A stretch of 64,000 nucleotides of DNA, from the IMG/VR virus record IMGVR_UViG_3300034105_002260, one strand, 5' to 3'. The translations under genes were made by a program, and so were the position numbers. The number at the start of each line of letters is the position of its first letter. Position 1 is the stretch's first letter. Under the pieces are notes generated by a model. The model did not search any database and had not been told where the DNA came from. It saw only the letters and a list, made by a program, of their open reading frames with translations. Below are positions 1-64,000 of this stretch, piece after piece. The stretch is from a virus.

Positions 1-699
1 TTTGAAGACAACCCTGGTAATATAAAAAGAAAACATTATACGATTTGGTCAGGAATTACTCCTGATGACCAACCCGCAAACGCTGAAGAGGTTAAGAGAT
101 TGGTTAAAGAGGCGGAAGAGAGATCTTCAGGTTCATTAAAATTAATGAAATTTCCTTCAGATAGTGTGACCGTTTCACAAATAAAAAACATCGTTAGAAA
201 GATGAAATCTGACGGATTTAAAATGGATTTGTTACTTATCGACTACGTTGATTGTATTTCAACAGATAAGAGTACAAATGGTGAAGAGTGGAAAGGTGAA
301 GGTTCCGTTATGAGGTCTTTAGAGGCTATGACAAGTGAATTTGATATTGCAATATGGACCGCAACACAAGGTAATAGAGAGTCAATTTCATCAGAAGTAG
401 TAACGGGTGACCAAATGGGTGGTTCTATTAAGAAGGCTCAAATTGCTCACGTTATTTTGTCAATAGGTAAGACATTAGAACAGAAAGAACAAAACTTGGC
501 AACCCTATCACTTTTAAAATCTCGTATTGGTAAAGATGGTGTTGTATTTAGTAACTGTAAATTCAATAATGAATATCTTGTTATTGATACAGAATCACAA
601 AGTACCTTACTTGGTATGGAACAACAAAAAACTCAAAACAACGCAAATAGAGCAGCGGAAGCGTTTAAGAAGAGACAAGAATTACTTAACAATAAATAA
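1..699 (+). CDS. dnaB: DnaB-like replicative helicase, C-terminal part (5' truncated by window)
   Basis: Frame open from base 1; SF4 helicase motifs LLIDYVD (Walker B), [15 protein letters not shown]. Confidence 0.9.
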
Positions 700-706
700 T
701 AAAATT

Positions 707-1684
707 ATGACGGAAAGAATCTTACAAGACAATCCAGGACGTTTTGTCCTTTTTCCAATCGAACATCACGATTTATGGAAATTTTACAAACAATCTGAAG
801 CGTCTTTTTGGACAGCTGAGGAAATTGATTTAGGTCAAGATGTTACAGATTGGGAGAATAAATTAAATGATGACGAAAAACATTTTATTAAACACGTATT
901 AGCATTCTTTGCTGCGTCTGATGGAATTGTAAATGAAAATCTAGCAATGAACTTTGTTAATGAAGTTCAATATACAGAAGCTAAATTCTTCTACGGATTC
1001 CAAATAATGATGGAAAATATTCATAGTGAAACATATTCTTTATTAATCGATACGTTGGTTAAAGATAAGGATGAACAACATTACTTGTTCAATGCGGTTG
1101 ATACAATTCCTGCCGTTAAGAAAAAAGCGGATTGGGCTCTTAAATATATTAATTCAGAATCTTTTGTTGAGAGATTATTGGCATTTGCGGCCGTAGAGGG
1201 AATCTTCTTCTCTGGTTCATTTTGTTCAATTTTTTGGTTAAAGAAAAGAGGATTAATGCCTGGTTTAACATTTTCAAACGAATTAATTTCTCGTGATGAA
1301 GGTGTACACTGTGATTTTGCTTGTCACATTTACAATAACCATATTGAAAAGAAACTAAGTGAAAAGAAAATAAAAGATATTATCTGTGGAGCATTGGAAA
1401 TTGAGAAAGAATTTATTCTTGAAGCATTACCAGTTCGTTTAATTGGTATGAATTCCGATTTAATGGCTCAATATCTTGAATTTGTTACTGATAGATTATT
1501 AATGGCGTTGGGTTGTTCTAAAGTTTACAATTCAGAAAACCCATTTGATTTTATGCAGAACATCGCATTACAAGGTAAAACTAATTTCTTTGAGAAAAGA
1601 GTTGCCGAATATCAAAAGGCGGGAGTTAATAATGTTGCAACCGAAGATTTAGAATCCGCGTTTGACGAGGATATGGACTTCTAA
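707..1684 (+). CDS. nrdB: Ribonucleotide reductase class Ia beta (R2) subunit
   Basis: [17 protein letters not shown] (radical Tyr), [17 protein letters not shown]; ATG at 707 follows helicase stop (track start 527 overlaps helicase). Confidence 0.97.
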
Positions 1685-1696
1685 AAATAGTATAAG

Positions 1697-4129
1697 ATGA
1701 AAGTAAAAAAAAGAGATGGTTCCCTAGAGGAAATGAGATATGATAAAATAACACGTAGAATAAGTGTTTTTTGTAGTGATTTAAATTTAGAATACATTGA
1801 TCCAACATTTGTTACATTAAAAGTAACACAAGGTATATATGATGGAATAACAACAACTGAGTTAGATGTATTAGCGGCGGAAACAGCTGCGGCAATGGTT
1901 ACCACTCATCCTGATTATGCTAAATTATCGGGTCGATTGGCGGTATCTAATTTACATAAGACAACACATAAAAAGTTTTCTCAATGTATTAAAGAATTAT
2001 ATTCTTTTGTTGAACCAAAAACAGGTAAAGAATCTTCATTAATTGATGAAGGTGTTTACAAATTTGTAATTGAAAATAGAGAGTCTTTAGATGGTGCAAT
2101 TCATCAAGAAAGAGATTTTGAATTTGATTACTTTGGATATAAAACATTAGAACGTTCTTATCTTTTAAAGATTGGAGATAGAGTAGTTGAAAGGCCACAG
2201 TATCTTTATATGAGAGTTGCCGTTGGTATTTGTAAAGGTAATTTAGATATGGCGTTAAGAATTTATGACGACTTATCACAACATTTTTATACTCACGCAA
2301 CTCCAACATTATTTAATGCAGGTACACGTAGAGCACAAATGTCCTCTTGTTTCTTAATTGGTAATAAGGGTGACGATATTGATGGTCTATTTGATACGAT
2401 TAAAGATGTTGCCAAAATTTCTAAATGGGCGGGAGGTATTGGACTTCACGTTCACGATGTTCGAGCTAAAGGTTCTTATATAAAAGGTACAGGTGGACAG
2501 TCGGATGGTTTATTACCTATGATGAAAACATATAACGAAGTTGCTCGTTGGATTAACCAAGGAGGAAAACGTAAGGGATCTTTTGCGGTTTATCTTGAAC
2601 CTTGGCATTCGGATATTTTTGAATTTATTGATTTAAGAAAGAATCACGGTAAAGAAGAAATGAGAGCAAGAGATTTATTCTTGGCAATGTGGACTCCAGG
2701 TTTATTTATGGAGAGAGTTGAACAAGATGGTGATTGGTCTTTATTTTCACCTGATGAAGCACCTGGATTATCAGATGTATACGATTCACCAGAAGATAAG
2801 AAATTTACTCGTTTGTATGAACAGTACGAAAAAGAAGGCAAGGCAAGAAAAGTAATCAAGGCGAGAAAGTTAATGGATGCAATCCTTACTGCTCAAATTG
2901 AAACGGGAACACCATATATGTTATATAAGGACCCAGCTAACTACAAATCAAACCAAAAGAATTTAGGTACAATCAAATCTTCAAACTTATGTACTGAAAT
3001 TATTGAATATAGTTCACCAACAGAGCAAGCAGTTTGTAATTTAGCGTCAATAGCTTTACCAAAGTATATTATTAATGGTGAATTTAATCACGATTTATTA
3101 TACGAGTACACATATCAAGTTGTTAAGAATTTAAATAATGTAATTGATTTAAACTATTATCCAACTCAAGAAACCAAACTTTCAAATTTTAAACATCGTC
3201 CAGTTGGGCTTGGTGTTCAAGGATTGGCAGATGTGTTCTGTATGTTGGGTTTACCGTTCGAAAGTGAAGATGCGGATAAATTACAAACAGATATTTTTGA
3301 AACAATATATTTTGCGGCAATGACATCTTCTAAAGATTTATCTAAAGAGTTTGGACCATATGAATCAATAGCAGGATCACCAATTGAAAAAGGTGTTTTC
3401 CAATTTGAAATGTGGGGTAAAAAAGATAAAGATTTATCAGGTCGTTGGGATTGGAAATCTCTAAGAAAAGAAGTGGTAAACTATGGTGTTAGAAATTCAT
3501 TATTAGTCGCACCAATGCCAACAGCATCAACTGCACAAATTTTAGGAAACAATGAAGCGTTCGAACCATTCACAACCAACTTATATTCTCGTAGAACATT
3601 AAGTGGAGAGTTCATTATGATTAATAAACATCTAGTTAATGATTTATTAAAAATAGGATTGTGGAGTGATACCATTAAGAATAAGTTAATTATGGAGAAT
3701 GGGTCAGTTCAAAACATTCCTGAAATTCCTACTGAAATGAAAGAGGTTTATAAAACAGTTTGGGAAATGTCTCAAAAACGTGTTTTACAAATGGCAGCAA
3801 ATAGAAGTATATTTATTGACCAATCACAATCTTTAAACCTATTTGTTGATAATGCAACTAAACCTAAATTATTGGCGGCTCATTTATTTGGTTGGAAATT
3901 AGGGTTAAAAACGGGTATGTACTATTTGAGAACAAGGGCGGCGGTAGACGCAATTAAAGGTTTAGGAGTTGATACGTCAGTGTCGAAACCAATTGAACAA
4001 ACGTCATCTATAAACAATGTGGAAGTACCAACTAATAATACATTAATTAGTGAAAGAACACCTGAAGTCGTAATGACATCAGATAAACCAATAGACTCTC
4101 CGTTTGACTGTGAGGGTTGTGGTTCGTAA
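1697..4129 (+). CDS. nrdA: Ribonucleotide reductase class Ia alpha subunit with N-terminal ATP cone
   Basis: VKKRDG ATP cone, TPTLFNAG, SSCF, SNLCTEI, APMPTAST, KTGMYY, C-terminal CEGC. Confidence 0.98.
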   Translation: MKVKKRDGSLEEMRYDKITRRISVFCSDLNLEYIDPTFVTLKVTQGIYDGITTTELDVLAAETAAAMVTTHPDYAKLSGRLAVSNLHKTTHKKFSQCIKELYSFVEPKTGKESSLIDEGVYKFVIENRESLDGAIHQERDFEFDYFGYKTLERSYLLKIGDRVVERPQYLYMRVAVGICKGNLDMALRIYDDLSQHFYTHATPTLFNAGTRRAQMSSCFLIGNKGDDIDGLFDTIKDVAKISKWAGGIGLHVHDVRAKGSYIKGTGGQSDGLLPMMKTYNEVARWINQGGKRKGSFAVYLEPWHSDIFEFIDLRKNHGKEEMRARDLFLAMWTPGLFMERVEQDGDWSLFSPDEAPGLSDVYDSPEDKKFTRLYEQYEKEGKARKVIKARKLMDAILTAQIETGTPYMLYKDPANYKSNQKNLGTIKSSNLCTEIIEYSSPTEQAVCNLASIALPKYIINGEFNHDLLYEYTYQVVKNLNNVIDLNYYPTQETKLSNFKHRPVGLGVQGLADVFCMLGLPFESEDADKLQTDIFETIYFAAMTSSKDLSKEFGPYESIAGSPIEKGVFQFEMWGKKDKDLSGRWDWKSLRKEVVNYGVRNSLLVAPMPTASTAQILGNNEAFEPFTTNLYSRRTLSGEFIMINKHLVNDLLKIGLWSDTIKNKLIMENGSVQNIPEIPTEMKEVYKTVWEMSQKRVLQMAANRSIFIDQSQSLNLFVDNATKPKLLAAHLFGWKLGLKTGMYYLRTRAAVDAIKGLGVDTSVSKPIEQTSSINNVEVPTNNTLISERTPEVVMTSDKPIDSPFDCEGCGS

Positions 4130-4148
4130 AATTATAGGAAACTACATT

Positions 4149-4173
4149 AAATCCAGCTTCGGCTGGATTTTTT
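4149..4173 (+). terminator. Intrinsic terminator after nrdA
   Basis: AATCCAGC-TTCG-GCTGGATT stem-loop followed by T run. Confidence 0.9.
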
Positions 4174-4211
4174 ATTTATTACCATTTTAGATTAGTTTAT
4201 ATTTATTTGAT

Positions 4212-4664
4212 ATGGCAGCAACTTACGGTATAGATTTTCCATTTAGGAATAGTTTAAAAGGTGACTTCTTAAGGATGACAGAATCACCTGAAAGAGAAGT
4301 TCGTGCGAATTTGATTCATTTATTATTAACAAGAAAGGGTAGTAGATATTATTTACCCGATTTTGGAACTAGATTGTACGAATACATCTTTGACCAAAAT
4401 GACGTTGTTACCTTTGGTTTAATTGAAGACGAAATAAGAGAAAGCGTTAAAAAATACATTCCAAATTTAGATATTAACTCAATCAATATCGTATCAGCAG
4501 AAAATGACCCTGAAGAGACTAAATTATATTCACAACAAGAGGATGAAAGGTTATTTAGGGTATCAGACGCTACAAGTAAACCATACACCGCAAAAGTAAA
4601 AATAGACTACACGGTTAATAACGGATCATTTACGTCATCCGACTTTGTAATTATAAACATATAA
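4212..4664 (+). CDS. Baseplate wedge protein, T4 gp25/GPW-like
   Basis: LLLTRKGSRYYLPDFGTRL motif; position directly before gp6-like gene. Confidence 0.9.
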   Translation: MAATYGIDFPFRNSLKGDFLRMTESPEREVRANLIHLLLTRKGSRYYLPDFGTRLYEYIFDQNDVVTFGLIEDEIRESVKKYIPNLDINSINIVSAENDPEETKLYSQQEDERLFRVSDATSKPYTAKVKIDYTVNNGSFTSSDFVIINI

Positions 4665-4665
4665 A

Positions 4666-6498
4666 ATGGCTAAAAAAATATCATACGCAACTAGAGATTT
4701 TGCGGGATTAAGACAAGAGTTAGTAAATCTAACAAATGATTACTATCCAGATTTAATAAAAAATACTAATGACGCATCTATATTTTCTGTGTTATTAGAC
4801 TTGAACGCGGCTGTGGCGGATAATCTACACTTCCATATTGATAGAGTATGGCAAGAAACAATGTTAGATTTCGCTCAACAGAGACAATCTCTTTTTCATA
4901 TTGCCAAAACATATGGTTTAAGAATACCTGGAAACAGACCCTCAGTTGCCTTATGTGACTTTTCAATAAATGTACCAGTGGCGGGTGATAAGGAGAAAAC
5001 TGAATACTTGGGTCTATTAAAGGCGGGAGCTCAGATATCAGGAGGAGGTCAGATTTTTGAAACATTAGAAGATATTGATTTCTCTAATCCATTTAACAAT
5101 AAAGGTGAACCAAATCGTTTAAAGATACCTAATTTCGACGGTAACAATAAATTAGTGTCATATACCATTACTAAGAGAGAAGCGGTCGTAAACGGAGTCT
5201 CAAGGATATATAGAAGAGTTGTAACTGAATTAGATCAGAAACCTTTCTTGAAACTTTATTTACCTGAACAAAACGTATTAGGTATTGTGTCGGTTATACA
5301 TAAAGAAGGTACATCGTTCGGGTCAAATCCAACATCATCAGAATTTACATCATCAACTAATAAATGGTATGAAGTTAAATCTTTAATGGAAGATAAAGTA
5401 TTCATTAAAGACTCAACAAAAATATCAGATAAAGATAATTTCATACCAGGAACATACCTTTCAGTTAGTAATAAATTTATGACTGAATATACCCCAGAAG
5501 GATATTATTCGATGACATTTGGTTCTGGAACTGTGGACCCAATGGCTAATTTAGATAATTTCATAACGGGTAATTTAAAAGTTAGTTTAGGTTCTTATTT
5601 GAATAACGTATCGTTAGGTGCGGTACCTAAGTCAAACAGTACAATGTTTGTAAAATATAGAATTGGTGGAGGTAAAAACTCAAATCTAGGGGTTAATGTT
5701 ATTAATAGTATTGACAACATTGAGTTTAATGTAAATGGTCCAGTTTCAACTGTAAATTCACAAGTTATTCAATCGTTAAGAGTATCAAATGTAACTCCGG
5801 CAATAGGTGGGGCAGATCAACCAACAATTGATGAAATTAGAAATATGATTTCTTACAATTTTGCGGCACAAAATAGAGCAGTAACGTTAAATGATTACAA
5901 ATCGGTAATTGAAAATATGCCACCCACATTTGGCGCTGCGGCTAAGGTTAATGTGATGGAGGAAGATAATAAGGTGAAGATTAAATTATTGTCTTACGAT
6001 TCCGACGGAAACCTAACTGACGTAGTTTCTAACACTTTAAAAGATAATGTAACCGAATATATTTCACAATATAGAATGATTAATGACTTTGTTGAGATTC
6101 AAAGTGGTGAGGTTATTGACCTTGGATTGGAGATTGATGTTGTAATTGATAGAAACGAATTAGAGTCAGATGTCATTAAATCAATAATTGAAAAAACAAT
6201 TTCATATTTTGCAATTGAAAAAAGAAAAATGGGAGACCCATTGTTTACGGGTGAATTGTTAAAAGAAATTGGATCAACAAGTGGAGTAGTTAATGCGGTT
6301 GATGTTAGAGTTTTTAATAAAACAGGTGGTGAATATTCACAAGCTGAGGTGTCACAATCATACAAAACACCAGAAACAAAAGAGATTCTACAAGCGGATA
6401 TGACCGTTTATATGAAGTCAAATCAGATATTCCAAATTAGATTTCCAAATAAAGATATTAAAGTTAGGGTTAAACCTCTCACTTCGACTACATTTTAA
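4666..6498 (+). CDS. Baseplate wedge protein, T4 gp6/baseplate J-like
   Basis: RDFAGLRQEL N-terminus, AKTYG, YRIGGG, GGAD, AQNRAVTLNDY motifs. Confidence 0.9.
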   Translation: MAKKISYATRDFAGLRQELVNLTNDYYPDLIKNTNDASIFSVLLDLNAAVADNLHFHIDRVWQETMLDFAQQRQSLFHIAKTYGLRIPGNRPSVALCDFSINVPVAGDKEKTEYLGLLKAGAQISGGGQIFETLEDIDFSNPFNNKGEPNRLKIPNFDGNNKLVSYTITKREAVVNGVSRIYRRVVTELDQKPFLKLYLPEQNVLGIVSVIHKEGTSFGSNPTSSEFTSSTNKWYEVKSLMEDKVFIKDSTKISDKDNFIPGTYLSVSNKFMTEYTPEGYYSMTFGSGTVDPMANLDNFITGNLKVSLGSYLNNVSLGAVPKSNSTMFVKYRIGGGKNSNLGVNVINSIDNIEFNVNGPVSTVNSQVIQSLRVSNVTPAIGGADQPTIDEIRNMISYNFAAQNRAVTLNDYKSVIENMPPTFGAAAKVNVMEEDNKVKIKLLSYDSDGNLTDVVSNTLKDNVTEYISQYRMINDFVEIQSGEVIDLGLEIDVVIDRNELESDVIKSIIEKTISYFAIEKRKMGDPLFTGELLKEIGSTSGVVNAVDVRVFNKTGGEYSQAEVSQSYKTPETKEILQADMTVYMKSNQIFQIRFPNKDIKVRVKPLTSTTF

Positions 6499-6552
6499 TT
6501 TAATTTTTTCTTATTATAATAGAAAGTAGTCTGCTTTCTATTTATTATAAGA

Positions 6553-9500
6553 ATGATACAAAAACATAGAATTTCAACGAATATTGGTCAAGACCAAATT
6601 GTAAAAGTCGAACTTAAACAAGATTTCGATTTATTAGAGATTTTGTCTTTAAAATTTACACAAAAAGAGATATACACATCTCTTTGTGCTGATTATGGTG
6701 TGGTTTGTGGTAGAGTTAGTGTAAATAACGGTTTTGGTGTACCAAACGCAAGAGTTTCCATTTTTATCCCCTTATCCTCAGAAGACGAATCGGACCCCGT
6801 AATTTCCGCTTTATATCCATATAAAGAGATTGGTGACCAGAACGATGATGGATATCGTTACAATCTATTACCATCAAGAAAACAACATTCAGGACATTCC
6901 CCAACAGGAACATTCCCCGACCAACGAGATATTCTTACTAGAGAAGAAGTTTTAGAGGTGTATGAGAAATATTACAAATACACAGTTAAAACAAACGACG
7001 CAGGTGATTTTATGATTTGGGGAGTTGGTTTAGGTGAACAAAGAATTCACGTAGATGTTGACTTATCCGATATGGGATGTCAATCATTGTCACCATACGA
7101 TTTAATGTACGAAGGAATTTCCGCGGAAAAATTTCAAAACGCATATACATATATGTCTTCTAACAATTTGGAGAGTCTTCCTCAAGTTGTTTCTTTTGAT
7201 AAAACAATTGAAGTTTATCCATTTTGGGGTAATGAAGACTTATGTCAAATTGGTTTAACAAGAACAGATTTCGATTTAAAAGATAAAGGAATTAGAATTG
7301 AACCATACGCGGTGGTGATGGGAGGTACATTTACCGATTCAGGTAAAGACGCACTAAGAGTTCAATGTAATGTTGATAATCAACAAGGTGAGAAATGTCG
7401 TCTAACGACAATGAAAGGAGACATCGAAGCAATTAGATTTACGGGAGAATTTGAAAAAGACACCAATGATAACCCAGATTTCAATAGACCAATTTTAGAA
7501 AAATTAGAAATTGACCAAACTATTGATGAATTTGGTAGATTCTTTTTTAGGGTGCCGATGAACACTTACTACATAACAACAAATGAATTTGGTGAAGTTG
7601 TGGAATCTAAAAATAAAAACGTAGGTATCCCAACAGAATCGACTTATCGTTTTAGACTTTCATTAAATGAAGATACGGGAGGAAGAAATAGATTTACAGG
7701 TAAAATATTAGTACCAAATATTAGAGAATATCACATTAGTGACACGGCGTATAATGGATTATATAGTACTATCGACCCAAAATCATATTCATTTAGTACA
7801 TCTATTAATGATTACCCATCTGCGGCGATTAATGAAATATTAGGAAAAAGTACCGACGCAATTGCTGATGGTAAAAGAGGAGTACCACAAGATTATTTTT
7901 ATAAATTTAGATATGGTAGAACATATACTGTTGGACAATTTATTAACAAATATTATAATGACGGAGCTTTAGGTAAATTATTTAGTTTCTTTAAAAGAGA
8001 TAGAAGAGAATCGTTCCTCGGCATCAAAGAAATTTGGCCATCTGAAAGTAGTGATTGCTCAAGTACTATTAATTATTTCCCAATAAACGATGCTGTTAGA
8101 AATCATAGATTTAATTTCTTTGTTTTAACAATTTTAAGTTACGTTGATTTTATTGGATTAAGAATTCAATTATTTTTTAAAGAATTAAACTGTTTAATAC
8201 AATTTGGAGCCGCTGGTGTATTTGGTATTTTTAATAATTCAGCTGCCGCTAAACAATTTGCAAGAGCGAAAGAAACACAATTCAAAAGTATTTTTAAAGT
8301 TAATTTAATTATATACCCAGATTGTTATGATTGTGAAGAAGATAATACAAATGGTGAAGTTGTAATTAACGCGGACCCAGTCAATATTGCGGCAGTAACT
8401 GGAGGTACCGCTGGTGTTAATTACATTTCCGCAACAAGTTCACCATTTAGTGTTTCAGAAAGATGGTCAGCAACAAGAACCAATTGTGACAAATATGATT
8501 TAGTTAATACAAGTGCCACATCACAAGTAGTAACATATACTGATTGTGATGGGGCTACAGGTCAAACGGCAACACTTGCTGCGGGATCTTCATTATCTTT
8601 ATGTGTTAAAAACGGAACCACCCCAACAATACCAGTTTCAGTAACTTCAACATTCACATCGTTAGGATGTTCAGGTGCTGCTGGGTATCAACCAAATGAC
8701 TCACTATATTTCTACCTAACAGTAAACGGGCAACCAGGATATGAAATTACGAATGTCCCAACATATAACTCATCACCAAAAGATGGTGATTATCTCTATC
8801 AACGATATGTGATGGAAATTGACGTATTAGGTGGTGCGAGTGAATACATAGCAATTGGAGTTGGTCAATCATATACAATTATGTATGATGGTTCAACTAG
8901 TAGGTGGAAAATTAAAGATGCGTACAAATCTATTGCCGATACGATAGCTGCGGCGTACAACCTACCATATGATCAACCAGTAAGTGGAACTGCACATCCT
9001 GAACAAGGTAGAGTTGTGATTAAAAAATTATGGTATGTTGATAACGTACCTATTAGTGCAACAACCATAAATGAAAATGAAGAAGGTTGTGCAAAATATG
9101 ATTACATAATTGAAGATAAATTAGGTAGATGGGGTACTAGTATGAGTCTCCAAGGTTTAAAATTACCATTAACTGGTGCAACCGCAACATATGAAACATA
9201 TGCTGAAGCTTATAATGCTATGAATGGTATAAGAGCACCAAGAAATTCATTTTACGGTACTCCACCATTTTATGATCAATTAGATTTAAACTATAACACT
9301 ACAATTATCGCCGCTAATGTACCAGATTGTGAAACGCCACCAAATTATAATATTGGTGCGGTTGCTTCGGTGTACGCTAAATGGCCAACTAGTGATAGTA
9401 GAAATTTTAGAAATGGAGATTCAAGATGCGTTTATCGTGGAGAATATGCGGGACAAGTTAAAAAGAAAGGACCATATTTTGTTGATGAGTTTTTAACGAG

Positions 9501-10782
9501 AGACGGAACATTAAGTGGTTGGTCTGAATTTAGAGATGGTGTTTATACCATTGTACCGTTAGCAGGAAGAACTGGAGAACTATTGTCTTCATATAGAAGA
9601 AGAAAATTATTTGGCAAGTTAATGTGTGGTGGAGTAATATCATACACATTCGCCAACTCTTGGTTAAATGGAGCACTTTACTTTTTTCAATTTATGAGAA
9701 GGGGTGCGAATAGATTCTGTAAAGATTGTTTATTTAAGAAAACAGATTTAGACGGAAGTATTCATTATTATTATAGATCAACACCGTATAACTCTTCTTT
9801 TAGTGGATACGAGTCACAATATAATGGTTCACAATTAGATGATGAGGGTAGGACATATAACGCAGTTTATAGTGGTAAAACAAAAGGATTTTACGGTAGT
9901 GTAAGAGTGGGTAATAGTAGAAGAGAAATTAATTTCCCAACTACAATTATTGATTTAGGACCAAGAACAACTTGGATAGATGAAGTTTGTGTTGACCCCG
10001 CTTTAGATGTTAATTGTTCAATAACAAGAAGTATTGGATCAACATCATATAAAGGTATTGACGACTTAATGGAGTATGTTATTCAATCAAAAGAATTAAA
10101 AGAAAGAGGTCGTTTAGATATTCAAGATTTGTTTGATAGTCGTGGAGATGGATTAATTGATGGAGACATTGCTCAATTATTAAACTTTAACACGCAAACA
10201 GGAATATATCCATTTGAATATGAAGAATTAGATTCACCATATAGTTCACTTTATGCCACTTATTTTGATGGTAAAGGTCCAGTGGGTATTGATTTTGTTT
10301 ATAGTGAAGATGATCCCGATACCGCCGTGGTTGAAGCAAATGGTTTATTAATTAGAAAATGTATTAATGAAAAAGGAAGATTGGGGGATTACTCTCAGAA
10401 AGTTCCTTATTATATGTGGGACACAAAAGGACACGGATTTGGTGAAAACGCAAATGGTGGAGAATCTCAAAATTATTACGTTGCTAAAATATATAACCAA
10501 AGAATACAAGAAATAAAATCAAATTTAAATTTAGATTCAACACTTGCAACTTTAGATGATTTTTATCTTTCACCAGAGGCTTCTTACGTGTTACCTCCAA
10601 TACGTGATTGCGTTGAGGTGTCAGGAGTAAAGTCAAAAAGTAACGATAACTATAAAGAATATACCGTAGGTGGAGTAACAAGACATTTAATGGAAATTGG
10701 GTCACCATTTCACTTTATGTTTGGATTAAAAAAAGGAAACACCGCTTGGGATAAATTTATTGAAAGCTTTGGACCAAAATAA
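6553..10782 (+). CDS. Large putative virion/baseplate-associated protein (1409 aa)
   Basis: Long ORF inside structural block; Cys-containing inserts; TATTTAT motif upstream; no catalytic motif recognised. Confidence 0.6.
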   Translation: MIQKHRISTNIGQDQIVKVELKQDFDLLEILSLKFTQKEIYTSLCADYGVVCGRVSVNNGFGVPNARVSIFIPLSSEDESDPVISALYPYKEIGDQNDDGYRYNLLPSRKQHSGHSPTGTFPDQRDILTREEVLEVYEKYYKYTVKTNDAGDFMIWGVGLGEQRIHVDVDLSDMGCQSLSPYDLMYEGISAEKFQNAYTYMSSNNLESLPQVVSFDKTIEVYPFWGNEDLCQIGLTRTDFDLKDKGIRIEPYAVVMGGTFTDSGKDALRVQCNVDNQQGEKCRLTTMKGDIEAIRFTGEFEKDTNDNPDFNRPILEKLEIDQTIDEFGRFFFRVPMNTYYITTNEFGEVVESKNKNVGIPTESTYRFRLSLNEDTGGRNRFTGKILVPNIREYHISDTAYNGLYSTIDPKSYSFSTSINDYPSAAINEILGKSTDAIADGKRGVPQDYFYKFRYGRTYTVGQFINKYYNDGALGKLFSFFKRDRRESFLGIKEIWPSESSDCSSTINYFPINDAVRNHRFNFFVLTILSYVDFIGLRIQLFFKELNCLIQFGAAGVFGIFNNSAAAKQFARAKETQFKSIFKVNLIIYPDCYDCEEDNTNGEVVINADPVNIAAVTGGTAGVNYISATSSPFSVSERWSATRTNCDKYDLVNTSATSQVVTYTDCDGATGQTATLAAGSSLSLCVKNGTTPTIPVSVTSTFTSLGCSGAAGYQPNDSLYFYLTVNGQPGYEITNVPTYNSSPKDGDYLYQRYVMEIDVLGGASEYIAIGVGQSYTIMYDGSTSRWKIKDAYKSIADTIAAAYNLPYDQPVSGTAHPEQGRVVIKKLWYVDNVPISATTINENEEGCAKYDYIIEDKLGRWGTSMSLQGLKLPLTGATATYETYAEAYNAMNGIRAPRNSFYGTPPFYDQLDLNYNTTIIAANVPDCETPPNYNIGAVASVYAKWPTSDSRNFRNGDSRCVYRGEYAGQVKKKGPYFVDEFLTRDGTLSGWSEFRDGVYTIVPLAGRTGELLSSYRRRKLFGKLMCGGVISYTFANSWLNGALYFFQFMRRGANRFCKDCLFKKTDLDGSIHYYYRSTPYNSSFSGYESQYNGSQLDDEGRTYNAVYSGKTKGFYGSVRVGNSRREINFPTTIIDLGPRTTWIDEVCVDPALDVNCSITRSIGSTSYKGIDDLMEYVIQSKELKERGRLDIQDLFDSRGDGLIDGDIAQLLNFNTQTGIYPFEYEELDSPYSSLYATYFDGKGPVGIDFVYSEDDPDTAVVEANGLLIRKCINEKGRLGDYSQKVPYYMWDTKGHGFGENANGGESQNYYVAKIYNQRIQEIKSNLNLDSTLATLDDFYLSPEASYVLPPIRDCVEVSGVKSKSNDNYKEYTVGGVTRHLMEIGSPFHFMFGLKKGNTAWDKFIESFGPK

Positions 10783-10783
10783 T

Positions 10784-11473
10784 ATGTGGAAAGATTTATT
10801 TAAAAAAAGAAAACCGAATCATTTAATTATATATGTTTTATATAATAAGGAAGAGTCATTGTTATATAAAATACTATCTAAATTAACATATAGCGTTGGA
10901 CCATTCAATACTATCGAAGAATGTATTGAAGGTGTTAAATCGTTTATAAAAAAACATCCTGAAAAATTAAAACAAATGAACATTACAAGTTTTGGTTCAG
11001 GAAAAAATTTGGTACAAACAAATAGTAATAAAGAAAAGATATATGAATTGGTCGATACTTTAAAACCATTAATGTCAGATGAAACTAAAATAATGTTTAC
11101 AACTTGTTTTAGTGGGGTTTCACATAGAAAAGTGGTTGAGATGTCAGAATACTTAGATGGTATTGAAATTGCGGCAATGAATAAATCATATTCACTAAAT
11201 GGTGATATGACAATTTGTAAATGTAAAGAAAAGGGATATAGTAAAAGTGTGGTTGAATCACTACCACAAAGTAGAGATGGTATTAGATATGATGAAAATC
11301 AAATTGTCAACATTGTAAGAAGAAATGTTGGGGAATTGGTTGATTGGAAAACATCGGGTATGGCATATGAATACAATAAAGTTGTAAGGGAAAATAATAT
11401 CTGTAGAGTTGATAAACAACCATACACATTATTAAAAAGTATAAGAAACTATATTTTTAATATTCAAAGTTAA
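10784..11473 (+). CDS. Hypothetical protein, possible degenerate caspase-like/DUF4347-type fold
   Basis: ATG 10784 right after upstream stop; MNITSFGSG...IMFTTCFSG spacing resembles His-Gly/Cys motif but His is absent. Confidence 0.45.
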   Translation: MWKDLFKKRKPNHLIIYVLYNKEESLLYKILSKLTYSVGPFNTIEECIEGVKSFIKKHPEKLKQMNITSFGSGKNLVQTNSNKEKIYELVDTLKPLMSDETKIMFTTCFSGVSHRKVVEMSEYLDGIEIAAMNKSYSLNGDMTICKCKEKGYSKSVVESLPQSRDGIRYDENQIVNIVRRNVGELVDWKTSGMAYEYNKVVRENNICRVDKQPYTLLKSIRNYIFNIQS

Positions 11474-13287
11474 TGATAAAGAAAAAAATAATATTACCAA
11501 CTAAGAAATTCTTCAAGGCAGATGAAGAAGACATTAACATTCGTGTTAATTTGGATGAAACCGAAGCATTACTTAGACAAGGTGATAAGGATATTATATT
11601 GGATATTGCTCAACTTTTTGATGATGAGAGAAATGATAGTAACAATTATAAAATTCACGGAAAATTAAAAATGGTTTTCAGGAATTTATATACTGGTACC
11701 ACAACATATGCACCACTTAAAAGAAATCTTTATTTAAATGGTGATGGTACGGAAGCGTTAACAACTTATCCGGGTTCATTACCATATAACGAATTTGCGT
11801 TCCTTAGAAAAGATGTGTTAAGAGAAGTTAACATCCCACAAACAGGGTCAACTTTAACCACATTCACACAAAATATACAACTTACAGGTACCACATACAC
11901 AGGACACACAACAACAACTTCAATAGATGCTCCATATAAAAATTGGAATGTTTATTTAAGTTATGCTTACGATAAAAATTCAGACCACCCAATGGCGTAC
12001 ACCTTAACTGGAGGTACAACTGGATTAACGTATAATTTTACAGCAAAAGACGGTATCCCATTTAGGGTGGTGGATAATGGATCACAATATGTATTAACAT
12101 CACCTGTGGAACACGGAATGTCACAAGGTGAATATATCACCATTTCAACCACAGGTAATACTTTTTATTCAACAATTGGAACAGGAACAACAACAAACCT
12201 AACAGGTAGAACATTTTATATTGACTCCGTTGGTAACGAAGTACATAATTCAGAAAAATACGTTGTTAATTTAATAAAAACAGATTTTAAAACTGGATCA
12301 ATATTAGGTAATGTTGTTTTTGGTAAAAGATGTATTGATAGGGATAATATAACGGGAACTACGTCAGAATATTATGTACACAAGTTAAAAACCTTAACAG
12401 ATAACAACGATTATATTTTAGATAAACTTGGGTTTGAAACACCAATTTGGGAAGAAGAAAGAAAGTTAGTTTTTGAAACAAGTGCAGGTGATAATGATTA
12501 TTTAGTGGAATTAAACAGAATGGAATCTGTTTTATATGATTTTAAGGAACCATTAAATTTAACAGGAGTAACAAATAATTTAGGTTATACCCCAACAGAA
12601 GTTTTCTTATCTGTTATTTTTAGAAATGGAAACGGTTATTTTGATTACCCACCAAAGGTAGGTTACAAATTTCATTTTCATAACACTTGGATTGATAATC
12701 ACTTCGTAGGATCAGGTTCAACCGAAACTGGAATACCAAGTACAGGTTTCACAAGTAATATTGGAACCACAGGTTTCACTAGAGGATTGGAATTACCAAT
12801 TGGAACAGTATTAACTGGTGATTTTATTGAATATAACAGACAAGAATTAAAAGAAAGAATTGTTAGTCCCGCTTTTCATAAGTTCAATATTAAGTCCACA
12901 ATTTTTAATCACGGACAAAACACAGCATTAACATATGCGGGACAAAGCCCTGTAGGGTTATACTATCAACCATATTATAAAGTTAAATTAAGACAATTGT
13001 CACCATATATTGAAACATCAAATACTGATGACATTTACAATTTACCAGAGAACGCATCTTATTTTGAAGATGAAGGTTTATGGAAATGGAGAGATGTCTA
13101 TGATATGGGATTTGTTGATATTGAGGGTAATGGTATAGATTATCCATTTATTAATAACATTCATTACGTAAAAAACGATATTAATTTCTATTTAAGGAAT
13201 GAGGAGTATTATACCAATAAGGAAGATGGTATAACAAGTTTTAATAATAAAAACAACTTAAACGGAACAAATCTTACTGACTGTTAA
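11473..13287 (+). CDS. Putative virion structural protein
   Basis: Coupled stop/start (TAATG) in structural operon; rich in TGxT motifs. Confidence 0.6.
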   Translation: MIKKKIILPTKKFFKADEEDINIRVNLDETEALLRQGDKDIILDIAQLFDDERNDSNNYKIHGKLKMVFRNLYTGTTTYAPLKRNLYLNGDGTEALTTYPGSLPYNEFAFLRKDVLREVNIPQTGSTLTTFTQNIQLTGTTYTGHTTTTSIDAPYKNWNVYLSYAYDKNSDHPMAYTLTGGTTGLTYNFTAKDGIPFRVVDNGSQYVLTSPVEHGMSQGEYITISTTGNTFYSTIGTGTTTNLTGRTFYIDSVGNEVHNSEKYVVNLIKTDFKTGSILGNVVFGKRCIDRDNITGTTSEYYVHKLKTLTDNNDYILDKLGFETPIWEEERKLVFETSAGDNDYLVELNRMESVLYDFKEPLNLTGVTNNLGYTPTEVFLSVIFRNGNGYFDYPPKVGYKFHFHNTWIDNHFVGSGSTETGIPSTGFTSNIGTTGFTRGLELPIGTVLTGDFIEYNRQELKERIVSPAFHKFNIKSTIFNHGQNTALTYAGQSPVGLYYQPYYKVKLRQLSPYIETSNTDDIYNLPENASYFEDEGLWKWRDVYDMGFVDIEGNGIDYPFINNIHYVKNDINFYLRNEEYYTNKEDGITSFNNKNNLNGTNLTDC

Positions 13288-14081
13288 TGAAAATATTAAG
13301 AAACGATAGCGACATTAAAATTCTTTTACAAAAAGAACAGAATTTCAGAACTGACGCTGGATGGGAAGGTGATTTGCAACAAATTGAAACTCAAACCCTT
13401 AAAAAGATTATTAACGTTATTGAAAATTACGAAACAGTAAGATATGTGCACAACCCATATACTGGTTCAACGTTACCAACAGGGTTAAAACAAACAGACA
13501 TTTGGTACCAATTTTATTTTTTAAGTGGAGGAACATATGTTCAAGATTATGACCCAACAGGTTTATCATCAAAAGAAAATGTAGAAATGTTAGCACAATT
13601 TAAAAATAGTTTTTTTAGGTTGGAATTTTTTAAAACACCCAACAACGTGGCTCCAGATAGAACAAATAGAAGATTAGTTTTTGCTAAGAATTTATCATTA
13701 CCATTAGGTGAGAAATATTTTTATGAAGATTTAGGTAATTTAATCTTTAAACCAGTTTTTACTGGTTCAAACTACAGAAACTCAGAAAATATGTATCTAT
13801 TTTGGTTTCAAGATGACACCGCATTAAATGAGACGACATTAATAGGTAATACGTTTTGGATTTCTGCAAAATTCTATAATGCGGAAGACGCTTCTATTTT
13901 AGATTTTGTTAAAACCGACATCGGATCTGCTGAAGTTAAAGAATCAAACGATATGTACTATAAGATGATAATTGATAGAACAAATTATTCTTACGAAGTA
14001 TATCGTTATAATAATGGAACTCAAGGGTCTAGAATTGGAGAAAGTAATGACCCAATAAAATTCTATCAGAAAAAAGGATAA
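13287..14081 (+). CDS. Putative virion structural protein
   Basis: Coupled stop/start within structural operon. Confidence 0.55.
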   Translation: MKILRNDSDIKILLQKEQNFRTDAGWEGDLQQIETQTLKKIINVIENYETVRYVHNPYTGSTLPTGLKQTDIWYQFYFLSGGTYVQDYDPTGLSSKENVEMLAQFKNSFFRLEFFKTPNNVAPDRTNRRLVFAKNLSLPLGEKYFYEDLGNLIFKPVFTGSNYRNSENMYLFWFQDDTALNETTLIGNTFWISAKFYNAEDASILDFVKTDIGSAEVKESNDMYYKMIIDRTNYSYEVYRYNNGTQGSRIGESNDPIKFYQKKG

Positions 14082-15001
14082 TGGAACCAAATAAATACGA
14101 AATATTAAAACAAACCGGAATTACATTCAATATACCACTTTATTTAGAAAGTAGTGTGGATGAGATGGGTGTTATGGTTGGATTTGACGGGGAGATACAA
14201 CAAGTGGACCAAATCGTTAATTTTACCTATTCAGGTGCAACAGGGTCTAAAACAGTTACATTATATTCCACAACAAATCCAGATAAATTAAGAAAAATAG
14301 TTGACCAAGTGTATTCCATCAATTGGGGGGACGGTTCGGTAAGTGTCCCATTTCCAGTTAATAAAAATATTCCAAACTCTTCTTTTCCCTCCACAGGACA
14401 TACATATACTACAAATGGTACATATGATGTTTCAATAACATTATCAGCTCCCTGGGGAACTCAAATAGTTAAAAAACAAATTACAGTACCAATTAACAAT
14501 CCAAATACAATTAGTAATGAATTTGGATCATTTAGTGGGGTGACGATGCCAATTGAAATTGATTACATAAATAATTTAGACAATTCAACAGGATTAACGG
14601 GAAATGCCACCATTAAATTTATGGGTATAGGTAAAAGTAGAATTGAAGAATTAAGGAAGTACGGTCAAACAACTTTTAACGGGGTAACAACGGGTTCTAC
14701 GGACGGTTCTAGTTGGAGTGGATATACTTTAGATAATCTTTATTATCGTGACTTTACAGATGGTTATACGATGATTACGGGTAGTACGTCTAGTTTTACC
14801 AAAGAAGAAGTGGTTAATAGAATGGTTACAAGAAATGAACATTTTTTAGGATTTATTGATGAGCCAACAATTTATTCTGACATTTTTGTTGAGAGAGGAA
14901 AACAAGGTGTGATGGAGAAAAATTTAAGATTAGGAGAAATTGACAACATAGGTGAAGTAGACATATACGGAAATGGATATTTTAATGTGAGAAAACAATA
15001 A
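14081..15001 (+). CDS. Putative virion protein with PKD-like Ig domain
   Basis: YSINWGDGS...HTYTTNGTYDVSITL PKD signature. Confidence 0.7.
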   Translation: MEPNKYEILKQTGITFNIPLYLESSVDEMGVMVGFDGEIQQVDQIVNFTYSGATGSKTVTLYSTTNPDKLRKIVDQVYSINWGDGSVSVPFPVNKNIPNSSFPSTGHTYTTNGTYDVSITLSAPWGTQIVKKQITVPINNPNTISNEFGSFSGVTMPIEIDYINNLDNSTGLTGNATIKFMGIGKSRIEELRKYGQTTFNGVTTGSTDGSSWSGYTLDNLYYRDFTDGYTMITGSTSSFTKEEVVNRMVTRNEHFLGFIDEPTIYSDIFVERGKQGVMEKNLRLGEIDNIGEVDIYGNGYFNVRKQ

Positions 15002-15025
15002 AAATTATATTTATTATAAAAAGTT

Positions 15026-15943
15026 ATGGCAGTAGGAAGTTACGGAATAATTAGACCAGCAGATGTATCCCCAGCGGACGTAGATGTTTTTTATCACTAC
15101 GTTCCAAATAGAACATCAACTGCGGAGGTAACCTTAAAAAAGTTAAACTCACAAGAAGTCCTTGCTCCAGTTTTTCATAACGGAGATACCACAGAAAGTA
15201 CGGACGCTCCAAATGTCGAAATTTTAGGTGGATTATACAACTTAACACTAACTTCAGATGATTTTAGTGATTTAGGAATATATACACTTCATATTAGACC
15301 AAAACAAATCAGAACCTCAATTACGGATTGTGGTATTTTAGCTTCATTACCATCGGTTAGAGGGTTGGTTATCGATTTAAGTAACGTTCCATCTGCTGAC
15401 AGAAACAAATTTACACCACAAGGATTGGTTGGATATCGTATTGAGTATTTAAATTCAAACGATAACACCAAAGTTACAAATTTTTATAGAATAGTAACGT
15501 CATCTTTTTATTGTACACCAGTTGTTTCAAACTTAACTAGTACAACTCAAAAGGCGATTAGATACCAATATAGTGTTGCGGCTTCAAATTTATTATTTTT
15601 AACTGTAACACCATCTTCGGCACCATCAAGTAGACCAAATGTGGTTCCATTTATTGGTCAACCAGGACAAAACATCATTTTAACCAATACATTCTTTAAC
15701 CCAACAACTGTTGAAGTGGAAATGGTTGAACACGATTCGTCAACATTAGCATACGCATTATACGGTAACCAAAGTAAGGCAGTGTCTTCAGGTATCTATA
15801 CAATTTACGATAACAATAACAATATCTTCAAACAATACAATCTTTATGAAGTTAAGGACGAGTTTAACGAAACCTTATTCGAGATTAGAGAAAACAAGAC
15901 AGATATTGATGAGACATTAAATTTCGATGATATTACACAATAA
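15026..15943 (+). CDS. Putative virion structural protein
   Basis: 305 aa ORF with upstream TATTTAT motif, coupled to next gene. Confidence 0.55.
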
Positions 15944-18900
15944 TGGCAAGAAGAAAAGTTCCAAGTCAAGTTGCGACAGGTGCAGAAACATTTAGCGATA
16001 GCTTAGTCGGTAGACAAATTACCGACGGTACTAGTCAATTGACTAATACGAACTTTGCCATTGACCGTATCATACCAGAAAAAGATAGTAAGAAATTTAG
16101 AACTAGTCAATTTTCAGATTTTTTAACGTTAGACGATTTAAAAGAGGAAACGGATTCCCCAACCACATCAACAAAAACCAAAGAAGAGAGAAAAAAAGAA
16201 ATTAAATTTAAATCTTCTAAAACTAATGCTGCGGTTTCTACTTTCGGTTCATTAAGAAGTAGATTACTTGCATCGATTACACGAATTATTAAGAAATTCC
16301 CAGCGACATCACTTGTTGATTCCGAGAGTTTAATTAAGAATTCAATTTATACTGCGTACAACATATCTTACGATTTTAATCAGAACACAACGGAATTTAC
16401 TGTTGATTTTGCAATGATTTATAATCCGTTAGATGTTTCATTTATAAAACCAGAGAGTAATGTAATACCAACCACCGATAATGAGGTTAGAAATTTTTAT
16501 TCATCATATAAAAAATATGTAATAGAAGTTTCAGGTACAACTTATCCTGTATTAACATATAGTGAACCAAATTCAAATAACGAAGTTTCATTTAAAGTTT
16601 TTGGTAAACCATTTGGAGTCTTATCAACTTACAATTTTAATTATTTAATTAGACCAAACGACGGTATAGTTGAAGAATTCTATATGGGGTTAGACGATTT
16701 GGAAGAAACACTCCTAAACAGAGAATCTTCACCTAAATTCAAAACCTCATTCAAAGTACCAAGAGATAGTTTCGAAGGAGACAAAACAGAAATAACTGAC
16801 GTTGAGGTTGCTTGGCCAACATCTAAAGATGGTTGGAATATTAAAATTGTCGGTTTAGAATATGAAAATTATCTAACCCAATTAATTGATTTATCTGATG
16901 AAATAGACAATTACAAATCAAACCTTTTTATAAGGTTTATGAGTGCTCCTCAATTGTATGAGTTCGATAGTGACGATAAAAAAATAGAATCAATATTTCA
17001 ATTATACGGTCAAAATTTTGACAAGGTAAAAAAATACATATCGAACATTGCAAATATGCGTAATGTTTCGTACGATGGTATTAATAACGTTCCTGACGTA
17101 TTATTAAAAAACTTAGCAAATACGTTAGGTCTATCAACAGTTAGTCTTTTAGATGAAAAACAAATTGATGAGTTATTATACGTTAGACAAGATTCCCAAT
17201 ACGAGGCGGTTAACCTTGGTACAAACATTGTTGACGCTGAATATGAATTTTACAGAAGATTATTAGTCAATTTAGTTGAATTATACAAATCAAAAGGTAC
17301 AAGAAAATCTATTGAATTTTTCTTACAATTCTTAGGTGCTCCTGAACCAATGATTAAAATAAACGAATACGTTTATAAAGTAGTTGGGTTCCCTAAGTCT
17401 TTAGATTTAGAGTCGGATATTTGGGATGTTATTGAAGGTACAAAAGTTAATACAACTCTAACCTTCGATGAAGACACATTTTCATATATAACAGGAACTA
17501 CAACATCAAAAACAACTTACGATAGAAAAGAATATCCAGTAATTGAAAACACAATCTTACCTAGACGAGCGTATGACGATGTAACTGATATGTTCTTCCA
17601 AAAAGGTGCGGGTTGGTATGAGAAAACATTAGACCATAGATCTTCAATGATTTTGGATAAGGAATTGTCAAAAGGAACTTATGTTAATGGTGAATTCCAA
17701 TTAACAGGTAGAACCAAAACAATTAAAACCAAATCAAAAGATTTTACATATGGTGAGGATTATTTCGATGTATTCAGAACTTTACCTGGTTTAGATACGG
17801 GATTTGATATTGTTAATCAAATTGATAATAAGAAATCACACCCAACAGATGACGGTTCAGTTTATTTATTAAATAGAAAAAATATTAGTATTAACCTATC
17901 GGCAGCTCAAACTCTTGATTATGACATTTATAGAAAATCTAGAGAATTAAGTTTGTCATTTGGTAGTGTAACGTTAACACCACAAACGGGGGTAACCTTT
18001 GCTGAATTTTTAAATAAAACATTAAGTGAACAAATTAAAAATTCAAACACTGTAAAGTACAAAAAGAATTATATTATTCTTGAGGACATTTATAGGGATT
18101 ATATTACAAATACAAGTTTCACACCATATAATCTTCCCGATATTACGGAGTTCATCAATAAGATGAGTCCATATTGGACACAAGTAATCGACCAATTTAT
18201 ACCTGCAACCACATTATGGATGGGAGGTAATTTAATTGAGAATGGTTTATTTGGTCGTTCAAAATATCAATACAAATTCGGATGTCAACCAAGAGAATTT
18301 ATCGAGGAGTTATATCCAGATTTTGAAACGGCAATTGAAGAAGATTTAGAGACATTACTTGGAGATGAAGATAACTTTAGAGGATTATTAAATTCAACAG
18401 GAGTTACTTATTATCCAATAATCGAAATAGATGGGGTAGTTTATACTGGTAACGCTGTTGTTGTTAGCGGAATTGTTAACACATCAACTAGCGCTAAATT
18501 ATTTGATGAATGGATTTTAAATGACTGTACTTGTTACTTTAGTGGTACCGCTTTATTAAATGGACCAACAAGAACATATACACATAAGTTACCATTAATT
18601 TGTGACTATAAACAATATATTAATCCAGATGTTACCAAAATAAAAGAACTTTGGAGACAATCATTAGTTACGTTAATTAATTTTATTAATTCGAACACTG
18701 ATATAGATGAGGCTGGGTGTATTGACACATATGAACCATATGCTTTAGCCGCAAGATGGCCTTGTTATAGTGGATGTACTTTAAGTGGTACAACAAAATA
18801 TGGTACATCACCAAACACATTACCAGGACCATATCAATGTGTTGGGGTAGATAAGAAATTAATTGATCATCAGTTTTTTACTGATACTGACGGTGTTGAA

Positions 18901-21717
18901 AAAATTAAATTCACATCAATAAAACACGGTCCAAACGACTGTTCGGTTGAGGAATATTTTGATTATAAATTTAAATCATTAAACGACCCACAATTAACAA
19001 ATTGTGGAATTGAGTTGGACTTTTCAAACGAATGCCCCAACGGTAAATTAACAACATATGTGTTGGGTAGTGAGGTTGATTGTAAAATCAAAGGTGATGT
19101 AACTATTAAAATTACAGGTACCACCGTAACAGTACAAAGTGGGTCAACAACCAATTGGCCAGTCTATGTTCATAAAAATTGTGAGATTGGAGTTAATCCA
19201 TTGTCAAATTATTCATTATCTGGTGCGACAATGGATTCACAAGGTAATTGTACATTAGTATTAAGAAATGTTTATGAGGATGATGTAATTGATTTATTAT
19301 TTACGGACGCAGCTAACTGTGACGTTAAAGTAAAAATAGAAGGATTAAATGTAAGATATGTACAAGGTAATAAATTAAACATAGCAAAAGAAGATGATAT
19401 TACATATCAAATAGTTCCAAAAATTCAATATAGAGAATCTTTTAATTATGGTCTAAAAGGTGACTCATATGTATTATTATATACAGGTTCGACATCAACA
19501 GGATCAACAATATTAAGTGATTATGTTAAGTCCCAAGTTATTAATTTAAATGAAAATGATATTATATTATCTGCATCATATAAAAATTGTAATAACATAA
19601 AAAACCAAGATATAAAAAATGGTATTTTAAATGACAATTTTTCATTTGTATTTGATTACGTACCGATTAAAATAACTAGAAAAGATTGTTTAGGTTCGGT
19701 TAAAAAAAGTGTAATTGTTGGTAGAACAAAAACGGGAGTCTTGGAAACATTTAAGGTGTTACCAACATCTAAATTGAGAGTATACACCAATAAATCTATT
19801 ACAATTGAATCAGGAGGTAATGTTTTAATTGACAAAAGTAAATTTTATTTCTTTGACGAAAGATTTCCAGAACAATTACAAATTGCGGTAGAACAATTAG
19901 AACCTTGTTGTGATCATAATAATGATTATATAGAAAGAGGTGATTTCTTAATAACCGCTAGTGGTAAATTAATTGAAGTAATTTCAGTAGATTTAGACTA
20001 TTGTGCTCCCGAAATTTATTTCAATTTAAATATAACCACAAACCCAACAAATTTAATAGTTTTCAACGGTAATATTAATCACCAATTGTTGTCACAACAT
20101 TATTATGATTTATTCTCAAGGTTTAATGTTAATTTAAATCAAGTTTATATAACAGATTGTTGTCCTGACGGAAGACCTGTTCCAAGAGTTATGGGTTCAA
20201 ATCCTTGTAATATGGTTGATAACGTAGGTTTACCTTGTGGTGATTCATACCCAACACCAACTCCTACTCCAACACCAACTAGTACACCAACTAGTACACC
20301 AACAAATACGCCAACACCAACTCCTACAGCAACACCAACTCCTACAGCAACACCAACTCCAACGGCAACTTCTACTAGTACACCTACACCAACGGCTACT
20401 AATACCCCTACACCAACACCTACACCTAATTGTGTCTTTAATGTAGATATAACAACCCCTACACCGACACCAACACCTACTATTACACCAACACCAACAC
20501 CTACACCTAATTGTGTCTTTAATGTGGATATAATAAAATCTACATCAACGCCTACACCAACTCCAACGCCTACACCTAATTGTGATTTTAATGTAGATGT
20601 TATAAAGGCCACATCAACGCCAACACCTACGCCAACTCCTACACCAAATTGTGATTTTAATGTAGATGTTATAAAGGCTACATCAACACCTACTCCAACA
20701 CCAACTAGTACGCCAACCCCAACTCCTACACCTAATTGTGATTTTGATGTGGTGGCGGTTAATATAACAACCCCTACACCAACACCTACTAGTACGCCAA
20801 CTCCAACACCAACTCCAAATTGTGAGTTTGATGTTGTGGTTGTTAATATAACAACGCCAACCCCTACACCAACTAGTACTCCAACACCAACCCCTACACC
20901 GACACCAACTAGCACACCAAATTGTGAGTTCGATGTAATTGTAGATAATATTACAACGCCAACACCTACACCAACATCCACTAGTACACCAACGCCAACC
21001 CCTACACCAACAGAAACTCCAAATTGTGAGTTCGATGTAATTGTAGATAATATTACGACGCCAACACCAACCCCTACACCAACTAGCACACCAACACCAA
21101 CACCTACACCAACATTGGATTGTACATATGAATTTGAATTCACACCTATCGAACAACCATCATCAAGTAACATAATTGGTAGTGCGTTAATAGATGTTTT
21201 TGTTAATTCAAGTGTTACTGAAATGAAATTATTACAATCAACCTCAACAACTTCTGAATACAATCAGTTTGTTTCTATATCTACAACAAAATCAGATAGA
21301 AGATTACCATCAAATGTTGTACCTGTTTCCGATAGTTATTTATTGGGACCAATTAGTAAATCAGATAATGGGGATGACGATTTCTATAGATTTGCGGTAA
21401 ATGTTGAGTTATTAAAAGAAAATTATCCACTAATAAATGTTTTTGAATTTGACCTATATGGAAAAAGAACAGACTCATCAACGGGATATATTCCTATCAG
21501 ATTTACAAGAGGTATCAAAATGAATTCACAAATTGATGTGAACCCATTAAACGGAGTTGATTTTGGAAATATTATGCATCCAAATGATGACTATACCGCC
21601 GACACACCAGGGGATGTTACAACAAAAATAACAGCATCACAAGGAGTTTTCCAAAGAATTGCAACATTTGTTTACAATAAATTGAATAATACTTTTACAT
21701 ATACAAACCTTATTTAG
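15943..21717 (+). CDS. Giant baseplate/tail protein (P2 gpI/T4 gp7-like segment) with Pro-Thr/CxF repeat stalk
   Basis: [22 protein letters not shown] tail-protein-I-like motif; ~300 aa PT repeat region near C-terminus. Confidence 0.7.
20251..21150 (+). repeat. Pro-Thr tracts alternating with PNC[VDE]F[ND]V[DVI] units
   Basis: CCN-ACN codon repeats with nine Cys-containing spacers; near-identical DNA units such as ccaaattgtgagttcgatgtaattgtagataatatta. Confidence 0.95.
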
Positions 21718-21722
21718 AATAA

Positions 21723-22910
21723 ATGGCAAAATATTATAACATAAAACTTACTTCAGGAACTTCAAACGGACCGTACACGATTTACTACAATTCGGTTAGT
21801 GCGGGTAATGTGGCTACAATAGTTTCATTAGGAACTCCTGCTAGTGGTTTAACTTATAATAATGTATATCCTAATGGTGTTAATGTTTCCGTTCCAAATT
21901 TTGCAACATCATTATATGTTTACAATACAAGTTGTAATGATTATGATTCTTTTATTGTACCAACTCCTACACCGACACCGACACCAACTAGTACACCAAC
22001 TCCAACGCCAACTCCAACACCTACACCAAATTGTGAGTTTGATATAGTGGTGGATAATATAACAACTCCTACTCCAACACCGACACCAACGGCAACCAAT
22101 ACCCCTACACCTACACCAACTCCTACACCAAATTGCGAGTTTGATGTGATTGTAGATAACATCACCACACCAACTCCAACACCAACACCTACGGAGACCC
22201 CTACACCAACCCCAACTCCTACTAGTACACCGACACCAACCCCTGATTGTATATTTGACGCTTCATTTGATGAAAGTGTACCAATAGTTATTGACGAAAA
22301 TACTCAAATTAATATTTGGTTTGACGATTCTGGTTCAATGAATCAGACTTTAGAGCCATTAGAAACAATGAGAAATACAATATTAAAGAACTGTTTATTA
22401 CAATTCTATAATAACGATAGTAATCTATATGATGCAAATGTATCGGTTAAAAACTTTAGCCAAAAATCATCAGGAACTGAAAGAACATTCTGGATTTTAG
22501 ATACAACTGGAACAACTGGATCAGTAACAAAGGTAATCAATTTAGCATTCCAAGATGAGTCTACACCATATGGGGCAGACGGAACTTCGTTTAATGTTAA
22601 TAGTGCTAGACAATCAACATATTCAACTGACATAACGAATTTCAGAACAACTTTAAATTCATTACCAAATACATATTATAGAGGTGTAATTTTTAGAGTT
22701 AATACTGGACCAAATAGTTACGATGGATTTAGACAATTTATTGAGGCGGTAAGAGATGGTTCAGGTAATTATAGTGGGGCTTTTGGATTATCAAATAGAA
22801 ACGAAATTGCGTATGTAACAAATGTAACTGCTTCGTCAACCGCACAGTACTACGCAAATCAAATAATAACAGCGTTGAATACGCTAGGATATAACTTAGA
22901 AGCTTGTTAA
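21723..22910 (+). CDS. PT-linker protein with C-terminal vWA-like domain
   Basis: N-terminal SGTxxGPYTIYY module, PT/CxFD repeats, IWFDDSGSM (DxSxS MIDAS-like). Confidence 0.7.
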   Translation: MAKYYNIKLTSGTSNGPYTIYYNSVSAGNVATIVSLGTPASGLTYNNVYPNGVNVSVPNFATSLYVYNTSCNDYDSFIVPTPTPTPTPTSTPTPTPTPTPTPNCEFDIVVDNITTPTPTPTPTATNTPTPTPTPTPNCEFDVIVDNITTPTPTPTPTETPTPTPTPTSTPTPTPDCIFDASFDESVPIVIDENTQINIWFDDSGSMNQTLEPLETMRNTILKNCLLQFYNNDSNLYDANVSVKNFSQKSSGTERTFWILDTTGTTGSVTKVINLAFQDESTPYGADGTSFNVNSARQSTYSTDITNFRTTLNSLPNTYYRGVIFRVNTGPNSYDGFRQFIEAVRDGSGNYSGAFGLSNRNEIAYVTNVTASSTAQYYANQIITALNTLGYNLEAC

Positions 22911-22913
22911 TAA

Positions 22914-25900
22914 ATGGCTAGATTATTCGACATACAAATTATTTCAGGAACCGCACCAGGTCCATATACCGTTTACTACGATACTGTAGGTAGTGGTAAT
23001 ATTGCGACATTAACAAGTTCTGGATTACCAGCAACAAGTGTTTCATTTTCATCTTTATCTACGGGAATAAATGTTACAATACCTGATGCGAGTGTAACCA
23101 TTATATTATATAATGAGCAGTGCTCATCGGATGAAACATTTAACATACCAACACCAACTCCTACACCAACCCCCACTAGCACTCCTACGCCAACACCAAC
23201 TAGTACACCAACCCCAACTCCTACACCAACGGACACACCAACCCCTACACCAACTCCTACACCAAATTGCGAGTTTGATGTTGTTGTTGATAATATAACT
23301 ACACCAACACCAACCCCTACGCCAACATCAACTCCAACCCCTACACCTACAAGTACACCAACGGATACTCCAACACCTACACCAACGGATACCCCAACGC
23401 CAACACCAACCCCTACACCAACTAGTACACCTACACCAACGCCTACACCAAATTGTGGATTTGAATTTGATATTAATGTAAACTTTGCGCCAACAGATAT
23501 TAACTTAAGTTATGATAGAATTAATGAAAATTCAGCAATTGGAACAATAGTTGGTTATTTATCGACAGCAACAATTGATAGTAGTGATACACACATATAT
23601 TCTGTAGTAAATTCGGCCCCTTTTACTATTAGTAGTAACACTTTAGTTAGTTCAATATCATTCAACTATGAGGTAACAACTTCATATACAGTAGCAATTA
23701 GAACTACTGATACTGTTGGACAATATTATGATAAACAATTTACAATTTATGTTGACAATGTTAATGAAGCACCATATGGCATAAACATTTCTGGATCAAT
23801 ACCAGAGAATAGTCCAACAGGAACAACCGCGGGTACGTTATCTACTTTAGATTCAGATACTGGAGACACATTTACATATAATTTTATTAATGGTTCATAT
23901 CCAGATAATTATAGTTTTGATTTATCTTCTAGTGGGGTATTAACATCATTAGCGGTTTTTGATTATGAAACAAAAAATGCATATCAATTAAATGTAAGAA
24001 CAACAGATGTTGTTACGGGTTTATATTATGATGGTCTTGTGTCTGTATCAGTAACTAATGTCAATGAACCACCAACAGGAATTGACTTATCATCATCTTC
24101 AATATCTGAAAATGTTCCAACAGGAACTACTATTGGTACCCTTTCAACATATGATCCCGATGCTGGTGATACATTTACATATACCCTTATTGATCCTCTT
24201 CAATATCCAGACAATGTAAATTTTACAATTACAGGAGCAGTTTTAAAATCTAAATCTGTATTTAATTATGAGACAAAAGATACATACCTTATAGGAGTTA
24301 GGTCAACAGATGCTTTAGGTTCATATGCTGAAGAATTAATATATATTTACATAACAGACTCCACCATAACTGTAACCGCATCAGCAACTACAAACGTAAC
24401 TTGTAACGGTGGTTCAAATGGTGTTATTACAATATCTAATGCAACAGGAGGAACCGCAGCATATACTTATTCAAAAGATGGTACCAACTATCAAGCGGGA
24501 ACAACATTTAGTAGTTTAACTGCGGGATCTTATACAATATACGCAAAAGACTCCTATGGTGAAGTTGGATCAACAAGTGTAACTGTAACGCAACCCACAA
24601 TTATCAGTTTCACTTCAACAGGAACAAATCCAACTTGTAACTCAAGTTCAGATGGTTCAATAACATTATCTAGTGTTAGTGGGGGAGTTGCACCATACAC
24701 ATACTCAATTGACGGTACAAACTATCAAGCGGGGACGACATTTAGTAGTTTACCTAACGGCACATATACAACATATACAAAAGATTCAAGTGGATGTGTT
24801 AGAACAAATACCACTGGTTTAAATAGAACACAGGTAAGTGCAACAACATCACAATATAATGTATTATGTTACGGTGGAACTGGATCAATTACAGTAAGTG
24901 GTGGTAGTGGAGGTTCGGGATCTGGATACCAAGCTAAAAATGGTTCAGGTGGAACATATGCGAATTTACCACTAACATATCATAGTTTAACTGCTGGAAC
25001 ATATACAATATACGTTAAAGATAGTTCTGACTGTGAAAGAACATATTCAATAACAATAACACAACCATCGGTATTAATACCGCAAGGTGGAAATAACGTT
25101 CCTCCCACTTGTTACGATTCATCAGATGGTATAGTGGCTTTTTCTGGTGGTGGAGGAACATCGCCATACACATATTCAATTGATGGTACAAATTATCAAT
25201 CTAGCGGAACTTTTACAGATTTACCAATTGGTAGTTATACTGGTTATGTTAAAGACGCCAATGGATGTGTTGAAACAATCACAAGAAACATTAACAGAAC
25301 AGCACCTAACGCGTCATTTAGTGTTACCAATATTACTTGTAATCAATCATCAAATGGTTCAATAGTTGTAAGTAGTGGATCTGGTGGTTCTGGAGGTACA
25401 TATCAAGCTAAATTTGGTTCTGGGGGCACATATGCAAACTTACCAGTTACATATTCTAGTTTATCCGCCGGAACATATACGATATATATTAAAGATAGTG
25501 TGGGTTGTGTTCAAACATACAATCAAACAATAACACAACCAACAGCAATAGGAATATCGTTAGATTCTGCAACACCACCAACTTGTTACAACGGTTCAAA
25601 TGGATCAATAGTGGTAAGTGGTTCTGGTGGTACGTCACCTTACACATATTCAAAAGATGGTACAAACTATCAATCGAGTGGTACATTTAGTAGTTTACCT
25701 GTTGGGTCATATACATTATATGTAAAAGATACTAATGGGTGTGTAACATCTACAAGTAGCACATTAAGTAGGTCGGCACCATATGCAACAATTTCGGCAT
25801 CAAACCCTAGTTGTGTTGGAACAGGAACAATAACTGTTACAGATGGTGGCGGAGGAAGTGGTTCAGGATATCAAGCTAAAAATGGTTCAGGTGGAACGTA

Positions 25901-27212
25901 TGCAGATTTACCAGTAACATATTCTAGTTTAGGTGGAGGAGCGTACGTAATTTATATTAAAGATAGTTCGGGTTGTGAAGCAACATATAGTAGAACAATT
26001 ACAATCCCATCTGCGGTTACAGTTTCTTTATCTTCATCATCATCTCCAACTTGTTATGATGGTTCAAATGGTAGTATCGTTGTAAGTGCTGGAGGTGGTA
26101 ATGGATCATATGAATTTAGAATAAATGGAGGTACCTGGCAATCAAGTGGAACATTTAGTAGTTTAGGTTCGGCAACATATAGTTTACAATCAAGAGATTC
26201 CAATGATTGCCAATCATCAGCATTAAACGTTAACATTACAAAGTCAGCACCAACCGCAAGTGTATCACAAGGTAATGTTAGTTGTAACGGTGGATCCAAC
26301 GGTTCAATTACCGTATCAAGTCCATCAGGTGGAAGTGGTTCAGGATATACTTATTCAAAAGATGGTACAAACTATCAAGCGGGAGTAACATTTAGTAGTT
26401 TATCTATTGGGTCATATACAATATACGTTAAAGATAGTGCGGGTTGTGTAAACGCCGTAACAACAGTGACAATCACACAACCCACAGATCAGACCGCGAC
26501 TATAACTGTTAACACATTTGCAACTTGTAATGGTGGTGCGGACGGTGAAATTACATTGTCATCATCTGGAGGAACGTTCCCTAAGACATATAGATTATAT
26601 GCTGACACATCAGCACCTTATGTTACTTGTGGTGGAACTTTAGTTGGAACATATACAAATAAAACTTCAGGATCACCATCTGAGACTGTTGGTAGTATTG
26701 ACGAATATGGATATTGTGTTGAAGTTACAGATGCTAATGGTTGTGTTACGTCTAGTGGAGTTGTTAGTACAACCGCTTGTTCTGGAACTTGTTATAGTAT
26801 TTACATACCTACCGCAAATTTAACAAATAATGGAGAGTCCCTATACATTGAATATAGAAAAACAAATAACGTATATGTTACTCAACCGTATAGTAATTTC
26901 CCACAAGATATTGGTCCAGGGGGAGGTGTATTAATTAACGTTTGTAGTATCATTCCAATTTCATTTAGATACGGAACCGGTGGATATCAATTCATTCCGG
27001 ATATTGAAATACTTGTAGGTGCAGGGGGTAAATGTGATAATAGTGAATGGTGTGGAGGTATGGACCCTTATATTGCTCCACCACCAACAGCAACACCAGG
27101 AACGGGAACTTATTGGTGTAAAGATAGTGAATATGGAGTATGTCAAGAACAAGCAAGTCCTTGTAGTGGAACACAAATTAATTGTGACCCTAATGAATTA
27201 CAACCAACTTAA
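22914..27212 (+). CDS. PT-linker adhesin-like protein with three cadherin-like domains and SprB repeats
   Basis: NEAP/NEPP, ENxxxGTxxG and F[ND]YE cadherin motifs (~23480-24360); repeated xTCxxxxxGSIxxSGGTxPYTYS...L.xGxYTxYVKDxxGC SprB units (~24360-26800). Confidence 0.85.
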
Positions 27213-27263
27213 AAAAAAAGAATAAAACAAAATAAACAGATATTTATATAAAAAAGAAAAATT

Positions 27264-28142
27264 ATGGTAATTACATTCACATTACAAGCAGCTTACTCAG
27301 GCTCAACCTATGTGGCAGGACCTTTTAACATATCAGGTACAACAAATACAGGAACGGTTACGCAATTAGCTACAGGTTTAACAAAAACCCAATTATTAAC
27401 CGGATACACAATTACGGGAATAAGTGACGCTACAACAGGTGGAACAATTAACAGTACAGGGACTTGTTCAACTTCAGTACCTTGGTTGGCTAATTCAACT
27501 CCGACTCCAACACCTACAAGTACCCCAACCCCAACTCCAACTTCAGACGGTGGTGGTGGTGGTGGTTGTTTCATTGAAGGAACTAACATTACATTAGCGG
27601 ATGGATCACAAGTATTAATTGAAACATTACAAGTAGGTAACGTTTTAAAGTCGTTTGCAATTGACACCTTACCATTATATTCTGACGATGATACAGTATT
27701 AACAACTTGGAATACATCGAATTTAATAGGTACTGATTCAACAGCAACTATTGTATCAATTAGACCAATTCAGGTAACTGAAATTATTGTAATTAATAAT
27801 TTATTAAAAACAACACCAAATCACAAACATTTAGTTAAACACGAAGGTGTTTGGTCATTTGCTTCAGCGTATATGGTTGTTGTTGGAGATATTATGGTAG
27901 ATATTAATAATAATGAATTTGAAATAACTTCAGTTGAACTTCAAGAAGTTGAAACGATTGTCTATAAAATGGACGTTGAGTCACTTGACGTATTCTACGC
28001 TGAGAACGTATTAACACACAACCTTAAACCAGTAGATTCAGACGGAACATATGAATGTTCTGGTGGTGGTTGTCTTGCCGCTGTTGATGGACAATACTCT
28101 TCATTATCTGAGTGTAATGCCGCTTGTATTGTTCCAAATTAA
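27264..28142 (+). CDS. PT-linker protein with Hint (intein-like/BIL) domain and Cys-rich C-terminal peptide
   Basis: G6-CFIEGT...LADG (block A), TPNH (block B), VFYAENVLTHN (C-terminal HN); Hint spans 27567-28022. Confidence 0.88.
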   Translation: MVITFTLQAAYSGSTYVAGPFNISGTTNTGTVTQLATGLTKTQLLTGYTITGISDATTGGTINSTGTCSTSVPWLANSTPTPTPTSTPTPTPTSDGGGGGGCFIEGTNITLADGSQVLIETLQVGNVLKSFAIDTLPLYSDDDTVLTTWNTSNLIGTDSTATIVSIRPIQVTEIIVINNLLKTTPNHKHLVKHEGVWSFASAYMVVVGDIMVDINNNEFEITSVELQEVETIVYKMDVESLDVFYAENVLTHNLKPVDSDGTYECSGGGCLAAVDGQYSSLSECNAACIVPN

Positions 28143-28163
28143 TCAAAATTTGATTTATATTTT

Positions 28164-28193
28164 AAAAAACCCCTTCACAAAAGGGGTTTTTTT
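28164..28193. terminator. Intrinsic terminator, possibly bidirectional
   Basis: AAAAAACCCCTT-CACAA-AAGGGGTTTTTT. Confidence 0.85.
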
Positions 28194-28226
28194 GTTTAAA
28201 TTTTATATGGTTGTATTTATGGTTAT

Positions 28227-29228
28227 ATGAGTTTCAAAATAAGGTTAAATAACATTAGTGTACCCACGGGTAATCAGTATAAAGTGTTTTACAAATTAAA
28301 TGTAAGAACACCTGGCAATGTTACATCTCAGGGTGATGTGAATTGGGGAACACTTTATGGAACTTATACAGGAGGAACAACCGCTAATATCGAAATTGAT
28401 TTTAATTCAATTGATCCAAACCCGTTTGGAAAACAAAATTGGTTTAAAATTTTAGATACGGTAACGGGCAGTTACATTATTGAAAATATCTATATTCACG
28501 AATATGAATACTATCGTTATTGTGACCATTGTTGTGATTTTTCAGGTGGTACTGCTTCATTTGTTACATATGACGTAACTCCCACACCAACCCCAACGGC
28601 AACTAGTACATCAACGCCCACACCAACTGCAACAAATACACCTACTCCAACACCAATACCACCAACTGCAACACCAACACCTACACCAATACCACCAACT
28701 GCAACCCCAACTCCAACACCTACAGCAACTAGTACACCAACCCCCACACCGACCTTACCTGTAACAGGTTTAGTTTGGGCAACCACAAATAATGTTAGTG
28801 GGGCAACACAATGTGCTGATGCTGGTTGGGTAATTTCAAATGGTAACTTATCGATTAGATATAACATTTCAGATTCCGCCAATTGTGGAGGTACTTGTGA
28901 TTTAACACAAATAGGAACAGCGACCGCAACAATTACGGTTGGAGGTTTTGACACAAATTTAGGTTTAAATTTTGTTGGTTCAGGTGAATCACAAGATGCT
29001 GGGTACGAAAAAATATCATTTAAATTGGACAATACTTTAATTGCTAGTGCAACTTCCCAAGATTTAAATGGTAATTGTGCTATGGTCCCAGTGGTTCAGA
29101 CTTACAATGTCGCTCCACCTTATTTATTATTGGCGGGAACTGTTCACACTTTATTAATTGAATTTACCACTAATGATCCTCAATATCACGTAGATGGGTT
29201 TTATCAAGCTAATTTAAGTTTTACATAA
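28227..29228 (+). CDS. PT-linker protein with C-terminal beta-rich (lectin-like) domain
   Basis: N-domain, CCDF, PT tract, then Cys-containing beta-rich domain; fold is inferred. Confidence 0.6.
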   Translation: MSFKIRLNNISVPTGNQYKVFYKLNVRTPGNVTSQGDVNWGTLYGTYTGGTTANIEIDFNSIDPNPFGKQNWFKILDTVTGSYIIENIYIHEYEYYRYCDHCCDFSGGTASFVTYDVTPTPTPTATSTSTPTPTATNTPTPTPIPPTATPTPTPIPPTATPTPTPTATSTPTPTPTLPVTGLVWATTNNVSGATQCADAGWVISNGNLSIRYNISDSANCGGTCDLTQIGTATATITVGGFDTNLGLNFVGSGESQDAGYEKISFKLDNTLIASATSQDLNGNCAMVPVVQTYNVAPPYLLLAGTVHTLLIEFTTNDPQYHVDGFYQANLSFT

Positions 29229-29241
29229 TAAAATAATAATA

Positions 29242-29559
29242 ATGAACAGAATATTATATAACGGTAGAGAAAGAGATAGAAGAGGACATAATGCCAACTT
29301 TGAAGATTTACCAATTGAGGTGAAGAGTAACTTTAAAAAAATAAAAGAATCTATTGAAAAATATTTCAATAAGGAAATGGATGTTAGAGTTATAGGTAGT
29401 CACTTGGAGGGTTACTATGATGAATTTTCAGATTATGATGTGGTTATTGAAGAGGAATGTGACATTATAGAATTAGAAGAAGTGGTATCAAATGAATGTG
29501 AATTAAATGTTAGTGTTGTATTCGACACGATAAAATATAGTCAATCAATAATAAAATAA
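29242..29559 (+). CDS. Minimal nucleotidyltransferase (Pol-beta superfamily, MNT-like)
   Basis: hGS...SDxD motif: VIGSHLEGYYDEFSDYDVVI. Confidence 0.75.
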   Translation: MNRILYNGRERDRRGHNANFEDLPIEVKSNFKKIKESIEKYFNKEMDVRVIGSHLEGYYDEFSDYDVVIEEECDIIELEEVVSNECELNVSVVFDTIKYSQSIIK

Positions 29560-29562
29560 ATT

Positions 29563-31056
29563 ATGCCATCATTTGTTGCATCAGTAAATTTAGGAACGGT
29601 AGGTGATGATATTACATCTGTAAAGTTATATGCTTGTACGGATAGTAGTTGCACTAGTTGTGTGTCGTTATCTGGATATACTAGCGTTTTAGTTTCTACT
29701 TTTCCGAGAAATATTGGTGGTATACCAATGGGGTCAACTAATATTAAGGTGGAATCAATTGGTCGATGTAATGTGTCACAATGTATTTCAATTGTTGGAA
29801 TACCGACTGCAGTACCAACCTCAACACCAACCTCAACACCAGCACCTACGGCAACTCCAATACCTGCAACCGCAACACCAATACCACCAACTAGTACGCC
29901 AATACCACCAACTAGTACACCGACACCGACACCTACTAGTAGTACGCCAACGCCAACACCAATACCACCAACTAGTACACCAACACCAACGGCTACTAAT
30001 ACACCAACGCCAACACCTACCCCAACACCTACACCAATAGGACCAACTATTACACCTACCCCAACAATAGTTTATTACTATTATGCGATGGGTGATTGTA
30101 ACGATATGAGATATGCTGGTACTGAAACAACCATTTTTGGATTCGGAGCACCGTTAGTGGTTCCTGTTTGTATGACCTCTGCACAAGTTACTCAATGGTA
30201 CTCTACCGCTAATTTCGCACAACAAACGTTAAATATTGATTACGATGACCCTTGTGCCTTTGGTGAAGGTTATTCGGGTGTAACAGTTGGTAGAAGTACA
30301 ACAGAATTAACAGAAGGAACGGTTTATCTTGTTAGTGGTCAATGTTTATCTATTATTTCTATTAAGGCGGAATACGTTGGAAGTTGGAGCGTTGATTTAG
30401 ACAATAGAACTCCAATTACTGGTGACAATCCTTGTGGAGCTTGTGACCCACCATTCACTGGTTATACATTAACAGGATATAGTGGTGTGACTTGCGATAC
30501 GGGTGAAAATATTATAGCGGTAACGATATTTGGTAGTTTAGTGGTGGGTAATGAATATGGAATACAACTATACAGTGGAAATACTATTGTGGGTGATGCT
30601 AGATGTATGACCATTAACGCCAATCTCGGTCCTCAACTTACTCTTACCGACCCAGAAAATAATCCATATTCAGGATATCACATCTCAGATGCGGGACCAT
30701 TTGTTTTAGGACAACCAATGTTCCAAGGATATGCGGATTGTGGAACCTGCAATGCCGTACCTAAAAAATATAAAATAGATGGTGTAAGGTGTGATAACGC
30801 AAGTTACAGTGTAACTGTATGGTCAGATACATTACCAACAATTGGAATTAATGATACGTTTAGAGTTAACGATTCATTCTTAAACACATTCTGTTGGAAG
30901 GTAACTGCAAAAGATATCTATAAAACGGTTGTTTATAGTACACCGGTATTTACTATATTGGATACAGGATGCTCACCTTGTGATGGGTCAGCACCAACAC
31001 CTACACCAACACCAATTCCAGACGGAGGAGGTAGTGGTGGAAGTTCAGGAAGTTAA
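29563..31056 (+). CDS. PT-linker Cys-rich protein
   Basis: N-terminal CxxxxCxxC...CxxSxC module, PT/PIPPT tract, Cys-rich C-terminal region. Confidence 0.7.
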   Translation: MPSFVASVNLGTVGDDITSVKLYACTDSSCTSCVSLSGYTSVLVSTFPRNIGGIPMGSTNIKVESIGRCNVSQCISIVGIPTAVPTSTPTSTPAPTATPIPATATPIPPTSTPIPPTSTPTPTPTSSTPTPTPIPPTSTPTPTATNTPTPTPTPTPTPIGPTITPTPTIVYYYYAMGDCNDMRYAGTETTIFGFGAPLVVPVCMTSAQVTQWYSTANFAQQTLNIDYDDPCAFGEGYSGVTVGRSTTELTEGTVYLVSGQCLSIISIKAEYVGSWSVDLDNRTPITGDNPCGACDPPFTGYTLTGYSGVTCDTGENIIAVTIFGSLVVGNEYGIQLYSGNTIVGDARCMTINANLGPQLTLTDPENNPYSGYHISDAGPFVLGQPMFQGYADCGTCNAVPKKYKIDGVRCDNASYSVTVWSDTLPTIGINDTFRVNDSFLNTFCWKVTAKDIYKTVVYSTPVFTILDTGCSPCDGSAPTPTPTPIPDGGGSGGSSGS

Positions 31057-31070
31057 AAACAACATAAATT

Positions 31071-31715
31071 ATGAACACATTTAATAGAGTAGCAAATTTA
31101 AACGATAGTATTTTTTTTCAAAGAGGAATTGTAACAACAACTAAACATTGGACTAGACCATCGTATCAAAAAGTTTATGATTTTTTATTTAATTTATATC
31201 TTAAATCAACGATTATAAAAGAATATGATATGTACCTAATGGGTGGAGTTTTATTTGATTTTAATAACACTTGGGATTTGGATATATGTCTTGTTGGAGG
31301 TGACCACACTGATGAAAAAATAGAAAAAGATTTGAATTTTATTACGGATATGGGATTAAATCAATTTAATTTATTATTGGACGTAACTTGGTATGAACAT
31401 CGACCATCAAATCTAAGATATGATGAAATGGTTCAGAATGAATTTAAACCAGACAATATGATTCACAAAAAAATAGGTTACATCAAAAAACAAATTAATG
31501 ATGAATTTGAAGAAAAGGATTTAAGAAATAACCCAAATTTTATTTTATTGAGTGATTACTTGGTTCAAACAAATTCTGGTATAAACGGTAGGTATACCGA
31601 AAAAATAATAAATAAAGTTCAAAATAACCCGAAACCCGAAACGATAACAACATTTAGTGTTATGGATTTCTTAGAAAAAGGTGAAAGTTATTTCTACACA
31701 CATACAAATAGATAA
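31071..31715 (+). CDS. Nucleotidyltransferase-fold protein
   Basis: YLMGGVL...TWDLDICL...LLDV (GG, DxD and a third Asp). Confidence 0.6.
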   Translation: MNTFNRVANLNDSIFFQRGIVTTTKHWTRPSYQKVYDFLFNLYLKSTIIKEYDMYLMGGVLFDFNNTWDLDICLVGGDHTDEKIEKDLNFITDMGLNQFNLLLDVTWYEHRPSNLRYDEMVQNEFKPDNMIHKKIGYIKKQINDEFEEKDLRNNPNFILLSDYLVQTNSGINGRYTEKIINKVQNNPKPETITTFSVMDFLEKGESYFYTHTNR

Positions 31716-31739
31716 AACAAAAGATAATATTTATAACAT

Positions 31740-33020
31740 ATGGCATTTTCATCAACAATAACAATAACAGGAAGTACAAACATCACAAACTTTGATATCT
31801 TTCAATGTCCAACTTCAGGTTGTACAGGATGTGTTGCTATTACAGGTAGTACAGGTGAAAATGTGAGTAGAATGAAATTATTAACTGGACATACCGTTTC
31901 GGTGGATCAAGGTTATAGATATATTAAATTAGTGGCGGACACCGCAACTTGTAATAATTCAATTTGTATGGAAGTTGTGGGTATACCAACATTTACCCCA
32001 ACTCCAACTCCAACTAGAACTCCAACACCGACGCCAACACCAACAACGGTAGGACCAACTAGTACACCAACTCCTACATCTACGCCAGTAGGACCAACTA
32101 GCACACCGACTTCAACACCAGTAGGACCAACTCCTACACCTACATCAACAAATACACCAACCCCAACCCCTACACCAACTAGAACTTCAACACCAACACC
32201 TACTGGAACCTCAACGCCAACACCAACTCCATTACCGGGATGTAGTAGTACTATAATTGGTTCTTACACGGGGTCTTCTTATACATTAATAACACATAGT
32301 TTAAATTTCGTGGGAGCAACAAACGGTGGATTAATTACTGTACACTATACCGCTAACACAAGACCAAATAGATTTAATATATATGGTGGTGGAAACTTAA
32401 TAGTAAGTAGTTTATGGGCTGGTTCGGATACTAACTATACAGGTCCTTGGACTGGTAACTCTATAGACACAGATGGAGATGGATATATCTCTTTCGTATA
32501 TAATAGTAGTTTATCATATGAATTAAAAGTTGATGTGGGTGGATCAAATCCAGATAACGCATTAGATGATTCTTATTCTGTAACATTTAGTTGTACTGGA
32601 CCAACACCAACACCAACCGCAACGCCGAGTTATTATCCCGTGACAGTTCAATTAGATGGGTTTAACGGTGATAATGGTAACTTACAAATTTGGCAATCTG
32701 CAGATAATACAGTAGGTAGTTTCCAACAATCATTAACATTAACAAGTACGGGTGTTAACGGTTCATCACAAAGTTTTAACGGTACCCCAGGGTATTATTA
32801 TTATATGATAGTAGCGAGAACATCTGGAACTTCATCAACTAGATTAAATTTATATACTCAAGTAGATCTTACTGACTTTAGCCCTGGACCTATAAATGGC
32901 GCTTGGTGTTCAGGTCCTAATAGTTCACCATTACAATCAGATGTTTTCCGTTTACCTACCCCAATTCAAAGTAGACAATCAATTAAGTTCTTTGGTAGTT
33001 TAGATATTGGTTGTTTATAA
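31740..33020 (+). CDS. PT-linker protein, N-terminal paralog of 29563..31056
   Basis: Same Cys pattern ending VGIPT, long PT tract, two beta-rich domains. Confidence 0.7.
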
Positions 33021-33049
33021 TAATAATAATAAAATAGTATTTATATCAT

Positions 33050-35272
33050 ATGAGCTTTTTAAACAGTAGCAATTCAGAATATCTTTCAGCAAGAATAACC
33101 CAAAAGGGTAGAAATTCTATTGCTAAAGGTGAATTTATAATCAATTATTTTCAAATAGGAGATTCTGAATTTGACTATAACTTAGCGTTCTCAGGGTTAA
33201 CTGGACAAACAAATCATCAAATGGTTTTATCTCCCGTTGATAAAGAATGTGGTGTGAAATATCCATATAAATTAGATACGGCAACAAATGTAACATACGG
33301 TATACCAATTGAAAATTCAACAACTGAAGTTTTAAGAAATGTAATGGGTCCTGCAGGATTTGTTTCAGAATATAACCCATATGATTCTGTTGAGTGTACG
33401 GGATCAACAATTGAATGTATAACAGTAAGTATTAATATTACTAATATAAATGGTGACAATGTTATAACCGTACCTTCAGGACAAGCATTTCAAAATTCTG
33501 AATATATTACGTTAGTCTTTGGTGTATTTAATGGATTGGATGCAAATCATCCAGTTATTAGTGGACACACAAATAGTTTAATTTATAAAATTGTAAGTAT
33601 AAGTGGTAACACATTAACATTAGATAGAAAAACACCCGATTTATCAACATTAACTGGTAATGTTCAAATAGTTGGTAATAAATGTGAAATTGAATTTCCT
33701 ATTAGTTCAGAAATATCCCCAGTATGTTTACCAACACCTTTAGACCCAATGGACCAACATAATCCTTGGACACTTAATGTTGTTTGGGATGAAAAACCAA
33801 TTGGAGCGGATGTACAAGGTACTGGTGTAGATGAAAACTTAAGTGGTTACACAAGTAATATTTATTTATCATCCAAAGAATTCTTTGGATATAACTCAAC
33901 AGGTCAAACATTTCAAAATTTAACAGGTGGAACTATCACAGGATTCAGTTCAAAAAATGTTAGTACAGGATTTAAAAATTCATTCGGTGAATTAATTGAA
34001 GTAACTCCACAAGAACAAAGATGTATTGCAATTATTCATTACTCTGAAATTGGTGATCTTCAAAATGACCCAGAAAGATTCTTTAAGTATGATGATTATA
34101 TAAGTCACAAAACAGGAACAACAGGTGACGATATTTCATTGGTTGATGATAGAGATGGTGAACCAATAAGTGATACTGAATATTTTGAGATTTTTATTCC
34201 GTTTATAAGTTACCACAGAAACCCAACAAACTCAGATACAAACGGTGCGGTGTTCACTATGGACACAGTTAACTATTATGTCAGACCTGTAACAGGAATT
34301 ACCGAATCAAGATTTGAATTATTATTTAGATATCTTTTAGATGAGTCAGGTAATAGAGTTGGTAAAGTATTCCCAACTAAAAAGGTTGTTATTTTTGATG
34401 ACCAAGAATTGGTGGCTATTTTAGATTATAGAAGTAATAGAAGATACACATTAGGAGCACCTAAAGTTGGATTCACTCCAGCATCACTTAACGAAGCGTT
34501 AGTGTCAGGAACAACTGAACAAACTTTTTGGGTAACTTATTTATTTGAAAATGGTACAACAAGTTTATTTAATGCATTACCTTGTAACTATTTCACTAAA
34601 GTTTCAGTTAATTTTGATTTAGATACTTGTAACATTTCAAATCCATCAAATTTTACATTAAGATTTACAGGAGACACTTTCCAACATATGAATTATAGTG
34701 CAACACCAACAAATGTTGACATATTCAGAACAGGTTTTATGGCAAAGAAATTCAAAGTATTAATCCAAGAAACAACAGGACTTCCAAACAAATACCCAAC
34801 AATGGGAGGATGGTTAGCAATTGATTGTACAACAAGAGTAGGTGGTAACGGTACGGCATATATTAACCCAACAGGAATGACATCTAATACGGTTGTTATT
34901 ACAAAGAGTGATGTTAATAGTGCAACACCGTTTGACTTAGAATCACATTTATCTGGATTTGGTACTAACTATATTGGAGACGCAACGACTAATGATTGGG
35001 GAGTTACCACACCACAATTTGGTGATGAACAACCATTTCCAGGAAGTATTAGATTAGTAAGAGCAACCGACATTGAAGAGATGAATTTCTTAGTAAATTT
35101 ACCTTGTAATCAATTTGACCGAACTCAAAATCCAACATACGTTAGTGGTAGTAAGTTTATAACCGAAGTGGCTTTATTAAATTCAAATAAAGAACCATTG
35201 GTAGTTGCAAAAACTTCTATTCCAATAAAAAGATTAGGAACCCAAGTATTCGCAGTTAAGTTAGATTTTTAA
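33050..35272 (+). CDS. Baseplate/tail-fibre attachment-like structural protein
   Basis: N-terminal ITQKGR...FQIGDSE and C-terminal ITEVALLN...LVVAK..PIKR motifs resembling tail-fibre collar/attachment domains. Confidence 0.6.
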   Translation: MSFLNSSNSEYLSARITQKGRNSIAKGEFIINYFQIGDSEFDYNLAFSGLTGQTNHQMVLSPVDKECGVKYPYKLDTATNVTYGIPIENSTTEVLRNVMGPAGFVSEYNPYDSVECTGSTIECITVSINITNINGDNVITVPSGQAFQNSEYITLVFGVFNGLDANHPVISGHTNSLIYKIVSISGNTLTLDRKTPDLSTLTGNVQIVGNKCEIEFPISSEISPVCLPTPLDPMDQHNPWTLNVVWDEKPIGADVQGTGVDENLSGYTSNIYLSSKEFFGYNSTGQTFQNLTGGTITGFSSKNVSTGFKNSFGELIEVTPQEQRCIAIIHYSEIGDLQNDPERFFKYDDYISHKTGTTGDDISLVDDRDGEPISDTEYFEIFIPFISYHRNPTNSDTNGAVFTMDTVNYYVRPVTGITESRFELLFRYLLDESGNRVGKVFPTKKVVIFDDQELVAILDYRSNRRYTLGAPKVGFTPASLNEALVSGTTEQTFWVTYLFENGTTSLFNALPCNYFTKVSVNFDLDTCNISNPSNFTLRFTGDTFQHMNYSATPTNVDIFRTGFMAKKFKVLIQETTGLPNKYPTMGGWLAIDCTTRVGGNGTAYINPTGMTSNTVVITKSDVNSATPFDLESHLSGFGTNYIGDATTNDWGVTTPQFGDEQPFPGSIRLVRATDIEEMNFLVNLPCNQFDRTQNPTYVSGSKFITEVALLNSNKEPLVVAKTSIPIKRLGTQVFAVKLDF

Positions 35273-35310
35273 GCTTTACAATTCTCGATATTTTATTTAT
35301 ATATTATATT

Positions 35311-35922
35311 ATGAGTATAGATGTAAAATTTAAAAACAAACCAAAAATCCTTGGTTTAGATATTTCAACTAAAACCATCGGGTTTGCGTTGTTTGATATA
35401 TCAGGTTCTAAATTATTGGAACTAACCCATTTTTCACCAAAGATTAAACCTCAACCTGAAGATAAGATTGAAGAACTTATTAAGAAGGCTGACGCGTTTA
35501 AGAAACATTTGGAAGAATATAAGAATATGGGAATTACTCGTGTTATTATTGAGGAACCCCTTTTACAATCAAACAACATTTATACTGTAGGTACGTTATT
35601 AAGATATAATACACTTATTTTAAAAAATTGTTACGATGTTTTAGGTGTGTTACCGACATTTATTTCAACATACAATTCAAGAAAATTTGCATTCCCTGAT
35701 TTAGTGGGGGCTAATGATAAAGGACGTAATGTTTTATTCGGAGGGTATCCAAAAGATATTGATAAGAAACACGTTATTTGGGAACACGTTAATGCGGTAT
35801 GTCCTGACGTTAATTGGTTATACGGTAAAACTGGAGCACTTAAAAAAGAAAATTATGATATGGCAGATGCGGCTGCTTGTGTTATTGGTTATATTAATAT
35901 GTTGAAGGTCGAAAAAAATTAA
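35311..35922 (+). CDS. ruvC: RuvC-like Holliday junction resolvase
   Basis: ILGLDISTKTIG, IIEE, DMADA acidic catalytic motifs. Confidence 0.85.
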   Translation: MSIDVKFKNKPKILGLDISTKTIGFALFDISGSKLLELTHFSPKIKPQPEDKIEELIKKADAFKKHLEEYKNMGITRVIIEEPLLQSNNIYTVGTLLRYNTLILKNCYDVLGVLPTFISTYNSRKFAFPDLVGANDKGRNVLFGGYPKDIDKKHVIWEHVNAVCPDVNWLYGKTGALKKENYDMADAAACVIGYINMLKVEKN

Positions 35923-35967
35923 TCAACTATATTTCACTTTAAAAGAAAAATAGTTTATATTTATTAA

Positions 35968-36041
35968 ACAGGACGGGACGGGTAGAAATACTCGTTTTAG
36001 TTGGTTTCCCCTGGGAGTGGTGTACCAGGGGATTTTTTTTT
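35968..36041 (+). ncRNA. Candidate small structured RNA
   Basis: TATTTAT at 35958, GC-rich hairpin with GAAA loop (35975-35998), terminator hairpin 36007-36032 plus T9; no credible ORF. Confidence 0.35.
36007..36041 (+). terminator. Intrinsic terminator
   Basis: TCCCCTGG...CCAGGGGA followed by 9 T. Confidence 0.8.
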
Positions 36042-36072
36042 GTCAAAAATTTTATGTATATTTCTACTAACT

Positions 36073-37014
36073 ATGGTAGAACACGAAATAGATTACTCGG
36101 CAGTTGTGGATATTCTCGAAGATATTTTGGGGGAACATAGACTGCATAACGACTATAGAGGACAGATATCCTTTGATTGTCCTGTGTGTTCTCACGATAT
36201 TAAAGGATTGGACGACGGGGATGGTAAAGGTAATTTAGAGGTTAATTACAAAAGAGGTGTTTATAAATGTTGGGTATGTGCGGAAACCCACGACACTTAT
36301 GGTTCTTTATATAAATTATTAAAGAAATATGGTAATGCTAAACAACTAAAGAAGTATTTGTTGTTAAAACCAGAAGATGATGGGGAACAACCAAAAAGAA
36401 CTTTTATACAGGTTAGATTACCAAAAGAATTCGTATCATTCAAAGATGCTAGTTTAGGTCTTAAAATGACTCCACAATACAAACAAGCGTTTAACTACAT
36501 ACAAAAAAGAAATATAACAGATTTAATGGTTCAAATGTATAACATAGGGTTTTGTTATACAGGTCATTATGAACATAGAATTATTATTCCATCTTACGAT
36601 TCGGAAAACAGATTAAATTATTTCATTGCTAGGTCTTATTTGAATAATACCAAGATGAAATATAAAAATCCCGAAGTGGATAAAGAAAGTTTAATTTGGA
36701 ATGAACATCTTATAAATTGGAATGACCCCGTTTATATTGTTGAAGGTGCATTTGATTCTATATTCTTACCAAATTCAATACCAATGTTGGGTAAGTTTAT
36801 GACTCAAAATTTATTCGATAAACTTTATGACAACGCAAAGAAAGTTGTAATTGTTTTAGACCCAGACGCTTGGGAGGATGCATTCAGATTATATCATAAA
36901 TTAAATTGTGGTAAGTTAATGGGTAAGTTATGGATTGTAAAATTAGATGGTGACAAAGATATTGCGGATTTAAAGGGAGATTTAAGTGGGTATGAAATAA
37001 AACAATTAGATTAA
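36073..37014 (+). CDS. DNA primase (Zn-finger plus TOPRIM)
   Basis: CPVC...CWVC, RIIIPS, YKNP, IVEGAFD, LDPD; start moved to ATG 36073. Confidence 0.9.
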   Translation: MVEHEIDYSAVVDILEDILGEHRLHNDYRGQISFDCPVCSHDIKGLDDGDGKGNLEVNYKRGVYKCWVCAETHDTYGSLYKLLKKYGNAKQLKKYLLLKPEDDGEQPKRTFIQVRLPKEFVSFKDASLGLKMTPQYKQAFNYIQKRNITDLMVQMYNIGFCYTGHYEHRIIIPSYDSENRLNYFIARSYLNNTKMKYKNPEVDKESLIWNEHLINWNDPVYIVEGAFDSIFLPNSIPMLGKFMTQNLFDKLYDNAKKVVIVLDPDAWEDAFRLYHKLNCGKLMGKLWIVKLDGDKDIADLKGDLSGYEIKQLD

Positions 37015-37025
37015 ATATAAACACA

Positions 37026-37541
37026 ATGATAGTAGAGAAACATTACAGAGTACAGTTGTTAGATGGTAAAGAAACCACAACACTTTACGAGACGAGACAA
37101 GAAGCGGTTAGAGCACATAGAGGTAATATCTCTAAATTAATTGAGGTTCTACCTAAACACACTAAACCAAAAGTAGTTGCTCCAACAAACGACCAACTTG
37201 CAATTGTTATTAGTGCACGTAGTAACGAAGATTTGGACATTTCGAAAGATTGTGGTTATGCGGTTATGTATAATTGTCCAAAAATGGATAACATATATGA
37301 TGGTATGAAATATCTTGAAGTGTCGGGTGATTATGTGTTGGAAGCAACAATTACTAAATTAGAGAAGTATGAAAAAAGTATTCACCATCATTGGAAAGGT
37401 CCAGGGTATAAACCAGATAAAGTTTGGAAGTGGGCTATATTTCATAAAAATGGTAAGATAGTACCAAGAAAAGCGGCTGAAGAAAGATATAGTAATCCAC
37501 TTAAAGGAACTCAAGGTGGTATTAGTTATATAAAAATTTAA
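37026..37541 (+). CDS. Hypothetical protein
   Basis: Intact ORF filling the gap between primase and exonuclease. Confidence 0.6.
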   Translation: MIVEKHYRVQLLDGKETTTLYETRQEAVRAHRGNISKLIEVLPKHTKPKVVAPTNDQLAIVISARSNEDLDISKDCGYAVMYNCPKMDNIYDGMKYLEVSGDYVLEATITKLEKYEKSIHHHWKGPGYKPDKVWKWAIFHKNGKIVPRKAAEERYSNPLKGTQGGISYIKI

Positions 37542-37547
37542 AAGATT

Positions 37548-38429
37548 ATGAATTTACAAGAAATTGCAACAGAAATAAATGAACTACTTGAAAATAGACG
37601 AAAGGAATTAGATTTAACTTTCGTTGAAGAGGAACACATTTATTATATGAGAGATACCGAAGGGGTGTTAAGAAAAACATTCCCATCAGTTTCTAAATTA
37701 ATAAAAAAATTCCACAAGGCATTTGATGCGGATGGTATGTCACTTAAAATGTGTAAGGGTGATCCTGAAGCCGCAGCACTTTTGAGAGAAGAATGGAAAC
37801 AATCTGGAACCTATGCAACCAATATGGGTAGTAGAGTTCACTTTGTATTAGAGAGTGACACCATTAGTCGTTTTGGTGATTACAAGGAAGTTAGACAACC
37901 TATATTCGAATGTGATGATGCTCAGTTATTAAGAAGTGATAGTATGATTAAAGCGGGAAAAGAATTTCTTGACTTAATGATTGAAAGAGGGGCAATACTT
38001 TTAGATACTGAAATCATATTAGGTGATAACGAATTAGGTTACACAGGACAACCAGACAAAGTTTGGTTAATGTTTAACAAAGACAAAACAGATTTCGGAA
38101 TTGTAATTACAGATTGGAAAACAAACCAACCAAAAAACTTTGAAATCCAACATTACACAGGTAAAATGTATGCACCGTTTAATGAATATCACGACACGGC
38201 GCTTGGCCATTATTATTTACAACTACCGTTATATGCTAGGTTATTACTTAAAATGTTAAAAGGAACTAAGTATGAAAACTTAAAATTATTAGGATGTGTT
38301 GTGATTTTATTGAAAGACGATGGGACATACCAAGAATATAAAGTACCTTCACAAGTAAACAACACAGTATTAAATTTAGACTTAACAAAATATATTGATT
38401 ATGGTAAAAAAGGTTATACATATCGCTGA
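37548..38429 (+). CDS. PD-(D/E)XK exonuclease (RecB/Cas4-like)
   Basis: PSVS, GSRVH, GQPD, DWKT, YYLQLPLY motifs. Confidence 0.85.
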   Translation: MNLQEIATEINELLENRRKELDLTFVEEEHIYYMRDTEGVLRKTFPSVSKLIKKFHKAFDADGMSLKMCKGDPEAAALLREEWKQSGTYATNMGSRVHFVLESDTISRFGDYKEVRQPIFECDDAQLLRSDSMIKAGKEFLDLMIERGAILLDTEIILGDNELGYTGQPDKVWLMFNKDKTDFGIVITDWKTNQPKNFEIQHYTGKMYAPFNEYHDTALGHYYLQLPLYARLLLKMLKGTKYENLKLLGCVVILLKDDGTYQEYKVPSQVNNTVLNLDLTKYIDYGKKGYTYR

Positions 38430-39219
38430 TCTTCACATCAGAACAATTCAAATGCACGACTTATATAAAGAACAATTTGAAAAGTTAATTAATGAGATTA
38501 ATGAATTACAAATTGAATGGAATAAAGAGGGAATTACATCTGATAATATTAGGATAGTTGTTGCTGGGGATATTGCTCACCAAAAGATAAACATATCTAA
38601 CGAACAATTAATGTTAACAAGTTGGTTTCTAAAAGAACTATCTTACTTAGGTAATGTTGTAATAATACCAGGTAATCACGATTTCTTAGAGAACAATACA
38701 CAAAGATTAGACAGTATTAGTCCTGTCGTTGATTTATTAGATAATAAAAATATCCAATACTATAAAGATAGTGGTGGCTATATTGATGAAAACATTCAAT
38801 GGGTTGTTTATTCTTTATATCAACATAACGCTCGACCAGAGTTTACCAAAGATAAAACTAAATTAACTATTGGTTTATTTCACGGACCTATTATGGGTTT
38901 ATCCACCGATATGGGATTCGAATTTGAAGATGCTTATGATCAATTAAACTTTGTTGGTTTGGATTTACTATTGTGTGGTGACATTCATAAGAGACAAACG
39001 TTCACATTACCTGAAGGAGGTAAAGCAGTTATGATTGGTTCATTAATACAACAAAACTTTGGTGAATCAGTTAAACATCACGGATATGGTATTTATGATG
39101 TTGAAACGGATAACTATACATTCAAGGATATGGATAACGTACAACCGTTTCTACACTTTAAAATAAACGACATAAATGACATTGAAAATGAAAAAGAAGA
39201 GCTCGTTAACCTTGGATAA
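38401..39219 (+). CDS. sbcD: Mre11/SbcD (gp47-like) metallophosphoesterase nuclease
   Basis: ADLH, GDIAH, GNHD, FHG, GDIHKRQ, GSLIQQNFGE. Confidence 0.92.
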   Translation: MVKKVIHIADLHIRTIQMHDLYKEQFEKLINEINELQIEWNKEGITSDNIRIVVAGDIAHQKINISNEQLMLTSWFLKELSYLGNVVIIPGNHDFLENNTQRLDSISPVVDLLDNKNIQYYKDSGGYIDENIQWVVYSLYQHNARPEFTKDKTKLTIGLFHGPIMGLSTDMGFEFEDAYDQLNFVGLDLLLCGDIHKRQTFTLPEGGKAVMIGSLIQQNFGESVKHHGYGIYDVETDNYTFKDMDNVQPFLHFKINDINDIENEKEELVNLG

Positions 39220-39712
39220 TGAATTCCTTCTTTATTGTGAAATAAATGGAATTGAAAATATTGACAAACTTGCAAAGGAAACCTTCGAGAGAGGGTTTTC
39301 TTTATTAAAATATGGTGAAACCCCAACAGGTAATAGTACCGTAAAAGAAAAGATAGTAGAAGTAATCAAGGAAGTTATTATTGAAAAACAATTACCATCT
39401 GAAATAAAATACGTTGATAGGGAAGTTATTAAAGAGGTGCCTGTTGAAAGAATTGTAGAAGTGATAAAAGAAGTTCCGGTTGAAATTAAGGGAGACACCC
39501 AAGTGATAACGAAAGAAATAATTAAGGAAGTGCCCGTTGATAGGATTGTGGAAAAGATTGTGGAAATTACAAACAACGAGGAAATAGAAAGACTCACCAA
39601 AAAGAATTCAGAATTGGAAACTGAGTTAGGAAACATCAAAATATCATTAGAGAAATTTAACAAAGCTACCTATATGAAAAATAGTGACCTGGGTAGTTTA
39701 TATAGTGAATAA
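39188..39712 (+). CDS. Hypothetical protein with KEVPV/EKIVE repeats and coiled coil
   Basis: Val/Glu/Lys repeats visible in translation. Confidence 0.65.
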   Translation: MKKKSSLTLDNEFLLYCEINGIENIDKLAKETFERGFSLLKYGETPTGNSTVKEKIVEVIKEVIIEKQLPSEIKYVDREVIKEVPVERIVEVIKEVPVEIKGDTQVITKEIIKEVPVDRIVEKIVEITNNEEIERLTKKNSELETELGNIKISLEKFNKATYMKNSDLGSLYSE

Positions 39713-39760
39713 TTTCTTTTTCTCAAAAATTTAGTTTATTATTTAATAAAAACAAATACT

Positions 39761-40072
39761 ATGGTTTTATTAACATTATGGGCCTTTATTGCCTACGGAT
39801 TTACATCAATAATTGTTTGGGGTGCCATTTTTGAAAAAACTCGAATATTCATTAAGAAACATTCAAATTTTTTTGGTGATTTAATTTCTTGTACATTATG
39901 TACGTCAACTTGGGTTGGATTTTTTATGTCAATATGTCTTGGAGGTTTATCTTCAAGAATTTTAGACACACATTGGTTACCAAGTATTTTCTTTGACGGT
40001 ATGTTCACCGCTGGAATCGTCTGGTCAATAAATGCAATCATAGAATTTTTTGAAGAAAGCAGAATAAAATAG
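39761..40072 (+). CDS. Small membrane protein, DUF1360-like
   Basis: Hydrophobic segments and LISCTLCTSTWVG motif. Confidence 0.6.
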   Translation: MVLLTLWAFIAYGFTSIIVWGAIFEKTRIFIKKHSNFFGDLISCTLCTSTWVGFFMSICLGGLSSRILDTHWLPSIFFDGMFTAGIVWSINAIIEFFEESRIK

Positions 40073-41055
40073 TGAAATCTTTAAGGATAGGTAATAATAC
40101 CTTTTATTATTTAACAACAAAGGAAATTCTTTATAGAGTAACTAAGGAATACTACTTAGACAATGTTAAGTTGTTTGATTCAGTACGTTCAAAGAATGAT
40201 GAAGATAAGGAAAAATCAATCTATGTTGATATAATAAAAGGTTATAAACAATCCTTCTTTAAGATGTCATCTGAAACAATGGATAACTGGAAAGTTATTA
40301 TAGATGAACTTAAAGAAAAATATAAAGAAGGGGAGTTTGAGCAGGTTGTCAGTCACATAAATAAGGATTCAACGGGTGAATACCACCAAGTCCTTATGAA
40401 ACATATTGAGAAGGTAAACAAGATAAATCCTACAACAATTTTGGGTAGATTATTAAGTTATTCACCAATTGATGAATTAGGATATTCACAACCAACTTTT
40501 TTTAATACCTTTGACATAGTAAAAGACGCTAAACTAATTCCTAATAATGGGGTTCAATGGGATAGACAAGTAAGGAATTACTTCTATGTTGAATATTATA
40601 AGGAAAAAGGTTCAACCATAGGTTATAGATTTATTGGTTTTAATTTACAAGACGTAACTAAAAACAGACAAATTAGACCAGACATTAGGAGAGCATTTGA
40701 AGATGTTCCCTGTGTACATTGTTGGACACCAAATAAGTCTCATAAGAAACACGAGATAGACCATAAGAATGGAAGATACGATGATGACCAAGTACTTGAA
40801 TATAGTAGTCAAGAGGTCGACCATTTTCAAGCTTTATGTCGCGAACACAACCTTCTAAAAAGAAGTGCGTGTAAAAAATGTAAAGCAAATGATATTAGAT
40901 TCGACGCAACGTTTTTAGGGTACACCACGTCAGTCACCGAAGGTACGTTAAAATATGAAGAACAGTTAGGTTGTAAAGGTTGTTATCTATACGACCCATT
41001 AGATTTTAGATCACAATTCATTTTAAAAACAAAAGAGAATAATGAAATACAATAA
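40072..41055 (+). CDS. NlaIII/IceA1-like HNH restriction endonuclease with N-terminal extension
   Basis: GFN...IRPDI...EIDHKNGR...FQALC...N..KR..CKKCK...LGCKGCYLYDP matches the R.NlaIII/IceA1 motif order as recalled. Confidence 0.8.
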   Translation: MKSLRIGNNTFYYLTTKEILYRVTKEYYLDNVKLFDSVRSKNDEDKEKSIYVDIIKGYKQSFFKMSSETMDNWKVIIDELKEKYKEGEFEQVVSHINKDSTGEYHQVLMKHIEKVNKINPTTILGRLLSYSPIDELGYSQPTFFNTFDIVKDAKLIPNNGVQWDRQVRNYFYVEYYKEKGSTIGYRFIGFNLQDVTKNRQIRPDIRRAFEDVPCVHCWTPNKSHKKHEIDHKNGRYDDDQVLEYSSQEVDHFQALCREHNLLKRSACKKCKANDIRFDATFLGYTTSVTEGTLKYEEQLGCKGCYLYDPLDFRSQFILKTKENNEIQ

Positions 41056-43384
41056 TCCATTTATTAAAGTTACTTGGGAAGATACACCAGAAAACTTTAC
41101 TCCTGAAAAAATCAGAAGAGTAAAATCTTATTTTCAAGACAAATACAAAGGAAAGAATATCCAGGTCATTACCAAGAGTTTGGTTAACACTTCCAACGTA
41201 CAATTACAATCGTTGGAGGCATCTGATAGTATATTAGATAACCAATATCAAAAAGGTTTGATGAAAGATTTTATTAAGGAAAATGGAATCACAACTAAAT
41301 GGGAATTGGTTGATAGGTTAGATAATAGAGTTAACGGAGAAATCGATAAGTTAAATCAAAATAAAGTTCGTTACAATAAATGGTATATCAAGAAGATTGA
41401 GTTTTCTAATTTTCTTTCTTTTGGTGAAGATAACGTAATTGATTATACCTCATTAGATGGTATTACAGTTATTGAATCCACACCAAAGAACTTCGGAGGT
41501 AAATCTACTTCTTCAGTTGATTTATTGATGTTCTTATTTTTTAATTCAACAACCAAAACTAAAACAGCAATTGAAATATTCAATAAGTTTAGTGATAAAG
41601 ATGAGTTGAGTGTTAGAGGTGAAATTACTATTGATGGTGATGATTATGTTATTGAAAGGAAACTATCAAGAAAGAAAACCAAAGTAGGTGAATACAACGT
41701 AACCAATAAACTTGAGTTTTATAAGAAGAAGGAAGATGGTACCGTTGAGAACTTAACTGGTGAACAAAGAAGAGAGACTGAAGCATTTATTGAATCGGCT
41801 ATTGGTAGTGAAGAAGATTTCTTGGCAACCATTATGACCACAGGTAACAACTTAGAACAGTTAATTGAATCCAAACCAACGGCACGTGGACAAATCCTAA
41901 CTAAGTTTATGGGATTGGAGAGTTTAAAAGTAAAGGAAGACATAGCGAGAGGAATATATAATGATTGGAGCAGAAAGTTGGTATCTAATACATACAACAT
42001 TACTCAATTGGAGATTGATAATACCAATTATCAAGACAGTATCACCAATTCTGAAAATGAAAACGAAAGATTAAATGGTGAACTAACTAGATTAGATAAA
42101 CACCTAAAAGAATTGGAAGGTAGACGTGATACTGTGTTAGGTTCTCGTAATAACGATATAGATAGAGAACTAATTAATACCAACCCAACTTTACTTGAAA
42201 GAGAAATAAATGATTTAACGAAACAAAAAAATAGTAGTCAGGTAAATGCGGACGGTGTAAGTGTTGTTGAACCTTCAAAGTATTATGAAGAAGATCAACA
42301 CAAAGAGTTAAGAGGTGAGATGGCAAATCTTCAAGGAATTGATGTTGCTTACAAATACGAAAAGACTCAAAGAGAAAAACTAATTAAACAATTTGAAGAA
42401 GGAACAGTTTGCCCAACTTGTAATCGTGCATTAGATGAAGTTGATCACACCGATGAGATTGAAAAGATTAAAAAAGAAATTGAGGACATCATTAAAGAGA
42501 TAGAATTAAATCAGATTCAATTTGATTTATTAAAACAACAATCCGAACAATTTGATGCACTAAGAACCGAATTTGATACTTACGAGAGAAACAAACTTCG
42601 TAAATCTCGATATGAGTTGGAGGTAGAACAAAAACAACTAGAGATTAGTAATAAACAATTAAGGTTAGATAGATACGACGATAATAAAAAGAAATTAGAG
42701 GAGAATCAAAAAATAGATGCTGAGGTTATTGCGTTAAGAACTAAGATTGATACTGCCAATGCTGATATTAGAGTTACAAACATCACTATTGAACGACATA
42801 AATCAAATATTGAAACAATGAAAGAAAAAATTGGAGTCAATAATGATTTGATTGTTAAGATTAAAGGTGAGGAAGAACTTGGGAATACATTCAAAACTTA
42901 CTTAACCATTTATGGTAAGAATGGTATTTCAAAATTGATTATGAAAAATATGATTCCGCTATTAAACCAGGAGTTGTATCGTTTATTAGTTGATAGTTGT
43001 CATTTCATTTTAGAATTAAATGTAAACGACAAGAATGAAGTTGAGTTCTTAATGATTGATACCGAAACAAGAGTGGTAAAACCATTGAACTCAGGATCTG
43101 GTTATGAAAAGACAATCTCATCATTAGCATTGAGATCAGTATTAACAAAGATTTCATCATTACCTAAACCAAACATCGTGGTTATGGATGAGGTGTTTGG
43201 TAAAGTGGCGGATGAGAACCTAGAGATGGTTGGTGAGTTCTTTAAGAAGATTAAAGATTACTTTGAACATATTATAGTAATTTCCCATAACCCTTTAATC
43301 CGTAATTGGTCGGACAATATCATTATGATTAAGAAAGAGGAAAATATCTCTTCTATTGATTATATCACAACAAAAATTTCGTAA
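41042..43384 (+). CDS. sbcC: Rad50/SbcC (gp46-like) ATPase with extra N-terminal domain
   Basis: NFLSFG, NFGGKS Walker A, CPTC zinc hook, SGYEK signature, VVMDE Walker B, ISH. Confidence 0.93.
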   Translation: MKYNNPFIKVTWEDTPENFTPEKIRRVKSYFQDKYKGKNIQVITKSLVNTSNVQLQSLEASDSILDNQYQKGLMKDFIKENGITTKWELVDRLDNRVNGEIDKLNQNKVRYNKWYIKKIEFSNFLSFGEDNVIDYTSLDGITVIESTPKNFGGKSTSSVDLLMFLFFNSTTKTKTAIEIFNKFSDKDELSVRGEITIDGDDYVIERKLSRKKTKVGEYNVTNKLEFYKKKEDGTVENLTGEQRRETEAFIESAIGSEEDFLATIMTTGNNLEQLIESKPTARGQILTKFMGLESLKVKEDIARGIYNDWSRKLVSNTYNITQLEIDNTNYQDSITNSENENERLNGELTRLDKHLKELEGRRDTVLGSRNNDIDRELINTNPTLLEREINDLTKQKNSSQVNADGVSVVEPSKYYEEDQHKELRGEMANLQGIDVAYKYEKTQREKLIKQFEEGTVCPTCNRALDEVDHTDEIEKIKKEIEDIIKEIELNQIQFDLLKQQSEQFDALRTEFDTYERNKLRKSRYELEVEQKQLEISNKQLRLDRYDDNKKKLEENQKIDAEVIALRTKIDTANADIRVTNITIERHKSNIETMKEKIGVNNDLIVKIKGEEELGNTFKTYLTIYGKNGISKLIMKNMIPLLNQELYRLLVDSCHFILELNVNDKNEVEFLMIDTETRVVKPLNSGSGYEKTISSLALRSVLTKISSLPKPNIVVMDEVFGKVADENLEMVGEFFKKIKDYFEHIIVISHNPLIRNWSDNIIMIKKEENISSIDYITTKIS

Positions 43385-43400
43385 TTTAAAATAAAACAAT

Positions 43401-43408
43401 TACATTTG
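43401..43408 (+). promoter_or_regulatory. Bacteroidota-type -7 promoter element
   Basis: TACATTTG matches TAnnTTTG consensus 22 nt before clpP ATG. Confidence 0.45.
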
Positions 43409-43429
43409 TACACAATAAAAACTTACAAT

Positions 43430-44104
43430 ATGACACCAAACGATTACAAAGGTTTCGGTTTATTTGCCAAGGACCAAGGAGTTAGTTCAATGAACTTACA
43501 CAACTACAATAAGAGAGTAGAAAATAGTTTAACCCCATATATCTTGGAGGAAAGACAAATGAACGTTACCGCAATGGATGTATTTTCACGTTTGATGATG
43601 GAACGTATCATTTGGGTTGCTGGTGAGGTTAATGACCATATGTCAACCATTGTACAAGCTCAGTTGATGTTCTTGGATAGTATTGACAGAAATGACATTA
43701 CAATGCACATTGACAGTCCAGGTGGTTCAGTTAAGTCTGGATTATCTATGGTGGACGTTATGGAATATATTGGTTCCGATATACGTACCATTAACACGGG
43801 TATGGCGGCCTCTATGGGTTCAGTCCTACTTGGAGCAGGGACGAAGGGTAAACGTGGTTCCTTGAGGTTCTCACGTACTATGTTACACCAATCATCGGGA
43901 GGGGCAGGTGGAAATATCCAAGATGCTCGTATCACTATGATAGAATGGGAGAAAATCAACGACACATTGTTCGAATTGTTGGGTGGATATTGTGGTAAAG
44001 ACGCTGAAATCGTTAAAAACGATGCAAGTCGAGATCTATGGTTGGGAGCACAAGAGGCTCTCGATTACGGAATTATCGATGAAATAGTTAAGAAAAAAAG
44101 TTAA
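43430..44104 (+). CDS. clpP: ATP-dependent Clp protease proteolytic subunit
   Basis: DVFSRLMMERII, DSPGGSV, GMAASMG (Ser), MLHQ (His), RDLW (Asp). Confidence 0.96.
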   Translation: MTPNDYKGFGLFAKDQGVSSMNLHNYNKRVENSLTPYILEERQMNVTAMDVFSRLMMERIIWVAGEVNDHMSTIVQAQLMFLDSIDRNDITMHIDSPGGSVKSGLSMVDVMEYIGSDIRTINTGMAASMGSVLLGAGTKGKRGSLRFSRTMLHQSSGGAGGNIQDARITMIEWEKINDTLFELLGGYCGKDAEIVKNDASRDLWLGAQEALDYGIIDEIVKKKS

Positions 44105-44109
44105 TATGA

Positions 44110-44140
44110 AAGGGGACGAAAGTCCCCTTCTTCATTTCTT
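44110..44140 (+). terminator. Intrinsic terminator after clpP
   Basis: AAGGGGAC-GAAA-GTCCCCTT followed by pyrimidine tract. Confidence 0.75.
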
Positions 44141-44164
44141 CATATTTATAATAAAACACATAAT

Positions 44165-44500
44165 ATGAAGATTAATAAAACAAATATCTTATTAGTTTTG
44201 ATTGCTTGTTTAGCCGCTTATACCATTTTTCAAAATCAAGGTATAAAGACTGACGTTGCGGGATATAACGCTAAAATTGAATCCTTACAAAAGGATATAG
44301 ATTCAGTTTACACAGCAAACAAAGAGATAGACAATCAAATTGAAAAAGTTGATAATCACATTGTTAATGTTGATAAAGATATCGACAACGTGACAAAAAA
44401 CATAACTATTATTAAAAACAACACAGATGAAAAAGTTAATTCTATTACCACTATTGGTAATGTTGAGCTTGAGCAGTTATTCGCAAACAGATACAACTAA
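44165..44500 (+). CDS. N-anchored coiled-coil membrane protein (i-spanin-like)
   Basis: N-terminal TM helix followed by heptad coiled coil. Confidence 0.55.
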   Translation: MKINKTNILLVLIACLAAYTIFQNQGIKTDVAGYNAKIESLQKDIDSVYTANKEIDNQIEKVDNHIVNVDKDIDNVTKNITIIKNNTDEKVNSITTIGNVELEQLFANRYN

Positions 44501-44852
44501 AGTTATAGTATTGGATACTACTAAAGTTATTTTACCAACAAAAGTTGCTAGATTGGTTTTTCAAGATTTACTTCGTTATGACGGAGCTAAATTGGAAATT
44601 GTCGAATTAAACAAAGTCATATCCTTGAAAGATAATCAAATTGGGTTATTCAAACAAAAAGACACCCTTAAGGACCAAAAGATTGGTAACTTAGAATTAA
44701 TTATATCTAAGAAGGATCAACAATTTGATTTAGAAAGACAAAAATCTGAAAGTTTATTAAAAGAACTTAAAACACAAAGAACAAAAACGTTCTTTTATAA
44801 AATTGGTTCTTTTGTTGGAATAATTGCAACGTCCATACTTTTATTAAAATAA
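44427..44852 (+). CDS. Secreted/membrane coiled-coil protein overlapping the previous gene
   Basis: Signal peptide ending SYS-Q, coiled coil, C-terminal hydrophobic helix. Confidence 0.55.
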   Translation: MKKLILLPLLVMLSLSSYSQTDTTKVIVLDTTKVILPTKVARLVFQDLLRYDGAKLEIVELNKVISLKDNQIGLFKQKDTLKDQKIGNLELIISKKDQQFDLERQKSESLLKELKTQRTKTFFYKIGSFVGIIATSILLLK

Positions 44853-44853
44853 A

Positions 44854-45495
44854 ATGAAGAAATACATTAACACCAAGAACATTATAATTGTTATATTAAT
44901 AATTCTTTTGTTTTTGGTATTTCTTAATCCAGGTGGATATGTTCCAATGAGAACAAAGTTTGTTCCAAAAATTGATTCGGTACCTTATGCGGTTCACGAT
45001 ACATTATTTGTTGATTCTTTAGTTGAAGTTGAGGTTGAAGTACCTGTTCCATATGAGGTTGAAAAAAGAGTTGAGGTTCAAGTTATCCAACCAGTGGACA
45101 CTATGGAAATATTAAAAGTATTTTACACTAAGAATGTTCAAAAAAATGTGTTAAATTTACCTAACGGTGTTGGGACAATTACTTTGACCGATACTATTGT
45201 TGAGAATAAAATAGTTGGAACATCATTTGATTCTAAAATTAAAAAACAAATCGTAAGGGATACACTTCGTTTACCTGAAGAAAAGAAAAATAAAATTTAT
45301 TTTGGTGTCACCGCCCAAGTTGACGGACCAAACCTTATTAATGGTTTAGGTATGGGGTTACTATATCAAACTAAACAAGATAAAATATTTAAAGTGGGTG
45401 TCGGTGTGAACAATTGGGTAAAGGACGGCACGAATGGTACATTTACCCCATATGTTGATGCGGGAATCTATTGGAAGATTAAAGTAAGACGATAA
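44854..45495 (+). CDS. Envelope protein with N-terminal TM and C-terminal beta strands
   Basis: Hydrophobic N-terminus; amphipathic strands ending GIYWKI. Confidence 0.55.
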   Translation: MKKYINTKNIIIVILIILLFLVFLNPGGYVPMRTKFVPKIDSVPYAVHDTLFVDSLVEVEVEVPVPYEVEKRVEVQVIQPVDTMEILKVFYTKNVQKNVLNLPNGVGTITLTDTIVENKIVGTSFDSKIKKQIVRDTLRLPEEKKNKIYFGVTAQVDGPNLINGLGMGLLYQTKQDKIFKVGVGVNNWVKDGTNGTFTPYVDAGIYWKIKVRR

Positions 45496-45499
45496 TACT

Positions 45500-45943
45500 A
45501 TGAAGACATTCATACTTTTCATCTTTGGGACGTTTGAAGATCACGAAGATATAGCATTTTTTTGTACTGAGATTTTAGGTAACTCAACCGCCATTAAATC
45601 TTTAAAGTATGTTATTGAAAGTTCACAAAATATAATTGTTATATTTGATTCAGAATTAGAACATAAAGATTTATCACAAGAGCTCTACGGAGTATTGATT
45701 TCCGACGTTGTTAAGTTTTATTTTCTATTTGAAAGATCATCATTAGTGTGTGCTCACTTACCAGAACAAGTGAAGGATTTTATATTTAAACCACTACCAG
45801 AATCATCGGCAATTGAAATCAACTACATAAAAAATATCCCCGAACAGATGGACTTAGATGAGGTCCTTGAAAAAATAGAAAAGACGGGAATTGGCAGTTT
45901 AACGGACGAAGAAAAAAACTTCTTAGATAATTTTGAGAATTGA
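45500..45943 (+). CDS. Hypothetical protein with C-terminal DUF6576-like motif
   Basis: LDEVLEKIEKTGIGSLTDEEKNFL. Confidence 0.6.
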   Translation: MKTFILFIFGTFEDHEDIAFFCTEILGNSTAIKSLKYVIESSQNIIVIFDSELEHKDLSQELYGVLISDVVKFYFLFERSSLVCAHLPEQVKDFIFKPLPESSAIEINYIKNIPEQMDLDEVLEKIEKTGIGSLTDEEKNFLDNFEN

Positions 45944-45999
45944 TTTTTTTTTATTATCTTTATCCAATATAAACAATAAAACTGCTTTCGCCAACAACT

Positions 46000-46815
46000 A
46001 TGAAGAAATCCATCATCATCAACACCGAGGAAATCCAGCAGTACATAAAGGATATCCGTAAAATTCCAGTAATTTCACACGAAAGACAGGAACAAATTTT
46101 CAAACTTTTAATTTCCAAAGAAACACCCAAGAAAGAGAAAACAGATTTACTCAACGAGTTAGTTGTTGGTAACTTAAGATTTGTTATTTCTGTTGCAAAA
46201 ATGTACCAGAGTCAAGGTATGGACATTATGGATTTAATTTCAGAAGGAAACATTGGATTAATAAAAGCAGCGGAAAGATTTGACCCAACAAGTGGTTTAA
46301 AATTTATTTCATATGCGGTATGGTGGGTGAAACAATCTATAATGGCATCTCTTAACGAGAATTCTAGAACAATTAGAATCCCATCCAACTTAGTTCAGGA
46401 AGCTCAGAAACAAAGAAAGAGAGAAGAGGTTGGGATTGAAGATCAATTTCATTTAGATAAAGATAACGAACCAATTGTAGGACAAAACTTACCCTACTGT
46501 ATTGGTTTATATAATGAAATTAATGAAGATGGGGACACACTTATTGATTTAATTCCAAATAAGAATGCGGATGACCCTGAAGAATTTTTAAATTCACCGG
46601 AGGAGATTAAGAAGAAAGTTGCCCTAATGTTAAATGTTTTAGATGAAAGAGAAAAAATCATTATTACGAAATATTATGGATTAACTGGGGTTGAATCTAA
46701 TTTGGATGATTTAGGTGAAGAATTTGGGTGCACCAAAGAACGTATTAGACAATTACGTGATAAGGCCATTAAAAAGTTACGTAATGAGAGTTTTGGTCTA
46801 TTAAACTATTTATAA
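46000..46815 (+). CDS. Sigma70-family RNA polymerase sigma factor
   Basis: NLRFVISVAK, DLISEGNIGLIKAAERFD, KFISYAVWW, region 4 TKERIRQ. Confidence 0.95.
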   Translation: MKKSIIINTEEIQQYIKDIRKIPVISHERQEQIFKLLISKETPKKEKTDLLNELVVGNLRFVISVAKMYQSQGMDIMDLISEGNIGLIKAAERFDPTSGLKFISYAVWWVKQSIMASLNENSRTIRIPSNLVQEAQKQRKREEVGIEDQFHLDKDNEPIVGQNLPYCIGLYNEINEDGDTLIDLIPNKNADDPEEFLNSPEEIKKKVALMLNVLDEREKIIITKYYGLTGVESNLDDLGEEFGCTKERIRQLRDKAIKKLRNESFGLLNYL

Positions 46816-46843
46816 AAACAAAAATTATAACTATTATTATAAT

Positions 46844-47137
46844 ATGAAAAAGCTAATAGAATTAATAAAAACATATAAACTTCAGATATTGATTTTTCTA
46901 ACAATCATTTTCTTTTTTCGCTCTTGTAGTAATTCAAGTAAAGTGGGTAAGTTAGAAAAAATTGAGAAACAAAACGTTGCTACGATTGACAGTCTTAAAA
47001 TTGCAAATAAAAACGAAAAAATAAAGATTCACAGTTTTTATGATAATTGGATAACACAAAAGGATAGAGGACCACAATTAATGGAACTTCATTTTATTGT
47101 TAAGGAAAACCTAAAAAAAGAACAAGAATCTAAATGA
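46844..47137 (+). CDS. Small membrane protein or lipoprotein
   Basis: Hydrophobic stretch ending FFRSC. Confidence 0.55.
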   Translation: MKKLIELIKTYKLQILIFLTIIFFFRSCSNSSKVGKLEKIEKQNVATIDSLKIANKNEKIKIHSFYDNWITQKDRGPQLMELHFIVKENLKKEQESK

Positions 47138-48363
47138 AACATTGGCTCAACACACATTATAAAACATTAATTATTGCTGCGTTCTTGATACCTATCTTGA
47201 CCGTAGCGGTGGTTTCAATTTCACACGTCACTCAATGGTACGGATTATCTAATCCAGTAAGTTGGGCGGTATACTTGTCAATCGGTATTGAAATTGCTGC
47301 GTTATCTGCATTGGCGGCTATCTCGGCAAATATGGGATCTAAAGTTTATTTCCCATTTGCAATTGTTACAATAGTACAGTTCATTGGTAATGTATTTTTT
47401 GCGTATTCGTATATTAATATCGATTCTAAACAATTTAAAGATTGGGTTGATTTGGTTTCACCTTTTGTTGAGTTTATGGGTGTTGAACCAGGTGATTTTG
47501 TTGGACACAAAAGATTTTTAGCATTTTTCGCTGGAGGTATGTTACCAATTATTTCATTATCATTTTTACATATGTTAGTTAAGTTTACTGAAGAAGATAG
47601 AAACAGAGAAATACTTTCTGAATCAAAAGAAAACACTTCAAACCCTGAAGAATTAAAACAATTTGTTGACGAATCAACAAGAGTTAGATTAAGTGATGAA
47701 GATTTAAAGATACTAGAAGAAGCGTTATTAAATCCCCCACCACCAAATGATGAATTAAAGAAGGCAGCGGAAGAATATAAAAGACGCGGAGAGTTATTGG
47801 CGGAGATAATGAAGAATGATGAAGAATTGGGTTTATATAACGAACCATTTGATAATCCGTTAATTAAAGAACCTCATCATTCACCTCAAAATGCGGAAGA
47901 AATGATGTTAACCACCAATAGTGACATCATTGAATCGATACCAGCAGATGATGACGTATCCGATTGGGATGTAACTTTAATGGATGGTTTGGAAGATGAG
48001 GAACCTTTCTTTACAGAACAAGAAATGGAGAATATTTTACAAGAAGAACCAACAGAAGAAGAAATCCAAGGAAATTTTTCCACTATAGAACCTGAAACGG
48101 AGAATATTTTCCAAGATAATCAATCTACAGAATTTGAAATCCCAGTTCAAGAAGGTTGGGAAGTTCTCGAAGAAGGAGTTGACGAATCTATTTCTGAACC
48201 ATTTGTAACACCCATTGCAACACCCGAACCCACTCAAACAATAACGGTAATTTTGGATGAAAATAAATTCAAACCGTTTGATGTGGATTCACAAATTGAA
48301 CAAACAAGAATAGAAGAAGTTAATCCATTACCTGAAGTGATGGATGAAAAAAAAAATCTATAG
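47134..48363 (+). CDS. Multi-pass membrane protein with long acidic tail
   Basis: About four TM segments in first 150 aa, then Glu/Asp-rich tail; ends just after an A10 run. Confidence 0.7.
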   Translation: MKHWLNTHYKTLIIAAFLIPILTVAVVSISHVTQWYGLSNPVSWAVYLSIGIEIAALSALAAISANMGSKVYFPFAIVTIVQFIGNVFFAYSYINIDSKQFKDWVDLVSPFVEFMGVEPGDFVGHKRFLAFFAGGMLPIISLSFLHMLVKFTEEDRNREILSESKENTSNPEELKQFVDESTRVRLSDEDLKILEEALLNPPPPNDELKKAAEEYKRRGELLAEIMKNDEELGLYNEPFDNPLIKEPHHSPQNAEEMMLTTNSDIIESIPADDDVSDWDVTLMDGLEDEEPFFTEQEMENILQEEPTEEEIQGNFSTIEPETENIFQDNQSTEFEIPVQEGWEVLEEGVDESISEPFVTPIATPEPTQTITVILDENKFKPFDVDSQIEQTRIEEVNPLPEVMDEKKNL

Positions 48364-48632
48364 AAAACCCATTGGATTTGGTGGAAAACCCCCTCTTAAA
48401 CACAAGAGGTGGTCAATTATCACCTTTGGATCTCCAGGAGTTACCGAATAATAATGATGACCTGTATTGGGAAAACGATGAAATTGTAATCCCAACTCAG
48501 GTCATTTCTGATTTGAGTATTGAAGAAGAAAACTCAAGTCCAATAGACGAAGGTTCACAAACAACAACCACACCGTCTAAAAAAGTTATATCAAGGAATG
48601 TTAGTAATTCACAACGTAGACGTTTTAGATAA
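48348..48632 (+). CDS. Probable -1 frame continuation of 47134 gene
   Basis: Frame opens exactly within the A10 run, has only TTG/GTG starts and the same acidic low-complexity composition. Confidence 0.45.
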   Translation, partial: KKKSIENPLDLVENPLLNTRGGQLSPLDLQELPNNNDDLYWENDEIVIPTQVISDLSIEEENSSPIDEGSQTTTTPSKKVISRNVSNSQRRRFR

Positions 48633-49221
48633 GGATAAACTTAACATAGTAAAACGAAAGTCAAAAAAGACACAAATATTCCTTTACGATACTCAGAGAA
48701 GGTCGGACGATTTTATAAACAAAATACGTTACCGAAGAAATGGGAAGTACGATAATGTCCCACATTTTCTTGTTACTAAATTAGGGATGGTTTATCAATT
48801 ATTCGACACTAACCATAGTTCGAATACATTTGACAACCCGAAGAACGATAAGAAAATGATTAAAATAGCCGTCGAAAATCTAGGATGGTTAAACAAAAAC
48901 ACAATCACAGGATTTCTTAATAATTGGATTGGTGACCCATATAGGTCGGAACCATACATTCGAAATTGGAGAGGTCACTTCTTTTGGGATAGATACAATG
49001 AGACCCAAATTGGGGCCTTATCTGAACTATGTGACCTATTGTGTGATAAACACGATATATTCAAACAAGTAGTACCATCTCAAGGATATTTAGAAAACAT
49101 ATCTAATTTCAAAGGAATTGTATGCAAATCAAACTTTTCTAATATTTATACAGATATAAACCCTTCATTTAATTTTAGATTATTATTTAACTATGGAAAA
49201 GAGACAGATATCAGGATATGA
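48598..49221 (+). CDS. Amidase_2/PGRP-fold protein lacking canonical Zn-binding His residues
   Basis: IFLYDT, PHFLVTKLGMVYQL, IAVEN, QIGALSEL, GIVCKSNF...DINP. Confidence 0.65.
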   Translation: MLVIHNVDVLDKDKLNIVKRKSKKTQIFLYDTQRRSDDFINKIRYRRNGKYDNVPHFLVTKLGMVYQLFDTNHSSNTFDNPKNDKKMIKIAVENLGWLNKNTITGFLNNWIGDPYRSEPYIRNWRGHFFWDRYNETQIGALSELCDLLCDKHDIFKQVVPSQGYLENISNFKGIVCKSNFSNIYTDINPSFNFRLLFNYGKETDIRI

Positions 49222-49720
49222 CGATACAAAGAAAATGTTGAATACGTTAAGAAAACTTAACGAATCAAGATCATCGTTCAATACCCTTAAAGAGGAATTA
49301 GAACCCCAACAATCGGGTATAAATCCACAATCAACCCAAACAGATGGTGATGCTGTTGACGTGGTTAATGACGTTGACGTTAAGTTAGTATCAACTGACA
49401 ACGCCGATTTAAAATTAATGGATGATCAGAAAACCACAATATCTGGGGTAATCGATTCATTTAGAAATGAAGTATCACAAATAGCTGACCTGAAACCAGG
49501 TATCACTATGAATCAAACACAAATTAGATTAGATGGGACAATAACTGATAACGATATCAATTTCGTATACATCGTTGGGGATGAACCAGGTTTATATATT
49601 AATGCGGATATGTTAATGATAGATGCGGATGCGTTGACAGAGTTAACCAAATTATTAAAATTTGAGGCGACATTCAAAACAACGATGGAACCATTATTAA
49701 GACAAAGAAAAACTAACTAA
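49193..49720 (+). CDS. Hypothetical protein
   Basis: Intact ORF with TATTTAT at 49143. Confidence 0.6.
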   Translation: MEKRQISGYDDTKKMLNTLRKLNESRSSFNTLKEELEPQQSGINPQSTQTDGDAVDVVNDVDVKLVSTDNADLKLMDDQKTTISGVIDSFRNEVSQIADLKPGITMNQTQIRLDGTITDNDINFVYIVGDEPGLYINADMLMIDADALTELTKLLKFEATFKTTMEPLLRQRKTN

Positions 49721-49725
49721 CTAAG

Positions 49726-49965
49726 ATGGCACTAAACGATTCAGACAAAAAAGAAATAGAAAGAATTAGTAGGAAAGAAATCAAAGATTTTATGAGTTCT
49801 ACTAATGCCCAATCTATTGTTGTTAAAATGATTCAAGCCGAATTGGGAACAAAGAAGGTGGACGATAAAATAATCGACTTATCAACCAAGGTGGTTGTTG
49901 AGTTATTTAAAACATTATGGCAAAGAAAGTCATTTTGGGAAACAGCATTAAAAAATGTTAGATAA
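49726..49965 (+). CDS. Hypothetical protein
   Basis: Intact ORF in tightly packed operon. Confidence 0.6.
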   Translation: MALNDSDKKEIERISRKEIKDFMSSTNAQSIVVKMIQAELGTKKVDDKIIDLSTKVVVELFKTLWQRKSFWETALKNVR

Positions 49966-50872
49966 GAAAAACATTATTAAACCAGACCTTAAAGGTGAGA
50001 TGGATGAACTTCAAAGAGTTGTCCAAGATTTAAGTCGTGACGAGAATATCGAAACAACTGTAAAAGAACTTGTCAACGCCTTTAACGATAGTACTGAAGA
50101 ACCAATATCAGATGAAGTTTGGGGTAAGTTAGAGAACACAGAGTCAAATGAAATAGAGAAGGGTGATATGAAAGCGGTTTATAAAATTGCTAAAACATAT
50201 AACAAAACAAACCCACAGAAGTTAAGTCAATCCTTTGCTGATGGAGATTATAAAAGACCATTAATTGTTCAGTTTGGTGATAGATACCATTTAGTTGCTG
50301 GAAATACAAGATTATGTACTGCGGCTGCTTTAGGTATTAAACCAAATGTTTTCATAGCGAAAATTGGAGAAATGAAGAAAATGGAAACAAAAGAATCAAT
50401 GGGAGCCGATGCGTCTGGTTCATCTGAAGGATCCGTATTTGGTACTACAATTCTTAAAAGAGACTTATACAAACCAAACAATAGTAAAAAATATAACGTA
50501 AATGAAGAGGAGGAATTTCAGGAAGCAACTGACGCATCTTCTTCAGGATCATATGACGTTCCTTTGTTTGGGAAGACACCTAAAGGTCGTAGAAACCCTT
50601 TGAAGATTGACGGTGTGAAGAGTATTAAACAAAGTAGAGCGGTAAAAGATAAGAATTTCCCTAAATGGGGAGGTCCAGATTCTGTTTTTATTAAGGTTAA
50701 GGATAAATGTAAGAAGTTTCCATACTGTAATCAAGGAGACATAAACGCAATCGAAATGCTCGAAATGGAGGAATTAACCCAAGCAATTACTGAAATTGCA
50801 AAGGAAATGAAGGTTCCGTTCAAAGAAATTGAGAAAATCGTATTAAATGAAATAAAACTGATATTTATATAG
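49955..50872 (+). CDS. Protein with ParB/Srx-like N-terminal domain
   Basis: RPLIV...YHLVAGNTRL motif. Confidence 0.6.
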   Translation: MLDKKNIIKPDLKGEMDELQRVVQDLSRDENIETTVKELVNAFNDSTEEPISDEVWGKLENTESNEIEKGDMKAVYKIAKTYNKTNPQKLSQSFADGDYKRPLIVQFGDRYHLVAGNTRLCTAAALGIKPNVFIAKIGEMKKMETKESMGADASGSSEGSVFGTTILKRDLYKPNNSKKYNVNEEEEFQEATDASSSGSYDVPLFGKTPKGRRNPLKIDGVKSIKQSRAVKDKNFPKWGGPDSVFIKVKDKCKKFPYCNQGDINAIEMLEMEELTQAITEIAKEMKVPFKEIEKIVLNEIKLIFI

Positions 50873-50873
50873 T

Positions 50874-52073
50874 ATGAACCTGTCTGAAATAAACAATATA
50901 ATCAATGATGTAATATCTGAGGAAATCAGAAAGACAATCATTATGGAATCAACAAATAAGGAAGTTTACCACATTAAATGTGATGGTGAGCCTATTGCCA
51001 CGTTTGATTCTGAAGAAGAAGCTCAAGAAGCGTTACCCGACTATAAGGCTAAAACCACAGGGGACCTTATCATTGAGAAAGGAATGTATGAATCATATGA
51101 AGATATGATAGATAAATTAGACGAAATGGGTCAAGAATTAGAAGAAAAAGAAAATACAAATATGGAAAATCAAAAACCAATCGACGAGAAATTAGTCGGT
51201 AACCAAAAAAACATCGATAAAAACGATAACGGTAAAATCGATGGTGAAGACTTTAAGATTTTAAACAAAGAAGAAGAAGAGTGCGATGAATGTGGTGAAA
51301 TGAACGAAGATGATATGGAAGGTATGGATTCATTCGGTGACGACTACGAAAACTTACCTGATGGTGACGCACCTGAAGATGAAGTAAACGAAGAACCTAA
51401 AATGTGTTCTGAGTGTGGTGGTATGATCAACGAAGAAGGTGCTTGTAACGAATGTGGTGGTGCAGGAATGTACGAATCTAAAAAGAAGACATTACGTTTG
51501 AAAGAATCTGAAATGTTAGATATGATTCAAAGAATCGTTAAAGAATCGGTTCCAGGTATCACAGTTACTAAAAAGGCCCAAACCCAATCTAAGAAAGACA
51601 ATGAAGCAAACGCTTCAGATGTTGCTAAGAAAATTAAAGGAGCAACTACATTTGATGGTAACGATAATCCTGAATTCCCTAAATCAATTGGTAAAGGTGA
51701 AAAAGTTGCAAGAAAGAATTCTCCAGAACAAGAGGAAGAAATTGAAGATAATAGAGGTGGTGGATTAGAAGATTTACATTATGACATCGAACCATCACAA
51801 CAATTTAAAGATAGATTAAAGAAGTCTTTAGATGGTCACACGTCAACTGGTAACTCACAAGATGCGGGTAATGTAATTAAAAGTGATTTAGGAAAAAATA
51901 TCGCTAAGAAGGTAGAAAGAAAAATGAAACAAAGAAAAGATACGGTGATGTACAATAAAGACACACAACCAACAAAAGTAGTTAAAGAATCTAAGAACAA
52001 TTTATCATCAATTCTTGAAGAAGAAATAAAAAAGATGAAAAATATTGCCACATACGATAAGAAAACTCAATAA
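50874..52073 (+). CDS. Acidic protein, possible head-internal/scaffold protein
   Basis: EF-hand-like DKNDNGKIDGEDF, CxEC motifs, LKESE...IVKES; TATTTAT upstream; role inferred. Confidence 0.5.
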   Translation: MNLSEINNIINDVISEEIRKTIIMESTNKEVYHIKCDGEPIATFDSEEEAQEALPDYKAKTTGDLIIEKGMYESYEDMIDKLDEMGQELEEKENTNMENQKPIDEKLVGNQKNIDKNDNGKIDGEDFKILNKEEEECDECGEMNEDDMEGMDSFGDDYENLPDGDAPEDEVNEEPKMCSECGGMINEEGACNECGGAGMYESKKKTLRLKESEMLDMIQRIVKESVPGITVTKKAQTQSKKDNEANASDVAKKIKGATTFDGNDNPEFPKSIGKGEKVARKNSPEQEEEIEDNRGGGLEDLHYDIEPSQQFKDRLKKSLDGHTSTGNSQDAGNVIKSDLGKNIAKKVERKMKQRKDTVMYNKDTQPTKVVKESKNNLSSILEEEIKKMKNIATYDKKTQ

Positions 52074-52121
52074 TATCTTTTTTTTAAGTTCTTTTATCCT
52101 TATATTATAAACAGAAGGATT

Positions 52122-52577
52122 ATGGAAAATAAAGAAAGTTACTTAGAGTTTATATCATCTGAAAGTTACAGACAACAAATAGACATTTGGTACAAAGCAT
52201 ATAACATAAGTCGTGAAAAATTAAATCTTTTTTACGACTTTGTTGCATCTGTACACGATATGATTGATGATACCTTTCTTGGTCCTGATGTTATGGACGA
52301 AGAAGAGAATCAAAGAAATCATTTCACCTGGGCTTGGGACAAAGTCATCGAAAACTTCTCAAAAGAAAAAATTCACATTAAAGACAGAGGTGTCCATTAT
52401 GATTATTTTTGGAATTTCTATTTGGAGGCATATTATTATGTACAAATAGATGGTAGTATAACAAAAATACCTGAATACTTTCTAAAACTATTCGATTTTG
52501 AACACAGGAAGTCAAGATCCGAATTAGATGTTTTAACTGAAATCTATAAAATATTAGATCAAAACTTGAAAAAGTAA
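52122..52577 (+). CDS. Hypothetical protein
   Basis: Intact 151 aa ORF. Confidence 0.6.
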   Translation: MENKESYLEFISSESYRQQIDIWYKAYNISREKLNLFYDFVASVHDMIDDTFLGPDVMDEEENQRNHFTWAWDKVIENFSKEKIHIKDRGVHYDYFWNFYLEAYYYVQIDGSITKIPEYFLKLFDFEHRKSRSELDVLTEIYKILDQNLKK

Positions 52578-52620
52578 AATTTTTTCCGTATATTCGTATT
52601 AAAAACCGAAATAAATTATT

Positions 52621-52812
52621 ATGGAAACATTAACCAAAATAAAAGGATTGGTTGAGAAGATGTCCGTTGATACACAAAAAGTTTTTGAAAAAGGAAACAG
52701 AAGTGCATCAATTAGAGCTAGGAAATATGCTCAAGAGATCAAACTCCTAATCGCGTCTTATAGAAAAGAAATATTAGACGAAATAAAACGACACGACGAT
52801 GCAGGAAATTAA
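52621..52812 (+). CDS. Histone H1-like (Hc1-type) small nucleoid protein
   Basis: FEKGNRSASIRARK resembles the KGNKAAGxRARK family motif. Confidence 0.7.
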   Translation: METLTKIKGLVEKMSVDTQKVFEKGNRSASIRARKYAQEIKLLIASYRKEILDEIKRHDDAGN

Positions 52813-52975
52813 ATTATTTTTATTCGTACTGAGTATCATTTATTCACTACGTTACATTTTTGAATTTGTGTTTAGATTAACACAAGATGATTCACAACCA
52901 ATGAAGTTGCCAAAGGTAGAAGGTATTTTACTTTACTTCGCAACCGCATATATAATAACCTATTTTTTAATTTAA
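52799..52975 (+). CDS. 58 aa two-TM membrane protein (not in ORF track)
   Basis: Hand translation MQEIKLFLFVLSIIYSLRYIFEFVFRLTQDDSQPMKLPKVEGILLYFATAYIITYFLI fills the gap exactly. Confidence 0.65.
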   Translation: MQEIKLFLFVLSIIYSLRYIFEFVFRLTQDDSQPMKLPKVEGILLYFATAYIITYFLI

Positions 52976-52979
52976 CGCT

Positions 52980-53456
52980 GTGTTTCAAAATATCAAATCA
53001 CTAAGACCTTACTTTTTCTCATTAAGGGAAATTGAGGGCAATGTAAGTTTAGATGTAAGAATTCCATTAACTTGGAAGTTTGACACTATTATTGCACCGT
53101 ACAGGTCAATTAAAACCAAGGTACAAGATAAGAGTGAAAAATTTACACTTATCTCATTAATATCTAATGCGACACAAGATGGATACGATGTTGTATTTGC
53201 TTGTGCGTCTGAAATTGTTAATGTTAATAAAGAAGATGAAGAGAAAAGAAAATTATTCCAAGCTAAAGTAAAAGAATTAGAAAATCTTTTCCAAAAAGAA
53301 TCATTGAATAAATTAAAAGACTTAAATTTTCTCGAAGCATATGAACAAGAGGATGAAATTAGCATCGGACTGGTTGGAGAAGGAGATGGAGAAGGACCAA
53401 TTGGAGATTCAGAACCACAAGATAAAAGCGATTCAGGAGATAAAGAATCTGAATAA
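52980..53456 (+). CDS. Hypothetical protein
   Basis: GTG start, coiled coil and acidic tail. Confidence 0.6.
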   Translation: MFQNIKSLRPYFFSLREIEGNVSLDVRIPLTWKFDTIIAPYRSIKTKVQDKSEKFTLISLISNATQDGYDVVFACASEIVNVNKEDEEKRKLFQAKVKELENLFQKESLNKLKDLNFLEAYEQEDEISIGLVGEGDGEGPIGDSEPQDKSDSGDKESE

Positions 53457-53544
53457 GGAGGAGTTATTTAAACCTAAACCGAAAAAGAAAGTATCTATTA
53501 TAAGTAAACTACTTATAATCTTAGGCTATGGAAAAAAAGGGTGA
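53341..53544 (+). CDS. Hypothetical small protein overlapping the upstream gene
   Basis: Bridges the gap to the next gene; helical Lys/Glu composition. Confidence 0.5.
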   Translation: MNKRMKLASDWLEKEMEKDQLEIQNHKIKAIQEIKNLNKEELFKPKPKKKVSIISKLLIILGYGKKG

Positions 53545-53761
53545 ATTGCTCAATCAATTAGCAATTATTGTCGACTTAATTGAACACATAAACGCAAATA
53601 CTAAATCTAGTACAATTGTATTTGAACTATCGAAGATGGAATTTGATAGGGTATTTGAGTATATGGAAAAAAAATACGATAGAAGAACTGAGAAACCTAA
53701 GAACTCATTTAACATTACGATTGGTGGTGTGGATGTTGTTTTTAATACGAGTAGTGTCTAA
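53528..53761 (+). CDS. Hypothetical protein
   Basis: Intact ORF converging with minus-strand gene. Confidence 0.55.
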   Translation: MEKKGELLNQLAIIVDLIEHINANTKSSTIVFELSKMEFDRVFEYMEKKYDRRTEKPKNSFNITIGGVDVVFNTSSV

Positions 53762-54380
53762 ACAATTCAGATCTTTTGTAACCTTTAGATTCTAACATTT
53801 CATAAAGTAATTTTCGCTGATGAGTGGTAATGTCCTTAACAAATAGGAAATTACCTCTTTTTTGTTTAAGGAGGTCAGACTTTAATAATTCAAACAATCT
53901 TTCCGAATCGGCAATATTCTTGTTACCAAATAGTTTAATATCGTTTTCAATCTGAACAAATAGATTTTTGTTTAATGTGAATATGTGTGCAATTTCAGAT
54001 ATCTTAGACACCTGGTTCATCATCTCGTGATATCTAATTCTTTTCTTTGTTTGGAAATCATAAATTAACTCTTCTTTCCAATATGGTACCATTTCTTTAA
54101 TACGATAAGAACCATCCTCAATCTTAGCCTCAATATTACGACCTAAACTATCTTTAACATAGGTTTTATTTGCCCATCGATTATTTGGGAACACCAACCC
54201 TAATTCAAAGATTTGTTCTTGTTTTCGTTTACCTCCCTGAAGTTTAATGAATGATGGTTTCTTTTCTGTTTTAAATTCGTGCCAATATTCAGTAATGGTG
54301 GTTCTTTTCATACACCTATACAATATCTTGACTCTCTTCTTATTACAGAAAAGTACTATAAAGTATTTCCCATTTTTCAT
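53742..54380 (-). CDS. Basic hypothetical protein
   Basis: 212 aa minus-strand ORF with no competing plus-strand gene. Confidence 0.7.
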   Translation of the reverse strand: MKNGKYFIVLFCNKKRVKILYRCMKRTTITEYWHEFKTEKKPSFIKLQGGKRKQEQIFELGLVFPNNRWANKTYVKDSLGRNIEAKIEDGSYRIKEMVPYWKEELIYDFQTKKRIRYHEMMNQVSKISEIAHIFTLNKNLFVQIENDIKLFGNKNIADSERLFELLKSDLLKQKRGNFLFVKDITTHQRKLLYEMLESKGYKRSELFRHYSY

Positions 54381-54526
54381 ATGAATTTACTTATAAGAGA
54401 AAACAGACCATACACCGCAGCACCAATTACTACGATTATGGTTAACAAAACCCATTTTTCCATTTTTAGAGCTTCCTTTTCCATCAGTTCTCTCATTTCC
54501 TGTTTTTTACATTTGCTACAAGCCAT
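54377..54526 (-). CDS. 49 aa membrane protein with N-terminal CxxC (not in ORF track)
   Basis: MACSKCKKQEMRELMEKEALKMEKWVLLTIIVVIGAAVYGLFSLISKFI; ATGA overlap with next gene. Confidence 0.65.
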   Translation of the reverse strand: MACSKCKKQEMRELMEKEALKMEKWVLLTIIVVIGAAVYGLFSLISKFI

Positions 54527-54600
54527 AATAAAATATATACTATTAATTTCTTTTTTTCAATTTAATTAGTTATATTTTTTTATAACTTAATTTAATAGTA

Positions 54601-55443
54601 ATGATATCATACATCGGAGGTAAGGCAAGAATTGGTAAATGGATAACACCATTCATCCCAACAGACATTGAAACATACGTAGAAGGATTTTCGGGTATGT
54701 TCTGGGTCTTTTTTAATATGGACCTAACAAAGTACCCAAACCTTAAAACGGTGGTCTATAATGACTTTAATAGACTAAACGCTAACCTAATGAAATGGGC
54801 TAAACAGTATGATGTATTATGGGAAGAATTGGCCAAGTACCCTTGTCAACAATTGGGTGTGGTAGATACTCCTCCAGAATATCCTGAATTATATAAAAGA
54901 TGTCAAAGAGAAGTGTTTAACCCTGAATTAGTTATCACAGAAGAAAATAGTTTGGACATCGCGGGTAAGTATGTTTATGTATTAACCCAAGTGTTCTCAG
55001 GTTCAAAACCCGAAACAGCCACATATACTGACTACAAAGGAAAATATCGTTGTAAGGTTCTTATTTTTATGGATAAGTTAAAGAATCCAAAATATAGAGA
55101 ACATTTTGATAAGTTAACGTTTGTTGAGAATATGGACTTCCAAAAAGTTGTGGAAAAATACGATTCACCAACAACTTATTTCTATATGGATCCACCATAT
55201 TGGAAAACTGAGAATTACTACTCCAATCACGATTTTGATGTAAATGACCACACAAGACTTGCTGAGTGTATTAAAAATATCCAAGGTAAATTTAGTTTAT
55301 CATATTATGTTTTCCCTAAATTAGTGGAGTGGTTTCCAAAAGATGAATACAGATGGGAACAAAAAGATTTTAAGAAGGCGGCAGCGGCGAAGAAAGATGG
55401 TACACAGAATGTTGGTACTGAACTCTTGATAATGAACTATTAA
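54601..55443 (+). CDS. Dam-like (D12 class) N6-adenine DNA methyltransferase
   Basis: YIGGK, YVEGFSG, VYND, DPPY, FSLSY, ELLIMNY. Confidence 0.92.
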   Translation: MISYIGGKARIGKWITPFIPTDIETYVEGFSGMFWVFFNMDLTKYPNLKTVVYNDFNRLNANLMKWAKQYDVLWEELAKYPCQQLGVVDTPPEYPELYKRCQREVFNPELVITEENSLDIAGKYVYVLTQVFSGSKPETATYTDYKGKYRCKVLIFMDKLKNPKYREHFDKLTFVENMDFQKVVEKYDSPTTYFYMDPPYWKTENYYSNHDFDVNDHTRLAECIKNIQGKFSLSYYVFPKLVEWFPKDEYRWEQKDFKKAAAAKKDGTQNVGTELLIMNY

Positions 55444-55469
55444 AGGTTCATATTTATTAAAAAAACATT

Positions 55470-56000
55470 ATGGAATCATATTGGTACGTGGTAAAAGTTT
55501 TACCCGGGAAAGAAAGAAAACTATGTGAACAATTTAATAAGGATATTGAACATAGTAGAATAAAAAATATAAAAAGATTTGTCTGTCCACTAGAGAAAGA
55601 AATGGTGGTCGTAAGAGATAAAAGAGTTACAAGGGAAAAGGTACTTTATAGTGGGTATCTTTATTTTGAATCATTTAGAAAACTTGAGAACGACGATTTA
55701 AAAGTTATAGCCTCAATTCAAAACATTATGGCGATGGGTGGAGATAGAACCCCCATTCTCTTAAATCAATCTGACATTAAGAGAATATTAAAAGATGACA
55801 CTTTAGAAGAACACATAGAATCTAAAAAATTAGTTTACGCGATTGGTACCAAAGTAAAAGTTATTGAAGGACCGTTTGGTGGATTTAATGGTATCATTAG
55901 TGAAATGAATGGTGAAAAAATTACAATTGAGGTCAAAATATTTGGAAGAAATAGTAATGTTGAGTTAACTTTGTCCCAGATAGAAAAATCAAATGACTAA
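55470..56000 (+). CDS. nusG: Transcription antitermination factor NusG-family
   Basis: WYVVKV..GKE NGN domain, YSGYLY, KOW VKVIEGPFGGFNG, KIFGR...VEL. Confidence 0.92.
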   Translation: MESYWYVVKVLPGKERKLCEQFNKDIEHSRIKNIKRFVCPLEKEMVVVRDKRVTREKVLYSGYLYFESFRKLENDDLKVIASIQNIMAMGGDRTPILLNQSDIKRILKDDTLEEHIESKKLVYAIGTKVKVIEGPFGGFNGIISEMNGEKITIEVKIFGRNSNVELTLSQIEKSND

Positions 56001-56304
56001 AATCCCCCCTGAAGTTTTAATTTATATCCAAACAGTTAAAACTTATTTAAAAAACAATACAGAAGCAAAAGATTATTTCATCGGTGAATCTGATGAAGAA
56101 TTATTTTTTGACCACCTTTCAGAAATTTCACAAAAAAATTTTGAATCAAACGGTGAGGTAATGTTAAACAAGGAACAGTTTGAATTATTAAGAAAAACCG
56201 TTACTGCAATATCAATATCCAAAAAAGATATCCCAGAAGAACCAAAAGAAAATGAAAATATATTTTTTGAAATGAAAGGTTTTGGGAAAATTTGTCTAAA
56301 CTAA
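55993..56304 (+). CDS. Hypothetical protein
   Basis: Intact ORF overlapping nusG stop. Confidence 0.6.
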   Translation: MTKIPPEVLIYIQTVKTYLKNNTEAKDYFIGESDEELFFDHLSEISQKNFESNGEVMLNKEQFELLRKTVTAISISKKDIPEEPKENENIFFEMKGFGKICLN

Positions 56305-56341
56305 CTTTATTAAGTTAACTTAATAAGTTATATTCTAATCA

Positions 56342-57418
56342 ATGAAAAGAAACTTAGTTATACCGTTTGCACTTTACGATAATGTGTATGGAACAGAACA
56401 TCCTTCACCACAATTGTTTTTACATCTTTTCGGTGAAATACCATCGAAGCATACCAATACGCGTAAAAGCTACGACCCTTCTATTTTAGAATATCTAAAA
56501 GAAAACGGTTTTAAAGAAGAATCAAAAATATTCTCAAATAATCGTAGATACGATTTAACATCTCAAATTTTATTAATTAACTATGAGAAAGAAATGTTTA
56601 TTGAGGTTCAATCTAGTTTAGATACCTCAAAGAACAATTTATCTCAAATCGATATCTTATATAATATTAAAAATGGTGAGTTAGAAGAACAAATTAATTT
56701 AGAAGACTTTATTAAATTCGAAAGAACAAAAAAGAAAGCTAATATTCAATTAGTTAAAAGTGATATGGGTCATTTGGATACTGAAGAGTATGATTTATAT
56801 GTTGCCCCTATGGACCTTGAATTAAATTATGGTTCATCGTTTTTAAAGGTACACGAAGCGATTGTAAATCGTTTAAATAAAAGTAACGATAAAGGAATTA
56901 TACTTTTACACGGAGATCCAGGAACGGGCAAGACTTCATACATTAAACATTTAACCACATTGGTAACGGATAAAGATATTTTATTTATTCCACCATCAAT
57001 GGCTGAGATGTTATCTGAACCATCTATTATTCCATTTTTAATGGATCACAAAAATAGTATTCTAATCATAGAGGACGCTGAGAGAGTAATTGCGGATAGA
57101 GAAGGTAATGGGTCACCCGCAGGTGTTTCTAACATCCTTAACTTAACCGATGGTATTTTAGGGGATTGTTTAAATATTCAGGTCATTGCAACGTTTAATA
57201 TGAAGAGAGAGAAAATAGACCAAGCATTACTTCGTAAGGGTAGATTGATTGCGGAGCACAAATTTGAAAATCTATCGATAATTGATACCAATAAATTATT
57301 AAAACATATAGAAAAAGATTTCAAATCTAAAGAAACTATGTGTTTAGCGGATATATATAATATAGATATCGAGGTGTTTAAAACACCAAATAAAAGTAAA
57401 ATAGGATTTAACGATTAA
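56342..57418 (+). CDS. AAA+ ATPase
   Basis: GIILLHGDPGTGKT, IIEDAE, ATFN, DQALLRKGR. Confidence 0.92.
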   Translation: MKRNLVIPFALYDNVYGTEHPSPQLFLHLFGEIPSKHTNTRKSYDPSILEYLKENGFKEESKIFSNNRRYDLTSQILLINYEKEMFIEVQSSLDTSKNNLSQIDILYNIKNGELEEQINLEDFIKFERTKKKANIQLVKSDMGHLDTEEYDLYVAPMDLELNYGSSFLKVHEAIVNRLNKSNDKGIILLHGDPGTGKTSYIKHLTTLVTDKDILFIPPSMAEMLSEPSIIPFLMDHKNSILIIEDAERVIADREGNGSPAGVSNILNLTDGILGDCLNIQVIATFNMKREKIDQALLRKGRLIAEHKFENLSIIDTNKLLKHIEKDFKSKETMCLADIYNIDIEVFKTPNKSKIGFND

Positions 57419-57426
57419 AAAAAAAT

Positions 57427-57732
57427 ATGGAAAACGTAACATCAGAAAAAGTAAAACAATTACAATCAGAAGGGAAAAAAGTATTAGTTGATTATTGGGC
57501 TAAATGGTGTGGACCCTGCAAAGCATTAATACCAAGACTTGAATTGATAGAATCAGATTATCCCGATGTGGTCTTTGTTAAAGTAGATGTTGACGAAAAT
57601 ATGGATTCAGCTTTAGATTTAGGTATCCGAAGTGTCCCAACCGTTATTATTTATGACGGTGAAAAAATAATTAGTAGAACCCAAGGAGCAAGTGCCGATA
57701 CATTTTATAAAGAGATTTTAAATAAGTTATAA
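57427..57732 (+). CDS. trxA: Thioredoxin
   Basis: WCGPC, KVDVDE, IRSVPT. Confidence 0.95.
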   Translation: MENVTSEKVKQLQSEGKKVLVDYWAKWCGPCKALIPRLELIESDYPDVVFVKVDVDENMDSALDLGIRSVPTVIIYDGEKIISRTQGASADTFYKEILNKL

Positions 57733-57735
57733 TTT

Positions 57736-58008
57736 ATGGATAATCAAATTTTTGTATTTAGTATGAATGGTTGTGGTCATTGTAAAACATTAAAAGAAAA
57801 ACTTAATGAATTATCAATTCCATTTACCGATTTAGAGATTAATTCAAATAGAGAAATTTGGGATCAAGTTGTAAAACAAACAGGACTTAATATATTACCA
57901 ACGGTCTTTATTAAGAAAGGAGAAACCGACGATGGACCTGTTTTTGTACCAAGTAGAGACTTTAAAAGTCAAGAAGAACTACTCGAAAAAATAAAAATTT
58001 ATCTGTAA
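57736..58008 (+). CDS. Glutaredoxin-like protein
   Basis: CGHC, TG...LPTVFI. Confidence 0.85.
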   Translation: MDNQIFVFSMNGCGHCKTLKEKLNELSIPFTDLEINSNREIWDQVVKQTGLNILPTVFIKKGETDDGPVFVPSRDFKSQEELLEKIKIYL

Positions 58009-58011
58009 TTT

Positions 58012-58040
58012 AAAAAAGGGAACTAAAATTCCCTTTTTTT
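58012..58040. terminator. Intrinsic terminator
   Basis: AAAAAAGGGAA-CTAAAA-TTCCCTTTTTTT. Confidence 0.85.
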
Positions 58041-58091
58041 ATGCTGACAACTGAAATAAAAAGTATTTATGTAAAAGACTTTACTTTCTAA

Positions 58092-58823
58092 ATGGCATTA
58101 CAACGAATAAATTGGTTACAGATTGACACCGAGAACGTACCTTCGGGTTCCAACGTTATCCTTGGTAGTGCGCAATACCCATTTGATGCACTATATGTAA
58201 AGAATTTTGGGATATCTGGTTCATTAATATTAACTGGTAGTTTAGATACCACTGGAAATGTTACCATTGGTGGTAATTTAACGGTAAAAGGTACCACAAC
58301 CGCAATTGAATCAAATGTTGTTACGATTGGTGACAATATTATTGAATTAAACGGTACTATGGGAGCCTTTGGGGGACTTTTAATAAAAGACCCAACTTCA
58401 CCAAATAAGATATCTGGTTCTTTAATATGGGATACCCTAAATGATAGATGGATGGGTGGTCCATTGGGTAATGAGGAAGGATTTATTCAAGATACACAAT
58501 TCAGTAATTTTTCAAGTTCAGTATCAACAACCATAGATGAAATTGGTATATGGAGAGAAACGGGGTCATTTTATGCTGCTAGCCACGATTTACAAGTTAC
58601 AGGGTCAATGAGAATAAAAGGTGACTTAATAGTTGAAGGTAAAACTACATTAGTACAAAGATTGGACCCGAATTCAGAATCTTTAGTAGTTTCAGGTGCT
58701 ATGAGTATAGTGAAAAATCAAATAAATAGTCAAATAGTGTCCGCATCGTTAGTAATTCAAGGACTTGGTACCTTATCTGACGTTAGCAGTAATGCAGTAA
58801 TTGATTTAGGGGGGTTTTTCTAA
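58092..58823 (+). CDS. Tail-fibre-associated structural protein
   Basis: GNLTVKGTTT...IGDNIIELN fibre motif; C-terminal IDLGGF. Confidence 0.65.
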   Translation: MALQRINWLQIDTENVPSGSNVILGSAQYPFDALYVKNFGISGSLILTGSLDTTGNVTIGGNLTVKGTTTAIESNVVTIGDNIIELNGTMGAFGGLLIKDPTSPNKISGSLIWDTLNDRWMGGPLGNEEGFIQDTQFSNFSSSVSTTIDEIGIWRETGSFYAASHDLQVTGSMRIKGDLIVEGKTTLVQRLDPNSESLVVSGAMSIVKNQINSQIVSASLVIQGLGTLSDVSSNAVIDLGGFF

Positions 58824-58867
58824 TTAAAAATAAAGTATTTATATAAATAAACAGATAATAACACAAG

Positions 58868-61354
58868 ATGGCACAAATAATTAAACACAGAAGAGGTCAA
58901 TTATCGGGAGTTAAGTCTTTAACGGCTAGAAACGCCGAATTCATTATCGCCTCAGGATCAATTTCAGACCTAAACGGACCATTCGTTTTCATCGGTTCAC
59001 CAAATGGAACAGATGAAGGAGTTGCAGGAGCATTTAAATCGGTATCAAAGGTCTATCAAGGAACTAACGCACCAACAATAACTGCTGGTTCATACGGTTC
59101 AATTTTAGACGGTACACCATTCTATGCAAGTGGTAACGAATCATTATACATTTTGAATAATGACGGTGCGGGAGGTAATACTAGACTTGACCTTACAGGT
59201 AACATTGAAGGTAATCTTATCTCTGGTGTAACAATAAACAATATTACAGGTACGACCGCAAATATTAAACATATTTCAGGTTCATTTACAGGTAGTGGTA
59301 TTGGTCTTTACGATATTCCGGCAAGTGGTATCACCGGATTGGAATTAAATAGAATTTCCTCTGGAGCGGCAACCGCATCCATTTCAGATGCTAATGGATT
59401 AAGAATTAATACTAAAACAGAAATCACAGGAGCGTTGATTGTAACTAGTGACATCACTGGTTCTAATTTGTATTTGAGTGGAAACGCTAAAATTGATGGT
59501 AACATCACTTTGGGTGGTAATATAACAGTTGGAGACTCAACAACAGATTTCGTTACATTTGGTGCGGATATTAGTTCCTCAATTGTTCCAGACATACATA
59601 ACGCATTTGATTTAGGTTCTTCAAGTAAAAATTGGAGAAACTTACACGTTAGTGGTACTGCGTATGTTGACGTATTGTCGGCAAGACAAGTTAATTTTAA
59701 CGACTTAGGAATCTTAACCGATTTATCTGTAAGTGGTAGTACATACTTAGGTAACGGTGGAGATATTACGGTTATTAGTGGTTCGATATATAACGATCAA
59801 TTAACAGAAAAAAGGTTGGTTGTTGTAGGAGCTCAAGGTTTATTAACTGATTACAGTGGTATAACTTTCGATAATGGTAATTTAAATGTTTCAGGAGCGA
59901 TAGAAGTAACTAACATTCAAGGTACTGGTTCATTATATTTGAAACCCGATTTAGACGACTCAAGACTTTTTGAAATTTATAATAGTGCGGCACCTTCAGG
60001 TTATACAGATATTCATTTTGTGGGTAATGCGGATTTAAATTTCTTCGGTGATGACACAAATTATTTAAAAATAGATGATAATGCACAAACTGTAACAATT
60101 GATAGTACATATGGTTTCTTTGTTGGTACAACATTACAAGCGCAAGATACTTCCGAATTACAAGGTGCGGTTGGAATGAATTCCACTTTGGATGTTACAG
60201 GTTCTGCAACTTTAAAATCAACTTTAGAAGCTCAAGGTGCGGTTGGAATGAATTCCACTTTGGATGTTACAGGTTCTGCAACTTTAAAATCAACTTTAGA
60301 AGTTAAAGGAGCAACTGGTTTAGACTCAACATTAGACGTTACGGGTTCTGCAACTTTAAAGTCAACCTTACAAGTAAACTCTACATCAGAATTAAAAGGT
60401 GCTGTTGGGATGAACTCAACATTAGATGTTACAGGTTCCGCACAATTCAAATCAACAATTAATGTTGATGGTATTGCAACAGTTTCATCTTCAGTTGTTG
60501 AAGACTTAACACAATATAGAGTTGTGGGTGTTGGTTCAGGTGGAGCTTTAATTGACTATAGTGGGTTAACATATAATGGTACAGTTTTACAAATTGGTGG
60601 TGGTAAATTTGAAGTTGATAACGCTGATGGTGATATCAGAACGTCAGGTTCATTAACAGTTAATGGTGGGCAAACATTCAATGGTAACACCACAATAAAT
60701 GGTATACTAACGGTAACAGGAAATACACAATTACAATCAAATTTATATGTGTCTGGTAACTTAGAAGTGTTGGGTTCATCAACAAGTGTAATTATACAAT
60801 CACAAACTGTTGAATTGGATGATAACATAATAAGATTAAACGCATATTCACCATTCCAACGTTACGCAGGTTTTGAAGTAATAGACTCAGGTTCTTCAGG
60901 TGTTTCAGCTTCTTTAGTTTGGGATTCACTAAACGACTATTGGATGTTCGTTTCTGCAAGTGGTCAATCAAGTAAATTAATTGGTACAACAGCAGGAACA
61001 TATGGTTCTGAGGTTAGTTTAACATCTGGAACATTCCCAATCGCTAACGGTAACAACACTATCGGTGATAGTTTATTAACTTATAGTGGGACAACATTAG
61101 CATTTAATACAAATAAATTTACCATTGACTCAGGAAACGGAAATACAATGGTATCTGGTAATTTCACATTATCATATTCAGGTGGAACCGATAACGGGTC
61201 TAAAACTTCAGCTATTTTATTTAGAAATTCAAGTAACGTAGTTGGTTTTGTTACAACAACAGAAACAACAGATGTTATGGATGGAATATTAGGATATAAA
61301 AATTCTGGAGGTGGTTTAGTTTTCTCGACAGTAATTGATGGTGGGACATACTAA
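58868..61354 (+). CDS. Tail fibre-like protein with beta-spiral repeats
   Basis: MAQIIKHRRG N-terminus, GNLEVLG...DDNIIRLN, C-terminal IDGGTY. Confidence 0.7.
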   Translation: MAQIIKHRRGQLSGVKSLTARNAEFIIASGSISDLNGPFVFIGSPNGTDEGVAGAFKSVSKVYQGTNAPTITAGSYGSILDGTPFYASGNESLYILNNDGAGGNTRLDLTGNIEGNLISGVTINNITGTTANIKHISGSFTGSGIGLYDIPASGITGLELNRISSGAATASISDANGLRINTKTEITGALIVTSDITGSNLYLSGNAKIDGNITLGGNITVGDSTTDFVTFGADISSSIVPDIHNAFDLGSSSKNWRNLHVSGTAYVDVLSARQVNFNDLGILTDLSVSGSTYLGNGGDITVISGSIYNDQLTEKRLVVVGAQGLLTDYSGITFDNGNLNVSGAIEVTNIQGTGSLYLKPDLDDSRLFEIYNSAAPSGYTDIHFVGNADLNFFGDDTNYLKIDDNAQTVTIDSTYGFFVGTTLQAQDTSELQGAVGMNSTLDVTGSATLKSTLEAQGAVGMNSTLDVTGSATLKSTLEVKGATGLDSTLDVTGSATLKSTLQVNSTSELKGAVGMNSTLDVTGSAQFKSTINVDGIATVSSSVVEDLTQYRVVGVGSGGALIDYSGLTYNGTVLQIGGGKFEVDNADGDIRTSGSLTVNGGQTFNGNTTINGILTVTGNTQLQSNLYVSGNLEVLGSSTSVIIQSQTVELDDNIIRLNAYSPFQRYAGFEVIDSGSSGVSASLVWDSLNDYWMFVSASGQSSKLIGTTAGTYGSEVSLTSGTFPIANGNNTIGDSLLTYSGTTLAFNTNKFTIDSGNGNTMVSGNFTLSYSGGTDNGSKTSAILFRNSSNVVGFVTTTETTDVMDGILGYKNSGGGLVFSTVIDGGTY
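60161..60460 (+). repeat. 72 bp (24 aa) tandem repeat
   Basis: 60161-60232 and 60233-60304 are near-identical; further diverged copies follow. Confidence 0.9.
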
Positions 61355-61372
61355 ATAAATTACAAATAAAAT

Positions 61373-61401
61373 AAGGGGAACTCAAAAGGTTCCCTTTTTT
61401 T
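61373..61401 (+). terminator. Intrinsic terminator
   Basis: GGGAAC...GTTCCC followed by T run. Confidence 0.8.
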
Positions 61402-61498
61402 ATTTATTTAATTGAAAGTTTTGTGTATTTATAATAAGATCTACATAGATCAAAATTAACCGTGGTATATACCACAAAACATAGGAGAGAACATATAT

Positions 61499-64000
61499 AT
61501 GTCACAAATAGTAAAACTACGTAGGAGTAGTGTATCTGGTCAAAAACCGACAAACTCAAACCTACAATTAGGTGAATTAGCATTAAATACTACCGACGGT
61601 AAGGTTTATATGGCTAAATCTGGTTCTCTCGGACCATCAGTTGAAGAACTGATAACAACAAACACGGTTAATACGGGCTCTTTACAATTAGTAGGTTCAA
61701 TTACAGCATCGGCATTTAGTGGTAGTGCTGTTGGTTTAACAAACGTACCATTTCAAATTTCAGGTTCTGATTTAGGTGGTAACACATATAACAAACAATT
61801 TACAAAATTACAATTTGACGATAGTACGGGATTAAACGTAAGTGAGTCTGTACCAGGTACCGCATTCATATCAATTGGTTCTCACTTTAAAGATATTTTT
61901 GTTTCAGGTTCTCCATTATTAAGTGCAACAGGTTCAGATGCGTTTGAAATTATACCGACAGGTGGAGTTGAAATTACAACATCAATTACAGATACAAATG
62001 GTAATGGTTATGTTAAAGAATTAAACATTAGCACAACAACATTATCTTCATCATTAAATAGTAGAATCAACGTTATAACGGGTTCTATTAATGGATTAAA
62101 CAACTTTACATCAAGTGTTGTATTAACATCACAAACGTCTTCAATGACGGTGTTGAGTGCATCTTACGCCGCAACAGCATCATTTGCATTAAATGCGGGT
62201 GGTGGAGGTTCAGCTATAGGTTCATATACTTCTTTAGTGGTTACAAGTGCATCGAGTACTTGGAGTTTTACACACAATACAGGACAAAGATACCCAATAT
62301 TTCAAGTATTTGATAATAATGGATATGTTGTTATACCAAGTCAAATTCAAACTATTGACGATAACAACGCAAATATTATTTTCCCAAGTCCACAAACAGG
62401 TAGAGTAATTGCATCACTAGGTGGTGGTAATGGAACAACACAACCATTCACAAGTTCATCTTTATGGACGGTTAATCATAATTTGGGAACAGATTATCCT
62501 GATGTAACAGTTTGGGATTCAAATAGAAATATTGTTTTTCCAAATAGAATAGAATCAGTTAATACCAACCAAGTAAAAATTTATTTTAGTCAGGCAATAT
62601 CTGGATATGTAAGTTTATCTAGAGGTGGACATATGGTAACTGGTAGTGGTCAGGTTAGTTTATCTGACATAACTTGGGTTAATTTATTAAACAAACCAAA
62701 CGATTTAGTTTCAGGTTCATCACAATTAACGGGGTCTTATGACACTCGTTATGTGTTAAGTGGATCAATTACACAAACAACTTGGGATAATATTGCAAAC
62801 AAACCAAGTGGATTAATATCAGGTTCAGTACAAGTAGAATTAACGGGGACAACAGGTTATTCAACATTTAGTTCATCTGTTGCAACAACAACTAGTGGTT
62901 TAACAAGTACAATTACAAGTTTAAGTTCATCATTAACATCTTCAATAGGTTCTTTATCTTCATCAGTAGCAACAACAACTAGTGGACTAAGTTCTTCTAT
63001 AGGAAGTTTAAGTTCAAGCGTTGCCTCAATTGATAATACACAAAATGGTAGATTAGATTCACTTGAAACTACTAGTGGTGGCATTAGAAGTGATTTTAAT
63101 ACATTCACATCATCTTATAATACAGGTTCATTTACCGGTTCATTCAAAGGTGACGGTACAAATCTTTATAACATTCCGGCAAGTGGGGTAACTGGGCTTA
63201 ATTTAAATAAAATAATTTCGGGTTCGGTTAGTGCATCAATATCACCAGATAGAGGTTTAGAAATAAACACAAATGTTTATATTGATGGTTCTTTAACCGC
63301 TAAAGAATTATTTATTAATTATATTTCCTCATCTGTTCTTTATCAAAGTGGTAGTACAAAATTTGGAGACACATCAGACGATAATCATTCATTTACGGGG
63401 TCGGTATTAGTTAATGGTAATGTTAGTGCAACATCAATAACAGGATCTATTAATTTTAATAATTTAACTAACGTACCTACATTAGTTTCAGGTTCATCAC
63501 AAATATTTACCGGTTACGATTATGAAATTCACGTTAGTCAAGTAGATGGAAACGATACAACCGGTAATGGTGGTTTACTTACTCCTGTAGCAAGTATTAC
63601 TAAGGCATTAACCTTAGTTACAGGACAACGCAGAACGGTTGTTATCCATCCAGGCAGTTATACTGAAAGTCCATCCATCACTACACAATATACAGTTTTA
63701 ACTACATTTGAACCATTAGGTGGAAATACCGCTATCATTGGAACAGTTAGTACATCCGTAGGTTGTACAATAGCAGGATTAGCAATTACAAATCTTACTA
63801 TTACTGCTGGTACTGGTGTTGGAGTTCCTAACATTATTAATTGTAATATAAGTGGAACATTAACTAAAAGTGGTAATGCTACTTTTACCGATATTCATAA
63901 CTGTGATATTGGTACTGCTTGTAATATAACAGGTACTGGACTTGTAACTATCAATGATGGTAATCCAAATTTTGTAACAGTAAATAATGCTGGTGCAAAT
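61499..64000 (+). CDS. Tail fibre/spike protein, 3' truncated (not in ORF track)
   Basis: MSQIVKLRRS...GELALNTTDGK N-terminus; later HVSQVDGNDTTGNG...PVASITKAL (DUF1565-like) preceding a beta-helix-like region; start and end are in the same frame. Confidence 0.8.
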   Translation, partial: MSQIVKLRRSSVSGQKPTNSNLQLGELALNTTDGKVYMAKSGSLGPSVEELITTNTVNTGSLQLVGSITASAFSGSAVGLTNVPFQISGSDLGGNTYNKQFTKLQFDDSTGLNVSESVPGTAFISIGSHFKDIFVSGSPLLSATGSDAFEIIPTGGVEITTSITDTNGNGYVKELNISTTTLSSSLNSRINVITGSINGLNNFTSSVVLTSQTSSMTVLSASYAATASFALNAGGGGSAIGSYTSLVVTSASSTWSFTHNTGQRYPIFQVFDNNGYVVIPSQIQTIDDNNANIIFPSPQTGRVIASLGGGNGTTQPFTSSSLWTVNHNLGTDYPDVTVWDSNRNIVFPNRIESVNTNQVKIYFSQAISGYVSLSRGGHMVTGSGQVSLSDITWVNLLNKPNDLVSGSSQLTGSYDTRYVLSGSITQTTWDNIANKPSGLISGSVQVELTGTTGYSTFSSSVATTTSGLTSTITSLSSSLTSSIGSLSSSVATTTSGLSSSIGSLSSSVASIDNTQNGRLDSLETTSGGIRSDFNTFTSSYNTGSFTGSFKGDGTNLYNIPASGVTGLNLNKIISGSVSASISPDRGLEINTNVYIDGSLTAKELFINYISSSVLYQSGSTKFGDTSDDNHSFTGSVLVNGNVSATSITGSINFNNLTNVPTLVSGSSQIFTGYDYEIHVSQVDGNDTTGNGGLLTPVASITKALTLVTGQRRTVVIHPGSYTESPSITTQYTVLTTFEPLGGNTAIIGTVSTSVGCTIAGLAITNLTITAGTGVGVPNIINCNISGTLTKSGNATFTDIHNCDIGTACNITGTGLVTINDGNPNFVTVNNAGAN

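Follow-up and report, generated by a model that had tools for sequence, protein, structure and literature searches.

How can a phage keep a restriction nuclease without the methylase that would ordinarily make it safe? This question is raised by a gene at positions 40072-41055 (+) of the DNA analyzed here (64,000 nucleotides from a large uncultured phage, hereafter referred to as the window). The original prediction identified this gene as a solitary NlaIII/IceA1-like nuclease, with no adjacent methyltransferase, in DNA that appeared to lack CATG. It was interpreted as a CATG cutter used against host or competitor DNA, with self-protection by the elimination of sites rather than by methylation, and possibly with the feeding of nucleotides to SbcCD and RNR, older avoidance driven by host restriction-modification being given as the alternative. 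We found that the observation is confirmed. The interpretation is only partly supported: the comparative data favor self-protection by the absence of sites, whereas cleavage of CATG, the nature of the target and the feeding of SbcCD/RNR remain inferences, and host-driven depletion cannot be excluded as the cause of the purge.

CATG content of the window

CATG was found 0 times in the 64,000 bases, whereas a second-order Markov model predicts 172 sites and dinucleotide shuffles predict 235, counting both strands. No other 4-mer is absent, the next lowest being GCGC, CCGG, CGCG and GATC (observed/expected ratio, O/E, 0.25-0.42). GATC (79), GTAC (225), TGCA (117) and AGCT (52) are all present, as originally stated. 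The proposal that codon pairs avoid CATG also holds in aggregate. The dipeptides that could be written with CATG are still present within genes (216 + 41 + 70 cases), and codon usage predicts 85 in-frame CATG (28 xxC|ATG, 22 CAT|G and 35 xCA|TG), but none was observed. The constraint is therefore on the DNA word, not on the proteins.

The nuclease gene and its surroundings

The features of the window considered here are as follows.

1..64000: DNA without CATG (the whole window)
38395..39219 (+): SbcD/Mre11/gp47-like phosphoesterase gene, upstream border of a variable slot
39176..40072 (+): two small conserved slot ORFs directly upstream from the nuclease gene (178 aa, no family; 103 aa, weak DUF1360 match)
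40072..41055 (+): ICEA/NlaIII-family HNH nuclease gene, 327 aa, solitary long form
40372..40656 (+): middle module (aa about 101-195), predicted to be winged-helix-like, presumed DNA-recognition part
40072..40371 (+): N-terminal module (aa 1-100), found only in the jumbo-phage long forms, with no assignable fold or function
40657..41001 (+): predicted HNH/His-Me finger catalytic domain with Cys zinc ligands (aa 196-310)
41042..43384 (+): SbcC/Rad50/gp46-like ATPase gene, 780 aa, downstream border of the slot
54601..55443 (+): D12/Dam-family N6-adenine methyltransferase gene, a backbone gene and not the partner of the nuclease

The nuclease ORF has a GTG start, overlaps the upstream stop by 1 nt and overlaps the next gene by 14 nt. 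Its product matches Pfam ICEA (PF05315, the NlaIII/IceA1 family) over aa 159-320, well above the curated cutoff (E 1.7e-26; 93.6 bits against a cutoff of 24), and all the motifs originally noted are present (IGFN, IRPDI, EIDHKNGR, FQALC, CKKCK and GCKGCYLYDP). In an alignment of 32 family members, all 22 invariant columns were conserved in the window protein, including the EIDHKNGRY core and C214, D230, H231, K232, G234, R235, F252, Q253, N260, K263, R264, C267, C270, C301, C304, Y305 and D308. The dN/dS ratio against two related loci (L001 and L004) was about 0.08 for both the N-terminal module and the rest of the protein, with dS saturated, indicating that the whole protein is maintained by selection.

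An AlphaFold model (pLDDT 78.6) suggested the existence of three modules. The segment spanning aa 196-310 has an HNH/His-Me finger fold, with matches to GVE2 HNH (Z 6.2), ZRANB3 HNH (5.7), EcoKMcrA (5.7), Cap5 (5.4) and T4 endo VII (4.6), which are modest on their own but consistent. The middle module, part of which is covered by the ICEA profile, gave weak ArsR/SmtB-type winged-helix hits (Z about 4). No fold could be named for aa 1-100 (pLDDT 76): the best structural match, to the SeqA C-domain, was at noise level (Z 3.9), a structural-feature search gave no usable hit, and a shape search gave only a TM of about 0.5 to part of a T5orf172 protein. A sequence search of the PDB returned only chance hits, and Foldseek against the PDB gave nothing below E 0.8. 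The N-terminal module is absent from the short forms of the family, which start near aa 103, and a search with aa 1-100 recovered only the same long-form proteins. It is also present in a relative with a methylase (L137, see below) and does not, therefore, stand in for one.

The SbcD-like gene (PF00149, E 1.4e-12) is conserved in 75 related loci, the two small slot ORF families are present in 81 loci, and the SbcC-like gene (weak PF13558 match) is 45-87% identical in about 84 related loci. The slot between the SbcD- and SbcC-like genes is a general hotspot for accessory genes (647-4069 bp), holding orphan PF01555 methylases in 10 loci, an Eco57I-like methylase and a UDP-glucose dehydrogenase, so the position of the nuclease gene may be incidental. 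A promoter scan revealed no enrichment over shuffles (45 found against 52 expected), and terminator-like hairpins at 35975-35998 and 44110-44129 are consensus matches only.

No methylase was found in the slot, consistent with the original prediction, and the gene does not, therefore, form part of a restriction-modification system as defined by the presence of a cognate methylase. One correction is nonetheless required, as a Pfam scan of the 52 large ORFs of the window identified a single methylase 13.5 kb downstream, the D12/Dam-family enzyme (PF02086, E 1.7e-18, DPPY motif). We considered it as a hidden partner and rejected this possibility, because it is a backbone gene independent of ICEA and CATG status. 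It is 82-83% identical in contigs G006 and G007 and 81% identical in G010, which carry ICEA and have no CATG; 82% identical in G009, which has no ICEA and 584 CATG; and 56-57% identical in G001, which has no ICEA, no CATG and no GATC. It cannot be what protects CATG in a genome with no CATG. By contrast, short-form family members lie next to a PF01555 methylase (L007-L009, L132/133, L134-136 and many IMG/VR loci) or a PF00145 (C5) methylase (L142 and L160), and in every context in which a PF01555 methylase was found, it lay next to the ICEA gene.

CATG in related phages

We investigated whether the absence of CATG was associated with the solitary gene in related phages. No close relatives were found in the INPHARED collection by tblastn or blastn, or in a single-protein scan of IMG/VR, but alignment-based scans succeeded, yielding 80 loci with the SbcC-like neighbor and 44 with the ICEA alignment. 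The phage belongs to a large clade of uncultured jumbo phages with contigs of up to 336 kb. In the SbcC tree, used as the backbone phylogeny, the solitary long form occurs in four separate places ({window, L001, L004}; L026; {L036, L139, L140}; and L006), always between the SbcD- and SbcC-like genes, and each of these lineages is sister to CATG-bearing phages without the gene. The counts (CATG observed/expected) are as follows.

Solitary long form, window: 0/172
Solitary long form, G006: 0/222
Solitary long form, G007: 0/200
Solitary long form, G010 (160 kb): 0/512
Solitary long form, L001, L004, L006 and L139: 0/31-54 each
Near clade without the solitary gene, 51 loci: O/E 0.39-0.94
No ICEA, complete genome G009 (335.6 kb), one of these 51 near-clade loci: 584/1138, evenly spread
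Short nuclease plus PF01555 methylase in the same slot, L007: 26/55
Long form plus a methylase 76% identical to that of L007, G011 (the contig of L137): 6/170

The pattern was repeated in an unrelated family. L148 (contig G012) and L145/L147 (L145 lies on contig G013) are syntenic T4-like phages with a gp21-type prohead protease next to the gene, and their short-form ICEA genes are 73% identical and lie at the same position. In L145 and L147, a methylase follows the nuclease gene, and CATG is 25/195 over G013. In L148, the methylase is exactly missing, and CATG is 0/46 over G012. This case also shows that the N-terminal module is not required for the solitary state. Summed over the solitary carriers (the window, G006, G007, G010, L139, L001, L004, L006 and G012), there were 0 CATG in about 476 kb, against about 1340 expected.

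All four independent contrasts on the tree were in the same direction, although four pairs cannot give P < 0.05 in a sign test (P = 0.125). With nucleases grouped at 60% identity, 4 of 4 solitary clusters and 0 of 17 paired clusters had zero CATG (Fisher P = 1.7e-4), the single mixed cluster being the T4-like contrast. The apparent exceptions L142 and L160 have adjacent C5 methylases. However, L151, an NCLDV-like contig, has an ICEA-HNH gene with no methylase seen within 3 kb and a CATG count of 42/139, and L007 is no more depleted than its sisters.

In codon alignments of nine neighboring genes, CATG positions in gene-less relatives were shared among taxa as widely as control 4-mers (4.6 taxa per column against 3.7-4.3), indicating that the sites are old and not regained. 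Where the sister group and outgroups share a CATG, the carriers have TATG, CACG or CTTG, mostly without a change of amino acid. The CATG-free state is thus derived, separately, in each carrier lineage.

Total loss of a 4-mer nevertheless occurs in this family without a recognizable nuclease of the phage's own, presumably under host restriction. CATG is under-represented across the whole clade (O/E about 0.5). In a distant subclade (SbcC about 47% identical), depletion is strong in most members (O/E 0.04-0.33) and CATG is zero in several, with no ICEA gene in the loci. G001, a complete 308.6-kb genome with terminal repeats from a distant relative, has CATG 0/766 and GATC 0/845. A PF05315 family search across the collected genomes was uninformative, returning nothing anywhere, and was replaced by a protein search with positive controls and an hmmsearch with filters off, neither of which identified an ICEA-family ORF in G001. 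DpnII- and MutH-type nucleases were sought in GATC-free genomes, including G001, and were not found, although total GATC loss recurs in many lineages. Equal depletion in relatives lacking the gene had been set in advance as a finding that would break the causal link, and this condition is partly fulfilled. A scan of bacterial genomes with one strict pattern returned only 11 loci, none from Neisseria, Helicobacter or Bacteroidota, and is uninformative about the hosts.

Interpretation

We consider it likely that the gene encodes an active type II restriction nuclease of the NlaIII/IceA1 family that most likely recognizes CATG, kept without a cognate methyltransferase because the phage genome, in the 64 kb examined, offers it nothing to cut. 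In this view, the absence of sites does the job of methylation, and any unmethylated CATG-bearing DNA in the infected cell, whether host chromosome or co-infecting phage, would be cut. The gene lies in one tightly packed block with the gp47-like and gp46-like genes, the T4 counterparts of which complete host-DNA breakdown, and ribonucleotide reductase genes lie in the window. This would fit nucleotide scavenging, and we prefer host DNA as the target, but the position alone is weak evidence and competitor exclusion is equally possible. A likely route would be the entry of a nuclease-plus-methylase cassette into the slot, the purging of CATG by mostly synonymous point changes, as in L137, which keeps the methylase and six sites, and then loss of the methylase once no site was left. 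The analysis itself establishes family membership, intact catalytic residues, purifying selection, the total absence of CATG and the tight association between the solitary gene and a CATG-free genome; CATG specificity, for which the evidence is only indirect (CATG is the one 4-mer absent from every genome that carries the gene without a methylase), nuclease activity, the target and the order of events are inferred from sequence.

The principal alternative, which we consider unlikely but still live, is that CATG was removed by long-term selection from CATG-specific restriction systems of the hosts, the nuclease gene being acquired, or losing its methylase, only afterwards, because a CATG-free genome can tolerate it. 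The gene would not then have caused the depletion, and against a CATG-methylated host it may serve only against other phages. G001, the graded depletion in the distant clade, the O/E of about 0.5 through the near clade and the recurrent loss of GATC without a known nuclease are consistent with this view, and depletion in the carriers could have started in this way. In the near clade, however, the pattern is all-or-none rather than graded, as every CATG-free lineage (4 of 4) carries the gene and none of the 51 loci without the solitary gene is CATG-free. CATG is also the most depleted 4-mer in methylase-paired carriers (G011 and G013), pointing to the phage's own system, and strong purifying selection indicates that the gene is not a passenger.

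Two other possibilities appear very unlikely. A selfish homing-type HNH endonuclease with a longer or different target, spreading by cutting the empty slot, would account for the HNH fold, the patchy distribution (4 of many lineages) at one site between conserved genes and an ICEA tree not clearly congruent with the backbone tree. However, no NUMOD or IENR-type homing modules were detected, only the ICEA profile matching, and homing enzymes do not impose genome-wide loss of a 4-mer. Of the 16 four-base palindromes, the missing one is exactly the recognition sequence of the family, and its absence tracks the gene in five lineages of two phage families and tracks loss of the methylase. A catalytically silent or repurposed protein, such as a DNA-binding regulator tolerated because it no longer cuts, might be suggested by the additional N-terminal module, but every invariant catalytic and zinc-binding column is retained, dN/dS is 0.08 over the nuclease part, and an inactive protein would not require a CATG-free genome, yet all carriers are CATG-free.

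More tentatively, restriction without modification might be an evolutionary end-state, in which the phage's own nuclease, first brought in with a methylase, was itself the selective agent that purged more than a thousand CATG sites from a roughly 300-kb genome, after which the methylase became dispensable and was lost. What remains would be an offensive, methylase-less type II enzyme that shreds host or rival DNA and hands it to the SbcCD-like nuclease. This would have happened repeatedly, in at least two unrelated phage families, and may also act as a barrier to recombination with CATG-bearing relatives.

Restriction enzymes are taught as one half of a pair, in which the methylase makes the nuclease safe. 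The comparative record (four lineages in one phage clade, a replicate in a T4-like family, and intermediates that keep the methylase and a handful of sites) suggests a second route to safety, a genome with no target at all. If the enzyme does cut CATG, this would explain why some phages carry orphan restriction genes, give a concrete cause for total 4-mer loss in large viral genomes, point to a simple phage weapon against host or competitor DNA, and offer a sequence-only rule for predicting the specificity of orphan nucleases from the missing word. We found no published description of a methylase-less phage restriction nuclease with a site-free genome, in literature searches that did not cover most subscription journals.

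Relation to known systems

The protein belongs, by profile and catalytic residues, to the family of R.NlaIII (Neisseria lactamica) and IceA1-HpyI (Helicobacter pylori), listed as NlaIII and IceA1 in His-Me finger family 27 (PMC5714182), and shares its HNH core and Cys ligands. The recognition sequence of this family, CATG, is exactly the 4-mer missing from the phage. The classical enzymes are half of a restriction-modification pair, whereas the phage protein has no cognate methylase, carries an additional module of roughly 100 aa at its N-terminus and is encoded by a virulent-type jumbo phage within a recombination-nuclease operon. The nearest viral analogue, R.CviAII/M.CviAII of chlorovirus PBCV-1, is a CATG-directed system of a large dsDNA virus, but PBCV-1 keeps about one CATG per 364 bp and protects these sites by m6A methylation (PMC7248222).

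In phage T4, endonucleases II/IV followed by the gp46/gp47 exonuclease break down host DNA, and self is distinguished from host by base modification (hydroxymethylcytosine). Here, by functional analogy only, a phage nuclease sparing phage DNA would act upstream of an SbcCD-like gp46/gp47 nuclease, and the distinction would be the absence of a 4-base word. Solitary restriction endonucleases are known in phages (12 in 831 genomes) and were suggested to reflect methylases in trans or a lack of expression, not site absence, and losing the methylase while keeping a working nuclease may be lethal if sites are present (PMC4176335). Restriction-site avoidance is usually partial and attributed to host enzymes, whereas here it is total and associated with the phage's own methylase-less nuclease. 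Complete loss of a single 4-mer from a very large viral genome has also been described in pandoraviruses, in which it is reportedly ascribed to an unidentified selection process (bioRxiv 10.1101/712018); here, a candidate nuclease is encoded in the genome itself.

Under-representation of other short words

GATC was found to be totally absent from the whole 308,574-bp genome of the distant relative G001 (loci L090-L105; 0/845, observed/expected), from the jumbo-phage contigs G010 (0/473) and G007 (0/211) and from the T4-like contig G012 (0/56), and its count was zero at many loci of the SbcC tree, in many separate lineages of the jumbo-phage family. No DpnII- or MutH-type nuclease was found in G001 or G007. 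CTGG and CCAG were strongly under-represented over the whole contigs G001, G006 (a further jumbo-phage contig), G007, G010 and G012 (for example, 129/410 and 213/568, respectively, in G001), suggesting avoidance of CCWGG-type sites. In the window (1-64000), CCGG (18/67), GCGC (7/28), CGCG (15/40) and GATC (79/189) were also under-represented, suggesting pressure from several other restriction specificities.

Methyltransferases and the SbcD-SbcC slot

The features considered here are:
Window 54601-55443 (+), D12/Dam-family adenine methyltransferase
Window 39219-41042, slot between the SbcD-like and SbcC-like genes
Locus L082 8141-8662, 174-aa slot ORF with no Pfam match
Locus L137 (contig G011) 10001-11889, long-form ICEA nuclease with an adjacent PF01555 methylase
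Locus L151 9761-10627 (+), 288-aa ICEA plus HNH protein

The D12/Dam-family enzyme is conserved, at 56-83% identity, across the whole phage family, including genomes with neither GATC nor CATG. Its target motif is therefore neither of these sequences, or it acts on host DNA. The SbcD-SbcC slot varied from 647 to 4069 bp across the related loci L010-L089 and carried orphan PF01555 methylases in 10 loci, an Eco57I/N6_Mtase-like methylase in L021 and L024, and a UDP-glucose dehydrogenase in L036. It is a hotspot for DNA-modification and accessory genes. The 174-aa slot ORF was present in exactly those distant-clade loci that keep a few CATG sites (L066, L069, L072-L074, L078, L081 and L082), and was absent from the CATG-free loci L067, L068 and L077.

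ICEA nucleases in other contexts

The jumbo phage containing L137, in which the long-form nuclease lies next to a PF01555 methylase, has only six CATG sites in 50.6 kb (170 expected), and is a possible intermediate between a full R-M cassette and the solitary state. L151, an NCLDV-like contig with a giant-virus major capsid protein next to the nuclease gene, remains the one unresolved exception to the rule that solitary means CATG-free: no methylase was seen within 3 kb, and CATG was observed 42 times, with 139 expected. In bacterial genome contigs (L181-L191), a PF01555-like methylase was found within 250 bp of five of the 11 ICEA homologues, whereas the partners of the other six were not identified. 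These bacterial homologues, from Opitutae, Pelagibacteraceae, Alphaproteobacteria and Firmicutes, are 34-41% identical to the phage protein over the aligned segment.
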